In this document: positions 1-64,000 of the stretch, in pieces
How the letters are laid out: the number at the start of each line of letters is the position of its first letter
How positions within the stretch are numbered: the stretch's first letter is position 1
Assembly (NCBI RefSeq): GCF_052425735.1
Contig: NC_135760.1
Location: 21,142,001-21,206,000, forward strand
Length of the DNA stretch: 64,000 nucleotides
Origin: Oculina patagonica
Taxonomy: Eukaryota
Direction: 5' to 3'
The notes under the pieces: generated by a model
Databases searched by the model: none
Seen by the model: only the letters and a program-made list of their open reading frames with translations
Told to the model about the DNA's origin: nothing
Position numbers and translations under genes: made by a program

Positions 1-224
1 CCTTTCATATTGTGTTGAGTGTGCGTAGTATTGCAAGACGCTAGTTAGATTGTCCAACCAGGATAACTGTAATTAAAGCTTTACTAATTTCTTCACACGA
101 ATCATAAAAGTATTAACCAATGAAGTTCTCTTTCCTGAAAAAACTGCTTTCTTCGATGCTGTTTGACAAGTTATTTTGACAAGTTGTTTTGTCTCGTGTT
201 GTCTCAGACTCACAGAAACTTGCA

Positions 225-1205
225 ATGGGAGGACCAGATCGGCTCTGCCCTAACTCGCTGTCAGTTCAATTTGTGACACAAGCCGTGTACGCGCTTGGAG
301 TTGCAAATTGCGTCTTCAACATTCCAGTGGCCGTGTTCACTGTGCTGGGAAACAGTTTGGTCATTTACGTCATATGGAGACACCATAGTCTACACAACAA
401 TCACAACTACCTTTTAGTGGCGGTAGCAGCGACTGACGTCATCACCGCGCTTGTCACGCAACCTCTTTCAATCACGGCCATCTTTCAAGAAGTTCAACAG
501 GACATCAACTGTGGTATAAAGGATGCCCAGGCAGCTTGTAACCTTCTCTCTAACATGACCTCACTCTTAACCTTGATGCTGTTGAGTTTTGAGCGAATTT
601 TGGGCGTGTGTTTTCCCTTTTTGCACGAAACATTTGTCACGCCACGCAAATTACTTGCATGTATTGTTGGTATTTGGGTAGCCTCTTTGTTGCTTGTCCT
701 GTCACCGTATTACCACCTTTTGGGGCCAGGGACGCGGATGCGCGTAGGAGCTATCTTTCAGCTGGTAGCTTTCTTATTAATCGTTATCATTGCCCTATTC
801 ATGTATCGGATAGCGAGACGGCACGAGAATCAGATTGCGGCTCAAGTCCAGGCTGGCAGGGGACAACAACCACTCCAGCTTACAGATAGAAGATCGTTCA
901 AGACCACCATCTATGTTCTCGGTGCACTGATCGTGTGTCAAATCCCACTTTTTATCATCAGGGTTTTGAACAGAGTAAACGTGATAGACGAACATGCATT
1001 TGCATTAGCTTTGTGGCCCGTCACAACTTTAATGCACCTGAAAGCCGGCCTCAACTTTTGCATTTACGGCTGGAGAAATTCTCCCATACGTGAAAAGATT
1101 ATGCAGCTTATAAACATGGGACAAAATAGCGTCGAACCAGCTCAACTTCCCCCTGCTACACCTTACAATAACTTTAGACTCACTGCTTCGGCAACTGCTG
1201 AGTGA
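225..1205 (+). CDS. Class A (rhodopsin-like) orphan GPCR, paralogue 1; single coding exon
   Basis: Seven hydrophobic segments. Motifs: GNSLV (TM1), AVAATD (TM2 D2.50), SFERI (DRY-like), CQIP (CWxP-like), NFCIY (NPxxY-like). First ATG at 225, after a likely acceptor gtctcag| at 207; the ORF track start at 189 is a TTG. Confidence 0.9.
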   Translation: MGGPDRLCPNSLSVQFVTQAVYALGVANCVFNIPVAVFTVLGNSLVIYVIWRHHSLHNNHNYLLVAVAATDVITALVTQPLSITAIFQEVQQDINCGIKDAQAACNLLSNMTSLLTLMLLSFERILGVCFPFLHETFVTPRKLLACIVGIWVASLLLVLSPYYHLLGPGTRMRVGAIFQLVAFLLIVIIALFMYRIARRHENQIAAQVQAGRGQQPLQLTDRRSFKTTIYVLGALIVCQIPLFIIRVLNRVNVIDEHAFALALWPVTTLMHLKAGLNFCIYGWRNSPIREKIMQLINMGQNSVEPAQLPPATPYNNFRLTASATAE

Positions 1206-3162
1206 GCAGTGCCCTTTCATCCTCTTTCCTTTTTTTGTTGTTGTAGAGTTAGATAATCTGTTAAATTTGTAAGTTATAATTAATACTAATTTAAAAAAAT
1301 TTTCTGATTCGAAATTACTTTTGTCGCTTGGAGTTTGTGAATTGTACGCCGTTTCGCCCCGATTACATTATTTTATAAGGGACCTTTCTAAAACCACTAT
1401 GGTAACGGCATTGAGAACAAATTGTTTCATGAATGAACAGTACAATAGCTCTGGACGTGCTTTTTAAATCTTGGTACATTTCTTAGCCGTCCTCTAATCT
1501 CGTACCCAGATCTTCCCAACGAAGTGAGTAAACATCTTGGTTCGAGATAAAGCCGTCCTCAGCAAAACAACGACGTGAAATGTTCAATTTCGGCGTTGCC
1601 TGGACAACGAGCGAACGTGACCACGACGGCGAAGTTTTCATGAGTGGTTTGAATTTGACAATACGTGTACATGGTGTTCAATTAAGGTAGAGATTACAAT
1701 TCTGTCACTGATAGACACACCAAAAAAAATTAGAAAGTCGCCATCGTGGTTGGTTAAGGTTCTATATAACACCCCCTGGGTGTCCGAGATTTAATATTTC
1801 TTTAAACAAAATCCAGCACGACTGTCCTAACCGATAAATTCAAACAGTTTCCACATCCTCACCCAAAAAATGTGTTGGTACTTCGGCAAAGACTGCTTTT
1901 CATTTGTGTGGAAAAACCGGTGAGGATTTTCCGGCAAATAGAAATGCATTTTTTTAACAAACCATGGCAATGATTCGGGATCATTTGAAAACTTTACAGT
2001 AGAAATGACCGTTCTATCAGTTATTTCCCAACGCAACAGCCGCGAATTTTATCGAGGAGCATGGTAATAGTGCGAAAAAGCAAAATGGTACAGTGATATT
2101 CCGAGCATTGCGAAAAAAACCGATAGAAGAGGAATGAGATATCCATTTCTTTGAAAATTTTTCAGTGGGAAGGATCGTTTCATTTGATTTTTCACCGGAA
2201 AAACTGGTTTTCGTACAAAAGGAAAGCGCTGTCGGTTTAGATTCAGGTTATATCGCCGTGAAATAGTATTAAAGACCACCGAAAATGCATATAGGTGTTT
2301 TCCGTAAGTTTCTGTAGAACACATTTTTTCTTAAAAGACTGAGGGAGGAAAGAAATAAAAATTTAATGCAAACTTCTGAGTGTGAGTACGAAACTAAACC
2401 AGCCGAGAGCAAAACAATTGGACAGTCTACATCCGAATTTAAGGAAATTTGTTGCATCAATTTATTCTCGAAAAGTTTACCATTTTATCTCACAATACAC
2501 ATCGGGACCATCTGATCCGCCGAATGCACTGAGGCGGTAATGACGCTCGGCTTCAAACAGAGGAGCAGATGACTCAAATGAATACAACGCATCAAACTTA
2601 GGCCGACTATTCAAATAAAAGATCCTGTTTTTCCGGAAAACTAGGCCGCTTAAGGAACCCGGTTTATACGCCTCTTATTTTACCTTGAATAGCCATGCAC
2701 CTACGTAGATCAATTGCACCTTTACACCGACCGTGCAGGTATATTATTAAAGCCATACAAATCCGCAGATAAATCAAAATATTCGAACACCACACCAAAA
2801 CTTCTGGGAAACAAGGTGGAACCCTTGCCTTTCTACACACCAGTCGGCTGGCGAAAAAAAAAATTATCCCACAATTTTTTCTGTCTCGTTCTCAAATCTT
2901 TATATACAACTTACTTATTGCAAAAACATTGTCATATAAAAAAGGAAAATGAATAGAGCAAAAAGTAATCATTCACAAGGAAACCATGTTACATGTGCAG
3001 AGAAAAAAATTTGTGAAGGAAATGTCTAAACCTGTTATTAAAAGGTATTGATGACTGCTTTGAGAATTATTTGATTACACCCGACCGCCGAGAAAGTAAG
3101 TTTTTTTGCCTAATGAATTGCCATTTGCCTTTTTTCATTTTTCATTTTTTTTTATAACGCTG

Positions 3163-3487
3163 TTGACCGGAAAATCAGACGGCTGTGAAAGCCGGCAGCA
3201 CGTTTGTACGCATGTAATTTCACGCCTGGCGCACGATAAAAAAAATAGACGCATGTAATTTCACGCCTGGTGCACGATAACGCTTTTGGCGGCGTAAAAC
3301 AATTTTGCCAGCGACATAAATGTTGATATAAACTATTTTTCTATTGCTTTTTTTTTCATATTTCTTTATTTTTATGACAACACTATTGACCGAAAAATTA
3401 GACGGCTGTGAAAGTCGGCAGCGCGTTTGTACGCACGTAGTTTCACGCCTGGCGCACGACAACGTTTTTGGCGGCGTAAAACAATTA
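3163..3487. repeat. Local tandem duplication of a ~100-140 bp unit containing TTTCACGCCTGG(C/T)GCACGA repeats
   Basis: ttgaccg..aaaat..agacggctgtgaaag..cggcagc..cgtttgtacg..tttcacgcctggcgcacga..ttttggcggcgtaaaacaatt occurs at ~3163 and ~3386. Confidence 0.75.
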
Positions 3488-4653
3488 ACGTAATTTTCTT
3501 GAACGCTTCCGAGAGCATTGTGCTTGTTGTAGGCTGTCGATCACTTAAAACGTCTGGAAAACAAAGCTATTGCAGTTCTTTCTTTCCTTAACGATGTTTT
3601 CGGCTAAATTTGCACTTACTTGTTATAAGATGCAAAAAACAAACTGGACTTATACATATTTTCCACGCTTCAAGAGAAATGTACCGCAGGTAAGTAGTCT
3701 CTGATATTTTCAAGTTTAAGCCTAACTACAATGTACAAGAACTGATGCTGACTGGAAACAATTTTTGACCGTCTGAATCGAAAGTGCATTAACAAAACTT
3801 AAATGTCTCTTATGGACCTTAAATCAATATTTTGTTTACTTACTTTCCGAAAACAAATTCGAAAACTATGGTAGCAGCGAGCGAGGACAGCGAGGTATAA
3901 ACGAAGGAAAGGTCATACTACTGTTGATGACCTAGCCTGTTCCAGGCGTTCGGTTAGTTGAGAGCAACGCGAAGGACTGCAAATGAGCAAAAACATAAAA
4001 ACAGGGGTAGTTGGAGAGACGCGACGCCTTCTGAATCGAACCATATGCCATACGCATAAAAAAGTAAAGAAACCTAAGGAGAGTCTAGGAAGGCAATTTG
4101 TTTAGTAAAATTAATCGGTTAAACGCGTATTGACTGGCTACAAAGTAAATAAAAAATAAACCCTCTTAAAACTACGCCACCGGCCATACGCGGCGGAGCA
4201 GAGGGTTGGGGGGGTGGGGGCAGGGGGGAGCGACCGCAGCGTAAAATCTGTTTGTCAAGATATTCCGTCTCATGAGTGAGTTCAAACATCTTCAAAACTT
4301 CCTTGGAAGTCAAAGGGAAACTTCGCTTAACTTCGGAAAAGTTCGTATGGCCTTTAAACAACAATCGGAGAATCTTTGGAAATCTTCAGTCTAGAAACTG
4401 CTCAGAAATCGAAAAGTTGCTGGAACGGAAAAAAGTTGCTCCAAATATGAAAACCTTCCGAGTATTTTCGGGATAGTCTTAACCCCCCTTGTACCAAAAC
4501 TCTCAAACGCCTCAGCACCCTTGGCATACGCGATTTTCTGTATAAAATTAGCTAGGGTTTTACTTACCGACCTTACCTACGGTAAATAAATATTGCACTA
4601 CGTACCTTAAAAATTCAAGGGGATTCATTATCCTGTTGACTCTCAATTCCCAC

Positions 4654-4853
4654 TAGACTACGAGCAGTCCCTATTTTTTCGCAGAGTCCGTCGAGCTTGA
4701 AGCGAAATTTTTTTTAGAAGAGTCCGTCGAGCCCCGCCTCCTCCCCCCGCGCGTAATTTTTTTTCTCGCCTCAAGCTCGACGGACTCTTCGAAAAAAATG
4801 TTCGCCTCAATCTCGACGGACTCTGCGAAAAAATAGGGACTGCTCGTAGTCTT
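4654..4853. mobile_element. Palindromic MITE with ~40-bp TIRs and 9-bp TSD
   Basis: TIRs agactacgagcagtccctattttttcgcagagtccgtcgag / ctcgacggactctgcgaaaaaatagggactgctcgtagtct. AATTCCCAC flanks at 4645-4653 and 4854-4862. Confidence 0.85.
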
Positions 4854-5398
4854 AATTCCCACCGTAAAATTTTATTTATGGTTCGGAACAAAAATCAAAG
4901 AAAACGTGCGACCTCAAGCATTCTGATCGAGTTCAATACTCACAACCAAAGTCGAAAAGAGGCATCTTCACCGCGATCTTCCACGTGCAACACGGTGCGC
5001 ACTTTTTGGACAAACCTTTTTGTGCACGGCACGTGCACTGTCCAAAACTCGACATCTCATTGGTTGGTTGGCTTACCTGAGGAAATTGAACAACATTCCA
5101 AATCACCAAGGGTTTCACTTATTCCCAGTCACTCAACCAGATAATTATCTCAGTAAATTTCCCCGAAGTAAAATCTGTTACATGTGAATAACTTACATTC
5201 TCTAGAGAAACCTTGTTATATTTTTGTTGGTAAAATGGCTCCATAACCACGGCTTTTATTGTCTGTCACTGGCAAAATTGTATCTTTTCCACACTCCCAG
5301 GAAAAACAATCATGTATTACTTTCCCTGAAGAGTGAAAATGCCTTCTTCATCAGAGCATTTGTTTGTTTGTTTCATTTCAGACTCAAAACAATCTGCC

Positions 5399-6388
5399 AT
5401 GGCAGTAACACACCGACTCTGCCCCAGCTCGTTGTCAATTCAGTCCGTGACACCAGCCATCTACGCGCTCGGAGTTGCATGTTGCGCCTTCAATATTCCG
5501 GTGGTCGTGTTTTCTGTGCTGGGAAACAGCTTGGTCATTTACGTGATATGGAGACACCATAGTCTACACAACAATCACAACTACCTTCTAGTGGCGATAG
5601 CAGCGACTGACGTTATCACTGGACTTGTCACGCAACCACTCAGCGTCACGGCCATCTTTCAAGAAGTTCAACAGGACATCAACTGTGGTATAAAGGACGC
5701 CCAGGCAGCTTGTAACCTTCTATGTAACATGACCTCACTCTTAACCTTGATGCTGTTGAGTTCTGAGCGAATTCTGAGCGTGTGTTTCCCCTTCTGGCAT
5801 GACACACTTGTCACGCCACGCAGACTTCTTGTACTCGTGGTTGGCATCTGGTTGTCCTCGCTGCTGCTTGTTTTGACACCATATTATCACGTTTTGAAGC
5901 CCCAGACCCGCATGCGTGTAGGAATGATGTTTCAGTCGGCAGCTTTCATCATCATCGTTATCATTTCCCTGTTCATGTATCGGATAGCGAGACGGCACGA
6001 GAATCAAATTGCGGCTCAAGTCCAGGTCGCCAATCAGGTCGAAGGACAGCAATCACTCCAGCTCACAGAAAGAAAATCGTTCAAAGCAACAGTCTTTGTT
6101 CTCGGTGCACTGATCTTGTGTCAAATCCCACTTTTTATCACCGGGTTTTTGTATAGAATAAAGGTGTTAGACGAACACGCTTTTGCATTAGCTTTGTGGC
6201 CCGTTACAGCTTTAATGCACCTGAACTCCGTCCTGAACTTTTGTATCTACAGCTGGAGAAATTCTGGCATTCGCGTTAAGATCATGCAGCTTATAAACAT
6301 GGGACAAAATAATAACGAACCAGCTCAGCCTCCTCCGACTCCGACGACTGGAAACTACGGAGTCCCGACAGCTACGACTAATTGCTGA
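5399..6388 (+). CDS. Class A orphan GPCR, paralogue 2; single coding exon
   Basis: Clear paralogue of 225-1205 (GNSLV, AIAATD, SSERI, CQIP, HLNSVLNFCIY). ATG at 5399 after acceptor tttcag| at 5381. Confidence 0.9.
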   Translation: MAVTHRLCPSSLSIQSVTPAIYALGVACCAFNIPVVVFSVLGNSLVIYVIWRHHSLHNNHNYLLVAIAATDVITGLVTQPLSVTAIFQEVQQDINCGIKDAQAACNLLCNMTSLLTLMLLSSERILSVCFPFWHDTLVTPRRLLVLVVGIWLSSLLLVLTPYYHVLKPQTRMRVGMMFQSAAFIIIVIISLFMYRIARRHENQIAAQVQVANQVEGQQSLQLTERKSFKATVFVLGALILCQIPLFITGFLYRIKVLDEHAFALALWPVTALMHLNSVLNFCIYSWRNSGIRVKIMQLINMGQNNNEPAQPPPTPTTGNYGVPTATTNC

Positions 6389-6848
6389 GTAACCAGTGCT
6401 AAGAAAAACTCGTTATCCTTATTGTATCTGTGAAGTAGTCTATTTGTTTGTTTGTTATTTAACATCGATCAAAGATGAGAAACGTTGTTTAAGAAGCAAT
6501 GTCACGGTCACGGTATATGAAGTCATTTTTCTGATTCCTCTGATTCCTTTCAAATTGAAGGAAACCTAAAATAATAGTCTTCTAACATAGGAAAAACTGG
6601 GAACAAAGGAGTAATAAAAAGGCGAAAATAACCAAGAATGGTTCCGACTGATAAAGATTAAACAAATTTTCATGAATTTTGAACTCGTGACAACTTTGAA
6701 AAACTTTGCCAATTAATTTTCAAACTGTGGTTAAGCAATAAAAGGAATGTATGGAAAGAAGTAACGATAATTAATTTTATTCTATTTACTATTTTCTCTT
6801 AATTGATAGGGGCGAAGATTGCGTGACAAATTCAAAGCCCGCTCTTGT

Positions 6849-7089
6849 AGGAGTCAAGAATGGTCCCTCAAAATGTCGCGTGCTCGCAATGCTCGCAAAT
6901 TTTAGTGGGTGCTCGTTTGCTCGTGCCGCACATTTTTACAAGTGCTCGCATGCTCGGTTTTTAGTAGAGGTAGGTTTTTGAAAAGTGCTCGTTGCTCGCA
7001 AGGCTAATTTTTGTCAATGCTCGTGCTCGCAAAGAAAAACGCTGTGCTCGCATGCTCGCAAATGCTCGCAAAGACCATTTGATACCCCT
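6849..7089. mobile_element. MITE-like element with internal TGCTCG repeats
   Basis: Imperfect TIRs aggagtcaagaatggtc / gaccatttgatacccct, about 10 copies of tgctcg, and tcttgt on both flanks. Confidence 0.55.
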
Positions 7090-7548
7090 TCTTGTCTTAT
7101 TCAAACCCCACTCCCTCTAATTCCAAAGTCTCGCCTTTTATACCGAGTTCAGACAACCCTTCCCCTTCTATCCGTACTCAACCACTTCCCTTTAAATTCT
7201 ATCATTGCCCACTTACGCACACTATGTTCCCGGCTTTTCCTCCCGGCTTTCTCCTTTGAAGAGGCCTTACCGGGTTAATTTTTGAGGGTTGGCCCAAAAG
7301 TGGGAAGACTGAAATAAAAATAAATCTTTTTTGAAAAATTTGTTTTTTTTTTGGGGAATGAAAAAATTGGCCCCCGGTGGTCTTCTGAAAGATCGAGAAA
7401 GAGTTGGGAACATCTCGATGCGAGATGGTCCTAAGCAGCCAGGCCTGGAGCTTTTAGGCCAGGTTACTTTGCCAATCAAATCTGCGCACAAAACATGGCG
7501 GCACCAGTTTGCAAAATAAAGCGCATCACAGGGGGGAAATAAATTGCG

Positions 7549-22121
<14,573 letters not shown>

Positions 22122-22171
22122 AACGCGCTGAAAACGAAGATTAAAGCTTCATATCAACATATTAAAGGCTG

Positions 22172-22410
22172 CTCTCAGTCGGGGGAACAAGTGCCAGTTG
22201 ATGGCGACATCACTTCTCCGAGAAGTGACTGAGCCCGCGGTTTTCGTCCCAGAAGTTTCTAAGCAACATGACGTATTTATACGCACGACGGCCTTCGGAG
22301 TACTCGTGAGCCCTCGCGCTAGTTTTTGATTGGTTGAAATAATTCGGAAATTCTTCGAGTGCTTCAACGAAGATTTGCCAAAACTGGCACTTTTTTTCCC
22401 GACTGCTCTG
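22172..22410 (+). mobile_element. Interspersed repeat in the LIMK 3' UTR; inverted copy at ~42170-42408
   Basis: ggggaacaagtgccagttgatggc...gaagatttgccaaaactggcact matches the reverse complement of 42170-42408. Confidence 0.8.
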
Positions 22411-23567
22411 GGAGGAGCAGTCTTTGTGGGACGCCAGAATTCAGAAAAAAAAAAACATGGCCACAAACCTGTGCCGAATTGCACTTTTATAGAGCGCCGG
22501 TTTTTCGTTCAAATAATTACGAAAATTTGGTCCCAGCTTGATCTCGGTCATATTTGGAAGTCTGGGAACGAAACAAATTCTCTGCCTCCAACTTCGTCCA
22601 ACGTACTCTCTCCCAGACTCCCACACATGGCCGAACTAGAATTCATTTTGAAATTGGCGAGCTCTAGAAAAATATATACATTTTGTACTCAACGAAAATA
22701 CAGTTAAAATGGGGAGCATCTTGCCAACAGTATATGGGAGCTTCCAACACAAATATAATTTACTTTTACACGGAAATACACCCAGTAATGAATATTCGCG
22801 TGTCCCCGCGCGTCTGCAGTTGTATTTTGCATAACTGCTCTAATTTTTTATTCACTGTATCATAAAATAATCGAGGATAAATATTGAGCCATAAGGTGCT
22901 TCCTTCATACGTACGCAGTTCACAAGCACGCATTCTCGTTCCCAGGTCCCTTGTGGCCTTCTGCTTTGCCCACTAGAGATCTGGGAACGAGATGAACGAG
23001 CACGCACTGACAACCAATCACAGTGCAAGACAGCCAGCTGTCTTGTAATTATGGTTGTGTGAGAAACATTGGCACGTGTGTAAAATACTGATTAGAAGTA
23101 CAGGTCATAAATTATTAGAATTTTGTATTATATTTCTATTTTTAATATTCCACGTTCTTCAATCACCGGTTGTAAAATACCGAAAGTCAATAAAGTAAAC
23201 TGAACAATATTTACATGGTAGCCCAAATTAAGTCTACAATCCTCTTGTGGCCCACCAGGCCGAAGATTATCCCGGTTTCAGTAGCATGAAACGACTAGGA
23301 GTATTTCTACTTCTCCCCTGGCTGGCCGCGCCCGCTGGATGGAATGCTAGTCCATCACAAGGTTACCGCAGCCTTGCAAATTGCCCTAGTCACTTATTTG
23401 GGGGATTCTTCGAGGTTATAACTGCTATGACGTTTCAGACAGTCATAGCATGGCGGACTGTCCGTATATCGGGAACTGCAAAATGGCGGACTGTCTGCTA
23501 TTTTGCAACTACCTGAAGAAGGACAGTAAAACTGCCCGAAACGTCGTTTTTTATCTGAAGTATATGG

Positions 23568-23860
23568 TAAAGGTAAAGTCTGCATACAAGCCTAGTGGCC
23601 CATCATGCCGGACCTTATCCCGGTTTCAGTAGAATGAAGCAAATAGGAGTAATTAGACTCCCCCTGGATGGGTTGCTAGTCCATCGCAGGGTTACCCCCA
23701 GCATTAAAGTCGCCGGTACCCATTCATACACCTGGGTGGAGAAAAGCACTGAAAGTAAAGTGTTGCCCAAGAACTCAACACAATGACCCCGCCCACGGCT
23801 TCAACCCTGACCGCTCGATCCGGAGTGCAGCGCACTAACCATTAGGCCACCGCGCCTCCC
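23568..23860 (-). mobile_element. Near full-length tRNA-derived SINE (partial copy also at ~23230-23370)
   Basis: Reverse complement reads gggaggcgcggtggcctaatggttagtgcgctg...tgtgagttcttgggcaacac...gcagactttacctttacc. Confidence 0.85.
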
Positions 23861-25935
23861 TATCTAAGTATACCGCCCAAAATAAACCTTCTGGGGTGGG
23901 TTGTTCAAAAGCCGATTTACACTAACCCAGGATTAAACGACGACTGAGGGTTGAATTTCTCTGCACCAATTTGTTTCTATTGCTGATGTTTTGTGGAGTT
24001 TGAGATAAGTTGACGTCAAAACTGAAAGACAGACGCTATAAACAGAAAATCGCACTGACAAGCTAAAAAACTGAAATCAAAAATCACGCTAATCCTGGAT
24101 TAGCTTAATCGTGCTTTGAGCAACCCGGCCCTGAAGTACACCATCCGAATTATACTTTCCGAACTGATCCGAAGTATACCGCCCGATTGATGTTCCAAAG
24201 TAGGGTAAAAACCTACATGTTTCCAAGTAACCCGAAAAAAGGTTCTTATATAATTGGTGTTTACTTGAAAGTTAGGCTATTTGGGTTCTTCTGTTCTTAT
24301 TACCTTACGAAACAGTGTATTGTTTATATAAAATATGCTTAAATGACTAAAATCTGTACTTTTTAAACCCCGTTCGAAGCATGCCGCCCGAAGTGTTCTT
24401 TCCGAATTTTACCAGACACAAGCAAGGAGAATCTTCGATTCATTTTCAGTCTGTTGAATGTTTATCCTCCATGGCATGTGTAAATGTTAGTAGCCACATA
24501 GTCTGTTGAGGAACAGCACGAAATATAAGGCCGGAGGGTGTGCCTCTCTCGCCCCCAAGCCACTCTCCATTTTTCGCGTTGCTCCCCACCTAACCGAACG
24601 CCTAGAACAGGCTAGTAGCCACAAGCCTTTATCAGATATGTTTAGAAAAATCAATAAATTTAACTGGTTCTTACGATCTATTCAAGTTGTTTACACGACC
24701 CTTGTCTTAAAGCTTCAAGTCTCAAACTTTGTTGAGAAATGTTCTTGACTTAATGTCAAGGAGGCAACAGGTACCCGTTGCGTGTTGCTATAAGCTGTTC
24801 ATATACATTAACCTCTGCTAATACAATCAATAACTGTTTACTTAACAAATTGGATTATAAACATTAGTGACGCTTGAGTAAACACGAGAATTTCTGCAAC
24901 CTGTACACGGATCCGGAAACTTCGACCATCATTAAAATTGAATGATGTTCTAGAAAAAATATGGCGGATTGATATCATATTCGATCGACGCTTACGAATG
25001 TTCATTTTGTTGTAGCTTTAAATCACGGATACTAAGATATCTTTCGGGTGGAAACGATGGATAGTGTTTTACTGCCGATGGGTTGACGATTTAAGATCGG
25101 ATTTCAAGGATGAAGTGGCAGAGCTATAATTTAAGGTAAGATTAAAGGTAAACAGCTTGCGTCGCGATCATATACTTTTATCATTGTCTTCCAAAGTGAG
25201 TGTGTATATATCAAAGAATCTGACACAAGCAAGCCGATCATTCGCTGGTTCTTTGCATGAAATGAGAAGCTTTGAATGGGAATAACGCTTCCAAGGAACT
25301 TTTTAGGGTTGTGGTGAATTATTTACCTTTGTCGGACGGACCCAGCGAGACATGAGTAAGGGCAAGAAACTCCCGGCAGGTGTCCCTTCGTAGTAGTGTT
25401 TACTGTATCCTTTTTATAAGACACTCCTACACTCGTCTGTCTTACCCAATAACTGAGCCTTAAGTTAATAGCTTGCACTCGATTTTGAGTAGGCAATTCA
25501 ATGGAATGGGCGTGGTGTTCTATAATGTTTGATCGAGTGATTCCTGGGGTTGCGGTAGAGATCAGAGTAAGCTAGAAGTAAAATAAATTAAGAGCGCCAA
25601 AACCTGAAATAACTGAAAAGAAACCTCGTTGGCTCAATATTCTCTAAGGACATTCTTATCAAGACTCTGGTAGATTTATGGCTTTGCTAAAATGTGCTAC
25701 TACTTTTTTGCTACAGAAAACATTATGGCAGTACTCGGCCATTTTTCAGTTGGCAAATCTTACGACTAACGAATGTTTAAAACATTCGCTTCTCGCAAAA
25801 AAAAAAGACAGTCTTCAAATCCGGCACCGCATAAAAAAGTGATGGCTGAGTGTACTTTGTGCAACGGAAAAACCAGTGAACTGCGCTTTTTGTAGGAGAA
25901 TCTGAAGTGGTTTTATGCTAATGACCACAGTATTG

Positions 25936-26036
25936 TACCCTGGGCACCAGAGGATTTTCTCGCGTGCGGTGGGTTACTCTTCGCCCGAAGGCTGACACCG
26001 GAAACCGCGCAAGAAAAACCTCTGGCAACCAGGGTA
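25936..26036. mobile_element. Short MITE with 9-bp TSD
   Basis: taccctgggcaccagagg ... cctctggcaaccagggta. ACAGTATTG on both flanks. Confidence 0.85.
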
Positions 26037-26291
26037 ACAGTATTGTTGAGATCGATAAAGTGCCTTTTTCTTTGGGTGTCCTGTGCTAAAGCGCGCCAGT
26101 CTTCCCAGGAAACTCAGTTTGTTACAACCGTGAAATAAAATACAAACAGCGACATAAACATAACACGTGGTCTGTAAGAGGAATCTGAAATTTACTTGAC
26201 GTTTCGCACTGTTAAAACTAGTTGGGACCTTTAATGATATTTGTTTGTTTTTTATTACCTTTCTAGATATCAAGGAACACACTAAAGCAAC

Positions 26292-27910
26292 ATGGAGGCA
26301 AAAGATATTATAAAATGGTCGATCCTGGGATTTTTCATTCTGTTTTTTCTCACTGGGCTGTCGCTGATTATTTTTGCAGTCACGGTAGCCACACCATTCG
26401 GGGACTATTTAACAATGAAAGCGGCTGCCTTCCCTGTGAACTATGGACTTAGAATCGGTCTTTTAATACTTATTCTTTTCATAGCAGGGCTATGTTTCTT
26501 TGCCATAGTGAAGGAAAACAACAGACTTTTAACCCTAGTGGCTATTTTATTCATCATATTATTCCTGGTTGAGTTCATTATGGGAATCGTTTATTTCTCG
26601 ATGAAGAGTGAAATAAAGCTAAATAAGAAGAAATTTAGCAATGGTCAACAAATGATGGCCGAGTACGGACTGGACAAGAAAGTCACTGAAGGCTTGGATC
26701 GAATCCAGCGGACTTACGCCTGCTGTGGGATTGTGGACTATCGAGACTGGTTCACTTCAAAATGGGCGGCTGCTCAGGTGTGTGAAACCCACCCTTCTCA
26801 TTCTAAGTCCCCTTTTCTAATAACTTTTCATACTCTACTTCTGTGTCTTAATTTTTTTAGTGTCCTATAACCCCTCCCCTTCTTGTCCCCCAACTTTCAC
26901 TTTCTCTGTCAACGCCCCATCCCCTCCCCCCCCCCCAACTCGAAAGGCTTTAAAAAGATATCACCTTCCCTCTTTCCTTTCCTAGGGGGCGGGGGAGGGC
27001 ATCGTAGGGGGGGGGGGGGGGGGGGGGGGGTGAGATAATAGGGGGGGGGGGGGGGGGGGGGGGGGGGCTCGTTTTATGGTATAGTACGGATGACTCTTCT
27101 GCTCCTTTGCTTAAGCAAACGCCTTCCCTTAGTGGCCCCTTATTCTTGGCTCCGGCAAGGCTCCAGCTATAGCTAGCTCTTTAAAGTGTATGTGACAGAT
27201 CACGGCTAAACTCTCTCTGTCTTGTGCCAATCAGTTTCAACAGACCAGACTTAGAACATCATCGACTGACAAGTCACTTCTCACTTGACTTCGGCTCAGG
27301 TTGTCGAAACGTCGGTCACCAAAAACATTTCTTTGGAATATCACCCAAACTATCAGATAATACGAACTATTGATTATCCCTGGGTTCAAACCATTAACTA
27401 GATTATTTTGTGTAACAGAATATACTCTTGTATCCCTAGGGCAAAAACAACATAGTGCCGTCCTCGTGTTGTAAGTTCCCGACGGAGAATTGCGGAAATG
27501 ACATGGATACAAAGAACCCTATGGACTTTATCAACATATTGGGCTGCACTGGTCTAAATTTCTCCTACGATGACAAAATGAAAGTGGTGGGAGGGGTGGG
27601 TCTAGCTCTCGGCTTCCTCAACCTGTTTGCTTTGTGGTGTTGTATTATCTTTTGCTTCTGTTTCAACGCCGCGCGGGGACTGAGTCCAGTAGACGCTCTC
27701 AAAGGAGAGGAGCCAAATGACGCGCCATCGTCGAGCTCATCGAAAAAGGGCCCTCGACGCTCCTCCGCGCAAAGCACGCCTGGTTCCTCGCGTCGCCAGC
27801 CCTCGAAAAAGGCCCTGCGTGCGTCGAAGGAAAGACTTAATGAAGACGACGATGATGATGATTTACCTCCTGATGCGTATAAAGATTTACTTGATAAATC
27901 ACAAGGGTAG
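26292..27910 (+). CDS. Tetraspanin, ~318 aa. Coding exons 26292-26777 and 27440-27910; probable upstream non-coding exon ending ~25135
   Basis: Three TMs, then EC2 with CCG (YACCGIVDYRDWF), PSSCC and GC motifs, then TM4. The phase-0 intron CAG|gtgtgt...ccctag|GGC joins the two ORF-track ORFs in frame. Confidence 0.92.
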
Positions 27911-29236
27911 AGTTAGAACTACACGGATTCTGCAGGAATTATGCTTTGTCAGCAATAGTTCGTTGACATATATCTTCCGGTTAGGACTGTTACACGGCGT
28001 GAGGATAAATTTGCGGGGCCATAAACTCCGTTTTGCTGGCTCGCATATGTTTATATTTTCTTGACCAGTGCCCCATTTATATTTTCAGGGGATGCTAGTA
28101 ACACTAACGCTAGGTACTTTTACGTTTGTGGTCCGACCTTAAACGAAGATTTGCCAAAAGCAAGTCAGTGACGTCACTGTGACCGACCCCATCCCATATC
28201 GAAACGGTATTATGTCGAATTGAAAAACAAGCCGATTTGCCCTTGTTTACTAAAAAGGCAAGATTGTCAAATAGGACAAAAGATCCTCGGTCTTGTGTCA
28301 AACAATATAAAGCTGGGTCACGTGAGAAGTAAGTCTGTCACCCCCCCTCCCCCCTACCCCCATTCCCTCCCCAACTTCGGCACAGCGCCCTCCCACTTCC
28401 AATACTATACCATTTACAAAGAACAATCGGAAACTTTAAACAAGTCCGTGTAATGGATCTGAAAAGACGAGAGGAAACAATATTTATAGCTAACTGTATT
28501 TTAAAACAGATGTTACACTGGTTGCCCTGTCAGAGATTCTTGTCTCTTATTGTAATAGGCAAGGGCGTTGGAAACACGGGGCAATTTTTAACGATAAAGT
28601 TGTTGCGTTAAAATTTGCCTCGGCGTGATCGTTTTGCTGTATATAAAATATATATCAAACTTTTACATTTAAATGGCACCATGTAATGGCAAAGCATAAT
28701 AAATAGTTTTTTTAGAACTCAATCGTATTTCAGTTTGGGGGGCATTATATTAATTTATTACTGTTCCGGTAGAGTTGTGCAGTGGTATATTCGTGAGCCG
28801 TGATAGGGTGATCTGTCATATTTTTAGACTTGAAACGTGAAGTGACTGTTGTAGTCTTCTTCGTGAAACGTGATTTGCTAGGTACGGTAACCGTGAACCG
28901 TAATTTCCTCGTGATGCAAAACGTGAAATGTGACGTGATTTTGTAGTTGCCCAAGCAAAATGTCTCGTCAAGCCATCCCGATCCCCCACTCACATCTCTA
29001 TACCCCGGCCTCATAATCACCGATATACGGATACGGACATTTTCAAGGTCACAGAGCGCGTAGTTTACTTGTTAACGTTCGTTGGTATGCCTGTGCAATT
29101 TGTGAGATTTTTCGCCAAAATTTTATTTTAATTTTTTAATTTCTTCGCCCAGAAAGCAATTATAAACTGATAAAAAAAATAAAATTTGATAAAAGAAAAA
29201 AGAAGAAACGAAAAAAAGGAGGAGAGAAAAAAACAT

Positions 29237-29283
29237 TGCCGAGACCCGGGATTGTTCAGAACTCATGCGAGTTCTCCGGATTT

Positions 29284-29334
<51 letters not shown>

Positions 29335-29339
29335 TCGGC
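29237..29339 (-). tRNA. tRNA-Phe(GAA) gene interrupted by a 30-nt insertion in the T-loop (possible pseudogene)
   Basis: Minus strand GCCGAGATAGCTCAGTTGGGAGAGCGTCAGACTGAAGATCTGAAGGTCCCTGGTTC[30 nt]AATCCCGGGTCTCGGCA. Acceptor, D and anticodon stems pair; a T7 Pol III terminator follows 4 nt downstream. Confidence 0.9.
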
Positions 29340-29452
29340 TGCTGAGACAATGGTGCAAAATTTTAGTTATTTATTTGTCATGTAAATAATCAGCTTTCAC
29401 TGAGTCTGCGTAGATTGTTGCCTCGCTTTGGTGTAATGAACACAAAACAAAA

Positions 29453-32400
29453 ATGGCGCTTCCGACATTACAACCGTACTGGTTGAAAAACTACAAAAAC
29501 AGAAATGAAGGACTTATGGTTCGTAGAACACAACATGAAGCGGAAAGGAGAGAAGTTTGGGACAAGAACGCAAGATATTTTGATCGATCGAATGTGGAGA
29601 CTACGAAGCAACGGGTTTGGGGATCAAGACAATCATACGAAGATAGGTAAGCTTAGTTATTGAAGTAGCTAATATATTAATTTACTGTAGTTAATATCGC
29701 CTAAAATACTTTACAAATCTTATCGTTGTGTCAAAGAAGAGACCGAAGCTTATGTCTTAATATATTATTCTTAACGCTCATGTTCTCCTTTAGCTTTCCC
29801 CCGCGAGATCTGCAGCTTTATAAAAGTTGCATATATCTCCTTGGTTACAAATTTAAACCGTTACAATTACAGGTGACTCTCGAATTCCTTTGAAAACAGA
29901 CCAGAAAGAAGCTAAAACGTTTCTGTAAATTTTGTGGGAAGAAATGATTTGAACTCTGACAAATTGAGGTTAACGTGATGCGGCATATAATTTATACTTG
30001 TTTTCTACATGACATGTACTTCTGTCGTTTCTATGATCTGAGATAACTGTGTTTCAAATGAAGACACCTTTCAGTGGTGAAAAGGCTTATTTGTTGTTCC
30101 CTGAGTAGATAGGTATATCTAATAATAATAGGTATATCTTGAGTTTCTAGGAAGAATATACACAGTAACCCTAAGCCTGCATTTCTCCCAACATATCTAA
30201 TTGAACAAAATCAAACCAAAAAACAATCGAACACCAATAGTTTGATTAGGTGTGGTAATCGAACAAGATCGAACAGCTATTTTGCTATAAGGTCGATTTT
30301 CGAACCAAATGAACCAATTGGTTTACAATCGAACTCAATCTGCTTCAATTTTGTTTGGAATCCGTCTTTGAAATAAACTCATGCAGGACTAATCTGGGGG
30401 GACAGTGTGCCGTACAAAATGTCTGCAATATAAACAAACAGGAGTTCGGGAATTGAACGTTTGATTAAGTATGATTGTCGACTGTTCGGTAATCGAAAGG
30501 TTTGATGTCGTTCCATTGTCCGAACTTTCTTGTGAATTTGATTATGTTCTATTTCCAAACCCAATTGAATGATTGGTGTTCGAATGGGTTTGATTACCGA
30601 ACATTTGATTGGATACGCCAGGATTTCTTTGGTGGTTATGAGGAAGATCTTAGTGTAGATTTATAAAGTGTGTGGTGCAAAGGTTGAATAACGCTATCCA
30701 CCAGATTAATCGCTATCCATTGAATACCGTAGTTTGTTTTGCCAACACTTATACAATAGATAGTGATTTAACTGATGATAAGCATTATCCACCCTTTGAA
30801 CAACAGGGACCAAATGAGTTGTTTTGGGTTAGAATAATGAAAAAATCTTGGGATAGACTTTGAGAAACCTTGGCACATCTTTGACTTTGGCGTGGGATGT
30901 ATATGTACTTATTTTTGCTAGCATGCAAGCACTGGATAGTTTGTTCAAGGAAGACATGAAGCAGGACAAGCAACAGAGATTAGAAGAAAGGAAAAAGAGA
31001 CTGTCAGAAATGTTGCTCAAGGAAACCAAGCAATATGAGGTAACCTGAGTCAAACATTACTATTAATAGTGACTGTAATAAATTATGCTGAATTAAAACA
31101 GTCAGTCATTGTATATAAAATGCAACCCTCTTAGAGTATACTAGTAGCATTGCTTGAAGTTGGGTTTTGTCTCTAAAAGATGGAAGAAACAATACATGTC
31201 TTCGAACATTTTCATTTTTGACACACGAAATGATTAGTTTCATGAAATGTGGGCACAGTACTGTATCAAGTCAAAAAGTGTTTGCAGGTCATAATAGGAG
31301 AACTATTATGTTTTTAATTGTACTAAAAAATATTCGAAAATGAATTGTAATGCGAATTAGAATGCCTCACCGCTTTCTTGAAATCTAAAACAACTTGCTC
31401 TATTTTTGCCAATTTTCAGGAAGAGCTTAAAGCAAAAAGACTTGGTGGAGCTGGACAACTACTACAAATGAAGGAGAGGTTTGTGAATGTGTCATGCACT
31501 TTTATTATCATTATGTAACATTACTTTTCGTGTATGACTTGAACAGAGTTGTATGTATGCCGATTTCTTCTGTAATTGGAGCTCAATCCCATTAAAGTCC
31601 AATTACAACTTTTGGTTACTCAATTTGTTGACTGTCGCCATTTAAATGATTGACGGCAACAAAAAACGTCATCATTTGTTGGGTTTTTTAACTTCAGCTA
31701 GTGTTATTGAAAGGCATAGTAACTGAGCAAATTATTGAACAATCAACATTTTAATTTACTTATTATTGTAACTGAATTGATAATTAAAATGTACTATGCT
31801 TTCCAGAGCTGACGAGCTTAAAGCTGGTAAGGAGACCAGAAGAAAGGAGGTACACGCAATTTATTATAAGATAATTACATGTAACTATTTTGCTTAAGTA
31901 CATAATTTATGAGCTAAGGTTATCATGCTGAAATTTTCAATAATGTATGCAAAGAAACCTGTTTTGGGGGATTTCCGCAGCAAAGCTAGAGAACTCACAT
32001 GCACAGTGTTTCAACTACACTGTATTTCCTCTGCAGATTGCTGAACAAAAATTATATGAACACTGGAAACAAAATGCACCAGAACTTAGAGAGGTAAGCA
32101 GTGCAAATGGCAGTTAATTATTTTTTAAACATTAGACATCACAGAAAACTGTAAAATTCAGTTCCCCCAAAAGAAACAACCCTCTGTTTGAACCCCCAAC
32201 CCCTCTGGAAATTCTAGTTTACATTAGAGCTCAATGCTTTCCTTTAAAAACTTCATCTTAATTCCCCTTTCATTTGACTTTCAATTTCAATTGACCTACC
32301 AATTGACCTGGGGTGGGTACGGACATCCTTCGGTGCTACACAATAGCACGTGATGTAATTATTAGTCAAGTGCAGTTTGTTTAAAATTAACTTGTGGCCT

Positions 32401-35400
32401 CACAATCCCAACTTTGAAAATGGTGAAAAATGCTTGGGCACTGAAGTCCATAGCATTCCCAGTTCGCACGCAGGAGAAAACACCGGGAACATCCCCCCAG
32501 ACCACATGGAGCAGAAGTCCATGCGGCTGACACCGCCACAGACCCCCCCAAAGCCAAGATGAAACCCTCCATGAGAACTGCGCCGCGACGACACGAGACG
32601 ACGCCCGCGCACGACGCGCACGCCGCGAACCGGTCACACGCCCCCGAGAGAACGGCCCCCGCGCAGCCGCCCGGGACTGACCCCCACCCGCGGAGCACAA
32701 CGGACAAGGAAAGGAAAGGAGCCCGCGGCAGATGTGAGGAGACAGACGCCCCAAGGGCCCCAGCAGAGAAGAAAGGAGGGAAAGAGCAAAGGACTGATGA
32801 CACTGCCAGGGCGAGGGCGACGACCAGACCAGCGGCAGGCGGAGGACGCGGACCGGTACCGCCTGATAAGGAGAACACTGCCATAGGGAAGCTACACTCT
32901 GTCAGGTTTGTTTATATTTACTATATGATTGTTTCTCTTTGATTTATTCAATTACAGATTGAAGCAGACCAGTTGAAGGAACATGTTGTGAACAGCTGGG
33001 CTGATCAAGTTTCTGACAGAGAAGAGGTAATGCATTGGATCATGTGTAAATAATTTCTAATCCTTGCAAAAATTATCTTTACTACTCTTATCAATTTCAA
33101 GAGTATTAAAATGGTATTAAATGGTAAAACTTGGGCGCGAAACTTCCCTCATTGCATACTCAATTGATATTAGTGGAGTAAAGCTATACATGTAAATTAT
33201 CCACTTTGGTTCTACATGTACGTTGTACAGTCACTATTGGTTCTTTCTATTTAGAACTTAAAAACAGCAAGACAAGAAGACAGAAGGTATGTTCTAAAAA
33301 GGCTTTATAAATACAGATTGTACTAAACAGCTTTGCAAATGCTGACAATGTATTTCTATATGTGTTGATAAAGTTCATAATATAATACTGCAGTTTACAT
33401 AGCTAGAGGCTTAATTGTTATTGCATTTAACTATGGATTGAGGGGTCAGGTCTGAGCAGTTCTTATTACCGTCGATTGCATCTACCCGTGGACGCACACG
33501 CTTTGAAGTTTAGCAGACCATAACGCGAACTTTTGCACTTAAAATGCTCACCATAAATACTGAGTACGGGCGAAACTTTACACTAGAAATGATTCAAGTG
33601 GACCTGTGTATGCATATCAACACAGATCAGCATCAATTTCTCGGAAGAAGTCTCCATATCCAGTCTTTCCACTATTTTGAAACTGGCATGTGTTGAACTT
33701 TCGGCACGAAAGTTGCTGTAATGGTCTGCCAGACTTCAAACGTTAGATGACCAATCATGCCATGTTTAATACCCAATTAGATCATGTTTTTCCGGCACAT
33801 GTTCACGAGTAAATGCAAGCGACGGTAGGCTCCAAGTGTTTATTTCCACATTGAAATATAAAATGGGTACCAGCAATTTTGGGGGATTATGATTTATCAG
33901 ACAAAATGCTGGGGAAACCTATATGGACTAGCATTCCAACAAGGGGGAGTAGAAAATACTCTTAGCCACTTCAAACTGGCAGAAGTTAAGTGCCAGGCTG
34001 TTGAGCCACTAAGGCAAGCTTCGGAAAGGTTTTCCTAATTTAAAGTCTTTAGTTAACATGTACATGTACTTGAATTCTCAATAACATAATTGAAATTTAA
34101 GGTGTAGAGAACTGATTGTTGTATTCAGTTAACTGTAGAAAAATAAATAGTTTGAAGCCATTATCTCTGCCGACAAAAGCCAACAAACAAACCATAAACT
34201 ACTCATTTGAATACTGGGCTTTTGATTTGTCAATTTTTGTGCGTTTCAATTTCCCGCACGCCGCCATCTCGGATTTTATGATGTCAGTCCGTTGCTGCTA
34301 TTATTAAAAAGCAGAGGTTTTTTTGTGTGAAACAATTGGGCAACACTTTCACATCATAAATTCCAAAATGGCACCGCGCAAAAAATTTAAAAGCCTTTAT
34401 GTTTACCATTAACGGTTGTAATTAAATGCTTTTTCTCCCCTGTCCCGTAAAATTTGTAATTATTAGGCAATATTTCAAACAACTCAACATCCACTTGCCT
34501 CAAGAGCAGAGGTTCCCTTTAACTTCAAACAGAACCAACACAAATTCGACTTACAGGGATATATTGACACTAACATTAATGCTAACCATTAGGCTGCTAC
34601 ATCAGCCTACACAGAGCTGTAAATAGTACTACTCAGTGCAGAATGGTAGGTTTCTAACAACCCTGTTTATTTTGTTAAAAGATTGGATGCCGCTATGGAA
34701 AGAGAAAGACTGCTGGCACTTGAAAAAGAAAAAGCTAAAGAGGAAGCAAAGAAAAGGTACATGTAATGAAATTGATACCATTTTCTACAGAAAGTTGCAG
34801 TGCAAAAGTTCTGGGAAGGTTCTTGTACTAATGGCATACCATAAAATCCCGGTTCTAAGCCCCCCACCACTTATAAGCCCCCCGGTTATAGGCCCATCTA
34901 CCTGGAAACAAAAAAATACACCCGATTATGCCGGATGACAGTACCAAACAGGGCTAAATGTTGCATTGTTATGCGTTTGTAACTTAAAAACGTTTTTTTT
35001 TTATTCCGCTTATAAGCCCTCCCGGATATAAGCCCCTCCGCTTTATGCCCACCCAAAACCTTGTATAAGCCCAGGGCTTATAACCGGAATTTTACGGTAA
35101 CCACATGTATGTGTGCCCGCAATGTTAATCACTTAATAAAAATGGATATTGAAGGCTAAAATAAACTTATCTTTATTTTACCAGGGAACAAGAAAACCTT
35201 GCAGAGGATCTAAAACATCAAATGGAAGAACTGAGACTAAGAGATGAAGAGGTAGGGTTCATGGTCTCTACTGTACTAGGTGTCAGAATGTTTTATGTAT
35301 AATTCCTGTTTTGCAACCAGTGAGATACATGCCATTTCACTTTGATTTTTTATTCTAAACAAAGTAATGGTACAATGCCAAGGTGTACTAATTATAATCT

Positions 35401-38400
35401 CTCAGGAACATGTGCTTTTACATAGATACATGTATGTCTGTTTAACATCAAAACAGCATGACTAGCTAGGTAAACCCCTTTATTATATGGTTGGATCCAT
35501 GAGCGGCAAAATGCGTTTTGTTTGGCTACCCAAGCAGGCAACATGGGCCTATCTTGCCTCCTAAGGATTGCCGGCGATCAAGACAATTTCAGTTCCGTCA
35601 AGTTCAGTTCTCAATTCATGACTTGATTGCACATAAAATAAATCCTTTATTGACCAAGCTTGTTCGGTCAAGATGGCAGGATATTAGCCCAGGGTTAAAA
35701 TAAAATTTTTTTTTTCGATTTGTGGTTTTTCTGTCGATTGCATCTACCTGTGAACGCACGCGCTAAAAACATGTTTTCAAATGACGTCAAACGTCAGCGT
35801 TTTAGGTGTCAAACTTTGAAGTTTAGCAGACCGAAACGCGAACTTTTGCACTCAAAATACTCACCATAAACACTGAGAAGCGGGCGAAACTTTACACTAG
35901 AAATGATTCAAGTGAACCTGTGTATGCATATCGACACAGATCAGCATCTGTTTCTCAGAAGAAGTTTCTATATCTTATCTTTCCGCCATTTCGAAACCGG
36001 AATGTGTTGAACTTTCGGCGCGAAAGTTGCCGTTACGGTCTGCTAAACTTCAAATTTTGACACCTGAAACGCTGACGTTTGACATCATTTGAAAACATGT
36101 TTTTGGCGCGTGCGTTCACAGGTAGATGCAATCGACAGTATCTGCTACCCCCTAGCCTCATTCTTTTTTGTGTGTTTATAGACTGAGATGAATAAACACA
36201 CACAAAAAAAGACTTGGCTTATATCCTGCCATCTTGACCTCACGCGTAGTCAATAACCCATATATATCACTCACAGGACTAGTTTGTCATATTCTTCTTA
36301 CTAATGAAAACATTATTATCTTTCATACGATGCAATACGATAAAGCAATAAACAAGCTGAATAATGTGTTTATTGGCAGGCTCAGATGCTAAAACAAGAG
36401 CAAGAGGATTTGCTAAAAGAACAAAGGAAGCTTGAGCAAGCAGTGAGTTTTTCTTTTGTGTGTGTGCGTGTTAGAATGGAAAATAGTCTTGCCTACAAGT
36501 TGAGCTCAGAGAGCGTGAAGAGAGCTCGCACCGGGGTCTACTCCCACCAAACCGGAAACGAGAAGCAAACAACTTTTAGAAAGTCTAAATGGAAAACTAT
36601 GATTGTAGGAAATGTCAGATCCTACTTGTACATGTAGCTCTAATGGCAATGGTTTCTTGTATAGTACATTTCCTAAAGCTCAATGCACTTCACAGTAAAA
36701 GTGAAGGGATGAGAACAACTTATCAGGCACCTTTGGCAGCCACTATCCATCCATCCCCTATCCCTTAAAACTAGTGTGTTTAAGTTAAAGTAAGACTCTC
36801 TGTTGTCCTCTTCTCTTGAAAATCATGTTGATGTCTTGTGGTACAAACTACAAGCTGCTAAACCTAGCTACATGTTATATCCTTGAATTTAGGAGGAAGA
36901 TAGAAGACTGTTAGATGAAGCAAGGAGAAAACGGGAACTTGGGTAAGATAGTAGCAAAAAAACGATTGTTGCAATCTATGTGGCAGACAAGTCGTGTTGA
37001 TTCAATTGATTTGAGCCAATTCGTCCTAGACCCTTGAAAAGATAGTTAATTTTATTTACCGTAATGATTAGATTTTGCGCCCGGGGCGCTTATTTACTTT
37101 TGGCACCTAAAGGGAGGGCGCTTATTCGAGACAGGGCGCTTATTCGGGACAGGGCGCTTATTTAATTTTTTGCGAAACAATCAAATGTTCAAAGCAAAAC
37201 TTAAATATATTTTAAAATAACTAGCAATAACATAAGTTGTAACAGTAACAAATTGTTGAAAGTTCAGTCACTTTTACAAAAGTTGTTTTTTTTAGCAGTA
37301 AATATATACATGTAGGGTACGGTGAATGTTCATGAGTTTATTTTTTCGACGTCGACGACTTCAGTAGAGTCAGTTAGCCACAATAGGAGCACTTTTAAGA
37401 ATATGAGCACATATAAGAATGGGGGCGCTTATTGGAATAGGGACGCTTATTAACAAAAACACTTTCGAAGGGGGGCGCTTATTCGGAAGGGGGCGCTTAT
37501 TAAAAGGAGGGCGCTTAATCGAATCATTACGGTACATTGTAAGAGAGACATGTTTTCTAACAGTATTATTAGTAATTCCTTGTTATGAACGATTTTCTAA
37601 TGTGTCTTCTTGTAACTTTACAGGCGTGTCCTGATCCGTCAACACAAAGCTCAGATGAAAAGAAAGAGCAAAGAGATACAGGAGGCATTGGTAAGAAAAT
37701 TATGACTGTCTGTGTTAGAACATAGGTCTGCAATGCGTACATGATACTGATCACAAAGCTGTACAGAGATCTGTTTAAGTGTCTTGGATTGATTGTCACT
37801 TTGTAACAACAGTGTTAAATTTAGGTAATGAATAACACTTCAAACTTGGATCTTGTGGCAAAAAACACTTGTAAACATGTTAAAATTGATAAATGATAAA
37901 GATGATTTTTCAGTCTGTGACACAGGCATACTTCGAAAAAAAATCTGAGTTGGTTGTTCCACACATTGTAAGTAGAACAACGAACATGCATACCCTATTT
38001 ATTCGATTAAGCGCCCTGGGCGCTTATTAAATTTTTGGTCCTTGGGAGTGGGCGCTTATTCGAGGTGGGCGCTTATTCGAGGCTGGGCGCTTATTCGAGG
38101 CTGGGCGCTAATTAAATTTTTACGATTTTAAGCAAATATTAAGTTTATTTTTGTAACAAAACAATAAATAATAATAAAAGGGGAAAATGTACCAAAGCAG
38201 AATTTTAACTGTTCATTGTAAGTTTCTGTAAAATACTAAGGCTATGTTTACACGCGACCGGTCCGGAACGGTCCGGTCCGATTTTTGGACCGGATAGGCC
38301 TTCTGTTTACACGGGACCGTTCTGGAACCTGTCCGGAACGGATCCAAAACTGGACCTGTAGTCAATTTCAATAACCAATACTCCTCTAATGGTTTTCAGT

Positions 38401-41400
38401 TTTTTGTGGGGTGGGGGTGGGCGCTTATTCGAGGCTGGGCGCTTATTAACTTTTCCTACCTTCAGGGTGGGCGCTTATTCGAGGTGGGCGCTAATTCGAG
38501 GTTGGGCGCTTAATCGAATAAATACGGTATATTTAACATCACATAATGTAAGGCTTTATTTTGTGTCCATTAGGAACTTGATTTGAAGATTTTAGAAGCA
38601 ATGGCCAAGAAGGTAATCTCTTACAAGTGTATATACAAAACGTTTATAGTGTTCATGTACTTTCATTATCTCTTAAGACAGAAAATCTGTACAATGTTTG
38701 CACAACCTGTTACGAGCACTTAACAGAAAGTTTGGGAGAGATTTTAAAATAAATTGTGAACTTGAATTACAAGCCATGGTTTATATGGCAAATAATGTGA
38801 ACTTCTCTTAAACTGACTTAACTGTTTCAAACAGGCTCTGTTCAGACTTTTTTTTTAGAGACTACACTACAGTGGAACCTCGATTTAACGAACCTCTATA
38901 TAACGAAGTCCTCGGTTTAACGAACGATTTTCTTCAGCCTGTCCAAAGTTACAGTAAAATGTATGGAACAGGACCTCGATATAACGAACCTCGATATAAC
39001 GAAATCCTCATTATAACGAACACAATCCAAACGTAAAATGTACCTCGATATAACGAAAAAATGTCAACACGCGACAAAAGATGAATGCAAGCAGACCAAC
39101 AAAGATGAAAATCCTTTAATCCTGTAACAAGAGAACAAGTTCAAGTACAGTATGCTCTTACTATATGCATATATTAGACATTATAAATGTTATTTTCAGA
39201 AATCGTCAATATCCGGAAATGCTGGGTTCGTAGTGCAGCGTAAAGTTGTTAAAAATTGATTAACTATACCTCGATATAACAAACATTTTGGTTTTTTTTC
39301 CGCGAATTCGTTATATCGAGGTTTTCAATATAACGAACCCTCAATATAACGAACAAATTTCCCCAGTCCCTTGGCACTTCGTTAAATCGAGGTTCCACTG
39401 TAGAAAGAGTTTATCTAACTGGTTGCTTTGTTTTCCACATTGCAACTTTTTTTATATATAAACAGAAAGATGAAGACAAAATACTTGAGACTTCTAGACG
39501 AGAGAAAGCAAGAGCAGATGCTGAGTACATGCGACAGGTGAACAATCCTCCAATACATAACCTTTGTCTAAAATACTTTGCTGTTAGAGGCCAGTCGTTA
39601 AAAGTACATATATTTTTTTTCTCTTTGCAAAGGTTGTTGCTCAACAACTCAAGTTAGAACAACAGAGGGAAGCAGAGTTGGACATGCTCTACAGGTAAAA
39701 TCTGTGTGCATTAGCCTACTGCACATTCCTGTTGCACATTCTTCTAAGATGTGAATGCACTGTATTTCTTTTTCGAGGGCAAAGCTGTTACTCGGCTTTG
39801 ATTGCCCTCGCGAGGTATGCCTGTTGTGTTTGAGTAATTCTGCTTTTTTGTTATCGAGAATCAAAACGAATTTACATTTATTCTAGAGACAAAGTTATCG
39901 TCTTGAAACAAAGCTTTTTATATGCGAAGATACAAATGTTTTGCTGCATTATCGTGAATAACAATTAATAAAGAATCAGAGTTTGCTAATAACGGCACTT
40001 GTAAACCCTGCTGAAGGTTGTACTTCTATTTTTTAAACTTGTGATTCGCAGAGATGAAGCAGCCCGAATGTGGACAAAGAGAGAAGCAGAATGGGAACGA
40101 GAAAGATTGGCGAGAGAAAGGCTCATGGCTGAAGTAAGGAAGTATTTTGATAACTTAGGGACTGGTCAATAAGTACCAGGGGGGGGGGGGGGTGGGCCGG
40201 AGCAATTGGAAAAGTGGTGGCGCGAAAATTTTTGACCCACCCCTTCCTTCTGGCTCAAAACTGACTGACCCACCCCTGATAGGGGGTTGAAAATTACATG
40301 ACCCACCCCCTTTGCTAAAAAAATCAAGGGACTAATCATTTCTTTATCATCTGTAAGGGGTTGGAGGTTTTTGATTGACATCAGGTTTTAAAGTAAAATT
40401 CCCTACATAGACCACCCTAATTTTCCCTGATGGACACTGCTGATCCATGTACGTCTTTTCCCGTTTCCTAACACACCAGAGGAGGATGAATTTATCACTT
40501 CTTATACTAGTCTTTTGTAAGTTTTCCACATATTTGTGTGTAAGTCCATGGGAAAATTTTGACACAAACATATGCAAAAACTGAATTATTGAAGAGTTCA
40601 TACAGAAATTGATAATGGAAACTACAACCACTGTCCATCATTTATATTTGCAAAGTGTGTGAGAAAAGAGCTTACTGGTATGAAAAGGCCTAAAGCCCAG
40701 TGTGAATCTATGCAGGTTGAAGAGAGACAGGCAAAACTGATGTTATGACAAAAACCATCTAGGGAGGTCGGGGGGCATGCTCCCCCTGGGAAATTTTTAT
40801 ATTTGGGCCTTCTGAAATCGCTAGAAATTCATTTAAAACTGCTAACATGGAGAAACTTATCAATTTGATATACTGATGAATACAACCTTTGGAACCATAA
40901 CATTTTAAAGTTTGTGAATAAATAAGATGACCCACCCCCTACATGAAGATCAAATTTACATAACCCACCCCTTTTGGAGGGCACAAAAACTGATGACCCA
41001 CCCCCTTTCTGCTCCGGCCCACCCCCCCTGGTACTTATTGACCAGTCCCTTAGACGGTTTATGTTCTTAACAAACATCATGGTTCTTCAATTGCGTAGCT
41101 AAGATGGCAGCTTACTGTTTTTTGGACTGTAGAACCTGATTTATTCGTTTAACGTTTTCAGGTGCTAGACGTTCGCAAGAGGCAACTTGATGACAAAATG
41201 GAGGAAAATAAACGCCGCCAGCAGGCGTCGATTGAGAGTCGAGAAGAACTGCTAAGAGAACTGGAGGAGGTTCAGAGGATGACAGCGAGAGAAAAGGTCG
41301 AGGAGGAGAGACAGCGGAGGGAAAGAGAAAAAGAAATTCATGAACAGGTTGGTAACATGATTGTCNNNNNNNNNNNNNNNNNNNNNNNNNNNNNNNNNNN

Positions 41401-43245
41401 NNNNNNNNNNNNNNNNNNNNNNNNNNNNNNNNNNNNNNNNNNNNNNNNNNNNNNNNNNNNNNNNNNNNNNNNNNNNNNNNNNNNNNNNNNNNNNNNNNNN
41501 NNNNNNNNNNACTAACGACTGACTGGCTGGCTGACTGACTTGCTGGCTGGTTGGCTGGCTGGTTGGCTGACTGACTGACTGACTGACTGACTGACTGACT
41601 GACTGACTGACTGACTGACTGACTGACTGACTGACTGACTGGTTGGCTGGCTGACTGGCTGGCTGGTTGGCTGACAAATGGACGAACGGACTTGTTCATT
41701 TAGCTCAGCTTTGTGTACAATCGATTCTCCTGTTGTTAATAATGCTGGGGTCAGAATTCAGTGTCCGCTCACCAAATGTGTCTACTTGGGAGAATGACCC
41801 CAGTTGTAAGACCAGAAAAAAGGGAGACGCAGACACGAGCTTGAGTCATTGCCAACTTAAATCGGTTTTCCAATTTCTACTTTCAACAGATAACGTCGCG
41901 TAGAGAAAAGGCGAAAGAAATGCAGCAAACTGAAAGAGAGGAACTAGAAAGGGAAAGGTAATTCAGAGTCGTTGAGAAATGTTCATATACCGCTGATAGC
42001 TGAGTAGTAGGTTGTTGTCAATTCAGATGGAAACTATTGTCTTCAATTTTGACTGTCGTTTCAGGCGAGAAAAAGAGGCATACAATCAAATGCTGAGGCA
42101 CGAAGCAGATCACATGAGAGCCAGAGGACCACATGCGAGGGTGGGTACTGTGTGCGATTGAACATTTAGCAGATCAGTCCGGGGAATAAGTGCCGGTTTT
42201 GGCAAATCTTCGTCAAAGCACTCGAAGAATTTCCGAATTATTTCATCCAATCAAAAACTAGCGCGAACGCTCACGAACGACTCCGAAAGCAAACACGCAT
42301 ACAAATACGTCATGTTGCGTAGTAACTTCTGGGACAAAAACCGCGGTCTCAGTCACTTCTCGGAGAAGTGTTGTTGCCATCAACTGGCACTTGTTCCCCC
42401 GAGTGAGATTATATATTTATTATATTAGATTTATAGACTGGTAGAGAGTTACAGCGAGGACCGAGTTCCTCAAAGTAATGATGTTTATTACCTTAGGGAC
42501 ATTACGATACTACGGTTCGGCAGCGGCACGACTATGTACGAATGTGCTACGACTACCTACGAATGTTACGAATGTGGCACGACTATTGTAGCACCGCGTA
42601 CGAATTCGGTACGACTACTGTATGACTACGAACGAATGTAGCACGGCTGCACGCAGTACGACTACGTAGGAATGCGGCACGACTATAGTACGGCTACGTA
42701 CCCAAGTAGTACGTCTCGCAGTACGACTACGCACGAATGTGCGACGACTGCGGTTCGAGTACATACGTATGTGTCACGACTACAGTACGACTAGGTACGG
42801 CGGAATGCGGTACATCTGCGGTACGACGATTCTGCCGTATAACTTGGCCTAATTTGAAAGCATGGATTGAAGAAATTGAATTGGTGGAAGAGGCGCAGCC
42901 ATAGAATACTAAATCCATTTTTCCTACTTTTTTCTTAGTTTGCTCCAAGGAGGAGGACAGCATTTGAATAGAATTATTCCCAATGCACCAAGCGGTGAAG
43001 AATTTCCACTCCATCAGGCTGAGATAACCGTGTTATGGTACCAGTACGCGAAATCGAGTGACAAAAGCGACGGGCACTTCGTTCGTCACACAACCGCTGT
43101 TCTCGTCACGAAATCCGCTGTCACGCGATCGCTTAACAAGAAAAATAGCAAGTGCAACGCAGATTGTGCAGGGATTAATTATTTTAAGGGAACTTTCAGA
43201 CTCGTGATTTTTTTACATATGGTTTATCTTCAGCAGTCTTGGTAG
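29453..43245 (+). CDS. TCHP: Trichoplein keratin filament-binding protein, ~496 aa. Exons: 29453-29646, 30922-31039, 31420-31478, 31807-31849, 32037-32093, 32958-33026, 33255-33286, 34682-34756, 35185-35251, 36380-36442, 36893-36942, 37624-37690, 38574-38612, 39466-39537, 39633-39694, 40052-40133, 41162-41347, 41890-41957, 42065-42140, tentative last 43234-43245
   Basis: N-terminus MALPTLQPYW...WDKNARYF...WGSRQSY and DEAARMWTKREAEWERERLARERLMAEV resemble vertebrate TCHP as recalled. E/K/R-rich coiled coil; GT-AG phases consistent. The terminal exon (QSW*) is uncertain. Confidence 0.9.
33467..33827. mobile_element. Palindromic MITE, older copy of the 35731 family
   Basis: taccgtcgattgcatctacc...gtaaatgcaagcgacggta; internal sequence shared with 35731-36138. 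Confidence 0.8.
34837..35099. mobile_element. TACCGTA-type MITE (TA flanks); same family at 57323-57675
   Basis: taccataaaatcccggttctaagccc ... gggcttataaccggaattttacggta. Confidence 0.8.
35731..36138. mobile_element. Palindromic MITE with ~110-bp TIRs
   Basis: ctgtcgattgcatctacctgtgaacgcacgcgc...aaactttgaagtttagcagaccg mirrors cggtctgctaaacttcaaa...gcgcgtgcgttcacaggtagatgcaatcgacag. Confidence 0.9.
37057..37514. mobile_element. MITE with GGGCGCTTATT subterminal repeats
   Basis: taccgtaatgatt...gcgccc / gggcgcttaatcgaatcattacggta. Confidence 0.8.
37991..38529. mobile_element. MITE with GGGCGCTTATTCGAGG repeats; contains a nested fragment at ~38240-38358
   Basis: taccctatttattcgattaagcgccc / gggcgcttaatcgaataaatacggta. 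Confidence 0.8.
38868..39402. mobile_element. pogo/Tigger-like MITE (CAGTGG termini, TA TSD)
   Basis: ta|cagtggaacctcgatttaacgaa ... ttcgttaaatcgaggttccactg|ta, with internal ATAACGAA repeats. Confidence 0.88.
40158..41049. mobile_element. PIF/Harbinger-type non-autonomous element (TTA TSD)
   Basis: TTA|gggactggtcaataagtaccaggggggg ... ccccccctggtacttattgaccagtccc|TTA. Confidence 0.88.
41366..41510. other. Assembly gap (N run)
   Basis: 145 N. Confidence 1.
41511..41690. repeat. (GACT)n/(GGCT)n microsatellite abutting the gap
   Basis: Direct tetranucleotide repeats. Confidence 0.95.
42170..42408 (-). mobile_element. Inverted copy of the repeat at 22172-22410
   Basis: Reverse-complement similarity over ~235 bp. 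Confidence 0.8.
42493..42840. repeat. Degenerate (TACGA/CACGACTA/CGAATG) minisatellite, probably a TE subterminal array
   Basis: Many imperfect tacga, acgacta and cgaatg units after ttagggacattacg. Confidence 0.7.
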
Positions 43246-43917
43246 AGTTGTCCTAGAATTCTCGAGGAGTGGATAATTTATGAATTGAGCGGGACTCTTG
43301 AGAAAGACTGTGAATTTGTATCAGTCTGGAGAAAAATATCTGAGTTTCCTGAATTTAGTTATTTTGTAAAAGTGTAAATATTATGTAAACAATTGAATGT
43401 GAATTTTTGTTTTAGTTTTTAGTATCATTCTCCCTTTCTCTAAAGTATGCTTTCTTGAAGGCATTTCTGTTTTTGTTTGCTGTTTTTTTTCCTTGTTTGT
43501 TTGTTGGTTGGTTGGTTGGTTGGTTGGTTAGTTGATTGTTTTTATGCTTAAAATAACAGGGAGTCGAAAACGTCATCATCTGTTTTAACACCTTTATTTA
43601 GTTTTCAGTCGCATCCGGTACAGATCTACGTTTTACTGCATCACCCTCAGAAAAATTCTCAATATCACATAACAGTTAAGTTAATTGATCCCCATTGCTC
43701 AAGGCACTTTAAATATACCCGCTTTTTTCAAACTTCCAAGCCCCGACACCAGAAAAACTCTATATTTCCATACGTTCACATTGAAATGAAGTTATTATTC
43801 TCCCACAACCCCTTAAAAAACTAACAAGTAACCAGGATTGCATTAAAATTATCGCTAAACATTGTATCCACAAAGTCGGAATCTGAGAGGGCCAAAATTT
43901 CTTCGTTCACAACTTGT

Positions 43918-46900
43918 CTAGCCCCAGTTCAGTTTTTTGTATTGAAAGCTCAATTTGGACCCGTGCCCAGGCCTCAGATCATCAATTCCAACTGGAGCGG
44001 ATTTGCCATCAATGTATATCATCCAGTAGAACTTGTCAGCGGGTCTCCGATAAATACCGCAGATGGACTCGATCGATCGCCCATACGGAGTGTCAAGAGT
44101 GGTGAAATTGTAGCAGGAGTGGTTCTTCGCGGCCTCTTTCAAGATGTCATGGGCGTTTGTTCCATTGAACACTGTCACGCAGACGGGGGGTGGGGGTGTT
44201 TTTCCGTCGGAGTATTTGCTCACATTGAACTGCAGTTCAACACAAACGTTTATCATCTGTAAAAGTAATAAAAAATCCATTTTAAAAATGCTATATTCAG
44301 GAGGGAGGAAAACCGGAGAACCTTGAGAAAATCCACATATGGCACCGGGACGGAATCGAACCCGGGCCACATTGGTGGGTGGCGAGCGCACTCACCACTG
44401 CGCCATCCCTGCTCACCGAAGTGGGTGAAATTTGGGTGTTCACACGGTGTTGACGTTCGTATATCGGTCTTTCATGTGGATGCATGTGGGCCTCGAGATG
44501 TCTCCGTCATCTCTCGGCAGGGGTATAAAAGGGGAGGGGGAAAGACGTGCGAAGCCCGAAAAAGGACCGCTTTTTCTTGGTCCTTTTCCCCAATCCCCTA
44601 GCTATCGCCGTTCGCGCTCTTTTACTTCCTCTCTTGCCTTTCTACACATGTTATGTAAAATATATAAGAAACTGTTATTATTAATATGTTCTTACCGCGT
44701 TTTCTCCTCCGCCACCTAAAAAAAAAGAAATAATAAAAATTAGTGCTGGAGAACAATTAAAAAGCAAGGTTCCAAAACGTTCCAATAAATATTTCAAAGG
44801 GTTTTCGTTTTGATACCATTTAACATGAATTATAAATTCAGTTGATATATTGCCTGCGTAGCAGGCGTAAAAAAGGGAAGGGAAGAAGGGTAGGAGGATT
44901 GAGATTTACAGCAAGGCGCCCAAAAGTGTGACCACTTTTAATTTATTCACATTCTTTCGTGCAGATTTAATCTAATCAGAAGTCAACTACAAGCTATCCA
45001 CGACTTTTGATTGGATTAAATCTGCACGAAAGAATGTGAATAAATTAAAAGTGGTCACACTTTTGGGCGCCTTGCTGTAAGTTTTTAACGCAGGCTAGTT
45101 GATATAAGGTGACCCTCAAGTCACGTGTCACAAATGACACAAATTAGTGCGGACAGCAAGGAAATGAACTGCAATACGCCCAGTTATGTTGGCAAACTCG
45201 AAAAAATGATCCTCTGCTTTCAAGTTTAAATTTGATGTGGATGAACATATTCTGTCGTATTAATTTGTGATAGTTGTGCTGTCCTGTGCAATGTGGTTTA
45301 CCTGTGGTGTTCTTAGGGCAGCGCATATCTTTCAGATCGTACGGGAGCGCTCCGATCAAAGCTGGTATCACGTAGATCGTACTCAGCAGATTAATGAATG
45401 ATCCGTCAGGATTTTGACGAGATTTTAGCCAGCGCAGAGTCTTAGAACACTTGGTTTTCTTCACTCCAGCCGCTAAAAGAGCCTTGGTATGAAAAAAGAC
45501 AACACAAATTTCAGACGAGCAAAGAGATGAAATATGCAATGAGTGAAATCCTACGAACAAGGGATAACAGAAAACTCAAAACGCAAGATTTGCTTTCGTC
45601 AAAAGAAGCACGATTTGAAACCGTTTCAAAAACTATTTTCCAAGCTGTTCAAATGTACCTTGTGTGCATAAGCGTTACTTGAAAATTTTCTTCGCATATT
45701 TGAAGAATAGCGTTCGTTAGCTTCACGACAACACAAAATCAACGTTTATGCAAGCGTTGCAAACTATAACATGATTTTTTCCACATTCAAATTTTCTAGT
45801 TTGTCATCTCATAGCCAACCTGGGATTTCCTGGATGGTCAGGCCTTGATCGTCGTTATAACGTCGGCGAGACTTGACCGCGCAAATAAAATAACGAAGTC
45901 TGTAACTGAGTAAGGAAAACCAGGATGTATTCTCTTGGCTTGTCACGCAGGATTGATTGTGTTACCAGCCAAATGCAAAGCTGCAGAGTGGGGTGGTGTG
46001 TGTGTGTGTGATGGGAGGGGGGCGGCGTGGGAGGGACGGGGCGAGACATAAATATAAAGGAATTTTTTCTCACCTGAGAAGCAAGAGCGGCGGTGACCTC
46101 GTTTTGTCCAAACGTTGTGTCGTTCAGTTGCCGATTGAGAAGCTCCTTGCTCGCGATATCAATTCCAGTATTTATCTTCTTCAGAAGGGCCTTCTTCATC
46201 CCCGGCTTTTTGATTGACTTCTTGATACATTTCAACGCCAAGACATGCATAGCAAGCGTGTCCCCATAGGCGTGTTCCAGTTGATTTGGGATGCTCTTTA
46301 AGATGTCTTTCACGTAGGTCAACTTCTTCTTTCCGAGATCCTTTCCACTGCTGCAGAGAGCTAACACAGCTAAGCTGTACTGAAAAGGATGATCAAAGCC
46401 TACTTGAGGGAACTTGCTCAGTTTGTTCTTCAGACTGCTAACCAAATTGAAATCGTAGAAATTCTGAGGGTCTCGACAAGTAGCCAAGGCGCCGAGGATA
46501 TAAAGAGCCACCCTACCCCCGGACAGGGAACCGATGTCTGCATTGATGATCTCAGCATTGAGGTGATCGGATCCAGACTCCACGGAGTGACCGATCAGTC
46601 TCAGGGAGTGGTAGGCAAACGCACTCACGTGCCCGTCCCCGTAGGTGCCATTTTCGTCTTGTCGGTTCCTTAGCCATTCGGCAGCTCTGACAGCTGAGCG
46701 TGTAAGACTGGTTTGCAAAGTTCTTGGACCTGGAAAAATATCAGTTTTTACGCAATGAGCCACATTTATGTTTTAGATGAAATGGCATTTTGCAGTGTCG
46801 TTCATTGAACAGTCACGCAATGCATTTTTCTGTCACGCAACGAATATATTTGACAAGAAGAGTTACCTGACAAATCGAAAAGTTTCAATTAAGCGCAAGT

Positions 46901-48708
46901 TTTTAGGCATGATAGAAACCATTTTCTTTGTTTTCATAAATTATGGCTTTGACACGAGTTGGTGTTAATTTAAGTGGCTAGAAAAGCTGTGAAAACACAA
47001 GCCATAGACGAGAGTTTTAACAGCTTTTTGGCGTATCAAAACCTTTCAAGAGTGTCTCGGCAGAGTCTGTGGAAAACATGAAATATTTAATAAAGGCTTC
47101 TATATCCTTTACCACGAGCATTTCAAATAACACTCTTTTCTCTAATAAGCTATGGTTAGTGATTTTAACCCACTTGTAGTGCGTTTACTATCGTTTCTAT
47201 TTTATAATTTCAAAGAAATAGCTAACGGTTTTACTGTTTCCGTGGTTTTGTGGCAAACAGAGTGGAACTTTTAAGATTGGTCTTGCTTCAACAGCTGTTT
47301 TGAACTCTCCAAAACGTTCAAGAGTGTTTAAACAAGGGAAAAAAGCTTTCCATTTCGTTCATGAAGAAAAAAAGGCGAAATTAAATTTTACGTTTCAGTT
47401 AAGTCATGATGAATGGATTTAAACCAATAACAATGCGCGTTTTTTCTTCTTAATTAATAAAATTATATTTTTAAATCTTCTTAATTAATTACAAATCGGT
47501 ACTCCATGTTTCCATAGAGCTATGGAAACCGTGACTGGAACTTTTTGGATAGCTAGTCAGGCTATGGAATGACATGTTTCCTCAGGTGCTGTTTCGAGCT
47601 CTTCCTAGCCTTCACGACTGTTTACCAACTCTGTGGAAAGTTTTCTATTTTGTTTAAGAAATTAGCGCCAAAAATACAAAATTTTTATGTTTCTATAGAG
47701 TTATTGCGAATAGTTTTTCAACAACAACAATGCATTTTTATTAAATGTTTAGAAGAATGTAGGGCAACCGGGAGTGCATGGGGTGCCCGCTCGGAGCATT
47801 ACTTGCGCGCTGCTTTTCAATTTATGTGCTCGGTCGCTGTACAAACCACCTCTCTAATAGAGCTTCTTTTAAACTCTTGTAAACCAGAGAGCGCGCGCGC
47901 GAACGCACTTTGACGGTCCACTTTGTTCGAATTCTAGAAAGTCCCGGGGGGGGGGGGGACCCCCATTAATTTTGGGGGATTTTTAAGGAAAAAAATTTAT
48001 GGTTTTTTTGAAAAAAACCCCCCCCCCCCCCCTAGAAAGTGGATATCATGTAGCTAGGAATTATATATTTACTTGAGATCGAAATGATCAGATTGTAAAT
48101 TTGATGCGGAAGAAACTCGAATAGCCCCTATTAGGTGAATACGAAGTGTAACACATAGACCAACTTCCGGCCTCAATGTTGAAAGAAAATCTTCTGAAAA
48201 ATGGAGACCGAGTCCATGAACAAACAAGGAGAAAAATCAAAAGATTTTTTTTATCGCGCTGCTATAAGATAACAAAATATTTCGCATTTAGCTTTGTTTG
48301 TTTGGGTTTCGACTTTTTCAGTTCGTGGCATGCAGAAAAATTATACCCAAACATTATAATTCTGGTGTGTACGTGTTCCGGCAAGATCACGACTAAACCG
48401 CATGCTGAGCTGGAAAATAACTGGTATCCCACGATATCTTGAACGCAGAAACGCGAGCAAGAAAAGCGAATTAACTTACTAGATTCATTCCTCATTATAA
48501 TTAACGTGAATAGAAAGTAAGCTTAGGTGGGGATTTCTCCGGCTTGAAAACCAGGCCTACTTGAAATGTATACTTTTTAGAAATATTTTTACGTATCATC
48601 TGGCAATGCCAGTTATGCTAGCGCTAAATCTATTTCCTTACCACAAAATCCACTGGCCTGCGAAAACAGGGCAAGAATCACCAAAAGTGCCAACAGTTGG
48701 CAGTTCAT
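43918..48708 (-). CDS. Secreted transcobalamin/haptocorrin/intrinsic-factor-family cobalamin-binding protein, ~420 aa. Exons 48708-48642, 46729-46074, 45482-45302, 44715-44696, 44256-43918
   Basis: Signal peptide MNCQLLALLVILALFSQASG. Alpha-barrel motifs GRVALYILGALATC, FQYSLAVLALC, GDTLAMHVLALKC, TFGQNEVTAALASQAL, SFINLLSTIYVIPAL. Beta domain YGRSIESICG...YWMIYIDGKSAPVGIDDL (DUF4430-like). GT-AG phases are consistent (1263 nt). Confidence 0.88.
44300..44412 (-). mobile_element. tRNA-derived SINE (second family), internally deleted
   Basis: Minus strand gcagggatggcgcagtggtgagtgcgctcgcc...ccgggttcgattcc (A and B boxes)...tctccggttttcctccct. Confidence 0.8.
44850..45097. mobile_element. MITE (9-bp TSD GTTGATATA) containing a nested near-perfect 175-bp palindrome (44906-45080)
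   Basis: ttgcctgcgt...acgcaggcta termini; ttacagcaaggcgcccaaaagtgtgacc...ggtcacacttttgggcgccttgctgtaa. Confidence 0.85.
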
Positions 48709-49597
48709 GGTGACGTGTCGTCGTTCCAAATGATAAAATAAAAGCTTTTTCTGCAGATTCGAGTCCAAGTGACCTGTACAACAGGAAATCACATGAACGA
48801 AAGAAAGGTCGGGGTACAGGCTATCACACGATATCACGTTACTGTGAGTCCCAGTCCTTATCAATACGACCCGAAACACGAACGAGGCAGGATTAAGGTG
48901 TTTTGCTAGCTCTGGAGAAGAGATTTATTACACTCCCCGTCTTTAACATTTAATCACAGCTACAACAATAAAACAATTTAATACGCAAAGCTAGAAGGCT
49001 AGTAATACGGAAATGACAAAAGAAAATTATTTGTTTCCACGCCGTTGTCACGCAACATTACTCTCAACGCGTCACGCAGCGTTGCAGAATGTTTTTACGC
49101 ACTGGAAATTGTTTGGCCAATATTTCGGCTTTATTACAACTGAGGAAGGTCTTTGTAATAAAACCAAAGTATTGGCCAAACAATTTCCATTTTTTGTAAT
49201 TCTTGAAATAATTATGTTTTTGATTATAATATTGTTACTTTAGCGCTATATAAATGTATAAATTATTATAATTATAAAATAACATTGACTAAAGAAGAGG
49301 AGAAAGGACCAATGCTGCCCATGTATCAGTTTTGCAAGGCTTGTGCATGTTCATGTTATCTCAATGTCCTACAAGTTTTTCTAGCTCATTTGTGAACTTG
49401 AGCAAATGAAACAAGTTTTTCAGTTTAAGAGTTTGTTCTAGACCCTTGTAGAAGTATTCCGGGCATTCTCCGCGGAGCTTCTGAAGACCGATCAATGTTT
49501 GCCCATTTAATTCCGAAATATTTTTCTTTTTGCACACCTTTGCCAATCCAATTTCTTTGAGCCATTTCTTGACATCTTGATTTGTCCAGCCAGATAC
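47160..49597 (+). repeat. Segmental duplication block A; direct repeat of 61025-64000, which probably continues beyond the window
   Basis: Colinear, high identity from tgatttt(a/c)acccacttgtagtgcg through the B12-gene exon 1 and promoter to the ARM-TIR-SAM 3' end. Confidence 0.95.
47943..48031. mobile_element. polyG/polyC-ended MITE present in block A only; interior is probably poor-quality sequence
   Basis: CTAGAAAGT duplicated at 47934-47942 and 48032-48040. The empty site ttctagaaagtggatatc is at ~62301. Confidence 0.75.
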
Positions 49598-51373
49598 ATC
49601 TGTCGCTGGGAATGGGGGTGGGGGTGGGTGTGAGGCTGTAACAACACTGGCCTCACTTGGTCGAATGACTGCCTCTGGTGGCCCATCCGTCGCGTCGCCA
49701 TCTTTTCCTCTTCCTCCTAACTCCTTGATAAGTTTTCCCACAGCAGAATCAACAACATGTTTACTTTGAAAGCCAATCCATAGTTTTGTCCCCACCAGCA
49801 TTCCTAACCAGCCGTCTGCCTGGTAATTGCGTTGCATCATCAAAGGAATGATGTCTTTTCTCAGTTGATAGGCGTATTCGGCTTCTGATCGACAGTTGGG
49901 GCTTTCTTTGTAGCGTTGTGACAGGCAGACCAGCACAACAGCGGCGTCTTCGACGGCCTTGGCCATCGCTTCTAGTGTGGACCCACCCATCTGCTCCAGA
50001 TCCATCCACACTCGATACCCTTTGGCCTGAAGCTTGTTCTTGACTTCCACTAAGATTTCTTGGGAATCCCATTGGTAGCTGATCATCACGTGATTTCCAG
50101 TGGCCTCTTTAGTCTTTTCGGCATTGTTTCTTGCTGTCTTTCCTTCAATCTCCCACAATGCACCTGACGCTGCCTTTTGCACCTCCGGGTTTCCACTGTG
50201 GTGTAACTCGCGTAATGTATCCAACGCCCCTTCCTCTTGCCTAATGACATCTTTATTGAAGTCGTCAAACGCCAACATCCACAGAGCCCTTGCAGCACTT
50301 GCGCGTTCCTCGTCATCGTTTGAAGTCTTCAGAATCGACGTTAGCACACGTACCGCTCCATTTTTGCCCAGAATCTTCTTGTTGTCGTCGTTGATGGCAA
50401 GGTGGCTAAGTCCTTCTGCAAGCTCTGTCGCGGAATACCCGAGGTATCGTCGGTCTTCAGACTGACATGCTCCGTATAACTTTGTTACGATAGAGACAAG
50501 CAGGTTTTCGTCGGCTGAAATTAAATGATTGGTTTCTTCATTTACCAGGTACCCAAGGCAGAGCAAGGCTTCAGTAGCAATGTTTTCATTGTTAACCTTG
50601 GCAAAATAGAGTAATGTCTCCTCGCTGTTAGCAAACAACTCACGGTCTCTCAGCCGTCGCGAAATGTTGTACAAAATTCCGAGACATGAATCGATAAGTT
50701 CGACTGACTCGGATTCATTTTGCCAGTTTCCATTTTCCCGAAGACGTATTATATTTTCAAGACACATAGAAACTACTCCCGCTTTGGCACTCGCCGAGCA
50801 AAAGCCGTCGGTGATGTCTGAAATGTTATGAATCGTTCCGAGCACTGTTTGGAGACAATCAAAACAAGTGAAATCCCACGATTTCTCATCTGCGCTTTCA
50901 TGGTCTGATTCATCACCCATCTCGTAGTAATCGTTGAAACAATTCTGAGCGAACTTTTGCAACACCGCTGCGCCGTCGATTTCTACCACAAAGTCCACGA
51001 TTTCGGTGTTTTCTCTAGCTTCGCTATAGGATGTAGTGAACATGTTAGCAATAGCATTGCCCACCAGCTCCGAATTATTCGCGAAAGTGTTTCGTAACAC
51101 TTGCATATTCTTAAACATTGTTTGCAGATCGTCGGCTTGTTCCGGGTAGTTTATTTTGTATCTTTCAAGCGTATCTATGTGTAACACAGCCCATTCAGTG
51201 TTATCTTGAATCGAATTCGTCTCATTTCTCTCGTGCTCCCTAGGCGGCCTGTCGTGACTCAACCACTGTTCTTGAAGCACCTTTGGTTGAGCGGCATTTT
51301 GCATTGGAGATTCTGGGGAGTTGGACTGAGTGACCGCCGCGTTACCTTGCGGCTGCACCGTTTGAAGCTCCAT
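49361..51373 (-). CDS. ARM-repeat / TIR / SAM domain protein, copy 1 (670 aa, intronless, starts MELQ)
   Basis: ARM repeats (EGLSHLAINDDNKKILGKNGAV, AARALWMLAF, PEVQKAASGALWEI); TIR_2-type HVMISYQW...VWMD...AVEDA..VLVCLSQRYKESPNCRSEAEYA...IIPL; SAM VSGWTNQDVKKWLKEIGL...LNGQTL. First ATG at 51373 aligns with the copy 2 ATG. Confidence 0.92.
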   Translation of the reverse strand: MELQTVQPQGNAAVTQSNSPESPMQNAAQPKVLQEQWLSHDRPPREHERNETNSIQDNTEWAVLHIDTLERYKINYPEQADDLQTMFKNMQVLRNTFANNSELVGNAIANMFTTSYSEARENTEIVDFVVEIDGAAVLQKFAQNCFNDYYEMGDESDHESADEKSWDFTCFDCLQTVLGTIHNISDITDGFCSASAKAGVVSMCLENIIRLRENGNWQNESESVELIDSCLGILYNISRRLRDRELFANSEETLLYFAKVNNENIATEALLCLGYLVNEETNHLISADENLLVSIVTKLYGACQSEDRRYLGYSATELAEGLSHLAINDDNKKILGKNGAVRVLTSILKTSNDDEERASAARALWMLAFDDFNKDVIRQEEGALDTLRELHHSGNPEVQKAASGALWEIEGKTARNNAEKTKEATGNHVMISYQWDSQEILVEVKNKLQAKGYRVWMDLEQMGGSTLEAMAKAVEDAAVVLVCLSQRYKESPNCRSEAEYAYQLRKDIIPLMMQRNYQADGWLGMLVGTKLWIGFQSKHVVDSAVGKLIKELGGRGKDGDATDGPPEAVIRPSEASVVTASHPPPPPFPATDVSGWTNQDVKKWLKEIGLAKVCKKKNISELNGQTLIGLQKLRGECPEYFYKGLEQTLKLKNLFHLLKFTNELEKLVGH

Positions 51374-51682
51374 ATTGATTGAACTTGCTAGATAACTGTG
51401 CGGCCGCACAAACGATACGATATTTCTTGAACGCTGTCGCAGTTGCTGTATGCGGAACTGAATTGGGTTGTTATCGAAGACACTACTCGCCTTGATTTCA
51501 GTCAGCAACAAATTTAGCAGAGATCGTCACGCGAACACAACGTCCCGGGTTTATACTTAAAATACGGTGTGTAGTTGAGAATGTAGTTTTTCCGTTAGCT
51601 ACATGTGGAAAACAAACAGAATATTTTCCTTTTCCAGGCGAAATCAGTCATTTAGCATGTAGATTTCTAGGCGGTGACCCAG

Positions 51683-51690
51683 TGACGTCA
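51683..51690. promoter_or_regulatory. CRE/ATF palindrome TGACGTCA upstream of copy 1, also present at 57718-57725 upstream of copy 2
   Basis: Exact palindrome retained in both promoters; function not shown. Confidence 0.4.
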
Positions 51691-52559
51691 ACGTAAATTT
51701 GAGGTTGATTTCCACTGTCGCGTAAATATTTACGTATGTGAAACGTGCGTTTCCATGTGTTTAACTCAACAATAAATCATCGCTTAGACCATAGAGCAAA
51801 ATAGAATTGCTGCTCAGTTAGAAATAACCAGTACGAGATATAAATGAAAAAGTCACGTTATATTTTATGAGTTTTAAAAGTAGCACGAAAACAACTCTGA
51901 TATCTCTACCTTCAAAGCCTTCAAAAGCGATCAAAGTGCCTTTGACCTTTAATACTTACGGCAGAGTATCGTATATCGCATGCACACTTTAAATAACACA
52001 CTTCTTGTTGAACAGCAACAAAAGGAAACATGAACGCTATATCGCTACTGGGTATGTCTAAAAGCCTTAGGCTTTCTTGTTAGCCAAAAGAGTGGTTAAC
52101 CATTAACCACCCGGTTTCAATCTACTCAGTAGTTTCTTGTTACTTTTTACGCGACAGTGGAAATTTGCCAACGTACGTCTTTAAACGCGTACGTATAACG
52201 CACGTAATTTTAATCCCTCAAGTGGTTAGTAATTTAAAACATTTCCTCCGTTCCATTCCCCATTCCCCTTCCCCTATTGAAGTAAAAGGGGTGATAAAAG
52301 ATGACCAGTTTTAAGCCAATCAACATGCGTGACCTTCAATGCCCTACCGACAAAAAAAAAACGACGACAAAAAAAATAGCCGAAGGTAGATTATGAACCG
52401 GGGGGGGGGCACCAGACCCCCACCCGTTTCTTTTTCACGTGTGTTGAACGTACGTAAATGGCTGCCATCCTGAACTTTGGCGCCAAAAAGCAAGGAGATC
52501 GCGGATAATTTGATGTGCCAGCCGCCAAAGTAAATGGCACCCGTTGCATAAAGAGAGTT

Positions 52560-52850
52560 TGTTTAAACCCGTTATCAAGTGGGTGAATACCACACGCTAG
52601 AAAATGAAATGCGTGAAAATGACCACGAGTCATTTGATAAATACTTCCGGATGACGCTTCAGGTATTATTGGACCACTTCCTTTCTCTTATGGGGCCGAT
52701 ATCGCAATGCTGCGATCGAAGAGTCGTGAACCTATCAGTCCTGCTAAACGTCTTGCCGTTACTTTACGTTTCTTAGCTACCAGTCATTCCCTCAGACTAT
52801 ATCAATAAGGTTTAGTCAGAATTAGTCATGGCCGTCTTTGGTATTCTATC
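52560..52850 (+). pseudogene. Degenerate PIF/Harbinger (HARBI1-like) transposase fragment
   Basis: Frameshifted translation GEYHTLENEMRENDHESFDKYFRMT...REPISPAKRLAVTLRFLAT matches the Harbinger N-terminal FRM...ISP.ERL.VTLRFLATG pattern. Confidence 0.75.
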
Positions 52851-52869
52851 ACAGCTATACCAATAACGT

Positions 52870-53370
52870 TAAAGAAATTATTATAGCATAAACGTAAACA
52901 AGATTGACCAATGAACAATTTGAGGTCATGGTGACGTCAAAATCTGTTTCCATGGCAACGTCACGAGGTTAAAGATACCCTATTTTGGATCTTTCTAGGC
53001 TAATAACTCAAAAACTACCCGGTGAAAGTTCTTCTTTTTCACTATTTTTATCCAACCATCAAAATAAACATTTTTGCAAATTTTTAAAGAATTCTGTCAA
53101 AACGATTCGGAGCATAAATTTAAGGTGGCTCTGCACATTTCTCCTGTCTGACAGAATTTTTTTAAAAATTGCCAGATCGTTTCTCTTGTCCTTTAGACAA
53201 AAAAACAAAAACTTTTACCGTCTACTGAGTTTTAGAGTAATTAGCCTCAAACAGTCAAAATTAAGCTATCTTTGACCACTTTTGTAGCTGCCATGGCAAC
53301 GAATTTTGACGTCACAGTAACTCCAATTTGTTTAGTAATAAGATCTTTACAAGGATGTTCTGAAACTTAT
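52870..53370. mobile_element. MITE-like element with imperfect inverted arms carrying X-box and CRE motifs
   Basis: aacaatttgaggtcatggtgacgtcaaaat...ccatggca mirrors tgccatggcaacgaattttgacgtcac...aatttgttt. Confidence 0.55.
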
Positions 53371-54146
53371 ACATTTTACGCGTGCAATTACGTGTGTTGA
53401 TCTGACTTAACGTTGTCAATTTCGAATGCCATGTTTATTTCTAGGTATTTACGTACGTTACACGCACGTATACGCACTGAGCGATCGTGAGGGTTTTCGC
53501 ATTTTTTTCGCGGTTGTCTGCGGTTACGCAGCGATTTACTGATCATACTTTTGGATTTTATCACTTGACACCACTTGCCATGTCGACGCCATTTTGTTTT
53601 AATCGCCGTCGACATATTCAGATGTAGAAGCACTTTTTATAGATGAAGTTCGAAAATTTTCAGCAATATGACCCCGCGGCCAGGGTTCGAACCCGGACCG
53701 CTCGATCCGGAGTCCGGTGCACTTACCATTAAATATTGCCGCGAACTATGTACTGAGACAATGTGTATCTACGTTGTAATTCACTTAAAAGTCCATTTTC
53801 AAATATGTTTTTTGCATGTCACAGTTTACTTGAAATAGGGCAAGGCACTTTACTCTTAATGTGCCTCTCTCCACGGCCACCCAGGTGTAGAAATAGGCAC
53901 CGGGGCGCGGCGACATAATGCTGGGGAGTATCCTGCGATGGATTAACATCCCATTCAGGGTGGAGTAGAAATATTCCTAGCCGGGATAAGCTCCGGCAAG
54001 TATGGGCCGCATGGCTCGAGGCTTCCCTATTACGGGGTGTCACAACCTTATCAACCAGAAACCAATATTGGAAACCAAAAACCTTTTTTCGTCCCCGCCT
54101 TTCCGCCTCCCCCTCCTTCTTTACAATCTAGGTAGTTGGCTAAGTT

Positions 54147-54428
54147 GTGGGAGGCGCGGTGGCCTAATGGTTAGTGCGCCTGACTCTGGATCGAGCGGTC
54201 CGGATTCGAGCCCTGGCCGGGGTCACTGTGTTGTGTTCTTGGGCAAGACACTTTACTCTCAGAGTGCCTCTCTCCACCCAGATGTATAAATTGGTACCGG
54301 CGACATAATGCTGGGAAGGGTACCCTGCGATTGACTAGCATCCCATTCAGGGGGAGTAGAAATATTCCTAGCCGCTTAATGCTACGGAAACCGGAATAAG
54401 CTCCGGCAGTATGGGCCCCATGGCTCAA
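54147..54428 (+). mobile_element. Full-length tRNA-derived SINE. A 5'-truncated copy is at ~53835-54020; fragments at ~53670-53730, ~12145-12250 and ~33860-34010
   Basis: A box ggtggcctaatggttag, B box ggattcgagccc, conserved body tgtgttgtgttcttgggcaagacacttt...ctagcatcccattcagggggagtagaaat. Confidence 0.9.
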
Positions 54429-55652
54429 GGCTTCCCCCCTTGGCTACGCGTTGGCTACGCGTTGGCTACGCGTGGAACAAATCACTGCTCACCTGTTCCT
54501 GGACGTCTTCAACAACAAGCTTTAGTGACTTACGCAGTACATTGTAAGATCGATACGTCTGCGTTCTCAGCAGGCCAGTGGACTCCAGCAGAGAAAGCGT
54601 CCTGTACGCATGCTCAAAACCATAAGTCTTGAAGAACATGGAAAACCACGTAAGTCTCTTTTAACAATCTTTGTTTGGGTTGGGAAATTGGGAAAGAGAA
54701 GAAAAGGGAAATTTGAGAAAGAGAAAATGCAAAAGAGGGGTCAATTAGGAGAGTTTTGTATCAGCATGGTATCTGGTGATATTCCTCTCAATTTCGCAAG
54801 AAAAGTTTTAATGTTTACAAATTAAATTTCTTTATTACACCAAGAGATATACATTTTTATAAATTTTTATTGAACAACATGACTAAGCAAGACTGATACG
54901 GCAAACATAATGTTACTTAGCGACATCGCTAAAGAATGAGGGTCGAAAAAGGTCGCTGTTTCACAAACTGAAACATTTAACGCAACAAGACAACGGACAA
55001 CACCAACCTGTAGAATTTCACGACAGTAGAACTCCAGCATCTTGGGTTTGAAGCCGTTATTCGTCAAACATTGAGCACACAGCAAACGAAGCACCTTGTG
55101 AAAAGTGAAAGAAAATTAAGAAAATTAACGGCAGTAGCGTACGCGACAGGTCGAGAAGGGAAGACGGGGGGAGGGGAAACAAGCGAGGAGCGCGCGAAAA
55201 GGAAACGAATAGCACGATCCCACGTAACGTTTTCATTTCACGCTTTACTTCTTCCTTGCCCGCACCTGCTTTGAAGGGTAGGAGAGTGGTCACGAACTTG
55301 GTCAAACATTTCTATAATTATCTAAATGTGTATGTGTAGATATTCCTGCAGGAACCCTTATTTGAAACCTTGTGTATTACTTAGAGAGTCATACACAACA
55401 TTGTTGTGTTTCCTTTTATTCTCTCGGAAAATATAACGTGAAACCGACTGCAATTCTATTGCGTCGGCAGTCCAGTGACTTCAGTATCAACTTCAAGATG
55501 ACAAAGGTGAATTTACCACCTTAGCCAACCTGTGAAGCTACCATTTGAACTCCAAATGACTGGAGGCTAACACAAGCTTTTTGAATTTGCCACGGTGGCC
55601 GTCCTACTTTTATCAACCAAAAGTCGGTAATAAATTACTTTTTTCTCCAGTT

Positions 55653-56091
55653 ACTGTTTTATGGCTCTGAAACGTGGAGAGTAACAGAAACAACCTCCAA
55701 CAAACTGCAGTCCTTTGTCAACAGATGCCTGAGGTCCATCATGGGCATCCACTGGCCAGAGGTCATAACGAACGAAGAACTGTGAACAACAACTGAGCAG
55801 GAAAGGATCAACATCCAGATAATTAAGAAGGCAAAAGTGGGGTTGGATTGGGCACACCCTCAGAAAAACAAACTGCAATGTCACCAAGCAGGCACTGAGG
55901 TGGAACCCACAGGGGAAGAGGAGCCGAGGCCGTCCCAGAAACAGCTGGAGGAGGACGGTAGACGACGAGGCGAGCAAAGCAGGCTACACCTGGTGGCAGC
56001 TTGAAAGAATAGCCCAAAACAGACCACGATGGCGAGCAACAGTTCCCACGGGCATATGCTCCACTGGGAGTGAAAAAAGAAGAAGAAGAAG
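55653..56091 (+). mobile_element. 5'-truncated non-LTR retrotransposon (RTE-clade-like) 3' end
   Basis: Disrupted translation YGSETWRVT...KLQSFVNRCLRSIMGIHWPEVITNEEL*...WGWIGHTLRK...ALRWNPQGKRSRGRPRNSWRR; (GAA)n tail; ACTGTTTT repeated at both ends. Confidence 0.88.
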
Positions 56092-57322
56092 ACTGTTTTT
56101 ATTAAAATTTGTGTACAGGTAATGCATGTATAAGCGGTTTCTTTATTCCAAAGCATTTCTCTATGTAAGGGTTGATTTTGTCCGTGTCCAGTCCTTGCGC
56201 CAGTTCTGAGAAGTAAACAGAAAAGGAGAATATAATAGGGGTATAGTTATGAACAGAATCAAATACCTTGGTGCTTTTCCTTTTTTAAAAAAAAAAAAAA
56301 AATGTGCCAGTAAAGTTAGAGCAAAAGCAAATAAAAACATAGAACCATGCATTTTTCCAGGAATTATAACCATTTCGCTTTATTAACTAAGTTCTAGCCA
56401 TGTAGAAGACTATAGCTCTGATCAAATCTGCCTTATTATATTTCTGTAATACTACAATCTTGGACAATTAAAATGATAGATTAAGACCACCCCGACCTCC
56501 TTCCCACCCCCATTTCAATGTTTAAGCGTGAATTTATCATTGATTCGGGTGGAAAGGGTAGGGCCTTTTCTTTTTTATTCCGTCCAAGATTGCAGCCTTG
56601 CGTTTGTTGCTTTATTGGTGATAACAAAAAACGGAGCAGCCGGGAAAGGAATTGGGAGGAGGGCTCACAACAGTGGATAATACTGGCATCAGTGTTAACA
56701 TTGTGCCTCATTAGCATACGACTTTCGCGTAGAGAAGGCACACTGCTTTATACTAATTGTCTCTAAAACAAACACGTAGTTGTAAATTCAATTGCATAGA
56801 TAGTTATTAATATATCGCTTAAAAATCAAAAAGCTTGTGAAACTTAGTAATCGCTGAATATTTAAGCTCGTCACGAGTATTATTTGACTTTCAAAAACTG
56901 CAACATTGCTACATGGCAAAAGCGCTAATGAACCCATACATTCTTTGTAATACTTCAAGTTATTAAACCTGGGTCACTGAAGCACGTATGCTAATGAGAC
57001 AATTATTGTAAACAAAGATTCGCCTGTCTGCATTTGAAAGGAACCCACGAACCATAAGCAAGCACAGAAGGGCGTTGGTTTGCTTTTGTCCACAAAAAGG
57101 AATATGCATTTTGAATTACAAAGTAGGAAAATGCGAGTTACAATACGGAACAACCCGGCTAAGAAAGAGATATACCATCATTTTATGGTGGGAAGGAAAC
57201 AGTTTACGTACCAAACTTCAAGGCTTACAAACGATTAGGTATTGTTTGTGAAACGTTCCAAACAATGATTGCGTGATGAGCCCAAAGAACGTTTGCGTGA
57301 CTGTCGACTCCTAGCGATAGCA

Positions 57323-57675
57323 TACCGTAAAATTCCGGTTATATTCTTGGGCTTAAACAACTTTGTAAGGGGTTTTGGGTGGGCTTATTAACGAAGGGTT
57401 ATACCCGGGAGGGGGTGGGGCGGAATAAGCGGAATAAAAAATGTTTCGAAACGAACCACGACAATGTTGATCGAAATAAGTTTTTAAGTTTAAATGTCAT
57501 AATAAAGCAACATTTAGCCCTGTTCTGTACTGTCACCCAGCAGAGGGGGGCTTATATCCGGGAGGAGGGGGGGGGGGCTTATAACCGGATGTATATTTTG
57601 TTTTCAGGTAGATGGCCCTATAAACAGGGGGCTTATAAGCAGGGGGAGGCGGCTTATAACCGGAATTTTACGGTA
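57323..57675. mobile_element. TACCGTA-type MITE
   Basis: taccgtaaaattccggttata ... tataaccggaattttacggta. Confidence 0.85.
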
Positions 57676-57706
57676 TAGCATGTCACTGAACAGACTGATG
57701 CAACAG

Positions 57707-60557
57707 TAAATTTACATTGACGTCACTGGGTCGCCGCCTAGAAATCTACATGCTAAATGATTGATTTCGCCTGGAAACGGAAAATATTCGGATTGTTTTC
57801 CACCTGTAGCCGATGGAAAAACTACAATCTCAACTACACACCGTCTTTTAAACACGAGGGCGCGCTATAAAAGGGAGCTTTCCAGGGAAGCCCAGGGCTC
57901 ATTTGTAAACCCAGGATGCTGTGTTCGCGTAACGTTCTCCGCTAAATTAGTTGCCGACTGAAATCAAGGCGAGTAAATGTCTTCGATAACAACCCAACCC
58001 AGTTCCGCATCATAGCAACTGCCACCGCGTTCTAGAAACTTCATATCGCTCGTGTAGCTAAACAGTAATCTAGCCAGTTCAATCAAAATGGGTACTGGTG
58101 GATCAAAAAAGCTTCAAATTGTGCAGCCGCAAGCTGACGAGGCGGCGAATTCCAGTTCTCCAGAATCTCCAATGCAAAATCCTGTTCAACCAAATGTGCT
58201 TCAAGAACAGTGGCTGAGTCACGACAGGCCGCCTAGGGAGCACGAGAGAAATGAGACGAATTCGATTCAAGATAACACTGAATGGGATGTGTTGCACAGA
58301 GGCACGCTTGGAAGATACAAGATAAACTACCCGGAACAAGCCGGAGATCTGCAAACAATGTTTGAGAATATGCAAGTGTTACGAAACACTTTTGCGAATA
58401 ATTCACGAGGACAAGATCGGTATACGGAGCTTGTGAACGAGACTATTGATAACATGTTCAATACATCCTGTAGCGACGCTAGAGAATACACCGCAATCGT
58501 GGACTTTGTGGTGGAAATCGAAGGCGCGGCGGTCTTGCAAAAGGTCGCTCAGAATTGTTTCAACGATTACTACGAGATGGGTGATGAATCAGACGATGAA
58601 AGCACAGATGACACAGATGACGAATGGTGTGATCAATTCACTTGTATTAATTGTCTCCTAACCGTGCTAGGAACTCTTCATAACCTTTCAGACAAAACCG
58701 ATGCCTTTTGCTCGGCGAGTGCCAAAGCAGGAGTGGTTCCTTTGTGTCTTGAAAATATAATACGTCTTCGGGAAAATGGAAACTGGCAAAATGAATTCCG
58801 GTCAGTCCAACTTATCGATTCATGTCTCGGAATTTTGTACAACATTTCGCGACGGCTGAGAGACCGTGAGTTGTTTGCTAACAGCGAGGAGACATTACTC
58901 TATTTTGCCAAGGTTAACAATGAAAACATTGCTACTGAAGCCTTGTTATGCCTAGGGTACCTAGTAAATGAAGAAACCAATCATTTAATTTCAGCCGACC
59001 TTGAGCTGCTTGTGTGTATCGTAACAAAGTTATACGGAGCATGTCAGTCTGAAGACCGACGATACCTCGGATATTCCGCGACAGAGCTTGCAGAAGGACT
59101 TAGCCACCTTGCCATCAACGACGACAACAAAAAGATTCTGGGCAAAAATGGAGCGGTACATGTGCTAACGTCGATTCTGAAGACTTCAAATGATGACGAG
59201 GAACGCGCAAGTGCTGCAAGGGCTCTGTGGATGTTAGCTTTCGACGACTCCAACAAAGATGTCATAAGGAAAGAAGCAGAGGCGTTGGATATATTACGCG
59301 AGTTACACCACAGCGGAAACCCGGAGGTGCAAAAGGCAGCGGCAGGTGCATTGTGGGAGATTGAAGGAAAGACAGCAAGAATCAGTACCGAGAAGACGAA
59401 AGGGGCTACTAGGAATCACGTGATGATCAGCTACCAATGGCATTCCCAGGAAATCTTAGTAAAAGTCAAGAACAAGCTTCAGGCCAATGGATATCGAGTG
59501 TGGATGGATCTGGAGCAGATGGGTGGGTCCACACTAGACGCGATGGCCAAGGCTGTCGAAGACGCCGCTGTTGTGCTTGTCTGCGTGTCACAACGCTACA
59601 AAGAAAGTCCTAATTGTCAGTCAGAAGCCGTATATGCGCATGAACGGAGAAAAGACATCGTTCCTTTGATGATGCAACGCAATTACAAGGCGGACGGCTG
59701 GCTGGGAATAATTGTGGGGGGAAAATACTGGATTGGCTTTGAGAGTAAACATGTTGTTGATTCTGCTGTTAGAAAACTTATCAAGGAGTTAGGAGGAAGA
59801 GGAAAAGATGGCGACGCGACGGATGGGCCACCAGAGGCAGTCATACGACCAAGTGAAACCAGTGTTCTAGGAGCCCCACCCCCAGCGACGGATGTCTCTG
59901 GCTGGACAAATCAAGATGTGAAAAAGTGGCTCACAGAAATTGGATTGGGGCACGTGTGCAAAAAGAAAAACATTTCTGATTTAAATGGGCAAACATTGAT
60001 CGATCTTCAGAAGCTCCGCGGAGAATGCCCGGAATACTTCTACAAGGGTCTAGAACAAACTCTGAACCTGAATAACATGTTTCACTTGCTCAAGTTCACA
60101 AATGAGCTAGAAAAACTTCTAGGACATTGAGATAAAATGAACATGCACCAGTTTTGCAAAACTGCTACATGGCCAGCATTGCTTCTTATTCTTCTTATTA
60201 AGTCAATGTTATTTTAGTAACAATATTATAATCACATACTTGTAAATAACATAATTATTTCAAGAATTACAAAATCACTGGCAATTGTTTTGCCAATATT
60301 TTGGTTTTATTAAAAAGAACTGCCTCAGTTGTATTACAACCGAAATATCACTATCACTCTGCAACGCTGCGTGACACGTTGAGAGTAGTGTTGCGTGACA
60401 CATGGAGAGTAGTGTTACATCTTAACGGCGTAAAAAACAAAGCATTTTCTTTAGTTATGTCCGTATTTCTAGCCTTGCATATTAAATTGTTTTATTGTTG
60501 TAGCTGTGATAATAGACGCGAAGTGTAATAAATCTCTTCTCGGAAACTAGCAAAACA
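57707..60557. repeat. Inverted duplication of ~48898-51700 (whole ARM-TIR-SAM gene with promoter and 3' flank)
   Basis: Reverse-complement match from aaatttac.ttgacgtcactggg to gtgtaataaatctcttct..ctagcaaaaca. Confidence 0.93.
58088..60130 (+). CDS. ARM-repeat / TIR / SAM domain protein, copy 2 (680 aa, intronless), with N-myristoylation motif MGTGGSKK
   Basis: Open 680-aa ORF with the same ARM, TIR (SPNCQSEAVYA) and SAM motifs as copy 1. Confidence 0.95.
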   Translation: MGTGGSKKLQIVQPQADEAANSSSPESPMQNPVQPNVLQEQWLSHDRPPREHERNETNSIQDNTEWDVLHRGTLGRYKINYPEQAGDLQTMFENMQVLRNTFANNSRGQDRYTELVNETIDNMFNTSCSDAREYTAIVDFVVEIEGAAVLQKVAQNCFNDYYEMGDESDDESTDDTDDEWCDQFTCINCLLTVLGTLHNLSDKTDAFCSASAKAGVVPLCLENIIRLRENGNWQNEFRSVQLIDSCLGILYNISRRLRDRELFANSEETLLYFAKVNNENIATEALLCLGYLVNEETNHLISADLELLVCIVTKLYGACQSEDRRYLGYSATELAEGLSHLAINDDNKKILGKNGAVHVLTSILKTSNDDEERASAARALWMLAFDDSNKDVIRKEAEALDILRELHHSGNPEVQKAAAGALWEIEGKTARISTEKTKGATRNHVMISYQWHSQEILVKVKNKLQANGYRVWMDLEQMGGSTLDAMAKAVEDAAVVLVCVSQRYKESPNCQSEAVYAHERRKDIVPLMMQRNYKADGWLGIIVGGKYWIGFESKHVVDSAVRKLIKELGGRGKDGDATDGPPEAVIRPSETSVLGAPPPATDVSGWTNQDVKKWLTEIGLGHVCKKKNISDLNGQTLIDLQKLRGECPEYFYKGLEQTLNLNNMFHLLKFTNELEKLLGH

Positions 60558-61601
60558 ATAAAGGCGCAGCTCAGAGAGGAATGGGGACGAGGGCTCGCAC
60601 TATACTGTACTTTACGAAATTTTCCAGCGTTCGGCTACGAACAGTCGCCATTCATTCCTTAGATTTAAAGGGGCCGTGTCACAGCTGAGTTAAGTTTATG
60701 TGTTATTTCCGCTAGGTAATATATTCGACTTGAACTTGTGATTTTTTTGGGACGCAACGGCGTCACACAACAGGAAATTTTGCAGCAAACAATGTCATGA
60801 CGTACATGGCGTGAATGGCGTGCTGCGAGGTCAAGGCGACCGATACATTCCACATATATAGGGCCCGGATATAGGGCAATTTTTGAAACTAGCTCTGAAA
60901 AAACGGAAAAGAATTGCTATTCATAAGGCAAACGTATAAATTAGTAACAAAAACTGGGACAGGTCTGATAACTTTTACATCAGCCTTACTTTATACTATA
61001 AATGTTCGAATTAGCTACAGTAAATGATTTTCACCCACTTGTAGTGCGTTTACTATCGTTTCTATTTTATAATTTCAAAGAACATTCTAACGGTTTTACT
61101 GTTTCCGTGGTTTTGTGGCAAACTGAGTGGAACTTTTAAGATGGGTCTTGCTTCAACAGCTGTTTTGAACTCTCCAAAACTTTTGAGAGTGTTTAAACAA
61201 AGGGATAAAAGCTTTCCATTTCGTTCATGAAGGCAAAAGTCGAAATTAATTTTTACGTTTCAGTTAAGTCGTGATGAATGAATTTGAATCAATGACAATG
61301 CGTTTATCTTCTTAATTAATAAAAATATCTTTTATCTTCTTAATTAAGAAATACAAATCGGTACTCCATGTTTCCATAGAGCTATGGAAACCGTGACTGG
61401 AACTTTTTGGATAGCTAGTCAGGCTATGGAATGACATGTTTCCTCAGGTGCTGTTTCGAGCTCTTCCTAGCCTTCACGACTGTTTACCAACTCTGTGGAA
61501 AGTTTTCTATTTTGTTTAAGAAATTAGCGCCAAAAATACAAAATTTTTATGTTTCTATAGAGTTATTGCGAATAGTTTTTCAACAACAACAATGCATTTT
61601 T

Positions 61602-62106
61602 AAGCGATGACGTGTAACTGATGACGTCATCGCTTTAATGCAGGCACCCGATCGACCGGATCCGTTTAGCTCAATCGAACAGAAATCAAGTTTAACTTAA
61701 TAACAAGAAATCGCTGCGTGGAACACAAAAGCAAAATACTCCCGTGCAGTAAGAATGGGACCCTAAAATGTATAAACGAAAGAGACTAAATTTTATATGA
61801 TGGCATCTATTAGATTTGGTAGACATAGATTTCTAATTCTTAGAAGATACAGGGCCACTGTAAGCAAGAGACCGTTTGACCTTTCTCGCAGCTTAAAAGC
61901 TAGCTCCCGCGTATCGTATGTCGTTTATCGCAAGTCACGCTATAAGACCTATAATATAACGTAATCTTTGTTGAGACAACATAGGGAAATCAAAAAATAT
62001 ATATATATAACTGTAGTTGTACAATTGAGCAAATCTACGAAGAAAATGTATTTTTAACCCCTTGTGAAACGTCATCGCTTCAGCATGTATTGCATGCCGT
62101 TTATTA
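61602..62106 (+). mobile_element. Helentron/HINE (DINE-1-like) non-autonomous element present in block B only
   Basis: 5' subTIR aagcgatgacgt with adjacent inverted copy, 3' subTIR acgtcatcgctt (62069-62080), terminal hairpin gcatg-tattg-catgc, T-rich insertion site. Absent at 47740. Confidence 0.65.
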
Positions 62107-62406
62107 TTAAATGTAGAAGAATGTCGGGCAACCGGGAGTGCATGGTGTGCCCGCTCGGAGCATTACTTGCGCGCTGCTTTTCAATTTATGTGCTCGGTCG
62201 CTTTACAAACCACCTCTCTCTAATAATATAGCTTCTTTTAAACTCTAGTAGACCAGAGAGCGCGCGCGCGAACGCACTTTGACGGTCCACTTTGTTCGAA
62301 TTCTAGAAAGTGGATATCATGTAGCTAGGATTTATATATTTACTTGAGATCGAAATGATCAGATTGTAAATTTGATGCGAAAGAAACTCGAATAGCCGCT
62401 ATTATG

Positions 62407-62532
62407 ACTGACTCGTCCCCAGTCGTCTTTTATGCGAAAATTGCAAGACGCGAAGGATGAAATCCCATGATTCCCTCCGTGTTCAGCAGTCGACTCAAGA
62501 CGGACTCAAAAGACGACTGGGGACGAGTCAGG
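62407..62532. mobile_element. Short MITE with 8-bp TSD (hAT-like), block B only
   Basis: ctgactcgtccccagtcgtctttt / aaaagacgactggggacgagtcag. CTATTATG at 62399-62406 and 62533-62540. Confidence 0.85.
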
Positions 62533-63057
62533 CTATTATGATACGAAGTGTAACACATAGACCAACTTCCGGCCTCAATGTTGAAAGAAAATCTTCTGAA
62601 AAATGGAGACCGAGTCCATGAACAAACAGAAAAATCAAAAGATTTTTTCATCGCGCTGCTATAAGATAACAAAATATTTCGCATTTAGCTTTGTTTGTTT
62701 GGGTTTCGACTTTTTCAGTTCGTGGCATGCAGAAAAGTTATACCCAAACATTATTATTCTGGTGTGTACGTGTTCCGGCAAAATCACGACTAAACCGCAT
62801 GCTGAGCTGGAAAATAACTGGTATCCCACGATATCTTGAACGCAGAAACGCGAGCAAGAAAAGCGAATTAACTTACTAGATCCATTCCTTATTATAATTA
62901 ACGTGAATAGAAAGTAAGCTTAGGTGGGGATTTCTCTCGAAATCCAGGCCTACTTGAAATGTATACTTTTCAGAAATATTCTTACGTATCATTTGGCAAT
63001 GCTAGTTATGCTAGCGCTAATGAATTCATTAAATCAGTTAAAAATCTATTTCCTTAC

Positions 63058-63124
63058 CACAAAATCCACTGGCCTGCGAAAACAGGGCAAGAATCACCAA
63101 AATTGCCAACAGTTGGCAGTTCAT
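63058..63124 (-). pseudogene. Duplicated exon 1 (signal peptide) of the cobalamin-binding gene; orphan or alternative first exon
   Basis: MNCQLLAILVILALFSQASGFC|gtaagg is intact with its promoter, but the duplicated intron stops at ~61025 and has no exon 2 of its own. Confidence 0.8.
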
Positions 63125-63763
63125 GGTGACGTGTCGTCGTTTCAAATGATAAAATAAAAGCTTTTTCTGCAGATTCGAGTCCAAGTGACCTGAACAACGG
63201 GAAATCACATGAACGAAAGAAAGGTCGGGGTTACAGGGTATCACACGATATCACGTTACTGTGAGTCCCAGTCCTTATCAATACGACCCGAAACGCGAAC
63301 GAGGCAGGATTAAGGTGTTTTGCTAGCTCTGGAGAAGAGATTTATTACACTCCCCGTCTTTAACATTTAATCACAGCTACAACAATAAAACAATTTAATA
63401 CGCAAGGCTAGAAGGCTAGTAATACGGAAATGACAAAAGAGAATTATTTGTTTCCACGCCGTTGTCACGCAACATTACTCTCAACGCGTCACGCAGCGTT
63501 GCAGAATGTTTTTACGAATTACAAAAACACTGGAAATTGTTTGGCCAATATTTCGGCTTTATTACAACTAAGGAAGCTCTTTGTAATAAAACCAAAGTAT
63601 TGGCCAAACAATTTCCATTTTTTGTAATTCTTGAAATAATTATGTTATTTACAAGCATGTGATTATAATATTGTTACTAAAATAACATTGACTAAAGAAG
63701 AGGAGAAAGGACCAATGCTGCCCATGTATCAGTTTTGCAAGGCTTGTGCATGTTCATGTTATC

Positions 63764-64000
63764 TCAATGTCCTACAAGTTTTTCTAGCTCATTTGTGAAC
63801 TTGAGCAAATGAAACAAGTTTTTCAGTTTAAGAGTTTTTTCTAGACCCTTGTAGAAGTATTCCGGGCATTCTCCGCGGAGCTTCTGAAGATCGATCAATG
63901 TTTGCCCATTTAATTCCGAAATATTTTTCTTTTTGCACACCTTTGCCAATCCAATTTCTTTGAGCCATTTCTTGACATCTTGATTTGTCCAGCCAGATAC
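63764..64000 (-). CDS. ARM-TIR-SAM copy 3, C-terminal SAM part only (runs off the window)
   Basis: VSGWTNQDVKKWLKEIGLAKVC...LKFTNELEKLVGH*, nearly identical to copy 1. Confidence 0.88.
   Translation of the reverse strand, partial: VSGWTNQDVKKWLKEIGLAKVCKKKNISELNGQTLIDLQKLRGECPEYFYKGLEKTLKLKNLFHLLKFTNELEKLVGH

Follow-up and report, generated by a model that had tools for sequence, protein, structure and literature searches.

A split tRNA-Phe gene family of stony corals whose T-loop insert may be a non-canonical intron

What is the status of a tRNA-Phe(GAA) gene that carries 30 extra nucleotides inside its T-loop? The gene lies on the minus strand of a 64,000-nt stretch of Oculina patagonica DNA (NCBI RefSeq assembly GCF_052425735.1, contig NC_135760.1, positions 21,142,001 to 21,206,000), which we analysed as a whole and refer to as the window. 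The tRNA-Phe genes of animals do not normally contain introns, and the textbook exceptions to the 37/38 position of nuclear tRNA introns come from red algae and nucleomorphs. Reviews likewise place nuclear tRNA introns only at 37/38, apart from the red algal exceptions, which were found since essential tRNAs seemed to be missing (PMC3728597, PMC10485636). The eukaryote mode of tRNAscan considers canonical introns only (PMC8450103).

The comparisons presented here indicate that the split tRNA-Phe gene is almost certainly a real, ancient, selected and family-wide feature. The window gene probably belongs to a functional nuclear tRNA-Phe(GAA) family in stony corals, each gene of which is interrupted by about 30 nt. 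As to the insert itself, we favour, with moderate confidence, the reading that it is a spliced, non-canonical T-loop intron with a relaxed bulge-helix-bulge, the 5' end of which doubles as the Pol III B box.

Anatomy of the tRNA-Phe gene and its surroundings

The original prediction described an intact tRNA-Phe(GAA) body of 103 nt with pairing stems and a run of seven Ts downstream, a 30-nt insert in the T-loop whose placement could slide by up to 3 nt, a B box/T-loop sequence rebuilt by the insert, a hairpin within it, and complementarity between GUUCA and UGAAC. Each of these features is present in the sequence (Table 1). The acceptor stem (1-7/96-102), the D and anticodon stems and the distal T-stem (49-53/91-95) are all paired, with a single U51.G93 wobble. 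G20, G34-A36 and A73 can be read from the sequence. The GUUC that precedes the insert pairs with GAAC near its end, and this GAAC abuts the 3' arm of the hairpin without a gap. The 30-mer of the insert matches the window once, where no match is expected, and removal of 57-86, 58-87 or 59-88 gives the same product. The insert follows positions 56-58, in the T-loop and not at the eukaryotic 37/38 site. Its first bases complete the B-box consensus, and the rebuilt box lies at the normal distance from the A box.

ARAGORN made no tRNA call on the whole window, and the Rfam tRNA model gave a partial match there (model positions 8-63, 41.2 bits) that runs through the rebuilt proximal T-arm. When a 31-nt T-loop insertion is allowed, the Rfam model spans the whole gene at 50.3 bits and aligns the 3' exon as T-stem and acceptor. 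A four-arm GAA cloverleaf is reached only after 30 nt are removed in silico; ARAGORN then calls a perfect tRNA-Phe(GAA), in either of the two registers discussed below.

The gene sits between two protein-coding genes. A two-exon tetraspanin gene (26292-27910, plus strand, Pfam accession PF00335) ends about 1.3 kb from the tRNA 3' end. On the other side lies a first coding exon that had been attributed to TCHP. The exon is a conserved ORF in other corals and adjoins the split gene in one of them (L003), but Pfam and Atlas searches of these short exons did not confirm the TCHP identity; we call the exon TCHP-like and use it solely as a synteny anchor. Elsewhere in the window, a run of N at about 41365-41515 (a gap or masked sequence) falls in a coiled-coil gene downstream of the tRNA. 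A short G+C-rich block at 32362-32942 has overlapping long frames on both strands (up to 165 aa) in AT-rich surroundings, and is possibly a repeat or CpG-island-like element within an intron.

Table 1. Features of the split tRNA-Phe gene, its neighbouring exon and the tandem arrays. Coordinates are those of the window unless a contig is named.
Feature	Coordinates	Strand	Remarks
Whole split tRNA-Phe(GAA) gene, 103 nt	29237..29339	(-)	tRNA position p = 29340 - p
5' exon, tRNA positions 1-58	29282..29339	(-)	Acceptor 5' strand, D arm, anticodon arm, variable loop, T-stem 5' strand, T-loop UUCAA; invariant among orthologues except compensatory pair 28:42
Intervening sequence, 30 nt, 59-88 register	29252..29281	(-)	Elevated variation confined to 59-86
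Intervening sequence, 57-86 register	29254-29283	(-)	Equivalent to 58-87 and 59-88
3' exon, positions 89-103	29237..29251	(-)	T-loop UC, T-stem 3' strand CCGGG, acceptor 3' strand, discriminator A; invariant among orthologues
Insert hairpin, 7-bp stem 65-71/76-82 with 4-nt loop	29258..29275	(-)	AGAACUC-GCAU-GAGUUCU
Rebuilt B box GGTTCAAATCC, positions 52-62	29278..29288	(-)	First half exon, second half insert
A box TAGCTCAGTTGG, positions 8-19	29321..29332	(-)	Read from sequence; invariant in orthologues
Anticodon GAA, positions 34-36	29304..29306	(-)	
GUUC, 53-56, exon strand of proposed central 4-bp helix	29284..29287	(-)	G53 is -6 from the proposed 5' splice site
GAAC, 83-86, insert strand of proposed central helix	29254..29257	(-)	Y86 is -3 from the proposed 3' splice site
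T7 Pol III terminator (predicted)	29227..29233	(-)	3 nt past the discriminator A
Neighbouring first coding exon (TCHP-like)	29453..29650	(+)	ORF; head-to-head with the tRNA gene, whose 5' end lies 114 nt from the ATG
Tandem arrays	L063:7700-20252 (also L064); L065:1-20237		Each homogenised to its own hairpin variant

Conservation and copy number of the split gene in corals

We fetched orthologous regions through homologues of the tetraspanin exon-1 ORF and identified a split gene of 102-103 nt, with the same insert site, in six sources (L002, L003, L004/L005, L008, L009/L010 and the Tara metagenome scaffold L011). In these orthologues the split tRNA-Phe lies between the tetraspanin gene and TCHP-like exon 1, which answers the earlier call to inspect this locus in related species. 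The tetraspanin exon in the six sources is 84% to 67% identical to that of the window. Further orthologues with the same flanks are present on metagenome contigs L021, L034, L053 and L054. One additional NCBI assembly (L001) has an exon 1 identical to the window's and ends before the tRNA. An 86-nt 'tRNA-Thr' in L011 is a false positive in a simple repeat.

Across the orthologue sources, identity is 91-99% in the gene versus about 80-88% in its flanks. Among 12 syntenic orthologues, the exons vary at 2 of 73 sites (both in the compensatory pair 28:42 of the anticodon stem), the insert varies at 10 of 30 sites, and about 90-99% of aligned flank columns are variable, so that the flanks are saturated. 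Judged by these site counts, the insert is under purifying selection that is weaker than on the exons. By the same comparison, the tRNA body is under purifying selection and is not a pseudogene.

The hairpin has its own pattern of change. In an alignment of eight distinct orthologues (A1), the stem is 100% paired and four of the seven pairs show double-sided changes (for example AGAACUC/GAGUUCU, AGAGCUC/GGGCUCU, AGAGUCC/GGGCUCU and AGGGUUC/GAACCCU). The covariation score of this alignment was reached by 0 of 500 shuffles, and slid registers collapse. A second alignment (A2; 33 sequences, one representative per distinct stem, decaying copies included) contains double-sided changes in five of the seven pairs. 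The 65 distinct 103-nt copies carry 43 different hairpins, 25 of them fully paired and 13 with one mismatch, and the loop is free in sequence and 3-8 nt long. By this covariation, the hairpin is a selected RNA structure of which only the existence of the stem is conserved. Four copies (L017, L037, L046 and L050) have inserts of 33-34 nt that are lengthened solely in the loop or at the top of the stem, for example to an 8-bp stem with a 6-nt loop. In the copies compared, extra insert length is tolerated at the hairpin tip and not elsewhere.

These data bear on the possibility, preferred in the original prediction, that the insert is a one-off fold-back repair or a transposon-excision footprint at a single locus, and on the two outcomes that it named as refuting, a private allele and an assembly artefact lacking read support. 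The short terminal repeats (AA/AA, and AAUCC(C)GG twice) and the reuse of GUUC and GAAC words fit an ancient fold-back synthesis, and such an event may be the ancient origin of the insert. As an account of the present gene, however, a single-locus accident of any of these kinds is extremely improbable: the insert recurs at an identical position in several species that were assembled independently and across 160 complete copies, and it has evolved through compensatory changes. A recent footprint is at odds with an insert that is fixed at the syntenic locus and has acquired compensatory changes under selection; at least six further coral assemblies have the insert at that locus, which contradicts a private allele; and the independent assemblies rule out an artefact.

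The split gene is also abundant. A metagenome scan that asked for 8-38 additional bases behind the GGTTC of a tRNA-Phe body matched 50 contigs, several with two copies. All fetched coral DNA together contains 171 split copies (160 with both ends, 146 of exactly 103 nt, 79 distinct). The insert is present in 160 of 160 complete coral copies examined, a sample that was ascertained through the insert. Of the first 66 copies, 47 have a perfect 5' half and 63 have four or more consecutive Ts starting 1-6 nt downstream; nearly all copies have intact exons and T-run terminators. Their flanks fall into 18 unrelated families. The largest metagenome family comprises irregular gene clusters (3-5 copies per contig, spaced by 330-680 nt) in which the copies share the gene and up to about 130 nt upstream, and little more. 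Two tandem arrays lie on host contigs at 30x and 56x coverage: L063, with at least 42 copies at a period of about 291 nt, belongs to the same assembly as L008, and L065, with at least 37 copies at a period of 558 nt, belongs to the same assembly as L009/L010. The innermost unit of the L063 array is a degenerate copy with a shortened insert.

ARAGORN mis-calls many of the split genes as 'tRNA-Phe' of 67-75 nt, in which the rebuilt proximal T-arm is combined with an improvised acceptor stem (contigs L015, L022, L025, L026, L027, L033, L045, L004, L005, L009 and L010). Automatic coral annotations may consequently list truncated or shifted tRNA-Phe genes.

Do corals also have uninterrupted tRNA-Phe genes? 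Read on the opposite strand, the gene forms an open frame in which the insert accounts for exactly 10 codons, so a protein search recovers ORFs over both split and unsplit tRNA-Phe genes. With window:29186-29386:+ as the query, the best 120 of 210 matches include about 95 with the insert, in many variants, and about 25 without it; unsplit matches score lower in this search. Among these best 120 of 210 matches, 22 insert-bearing sequences lie on contigs of 0.1-2.7 Mb, versus 0 of 25 unsplit sequences on contigs of at least 100 kb and none on a contig above 26 kb (split vs unsplit on contigs of at least 100 kb, Fisher p = 0.003). The sole 73-nt uninterrupted gene found is a tRNA-Phe(GAA) with the acceptor stem GCCGCGA (L062:8825-9031). 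Its contig has 33% GC versus 40-43% at the coral loci, and 3x coverage versus 29-59x for coral contigs of the assembly series; the gene presumably comes from an associated eukaryote and not from the host. Scans of viral contigs for split and for unsplit junctions were both empty. The combined results suggest that every host tRNA-Phe gene found carries the insert, without uninterrupted host copies in the DNA fetched.

An alternative reading is that the split genes form a tRNA-Phe-derived Pol III family with another role or none (a regulatory RNA, a TFIIIC-bound insulator, a satellite or a retroelement passenger), and that uninterrupted genes elsewhere do the decoding. Much of the copy number does sit in tandem arrays, the syntenic copy lies 114 nt from the start of a protein gene, where a TFIIIC boundary is possible, and the search for uninterrupted genes covered the fetched DNA as opposed to whole coral genomes. 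Nonetheless, this reading is unlikely. A boundary element or decaying repeat is inadequate to account for exons that are so nearly invariant, anticodon and identity bases included, amid saturated flanks, and a DNA-only boundary or decaying repeat leaves the hairpin covariation unexplained. Nor is an element evident around the gene: terminators lie directly 3' of it, no element body or tail beyond the tRNA part is shared across the 18 flank families, and Rfam searches of the array units returned tRNA matches only, neither a hammerhead nor any other RNA family. The DNA fetched contained no uninterrupted host copy. A tRNA-derived SINE or a Penelope-type passenger likewise appears unlikely, given the 18 flank families and arrays in which Rfam detects no ribozyme module.

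The arrangement with the neighbouring exon recurs throughout. In all orthologous loci fetched (window 29237-29650, the six sources and the four metagenome contigs named above), some 100-115 nt separate the split tRNA-Phe from the TCHP-like exon, and the two stand head-to-head. The split tRNA gene may double as a promoter or boundary part of the TCHP-like gene.

Boundaries and fate of the insert

Two registers of removal restore a cloverleaf. Removing 59-88, or its equivalents 57-86 and 58-87, leaves the distal T-arm with a T-loop UUCAAUC. Removing 65-94, or its equivalents, uses the rebuilt proximal arm with a T-loop UUCAAAU, and is likewise a perfect cloverleaf for ARAGORN. Variation along the gene separates the two. 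Across the 65 distinct copies, the number of variant sequences per site is 0.1-1.6 in the body, 7 at 59-64, 8-17 in the hairpin, 6 at 83-86 and below 1 at 87-95. The G53-C61 pair is universal in tRNA. At the split gene, C61 is changed to A in 15-16 of 65 distinct sequences, the main array type of L063 included, and this change would break G53-C61 if the rebuilt arm were the mature one; we accordingly rejected that register. Because of the variation profile and the C61-to-A variants, we take the distal arm to be the real T-arm and 59-88 to be the insert. Within the insert-proximal region, positions 57, 58 and 62 are nearly invariant and 59-60 are freer, a pattern explained by the insert's first bases restoring the B box.

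The reading of the insert as an intron makes a specific proposal for processing. Pol III and TFIIIC would transcribe the split gene through the rebuilt B box. In the precursor, the T-stem (49-52/92-95), the helix G53UUC56/G83AAY86 and the hairpin (65-71/76-82) would stack in bulge-helix-bulge order, with the central helix abutting both T-stem and hairpin, gapless on the continuous strands. Each strand of the central helix is followed by AA, and the predicted cuts would fall just past the second unpaired base, between 58 and 59 and between 88 and 89, with G53:Y86 as the 'anticodon-intron-like' pair at -6/-3. The tRNA splicing endonuclease would make these cuts without its usual tRNA-body ruler, and an RtcB-type ligase would join the exons. 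The expected products are a 73-nt tRNA-Phe with the T-loop UUCAAUC and a 30-nt intron; cuts at these two sites would yield exactly a standard tRNA.

How well does the insert resemble a splicing substrate? The original prediction reported no clean bulge-helix-bulge, and our reading of the sequence agrees, as no register yields 3+3 bulges. The strict hBHBh' form (two 3-nt bulges and a 4-bp helix) is absent, since pairing of 53-56 with 83-86 leaves 8 nt (57-64) and 5 nt (87-91) unpaired. Calculated folding energies of alternative precursor folds differ by no more than 2-3 kcal/mol. Two changes seen in the L063 lineage favour extending the hairpin in another way. An alternative helix of 60-64 with 91-95 was rejected because G63-to-A variants break it. 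A relaxed rule has been described, in which a central helix of 4 bp is cut 2 nt 3' of either strand and exon -6 pairs with intron -3 (PMC8479045). At the split gene, the geometry of the G53:Y86 pair and of the AA positions fits this rule: GUUC at 53-56 pairs with 83-86 in 97.7-100% of cells, and G53:Y86 is G-C or G.U in 61 of 65 distinct copies. Changes in the central helix are, however, one-sided only (G-C/G.U and U-A/U.G), with no compensatory pairs, so that covariation does not establish this helix. According to published descriptions, animal TSEN acts on 37/38 introns alone and measures from the tRNA body (PMC10485636).

The insert could instead be kept, such that coral cytosolic tRNA-Phe is a translation-competent, five-armed molecule with an extra hairpin after the UUCAA T-loop motif. 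T-loop motifs of other RNAs tolerate insertions after the fifth base, and here both the motif at 54-58 and the distal T-stem are intact and invariant. The distal T-stem together with the hairpin has the lowest energy among the models explicitly evaluated, the strict bulge-helix-bulge is absent, and the conservation of nothing but a stem is what a stem that tucks extra bases away would show. We nevertheless consider retention quite unlikely. RNase P, the CCA-adding enzyme, EF1A and the ribosome all touch the tRNA at its elbow, and if the sole tRNA-Phe carried 30 more nucleotides there, each of these factors would have to adapt. Moreover, the bases flanking the insert mimic splice-site geometry (the 4-bp helix, AA after both strands and the -6/-3 pair), and nothing else sets the exons apart from a standard tRNA-Phe. 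It is a shade more improbable again that every Phe codon of stony corals is read by a five-armed cytosolic tRNA whose hairpin projects from the elbow and is never removed; if so, the contacts made by RNase P, CCA-adding enzyme, EF1A and ribosome would have co-adapted.

A non-canonical intron is now the leading explanation for the insert, a possibility that the original prediction had raised and ranked as the less likely one. Several implications would follow if this explanation is correct. First, the coral insert would be the first T-loop intervening sequence fixed in a seemingly whole tRNA-Phe family within Metazoa; our literature search on animal or cnidarian T-loop tRNA introns found no prior report. 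Second, the split genes would provide a natural substrate with which to test body-independent, motif-driven cleavage by animal TSEN. Third, an intron inside the internal promoter would be tolerated, since its first bases restore the B box. Finally, the insert would be the reason that tRNA-Phe genes of corals are overlooked or shortened by tRNA finders.

Comparison with known tRNA introns and extra arms

Animal introns at 37/38, including those that give rise to tricRNAs (PMC4536317, PMC6614914), resemble the coral insert in being short, and a 30-nt intron with a stable stem could likewise circularise. They differ in position: these introns lie in the anticodon loop, whereas the coral insert lies in the T-loop and overlaps the promoter.

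The extra arm that the coral tRNA would have if the insert were retained invites comparison with class II tRNAs, with their long variable arms, and with the nev-tRNAs of nematodes, in which a fifth helical arm is also present (PMC4033280). Those arms emerge between the anticodon and T arms and are part of the mature tRNA (PMC4033280), whereas the coral insert lies inside the T-loop.

Introns of Crenarchaeota and Thaumarchaeota offer another comparison (PMC8450103). They are short and occur at many positions, including the T-arm, and they have a 4-bp helix between two bulges and an inner intron helix (PMC8450103). The proposed coral fold has the same order of outer helix, central helix and inner hairpin. 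The archaeal bulges are 3 nt long and sufficient for the archaeal enzymes, unlike the coral bulges of 8 and 5 nt. The coral host enzyme is, moreover, the four-subunit TSEN, which is thought to need a tRNA-body ruler (PMC10485636, PMC8479045).

The red alga C. merolae provides a further parallel. Its nuclear tRNAs include genes interrupted in the T-loop region, exact removal of the intron restores the cloverleaf, and relaxed variants of the bulge-helix-bulge occur (PMC3728597). As in corals, the genes escape standard finders, and an essential tRNA appears absent (PMC3728597). Splicing has been demonstrated in the alga, whereas in corals it is predicted from sequence. The algal interruptions affect many isotypes, with multiple introns per gene and permuted genes; in corals we saw them in tRNA-Phe only, with one insert per gene and an animal host. 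Promoter architecture also differs. T-loop introns of C. merolae break the B box, and the alga relies on upstream promoters and lacks TFIIIC (2013, PMC3728597). In the alga both A and B boxes are broken by introns, whereas the coral insert regenerates the B box, so that an ordinary internal promoter can work.

Follow-up and report, generated by a model that had tools for sequence, protein, structure and literature searches.

The window analysed here is a 64,000-nucleotide stretch of the Oculina patagonica genome (NC_135760.1, positions 21,142,001 to 21,206,000 of the forward strand). Its segment 49361-64000 carries two complete single-exon genes, A on the minus strand and B on the plus strand, and the C-terminal tail of a third, C, on the minus strand. 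The initial annotation had described three intronless paralogues in the order minus, plus, minus, two of them complete, and this was confirmed at base level, coordinates included, as were the positions of the two glutamate codons. The features of the three genes are as follows.

49361..51373, minus strand: gene A, single-exon CDS of 670 aa plus stop
50141..51217, minus strand: gene A armadillo/HEAT-like solenoid, approximately residues 53-411, positioned by alignment to B
49718..50092, minus strand: gene A TIR domain, approximately residues 428-552 (Pfam TIR_2, 429-538)
49883..49885, minus strand: gene A Glu497 codon in SPNCRSE, a catalytic-type position in alpha-C
49367..49597, minus strand: gene A C-terminal SAM fold, approximately residues 593-669
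58088..60130, plus strand: gene B, single-exon CDS of 680 aa plus stop, N-terminus MGTGGSKK
58262..59368, plus strand: gene B armadillo solenoid, residues 59-427, AlphaFold2 pLDDT mostly >90
59417..59791, plus strand: gene B TIR domain, residues 444-568
59624..59626, plus strand: gene B Glu513 codon in SPNCQSE, the alpha-C Glu
59894..60124, plus strand: gene B SAM fold, residues 603-679
63764..64000, minus strand: gene C, final 78 codons plus stop, the remainder lying outside the window (L002 1094-2998)

The gene A reading frame stays open 5' of its ATG as far as a TTG at 51511, and the N-terminal coding region of gene C is interrupted by a 410-bp MITE at L002 3011-3419. Genes A and B and the partial gene C are the first three members of an array in which at least seven single-exon paralogues stand in tandem within ~82 kb, next to or within the Sec1/VPS33A gene of O. 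patagonica; this copy number is a lower bound, counted outside the 35 kb that separate L002 from L003. The copies include six intact ORFs, full or long (dS 0.16-0.36, dN/dS 0.2-0.56), and one array copy is a dS 0.04 duplicate interrupted by a MITE. The number of tandem copies, this young duplicate and the species-specific clades found within the family bear out the earlier proposal of birth-and-death turnover. Coral TIR families have been reported as amplified through tandem duplication, and the size of the present array would shift by tandem duplication, transposon insertions and possibly gene conversion. Among the paralogues, dN/dS was 0.24 for the TIR and 0.39 for the ARM domain, with purifying selection on every domain; no diversifying selection was seen in the ARM at this coarse, domain-level comparison of array paralogues.

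The proteins are laid out as a disordered N-terminus, an armadillo solenoid of ~370 residues, a TIR domain, a flexible linker and one SAM fold, and the predicted full-length model displays four regions. Both the TIR (as TIR_2) and Arm were called by Pfam. The SAM did not reach the Pfam gathering score (SAM_1/SAM_2 E values of 0.03-0.05 over no more than the first 23 positions of the model), and the Haliotis homologue, with a SAM_3 E value of 8.5e-4, was likewise below the cut-off. Three approaches support the assignment, a profile search of PDB entries, a search with a language model and a fold comparison: the region adopts a predicted five-helix SAM fold with profile similarity to solved SAM domains, and the best match of the fold is the first SAM domain (SAM1) of SARM1. 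The order ARM-TIR-SAM with a single C-terminal SAM, as originally read from the sequence, therefore stands on the Pfam calls, the SAM profile and fold matches and the full-length model. SARM1 and C. elegans TIR-1 are ARM-SAM-SAM-TIR, with two SAM domains rather than one. The description of these proteins as SARM1-like modules in permuted order holds for the order and for the TIR glutamate; it is not supported for the ARM domain, for which a specifically SARM1-like solenoid was considered but not adopted, since the top Foldseek ranks are occupied by designed and generic armadillo proteins.

The catalytic glutamate of human SARM1 is E642. In profile alignment the family Glu falls on the Glu of WVHKE in TIR-1, the residue catalytic in SARM1/TIR-1, and a D-x-E-x-x-G-G pattern aligns with the SARM1/TIR-1 BB-loop. 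The Glu lies within a predicted helix (73-84) of the TIR structure model and is invariant across 65 coral homologues; of 149 family representatives, 135 carry the pattern Y..S..C..E, and the fuller family motif reads Y..S(P/Q)(N/S)CR(S/T/A)E. Structural alignment has also led to the Glu being called catalytic in the P. damicornis, Lingula and Phallusia members, as listed in a recent preprint (bioRxiv 10.64898/2026.04.20.719644, Table S2). Profile alignment, coral-wide invariance and this structure-based call all support the proposed equivalence with the SARM1 catalytic Glu, and the first and last of these, with the predicted helix, place the residue in alpha-C within the predicted pocket. The surrounding motif is distinct: in SPNC(R/Q)SE a nearly invariant Asn occupies the position four residues before the Glu, where SARM1 (DWVHKE), RUN1 (RWCLDE) and ROQ1 (TWCLEE) have Trp. 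The best sequence and Foldseek matches of the domain are NAD+-processing TIRs, namely SARM1, RPS4 and SPARTA. Plant TNL and TIR-only proteins and the bacterial Thoeris and SPARTA TIRs share the TIR fold and rank at the top of the Foldseek matches, and the S..C..E context of the coral Glu resembles the plant SxWCLxEL motif; however, these enzymes are only 13-20% identical to the coral TIR and carry other partner domains, and the molecules that they make (2'cADPR, 3'cADPR and others) are not known from this family.

Paralogues B, D, E, F and G begin MG(A/T)GGS(K/T)K, which conforms to the M-G-x-x-x-S/T consensus for N-myristoylation (codons 58091-58108 in gene B). Paralogues A and C lack the MGxGGSK motif, owing in gene A to an 18-bp in-frame deletion directly after the shared ATG, which C has as well. 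An MG[SCTA]xxS N-terminus recurs across phyla in the family, and such members would be N-terminally lipid-anchored. The cytosolic location suggested by the initial annotation is accordingly doubtful, because most members, B included, start with this MGxxxS consensus. SARM1, in contrast, is described as carrying a mitochondrial targeting sequence.

The ARM-TIR-SAM architecture was also found in molluscs, brachiopods, annelids, echinoderms, amphioxus and tunicates, mostly with the N-myristoylation motif. A profile search returned 150 representatives at E <1e-75, collinear from ARM through SAM, and TIR identity between coral and amphioxus amounts to 65%. On these alignments ARM-TIR-SAM is an ancient family of many phyla and not a coral invention, so that an assembly of the modules specific to corals is not borne out. 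The amphioxus homologue gene extends over 11.9 kb, whereas the Oculina CDS are single-exon; the single-exon form is itself old, since Desmophyllum carries single-exon copies at the same Sec1-linked locus. The TIR cluster A0A0B7AZE4_1 (Hurieva et al. 2026, bioRxiv 10.64898/2026.04.20.719644) is the same family: A0A3M6T9G3 (P. damicornis), A0A1S3HGA3 (Lingula), A0A8J9W4U4 (B. lanceolatum) and A0A6F9DHT8 (Phallusia) are in this cluster and are also profile matches here. That invertebrate ARM-TIR proteins had already been catalogued is confirmed from the literature, with classes described at least in oyster, Aplysia and choanoflagellates; the accessible text and tables of these catalogues do not name a C-terminal SAM or a conserved lipidation motif. 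The family is already known, and the present analysis describes the Oculina array and its structure. Corals also possess separate SARM-like genes.

Upstream of the genes, the following elements were located.

51676..51691, minus strand: conserved 16-mer TTGACGTCACTGGGTC, ~300 bp 5' of the start codon of gene A
57322..57676, unstranded: MITE-like element with 22-nt perfect terminal inverted repeats, adjoining the gene B promoter block on its 5' side
57717..57732, plus strand: the same 16-mer TTGACGTCACTGGGTC, upstream of gene B
57773-57784, plus strand: GGAAACGGAAAA block in the gene B upstream region, 3' of the conserved 16-mer
57866-57872, plus strand: TATAAAA in the gene B upstream region, 3' of the GGAAACGGAAAA block

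The 16-mer includes the CRE-like palindrome TGACGTCA. The conserved upstream block is common to all seven array copies counted and is present in a homologue from another sequencing run (68% protein identity). An Rfam scan of 47000-64000 gave no match. RNA-library contigs over 56400-61400 are short and patchy (96-99% identity), cover parts of the CDS and extend to intergenic DNA as well, and a poly-A raw-read run yielded two reads on the same interval; expression of the Oculina genes is therefore weakly supported and is not claimed. Contig depth in the RNA-library runs was very high over the MITE-like element.

SARM1 family proteins assemble through their SAM domains into an octamer ring, and their ARM domain contains an allosteric pocket for NMN/NAD+. 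For the coral proteins, we give about an even chance to a SARM1-like logic with the modules in a different order, in which an NAD+-processing TIR is lipid-anchored, restrained by the ARM and clustered by the SAM. The lipid anchor would keep the protein at the membrane, while the ARM solenoid would bind a partner or ligand and hold the TIR in check. Self-association through the SAM would then allow clustered TIRs to build composite active sites that process NAD+, leading either to depletion or to a cADPR-type signal; paralogues A and C, having lost the lipidation motif, may act as soluble variants. The oyster TIR-STING protein differs in having STING as sensor in place of the ARM and in lacking a SAM.

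The candidate NADase activity of coral ARM-TIR-SAM, proposed from sequence, is unproven. In an E. coli screen reported in the preprint, four isolated TIRs of A0A0B7AZE4_1 yielded no cADPR isomer and no NAD+ loss, and the RUN1, RPS4 and RPP1 controls were blank too (bioRxiv 10.64898/2026.04.20.719644). Little weight attaches to these negatives, since RUN1 and RPP1 are established enzymes that also scored blank, and several products (pRib-AMP/ADP, di-ADPR, ADPr-ATP, N7-cADPR and His-ADPR) lay outside the screen. Neighbouring TIR clusters were reported there as catalytically active, with examples from herring and coelacanth and a 639-aa oyster protein. A broader and more tentative proposal is that the family constitutes a second lineage of animal TIR enzymes, independent of SARM1. 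Its members would carry a lipid anchor and would be active only once the full-length protein is clustered through its SAM, which would explain why isolated TIRs were negative. Release of the ARM brake would produce an NAD+-derived signal or local NAD+ depletion at the membrane, and the lineage would have persisted in animals ranging from cnidarians to amphioxus and tunicates, largely lost in vertebrates and tandem-amplified in corals.

A less likely reading is that the proteins are non-enzymatic adaptors, with the TIR serving as a TIR-TIR scaffold of the MyD88/TIRAP type in TLR/IL-1R-like signalling at the membrane; the ARM would dock, the SAM would oligomerise, and the Glu would be retained for structure or partner binding. 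The weakness of the screen negatives leaves them of little help to this reading, and both the Glu and its entire motif are retained in lineages ranging from Cnidaria to chordates, while most TLR/IL-1R scaffold TIRs lack the alpha-C Glu according to the preprint (bioRxiv 10.64898/2026.04.20.719644). A conserved non-immune regulator with a neuronal, developmental or membrane-traffic role, its array reflecting dosage or sub-functionalisation whatever the TIR chemistry, is improbable: the strong conservation of the TIR between coral and amphioxus, the purifying selection on all domains with no replacement excess even in the ARM, and the non-immune roles given to SARM1/TIR-1 in the literature accord with it, but tandem expansion, as reported for coral TIR families, clades restricted to one species and a copy hit by a transposon are what immune-type families typically show. 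That the copies are silent retrocopies or decaying pseudogenes, open only through their youth, would fit the single-exon CDS beside an amphioxus gene spread over 11.9 kb, the MITE-interrupted copy and the near-empty poly-A run, but is very unlikely given the six intact ORFs with their dS and dN/dS values, the shared upstream block, the Desmophyllum copies and the RNA-library contigs overlapping parts of the CDS.

The locus now provides a well-annotated example of a catalogued, functionally unexplained family. For the reading of a lipid-anchored, SAM-clustered NAD+-processing TIR, the lipid anchor and C-terminal SAM are concrete reasons why screens of isolated TIRs could miss activity, and may guide a better assay. 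If the TIR is active when oligomerised natively, the family would represent a widespread animal NAD+-signalling module beyond SARM1, shared by reef corals and the majority of marine invertebrate phyla, with a bearing on immunity, symbiosis and bleaching in corals.

This region of the window contains two long ORFs and one ORF truncated by the window end. A tblastn search of the 64 kb with protein B matched at genes A, B and C and gave no further match elsewhere in the window. The frame of gene A is open upstream as far as 51511, and its start was placed at the ATG at 51371-51373, the one common to all paralogues. Two Oculina loci beyond the window, L002 and L003, carry further copies; L002 position p corresponds to window position 62670 + p, the 1330-base overlap being 100% identical. 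Window, L002 and L003 together hold at least seven copies in about 82 kb, with the ~35 kb between L002 and L003 left out:

Copy A: window 49361-51373, minus strand, 670 aa
MITE-like element: window 57322-57676, 355 bp, ending in perfect 22-nt inverted repeats and adjoining B's conserved promoter block on its upstream side
Copy B: window 58088-60130, plus strand, 680 aa
Copy C: window 63764-64000, minus strand, only the last 78 codons and stop within the window
Copy D: plus strand, G010339
Copy E: plus strand, partial sequence
Copy F: plus strand
Copy G: plus strand, G010348

The identity of these genes and their ARM-TIR-SAM architecture are secure. The A and B proteins each gave Pfam matches to TIR_2 (E about 1e-22) and Arm (E about 1e-9), with SAM_1 and SAM_2 below threshold (E 0.03-0.05). 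The TIR-to-end part and the tail were each cut out of an alignment spanning 65 coral homologues, and the only PDB matches of the tail profile were SAM domains: those of ETV6 (E 2e-6), sphingomyelin synthase (2.5e-4, almost full length) and SARM1 (SAM1, 5e-4). The tail is predicted by AlphaFold2 to form five helices, and SAM clusters predominate, at low scores, in a language-model neighbour search. The full-length AlphaFold2 model (pLDDT 71.6) comprises:

Residues 1-58: disordered N-terminus
Residues 59-427: armadillo solenoid, pLDDT >90 for the most part
Residues 444-568: TIR
Residues 575-601: disordered linker
Residues 603-679: SAM

The TIR Glu to which the initial annotation assigned codons 49883-49885 and 59624-59626 lies exactly there on the sequence. 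This residue is invariant across the 65 coral sequences, and the surrounding Y-K-E-S-P-N-C-R-S-E motif is nearly so. When the family profile was aligned to PDB, the Glu paired with that of WVHKE in C. elegans TIR-1, with the BB loop also aligned (WMDLEQMGGS against FIDVDKLYAGK). In the TIR model the Glu is located in helix 73-84, which by its place in the helix order is alpha-C. The top Foldseek matches of the TIR are the SARM1, RPS4 and SPARTA TIRs, and among reviewed proteins plant TNLs and SARM1 are best. Four positions before the Glu, the family has Asn; in SARM1, RUN1, ROQ1 and L6 this position is Trp.

Searched against 1.84 billion cluster representatives, the family profile matched 1,190 with E <1e-30; the best 150 of these all have E <1e-75, and the majority of the 150 align as a single collinear stretch spanning ARM core, TIR and SAM. 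Members occur in corals (Pocillopora, Desmophyllum, Acropora, Porites), gastropods and brachiopods (Haliotis, Lingula), bivalves (Pinctada, Mactra, Magallana, Pecten, Mercenaria, Sinanodonta), an annelid (Owenia), echinoderms (crinoid, brittle star, sea cucumber) and chordates (amphioxus, tunicates). Of 149 family representatives, 135 contain Y..S..C..E and 57 begin with MG. Among full-length members sampled across these phyla, 16 of 18 have an MG[SCTA]xxS N-terminus, the N-myristoylation consensus, and the tail keeps a W..DV..W ... AP(E/D)(F/Y)F pattern. Identity between coral and amphioxus is 65% in the TIR, 31% in the ARM and 38% in the SAM. In amphioxus the 654-aa homologue is spread over 11.9 kb, indicating that the single-exon state is derived in corals.

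Copy C is a duplicate of A (dS 0.043), the duplication taking in about 8 kb of gene and upstream DNA at 94-96% identity. Both lack MGxGGSK through a shared 18-bp in-frame deletion directly after the ATG. Just past the window, a 410-bp MITE interrupts the N-terminal coding region of C, the remaining 634 codons being intact; copies of this repeat, about 90% identical to each other, lie at window 16286-16693, L002 3011-3419 and L003 19863-20282. Other pairs have dS of 0.16-0.36 and dN/dS of 0.19-0.56, and by domain dN/dS is 0.24 (TIR), 0.29 (SAM), 0.39 (ARM), 0.47 (N-terminus) and 0.59 (linker). At a locus (L005) that is likewise Sec1-linked, Desmophyllum pertusum carries four copies, all of them single-exon. 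In a maximum-likelihood tree these form their own clade (100/100) and Oculina A-F a separate one (99/98), with G grouping with other sequences, a pattern that fits continuing birth and death (as proposed in the initial annotation), gene conversion, or both.

The array adjoins a cobalamin-binding gene and lies within, or next to, a long Sec1/VPS33A gene model. At window 43918-46763 (minus strand) and L002 1-454, cobalamin-binding (transcobalamin/intrinsic-factor-like) ORFs adjoin the array, and another gene model, matching Cobalamin_bind and DUF4430, adjoins paralogue C, so the duplicated segment may take in part of the cobalamin-binding gene. In Oculina (L002 13909-22055, L003 1-22049), ARM-TIR-SAM copies lie within or against the very long Sec1/VPS33A model. 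In Desmophyllum (L005 1-3203), one copy is joined to VPS33A in the deposited annotation as a 1084-aa "VPS33A" with Arm and TIR_2, probably an annotation artefact. Of the four Desmophyllum copies, the one at L005 15613-17693 (minus strand) aligns as two segments that join at residue 147/148, the first at only 42% identity; this copy may be frame-shifted or its N-terminus may have diverged.

Elsewhere, the window carries:

189-1205 and 5333-6388, plus strand: a tandem pair of single-exon ORFs (338 and 351 aa), very similar in sequence and resembling rhodopsin-type GPCR paralogues
26292-26870 and 27455-27910, plus strand: two ORFs resembling exons of a tetraspanin-like membrane protein, with four hydrophobic stretches and a CCG motif
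32362-32942: short G+C-rich stretch unlike its surroundings, with overlapping Ala/Arg/Pro-rich ORFs on both strands, possibly a repeat or else a promoter resembling a CpG island
41112-41699: repetitive Ser-Gln-rich (SQSV/SQPA) ORF, broken by a 145-base N run (41366-41510)

About 380 bp upstream of the ATG is common to all seven copies, and the same block is found at a homologue-bearing locus from a different sequencing run (68% protein identity). Within it, the 16-mer TTGACGTCACTGGGTC occurs exactly twice in the window (0 expected), with one occurrence upstream of each of A and B, and is followed by a GGAAACGGAAAA block. In RNA-library runs, contig depth over the MITE-like element is 1000-3000 versus tens elsewhere, which makes it a multi-copy repeat that is possibly transcribed. 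RNA-library contigs cover part of the B coding sequence; because they cover intergenic DNA too, and 2 reads came from a raw poly-A run, it is at most plausible that these particular copies are transcribed.

ARM-TIR proteins have been catalogued in oyster (PMC4346834), choanoflagellates (PMC6040629) and Aplysia, with 11 genes of "as of yet unknown function" (PMC9334734), and coral TIR families are reported to have been amplified via tandem duplication (PMC10236652). Most relevant here is a preprint of April 2026 by Hurieva et al. (bioRxiv 10.64898/2026.04.20.719644), in which TIR cluster A0A0B7AZE4_1 (Table S2) includes proteins of P. damicornis (A0A3M6T9G3), Lingula (A0A1S3HGA3), B. lanceolatum (A0A8J9W4U4) and Phallusia (A0A6F9DHT8), each with a TPR-clan N-terminal domain and a "GLU" that structural alignment called catalytic. 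Checked on member sequences, residues 575, 493 and 328 of that table are exactly the motif Glu. The same 40%-identity cluster holds green-algal proteins (Chlamydomonas reinhardtii, 690 aa; Gonium; Haematococcus; Tables S2 and S4) with an N-terminal TPR-clan domain and a TIR strikingly like the coral one, which could reflect either deep conservation or a transfer between the algal and animal lineages.

An enzymatic role for the family has thus already been raised and partly tested, with a negative but weak outcome. Four isolated TIRs of this cluster (C. reinhardtii, B. lanceolatum, spotted gar, Phallusia) were expressed in E. coli, and all are blank in Table S4 for Active, cADPR, 2'cADPR, 3'cADPR and NAD+ depletion (bioRxiv 10.64898/2026.04.20.719644); the Phallusia protein matches our family profile at E 9e-88. 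RUN1, RPS4 and RPP1, known enzymes, are likewise blank, several products were unmeasured and isolated domains lack native oligomerisation, as the authors caution, and similar-sequence TIRs of neighbouring clusters (herring, coelacanth, an oyster 639-aa protein) were active (same preprint). An NAD+-processing TIR in a protein that would be lipid-anchored, with the ARM as its gate and the SAM as its clustering module, is, in our estimate, an even call; the main rival is a role purely that of an adaptor. The initial description as a permuted SARM1 is apt as function by analogy and gains some support because, among solved structures, SARM1 is the closest relative of TIR and SAM alike. The ARM shows no specific SARM1 kinship, and corals retain separate SARM-like genes (PMC10236652). 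What the locus adds is a new and well-resolved member of a family that is known but uncharacterised.

What the first reader, a model, noticed from the sequence alone, without database searches (positions are those of the whole stretch)
58088..58117. Myristoylation toggle between ARM-TIR-SAM paralogues
Seen: copy 2 starts ATG GGT ACT GGT GGA TCA AAA AAG CTT CAA (MGTGGSKKLQ). Copy 1 (51373) starts ATG GAG CTT CAA (MELQ) in the same upstream context (gttcaatcaa.atg). A clean in-frame 18-nt indel covers exactly this motif. Established: MGxxxS followed by Lys is the N-myristoyltransferase consensus; the TIR adaptor TRAM uses myristoylation for membrane targeting. Inference: one membrane-anchored and one cytosolic form, meaning sub-functionalisation by localisation.
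Basis: partly seen in the sequence, partly recalled or inferred. Interest (0 to 1): 0.72.

Follow-up and report, generated by a model that had tools for sequence, protein, structure and literature searches.

The report
Lipid-anchor signal lost in one paralogue
In a cluster of coral immune-type genes (ARM-TIR-SAM), one copy has lost by an 18-base deletion the start signal for a fatty-acid membrane anchor that relatives from corals to oysters and amphioxus keep, yet it has stayed intact, so it is probably a soluble version of a normally membrane-tethered protein.

Summary
Copy 2 (58088-60130, +) starts MGTGGSKKLQ. Copy 1 (49361-51373, minus strand) starts MELQ. A clean 18-nt gap lies in otherwise about 90% identical DNA, including about 330 nt upstream.

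The change is a one-way loss, not a toggle. Five of the seven clustered intronless paralogues, a distant paralogue (MGCGGSHH) and 101 of 115 scorable coral homologues start MG-x-G-x-S-K/R. G2, G4 and S6 are the only conserved residues in a disordered 59-residue leader. Relatives in amphioxus, acorn worms, an annelid, abalone and oyster have the same kind of start.

Copy 3, just past the window end, shares the deletion and is split by a 415-nt MITE. Copies 1 and 3 diverged with dN/dS 0.18 (P = 4e-6), so the anchor-less form stayed under purifying selection. At least three other coral lineages lost the motif independently.

No MG-encoding start lies within 6.5 kb upstream. Contigs from three studies carry the deletion and run colinear into the 5' flank. 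Lipidation, localisation and copy-1 expression remain untested; one raw polyA run gave no reads.

An earlier follow-up in this scan (s1-291626) had already called the neighbouring cluster genes lipid-anchorable. The myristoylation signal on this catalogued "ARM-TIR" family was not found in the searched literature.

The parts
58088..58117 (+). Start of copy 2: MGTGGSKKLQ, a predicted N-myristoylation signal (Gly2, Thr3, Ser6, Lys7, Lys8).
   Evidence: The motif is conserved in the family.
58088..60130 (+). Copy 2, an intronless 680-codon ORF. It has a disordered leader (1-59), an ARM-repeat domain (~60-430), a TIR domain (444-568) and a SAM-like five-helix bundle (608-678).
49361..51373 (-). 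Copy 1, an intronless 670-codon ORF with the same architecture. It starts MELQ, which is not myristoylatable.
   Evidence: It is 86% identical to copy 2.
51362..51373 (-). Start of copy 1, ATG GAG CTT CAA. The junction of the 18-nt deletion lies between 51370 and 51369. The Glu codon is a hybrid of the G of GGT and the AG of AAG.
51374..51707 (-). 5' flank of copy 1 (5'UTR/promoter), homologous to the flank of copy 2. It has no in-frame ATG, and contigs are colinear up to 51683.
   Evidence: (I6).
57701..58087 (+). 5' flank of copy 2, the inverted-repeat partner of 51374-51707. An in-frame stop lies 10 codons before the ATG.
63620..64000 (-). 3' end of copy 3. The gene runs on beyond the window to G000:C3:21208392. 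Its start is also MELQTV, so it shares the deletion, and it is split by a 415-nt MITE.
   Evidence: (I2, D1).
47141..49574 (.). Direct-repeat partner of 61006-63977 (91-99% identical). This is the segmental duplication that produced copy 1 and copy 3 together with their 3' flank.
   Evidence: D1-D4, D7, D8.

Best explanation
The window holds part of a tandem cluster of seven intronless ARM-TIR-SAM genes (a domain-permuted relative of SARM1, of the class catalogued as 'ARM-TIR') in a stony coral, probably Oculina patagonica.

The ancestral protein begins M-G-x-G-x-S-K/R on a ~59-residue disordered leader. After removal of the first Met, N-myristoyltransferase would attach myristate to Gly2. The ARM-TIR-SAM body would then be tethered to the cytosolic face of membranes. 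Lys7-Lys8 would help, and if the SAM domain oligomerises as it does in SARM1, several anchors per particle would add up.

On the branch leading to copies 1 and 3, an 18-nt out-of-phase deletion replaced G2-K8 by one Glu. The new Met-Glu start cannot be myristoylated; by established rules it is a NatB-type acetylated N-terminus. This anchor-less form was kept under purifying selection. It is therefore most likely a soluble paralogue, or one recruited only through hetero-oligomers, of a normally membrane-tethered protein.

Shown: the sequence facts, the polarity of the change, conservation of the motif, selection after the loss, and the presence of NMT. Inferred: actual lipidation, membrane binding, SAM-mediated oligomerisation, different localisation, and any NADase activity.
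For: - Indel and ORFs.
- Architecture.
- Seven clustered copies plus one distant paralogue.
- N-termini are MG[TA]GGS[KT]K in five local copies and MGCGGSHH in the distant paralogue; only copy 1 reads MELQ.
- Copy 3 shares the MELQTV start.
- The tree, built without the N-terminal columns, gives (copy2,(copy1,copy3)) with 97/100 and 100/99 support, nested among MG copies.
- 90 of 120 coral homologues start MG.
- After DNA checks 101 of 115 do, with at least 4 independent losses.
- G2, G4 and S6 are at least 90% conserved in an otherwise variable leader. The leader has pLDDT below 30.
- In the wider family, 53 of 108 full-length representatives start MG and 43 fit MGxxx[ST]. Named members include Pocillopora, Branchiostoma, Ptychodera, Owenia, Haliotis and Magallana.
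- NMT exons lie on C7.
- Copy 1 vs copy 3: dN 0.0083, dS 0.045, dN/dS 0.18, 13 non-synonymous against 19 synonymous changes, binomial P = 3.8e-6.
- No upstream MG start and no in-frame upstream ATG.
- Contigs from three studies carry the deletion and are colinear with the 5' flank.
- The consensus MGXXXS/T with an absolute Gly2 requirement, and a G2A mutant relocating a protein to the cytosol: PMC4736023.
- TRAM uses a myristoylation site plus a polybasic region: PMC3369926.
Against: - No lipidation or localisation data exist for any family member.
- The only raw-read polyA RNA run (3.5 M reads) gave no read on copy 1. The three runs whose contigs cover the gene are only guessed to be RNA, and they were picked because they hold this gene.
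- Contigs cannot separate copy 1 from the 96-99% identical copy 3.
- One myristate plus two Lys is a weak anchor, so the localisation difference may be small.
- Indels are common in the leader, so one hitting the first 8 of 59 codons could be an accident tolerated through redundancy.
- The sister copy 3 has since been disrupted by a MITE, as expected in a birth-and-death family.
- The dN/dS of 0.18 sums both branches and rests on 32 changes.
Confidence: 0.6

Rival explanations
1. Copy 1 is a redundant paralogue on its way out. The deletion was a neutral or mildly harmful accident in a fast birth-and-death gene family, and there is no division of labour by location.
For: - Sister copy 3 carries a 415-nt MITE in its coding sequence.
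- No reads in the raw polyA run.
- Indels are frequent in the leader.
- Tandem TIR-gene amplification with turnover is known in corals (PMC10236652).
- Two other homologues have the MG start out of frame with the main ORF.
Against: - Copy 1 has an intact 670-codon ORF.
- dN/dS is 0.18 between the two deletion-bearing copies (P = 3.8e-6), lower than among the MG copies at 0.3-0.5.
- A separate coral lineage that lost ATG-GGT keeps ~690-codon ORFs across ten representatives that differ by up to 10% in protein sequence.
- Contigs of probable RNA origin cover the gene body.
Confidence: 0.22
2. The conserved MG-x-G-x-S start is not used for myristoylation. It serves something else, such as a translation-start context or an N-terminal stability signal, so its loss does not change localisation.
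For: No experimental lipidation data exist. Sequence motifs for NMT give false positives (PMC4736023 discusses the limits of predictors).
Against: - Conservation is at the protein level and at exactly the NMT-determinant positions (G2, small residue 3, S/T6, basic 7-8), with variable codons.
- Many relatives have Cys3, the classic myristate-plus-palmitate dual-acylation start: 12 of 108 representatives, and the paralogue on C5.
- The motif sits at the tip of a disordered leader.
- NMT is present.
Confidence: 0.08
3. Copy 1 regains an MG start through an upstream spliced exon or an alternative start, so both forms are anchored.
For: The reading frame stays open for 51 codons upstream of the copy 1 ATG.
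Against: - Those 51 codons hold no ATG.
- No PS00008-like MG start exists in any frame of the gene strand within 6.5 kb upstream.
- The ~330-nt 5' flank is homologous to that of the MG copies, where the ATG-GGT follows directly.
- Contigs run colinear from the coding sequence to 51683, and no joint is listed upstream of the ATG.
- All family members are single-exon.
Confidence: 0.03

Closest known systems
TRAM (TICAM2), the myristoylated TIR sorting adaptor of vertebrate TLR4 signalling
   Same: It is a TIR-domain protein whose membrane targeting depends on an N-terminal myristoylation site helped by basic residues (PMC3369926, citing Rowe 2006). From memory, its start is also of the M-G-x-G-x-S-K type.
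   Different: TRAM is a short TIR-only adaptor with no ARM or SAM domain. No homology beyond the TIR fold was tested or found here. TRAM is vertebrate-specific, whereas this family is found in invertebrates.
SARM1 / C. elegans TIR-1 (ARM-SAM-SAM-TIR NAD+ hydrolase)
   Same: These are the only solved structures found by sequence (8p2l, 8p2m, E 6e-4), with both the SAM and the TIR stretches aligned. Full-length hSARM1 is the only natural multi-domain fold match. The invariant E513 aligns with the Glu of the WVHKE motif, which I recall as the catalytic Glu (E642 in human SARM1; an E642A structure is). In both proteins a leader in front of the ARM domain carries the localisation signal.
   Different: The domain order is permuted (ARM-TIR-SAM) and there is one SAM instead of two. 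SARM1's leader is, from memory, a mitochondrial targeting sequence and not a lipidation signal. Sequence similarity is weak. NADase activity, octamer formation and NMN/NAD sensing are untested.
'ARM-TIR' / ecTIR-DC proteins of invertebrate immunome surveys
   Same: They share an armadillo fold plus a TIR domain, are expanded in marine invertebrates and are absent from vertebrates (PMC9334734; PMC6321704). 'SARM-like' and tandemly amplified TIR families are reported in corals (PMC10236652).
   Different: None of those papers mentions myristoylation, and no paper in the searched library combines myristoylation, TIR domain and cnidaria. The paralogue-specific loss is not described.
Isoform- or paralogue-specific N-acylation that sets localisation (sperm hexokinase HK1S; Src-family kinases)
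   Same: A short N-terminal MG(C) tag decides between membrane and cytosol, and a G2A mutation relocates HK1S to the cytosol (PMC4736023). The coral deletion, and the G2R start in homologue P0038, are natural equivalents of G2A.
   Different: The protein families are unrelated. Here the difference arose by a deletion between tandem gene duplicates and not by alternative exons.

Membership tests
N-myristoyltransferase substrates (co-translational N-myristoylation) | Initiator Met followed by Gly2 (absolute requirement) | tested here: met
   Copy 2 starts MG. An in-frame stop lies 10 codons upstream. M1 is invariant and G2 at least 90% conserved in the family. Copy 1 and copy 3 start ME, so they do not meet this feature.
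N-myristoyltransferase substrates (co-translational N-myristoylation) | Permissive residue 3, Ser/Thr at 6, no Pro at 7, basic residues at 7-8 favoured (MGXXXS/T; PROSITE PS00008-type pattern) | tested here: met
   Copy 2 reads G-T-G-G-S-K-K. 46 of 108 wider-family representatives fit the PS00008-like pattern at their start. The consensus is as quoted in PMC4736023. The dedicated NMT predictor could not be run.
N-myristoyltransferase substrates (co-translational N-myristoylation) | The organism has an NMT enzyme | tested here: met
   PF02799 (NMT_C) matches over the cut-off in two exons at G000:C7:13968913-13970662.
N-myristoyltransferase substrates (co-translational N-myristoylation) | Myristate actually attached to Gly2, with membrane association depending on it | not testable with these tools
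   This needs metabolic labelling, mass spectrometry or G2A fusion proteins.
SARM1 family | Domain order ARM - SAM - SAM - TIR | tested here: not met
   The order here is ARM (~60-430), TIR (444-568), then one SAM-like bundle (608-678).
SARM1 family | Catalytic glutamate in the TIR domain | tested here: met
   E513 is invariant in 33 homologues and aligns with the Glu of WVHKE in 8p2l/8p2m. That this Glu is the catalytic one comes from memory, supported by the E642A entry 7cm7.
SARM1 family | NAD+ hydrolase activity and SAM-driven octamer | not testable with these tools
Invertebrate 'ARM-TIR' class | Armadillo-fold repeats plus a TIR domain in one protein | tested here: met
   Pfam Arm (E 8e-9 and 3.5e-9) and TIR_2 (E 8e-22 and 7e-23) in both copies. 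The best fold matches are armadillo-repeat proteins. The class is defined in PMC9334734.
SAM domain (C-terminal module) | Match to a SAM profile above the curated cut-off | tested here: inconclusive
   SAM_1 scores 21.0 and 21.8 bits against a cut-off of 23, and SAM_2 19.1 and 19.2 bits against 20.5. The SAM stretch of SARM1/TIR-1 aligns. A five-helix bundle is predicted at 608-678 with pLDDT 62-84.
TRAM/TICAM2 | Short TIR-only adaptor orthologous to vertebrate TICAM2 | tested here: not met
   The architecture is ARM-TIR-SAM. The PDB sequence search returned only SARM1/TIR-1. Only the lipid-tag principle is shared.

The most novel reading that the evidence does not exclude
An N-terminal myristoylation (often myristoylation plus palmitoylation, MGC) tag is an ancestral hallmark of the whole invertebrate ARM-TIR-SAM family, shared by cnidarians and bilaterians. 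On this reading these proteins are membrane-tethered SARM1-like NAD-cleaving immune sensors. Expanding clusters would repeatedly spin off soluble paralogues by destroying the tag: by deletion here, and by G2R, start-codon loss and leader replacement in other corals. Those soluble copies would then act in a different compartment or tune the anchored oligomers.
Probability: 0.35. Interest if true: 0.7.

Novelty: new variant of a known kind. Interest (0 to 1): 0.5.

Why it matters
ARM-TIR proteins are among the most expanded and least understood immune-type genes of corals, molluscs and other marine invertebrates, and nothing is known about where they act. A conserved lipid-anchor signal gives the first concrete, testable clue: the cytosolic face of membranes, as for TRAM. 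Natural anchor-less paralogues are ready-made controls. If the TIR domain is an NADase like that of SARM1, anchoring would place NAD cleavage or nucleotide signalling at a membrane, for example the plasma, phagosomal or symbiosome membrane. That bears on coral-symbiont and coral-pathogen biology. On the other hand, the single indel is a small event, and losing a lipid tag among duplicated genes is a familiar route of divergence.

Tried and rejected
1. Upstream exon supplying MG. I scanned 6.5 kb upstream of copy 1 on the gene strand in three frames and found no PS00008-like MG start and no in-frame ATG in the open 51 codons. Rejected.

2. Assembly artefact. Contigs from three studies carry the deletion. 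Rejected.

3. Gain of the motif in copy 2. Rejected by the outgroups and the tree.

4. Raw-read RNA evidence. The only polyA raw-read run, X24 (3.5 M reads), laid 22 reads, all on repeats and none on the gene. The other three runs are contigs only guessed to be RNA, and they were selected for holding this gene. Expression of copy 1 therefore stays unproven, and read laying allows only one call.

5. Non-MG homologues taken at face value. Many are gene-caller artefacts.
   - P0032 has an in-frame MGSGGSKH 28 codons upstream of the called start.
   - Seven models are extended upstream and hold an internal MG motif.
   - 'MSYGGSKK' is really GTG AGT TAT GGT, a prokaryote-style GTG start call.
   - P0059 and P0103 have the MG start out of frame in long-read contigs. 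That may be an indel error, so they were left unscored.

6. Pfam SAM is below the cut-off. SAM is kept only as 'SAM-like'.

7. Whole-chain Foldseek gives low TM-scores to SARM1 because the domain order differs. It was not pursued domain by domain.

8. Gene conversion at the 5' end. The first 150 nt of copy 2 are slightly closer to copies c7 and c5 (91% and 90%) than to copy 1 (86%). This is too weak to conclude anything and does not affect the polarity.

9. No complex prediction of SAM hetero-oligomers was run, because hetero-oligomerisation is only a hypothesis here.
Full report
**1. The observation**

At 58088-58117 (+) the window reads ATG GGT ACT GGT GGA TCA AAA AAG CTT CAA. This opens a 680-codon ORF, 58088-60130. 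The second gene is on the minus strand. Its ATG is at 51373-51371, it reads ATG GAG CTT CAA, and it opens a 670-codon ORF down to 49361.

Alignment A1 shows one 18-nt gap right after ATGG. The flanks are 90% identical, including about 200 nt upstream in that alignment. An inverted repeat extends the homology to 51707 and 57701 (I6). The gap is out of codon phase. The G of GGT and the AG of AAG form a new GAG, so residues GTGGSKK become a single E.

Contigs from three public runs of three studies span the start without a gap: X2 51272-51629 with 0 mismatches, X1 51291-51492, and X3 51306-51462. No 18-nt insertion is listed at that place.

**2. What the genes are**

Both proteins carry Pfam Arm and TIR_2 domains. 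The C-terminal 86 residues match SAM_1 and SAM_2 just below the cut-offs.

The only solved structures found by sequence are SARM1 and C. elegans TIR-1 (8p2l, 8p2m, E 6e-4). Both the SAM and the TIR stretches align, but in swapped order. The invariant E513 aligns with the Glu of the WVHKE motif.

An AlphaFold model built on 33 homologues shows these parts:

| Residues | Feature |
|---|---|
| 1-59 | disordered, pLDDT below 30 |
| ~52-430 | helical repeat domain |
| 444-568 | TIR fold |
| 575-600 | disordered linker |
| 608-678 | five-helix bundle |

The best Foldseek matches are armadillo-repeat proteins and full-length human SARM1.

The genome's own proteins are named Oculina patagonica. The literature catalogues such proteins as 'ARM-TIR', 'SARM-like' or ecTIR-DC and reports tandem amplification of TIR genes in corals. 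None of those papers mentions myristoylation. No paper in the searched library combines myristoylation, TIR domain and cnidaria.

**3. Polarity of the change**

The genome has seven intronless paralogues within 21.19-21.27 Mb of contig C3, plus a 48%-identical one on C5. Their starts are:

| Copy | Start |
|---|---|
| copy 2 | MGTGGSKK |
| c4 | MGAGGSTK |
| c5 | MGTGGSKK |
| c6 | MGAGGSKK |
| c7 | MGTGGSKK |
| C5 paralogue | MGCGGSHH |
| copy 1 | MELQ |

Copy 3 begins just beyond the window end. Its 3' end is at 63620-64000. It also starts ATG GAG CTT CAA ACG, so it shares the deletion.

A maximum-likelihood tree built without the first 150 alignment columns gives (copy 2,(copy 1, copy 3)) with 97/100 and 100/99 support, nested among the MG copies. 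The change is therefore one loss on the copy 1 + 3 branch, before their duplication (dS 0.045) and after the split from copy 2 (dS about 0.16-0.19).

**4. Is the motif functional?**

Among 120 coral homologues, 90 start MG as called. Several of the rest are artefacts of gene calling. Seven models are extended upstream and hold an internal MG-x-G-x-S-K. P0032 has an in-frame MGSGGSKH 28 codons upstream of the called start. After these corrections, 101 of 115 scorable sequences have the motif.

In the 33-sequence alignment, M1 is invariant and G2, G4 and S6 are at least 90% conserved. The rest of the first ~70 residues is variable.

In an exhaustive search of 50%-identity representatives, 53 of 108 full-length relatives start MG, 43 fit MGxxx[ST] and 12 start MGC. 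Named examples are:

| Organism | Start |
|---|---|
| Pocillopora | MGAGSSRK |
| Branchiostoma | MGSAPTKP, MGCNVSKG |
| Ptychodera | MGTGASKS, MGCGASKS |
| Owenia | MGCGSSKS |
| Haliotis | MGCGTSKT |
| Magallana gigas | MGSVTSKK |

The genome encodes NMT. The usual consensus is MGXXXS/T with an absolute need for Gly2, and a G2A mutation moves a myristoylated protein to the cytosol (PMC4736023). TRAM uses a myristoylation site plus a polybasic region (PMC3369926). I conclude that the motif is very probably a real, ancient lipidation signal. Lipidation itself has not been shown.

**5. Fate of the anchor-less form**

With the 415-nt MITE and one copy of its 8-nt target duplication removed, copy 3 is an open 671-codon frame.

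Copy 1 against copy 3 gives dN 0.0083, dS 0.045 and dN/dS 0.18. That is 13 non-synonymous against 19 synonymous changes, where neutrality would give about 79% non-synonymous (binomial P = 3.8e-6). Other pairs in the cluster give 0.3-0.5. So the ME form was kept under purifying selection after it lost the tag.

Other corals show independent losses with intact ORFs:
- P0038 starts MRSGGSRH in frame, a natural G2R.
- A Tara-Pacific lineage of ten representatives, 90-99% identical in protein, has GTG AGT in place of ATG GGT.
- P0036 has a replaced leader.

On a family tree built without the N-terminal columns, the minimum number of losses is four.

**6.

- Upstream exon: no MG-type start exists in any frame of the gene strand within 6.5 kb upstream, and there is no ATG in the 51 open codons before the start. 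Contigs are colinear up to 51683, with no joint listed upstream of the ATG.
- Reads: they support the indel.
- Localisation: not testable here.
- Expression: weakly supported. In runs X1 and X2 the whole gene body (49200-51800) is covered, while the unique flanks have little or no depth. That looks like transcript bounds. However, these runs are only guessed to be RNA and were chosen because they hold this gene. The single raw polyA run gave no reads on the gene.

**7. Mechanism and caveats**

The most likely reading is that MG copies are myristoylated on a flexible leader and tethered to membranes, and that copy 1 is soluble.

One myristate with two Lys is a weak anchor by the established two-signal rule (my own knowledge). 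Stable binding would need SAM-driven oligomerisation (inferred by analogy with SARM1) or a partner. The SAM regions of copies 1 and 2 are 88% identical, so mixed oligomers are conceivable but untested.

Indels are common in the leader. The hit on the motif could therefore be an accident tolerated through redundancy. The MITE in copy 3 shows that turnover is ongoing.

**8. Verdict**

Novelty is modest for the indel itself. It is higher for the family-wide lipid tag, which I did not find described in the searched literature. An earlier follow-up in this scan (s1-291626) had already called neighbouring cluster genes 'lipid-anchorable'.

Noticed in passing
L032:1005-1419 (minus strand) = G000:C3 about 21207707-21208121, roughly 1.7 kb beyond the window end: Copy 3 is split after codon 35 by a 415-nt MITE-like insert. 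Its terminal inverted repeats read CCCGGGGGGGGTACTC...GAGTACCCCCCCCCGGG and its 8-nt target duplication is GAACAGTG. Insert plus one duplication is 423 nt (3 x 141). With it removed the 671-codon frame is fully open, so the insertion is recent. An in-frame stop lies inside the insert.
   Followed up: partly
window 54150-54420: A tRNA-derived SINE-like repeat (ggtggcctaatggttagtgcg...ggattcgagccc head). It has extreme contig depth in three runs (up to 30,000) and many internal joints. Parts recur at 53950-54010 and 54340-54420.
   Followed up: no
proteins P0121-P0269: The ARM-TIR-SAM core (query residues ~190-677) defines a very large family: 581 clusters at E <= 1e-30. It spans cnidarians, amphioxus, hemichordates, annelids and molluscs. 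About half of the full-length representatives start MG, and 12 of 108 start MGC (a dual-acylation type). The N-terminal leaders are otherwise unrelated.
   Followed up: partly
L043 (P0038), L040 (P0058), L045 (P0036), L042 (P0059), L044 (P0103): Other corals show independent disruptions of the MG start while the rest of the ORF stays intact. These are G2R (MRSGGSRH), ATG GGT changed to GTG AGT, a replaced leader, and two cases with the MG start out of frame (-86 and -107 nt) in long-read contigs that may be assembly indels.
   Followed up: partly
window 47141-49574 and 61006-63977: A 91-99% identical direct repeat carries the 3' flank and the 3' end of copies 1 and 3. This is the recent segmental duplication. 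Copies 1 and 2 are head-to-head, with 6.7 kb between their start codons.
   Followed up: partly
G000:C4:53.64-53.71 Mb, C4:61.10-61.28 Mb and C2:30.37-30.39 Mb: Further clusters of multi-exon relatives. Their TIR exons are 50-71% identical to copy 2, with ARM exons nearby. This suggests additional tandem expansions of related ARM-TIR genes that have introns.
   Followed up: no
window 29275-29332 (minus strand): Rfam tRNA match covering only model positions 8-63 of 71 (41 bits).
   Followed up: no
window 204-1153 and 5378-6336: 85% identical direct repeats about 5.2 kb apart, which may be another tandem duplication at the left end of the window. Content not examined.
   Followed up: no
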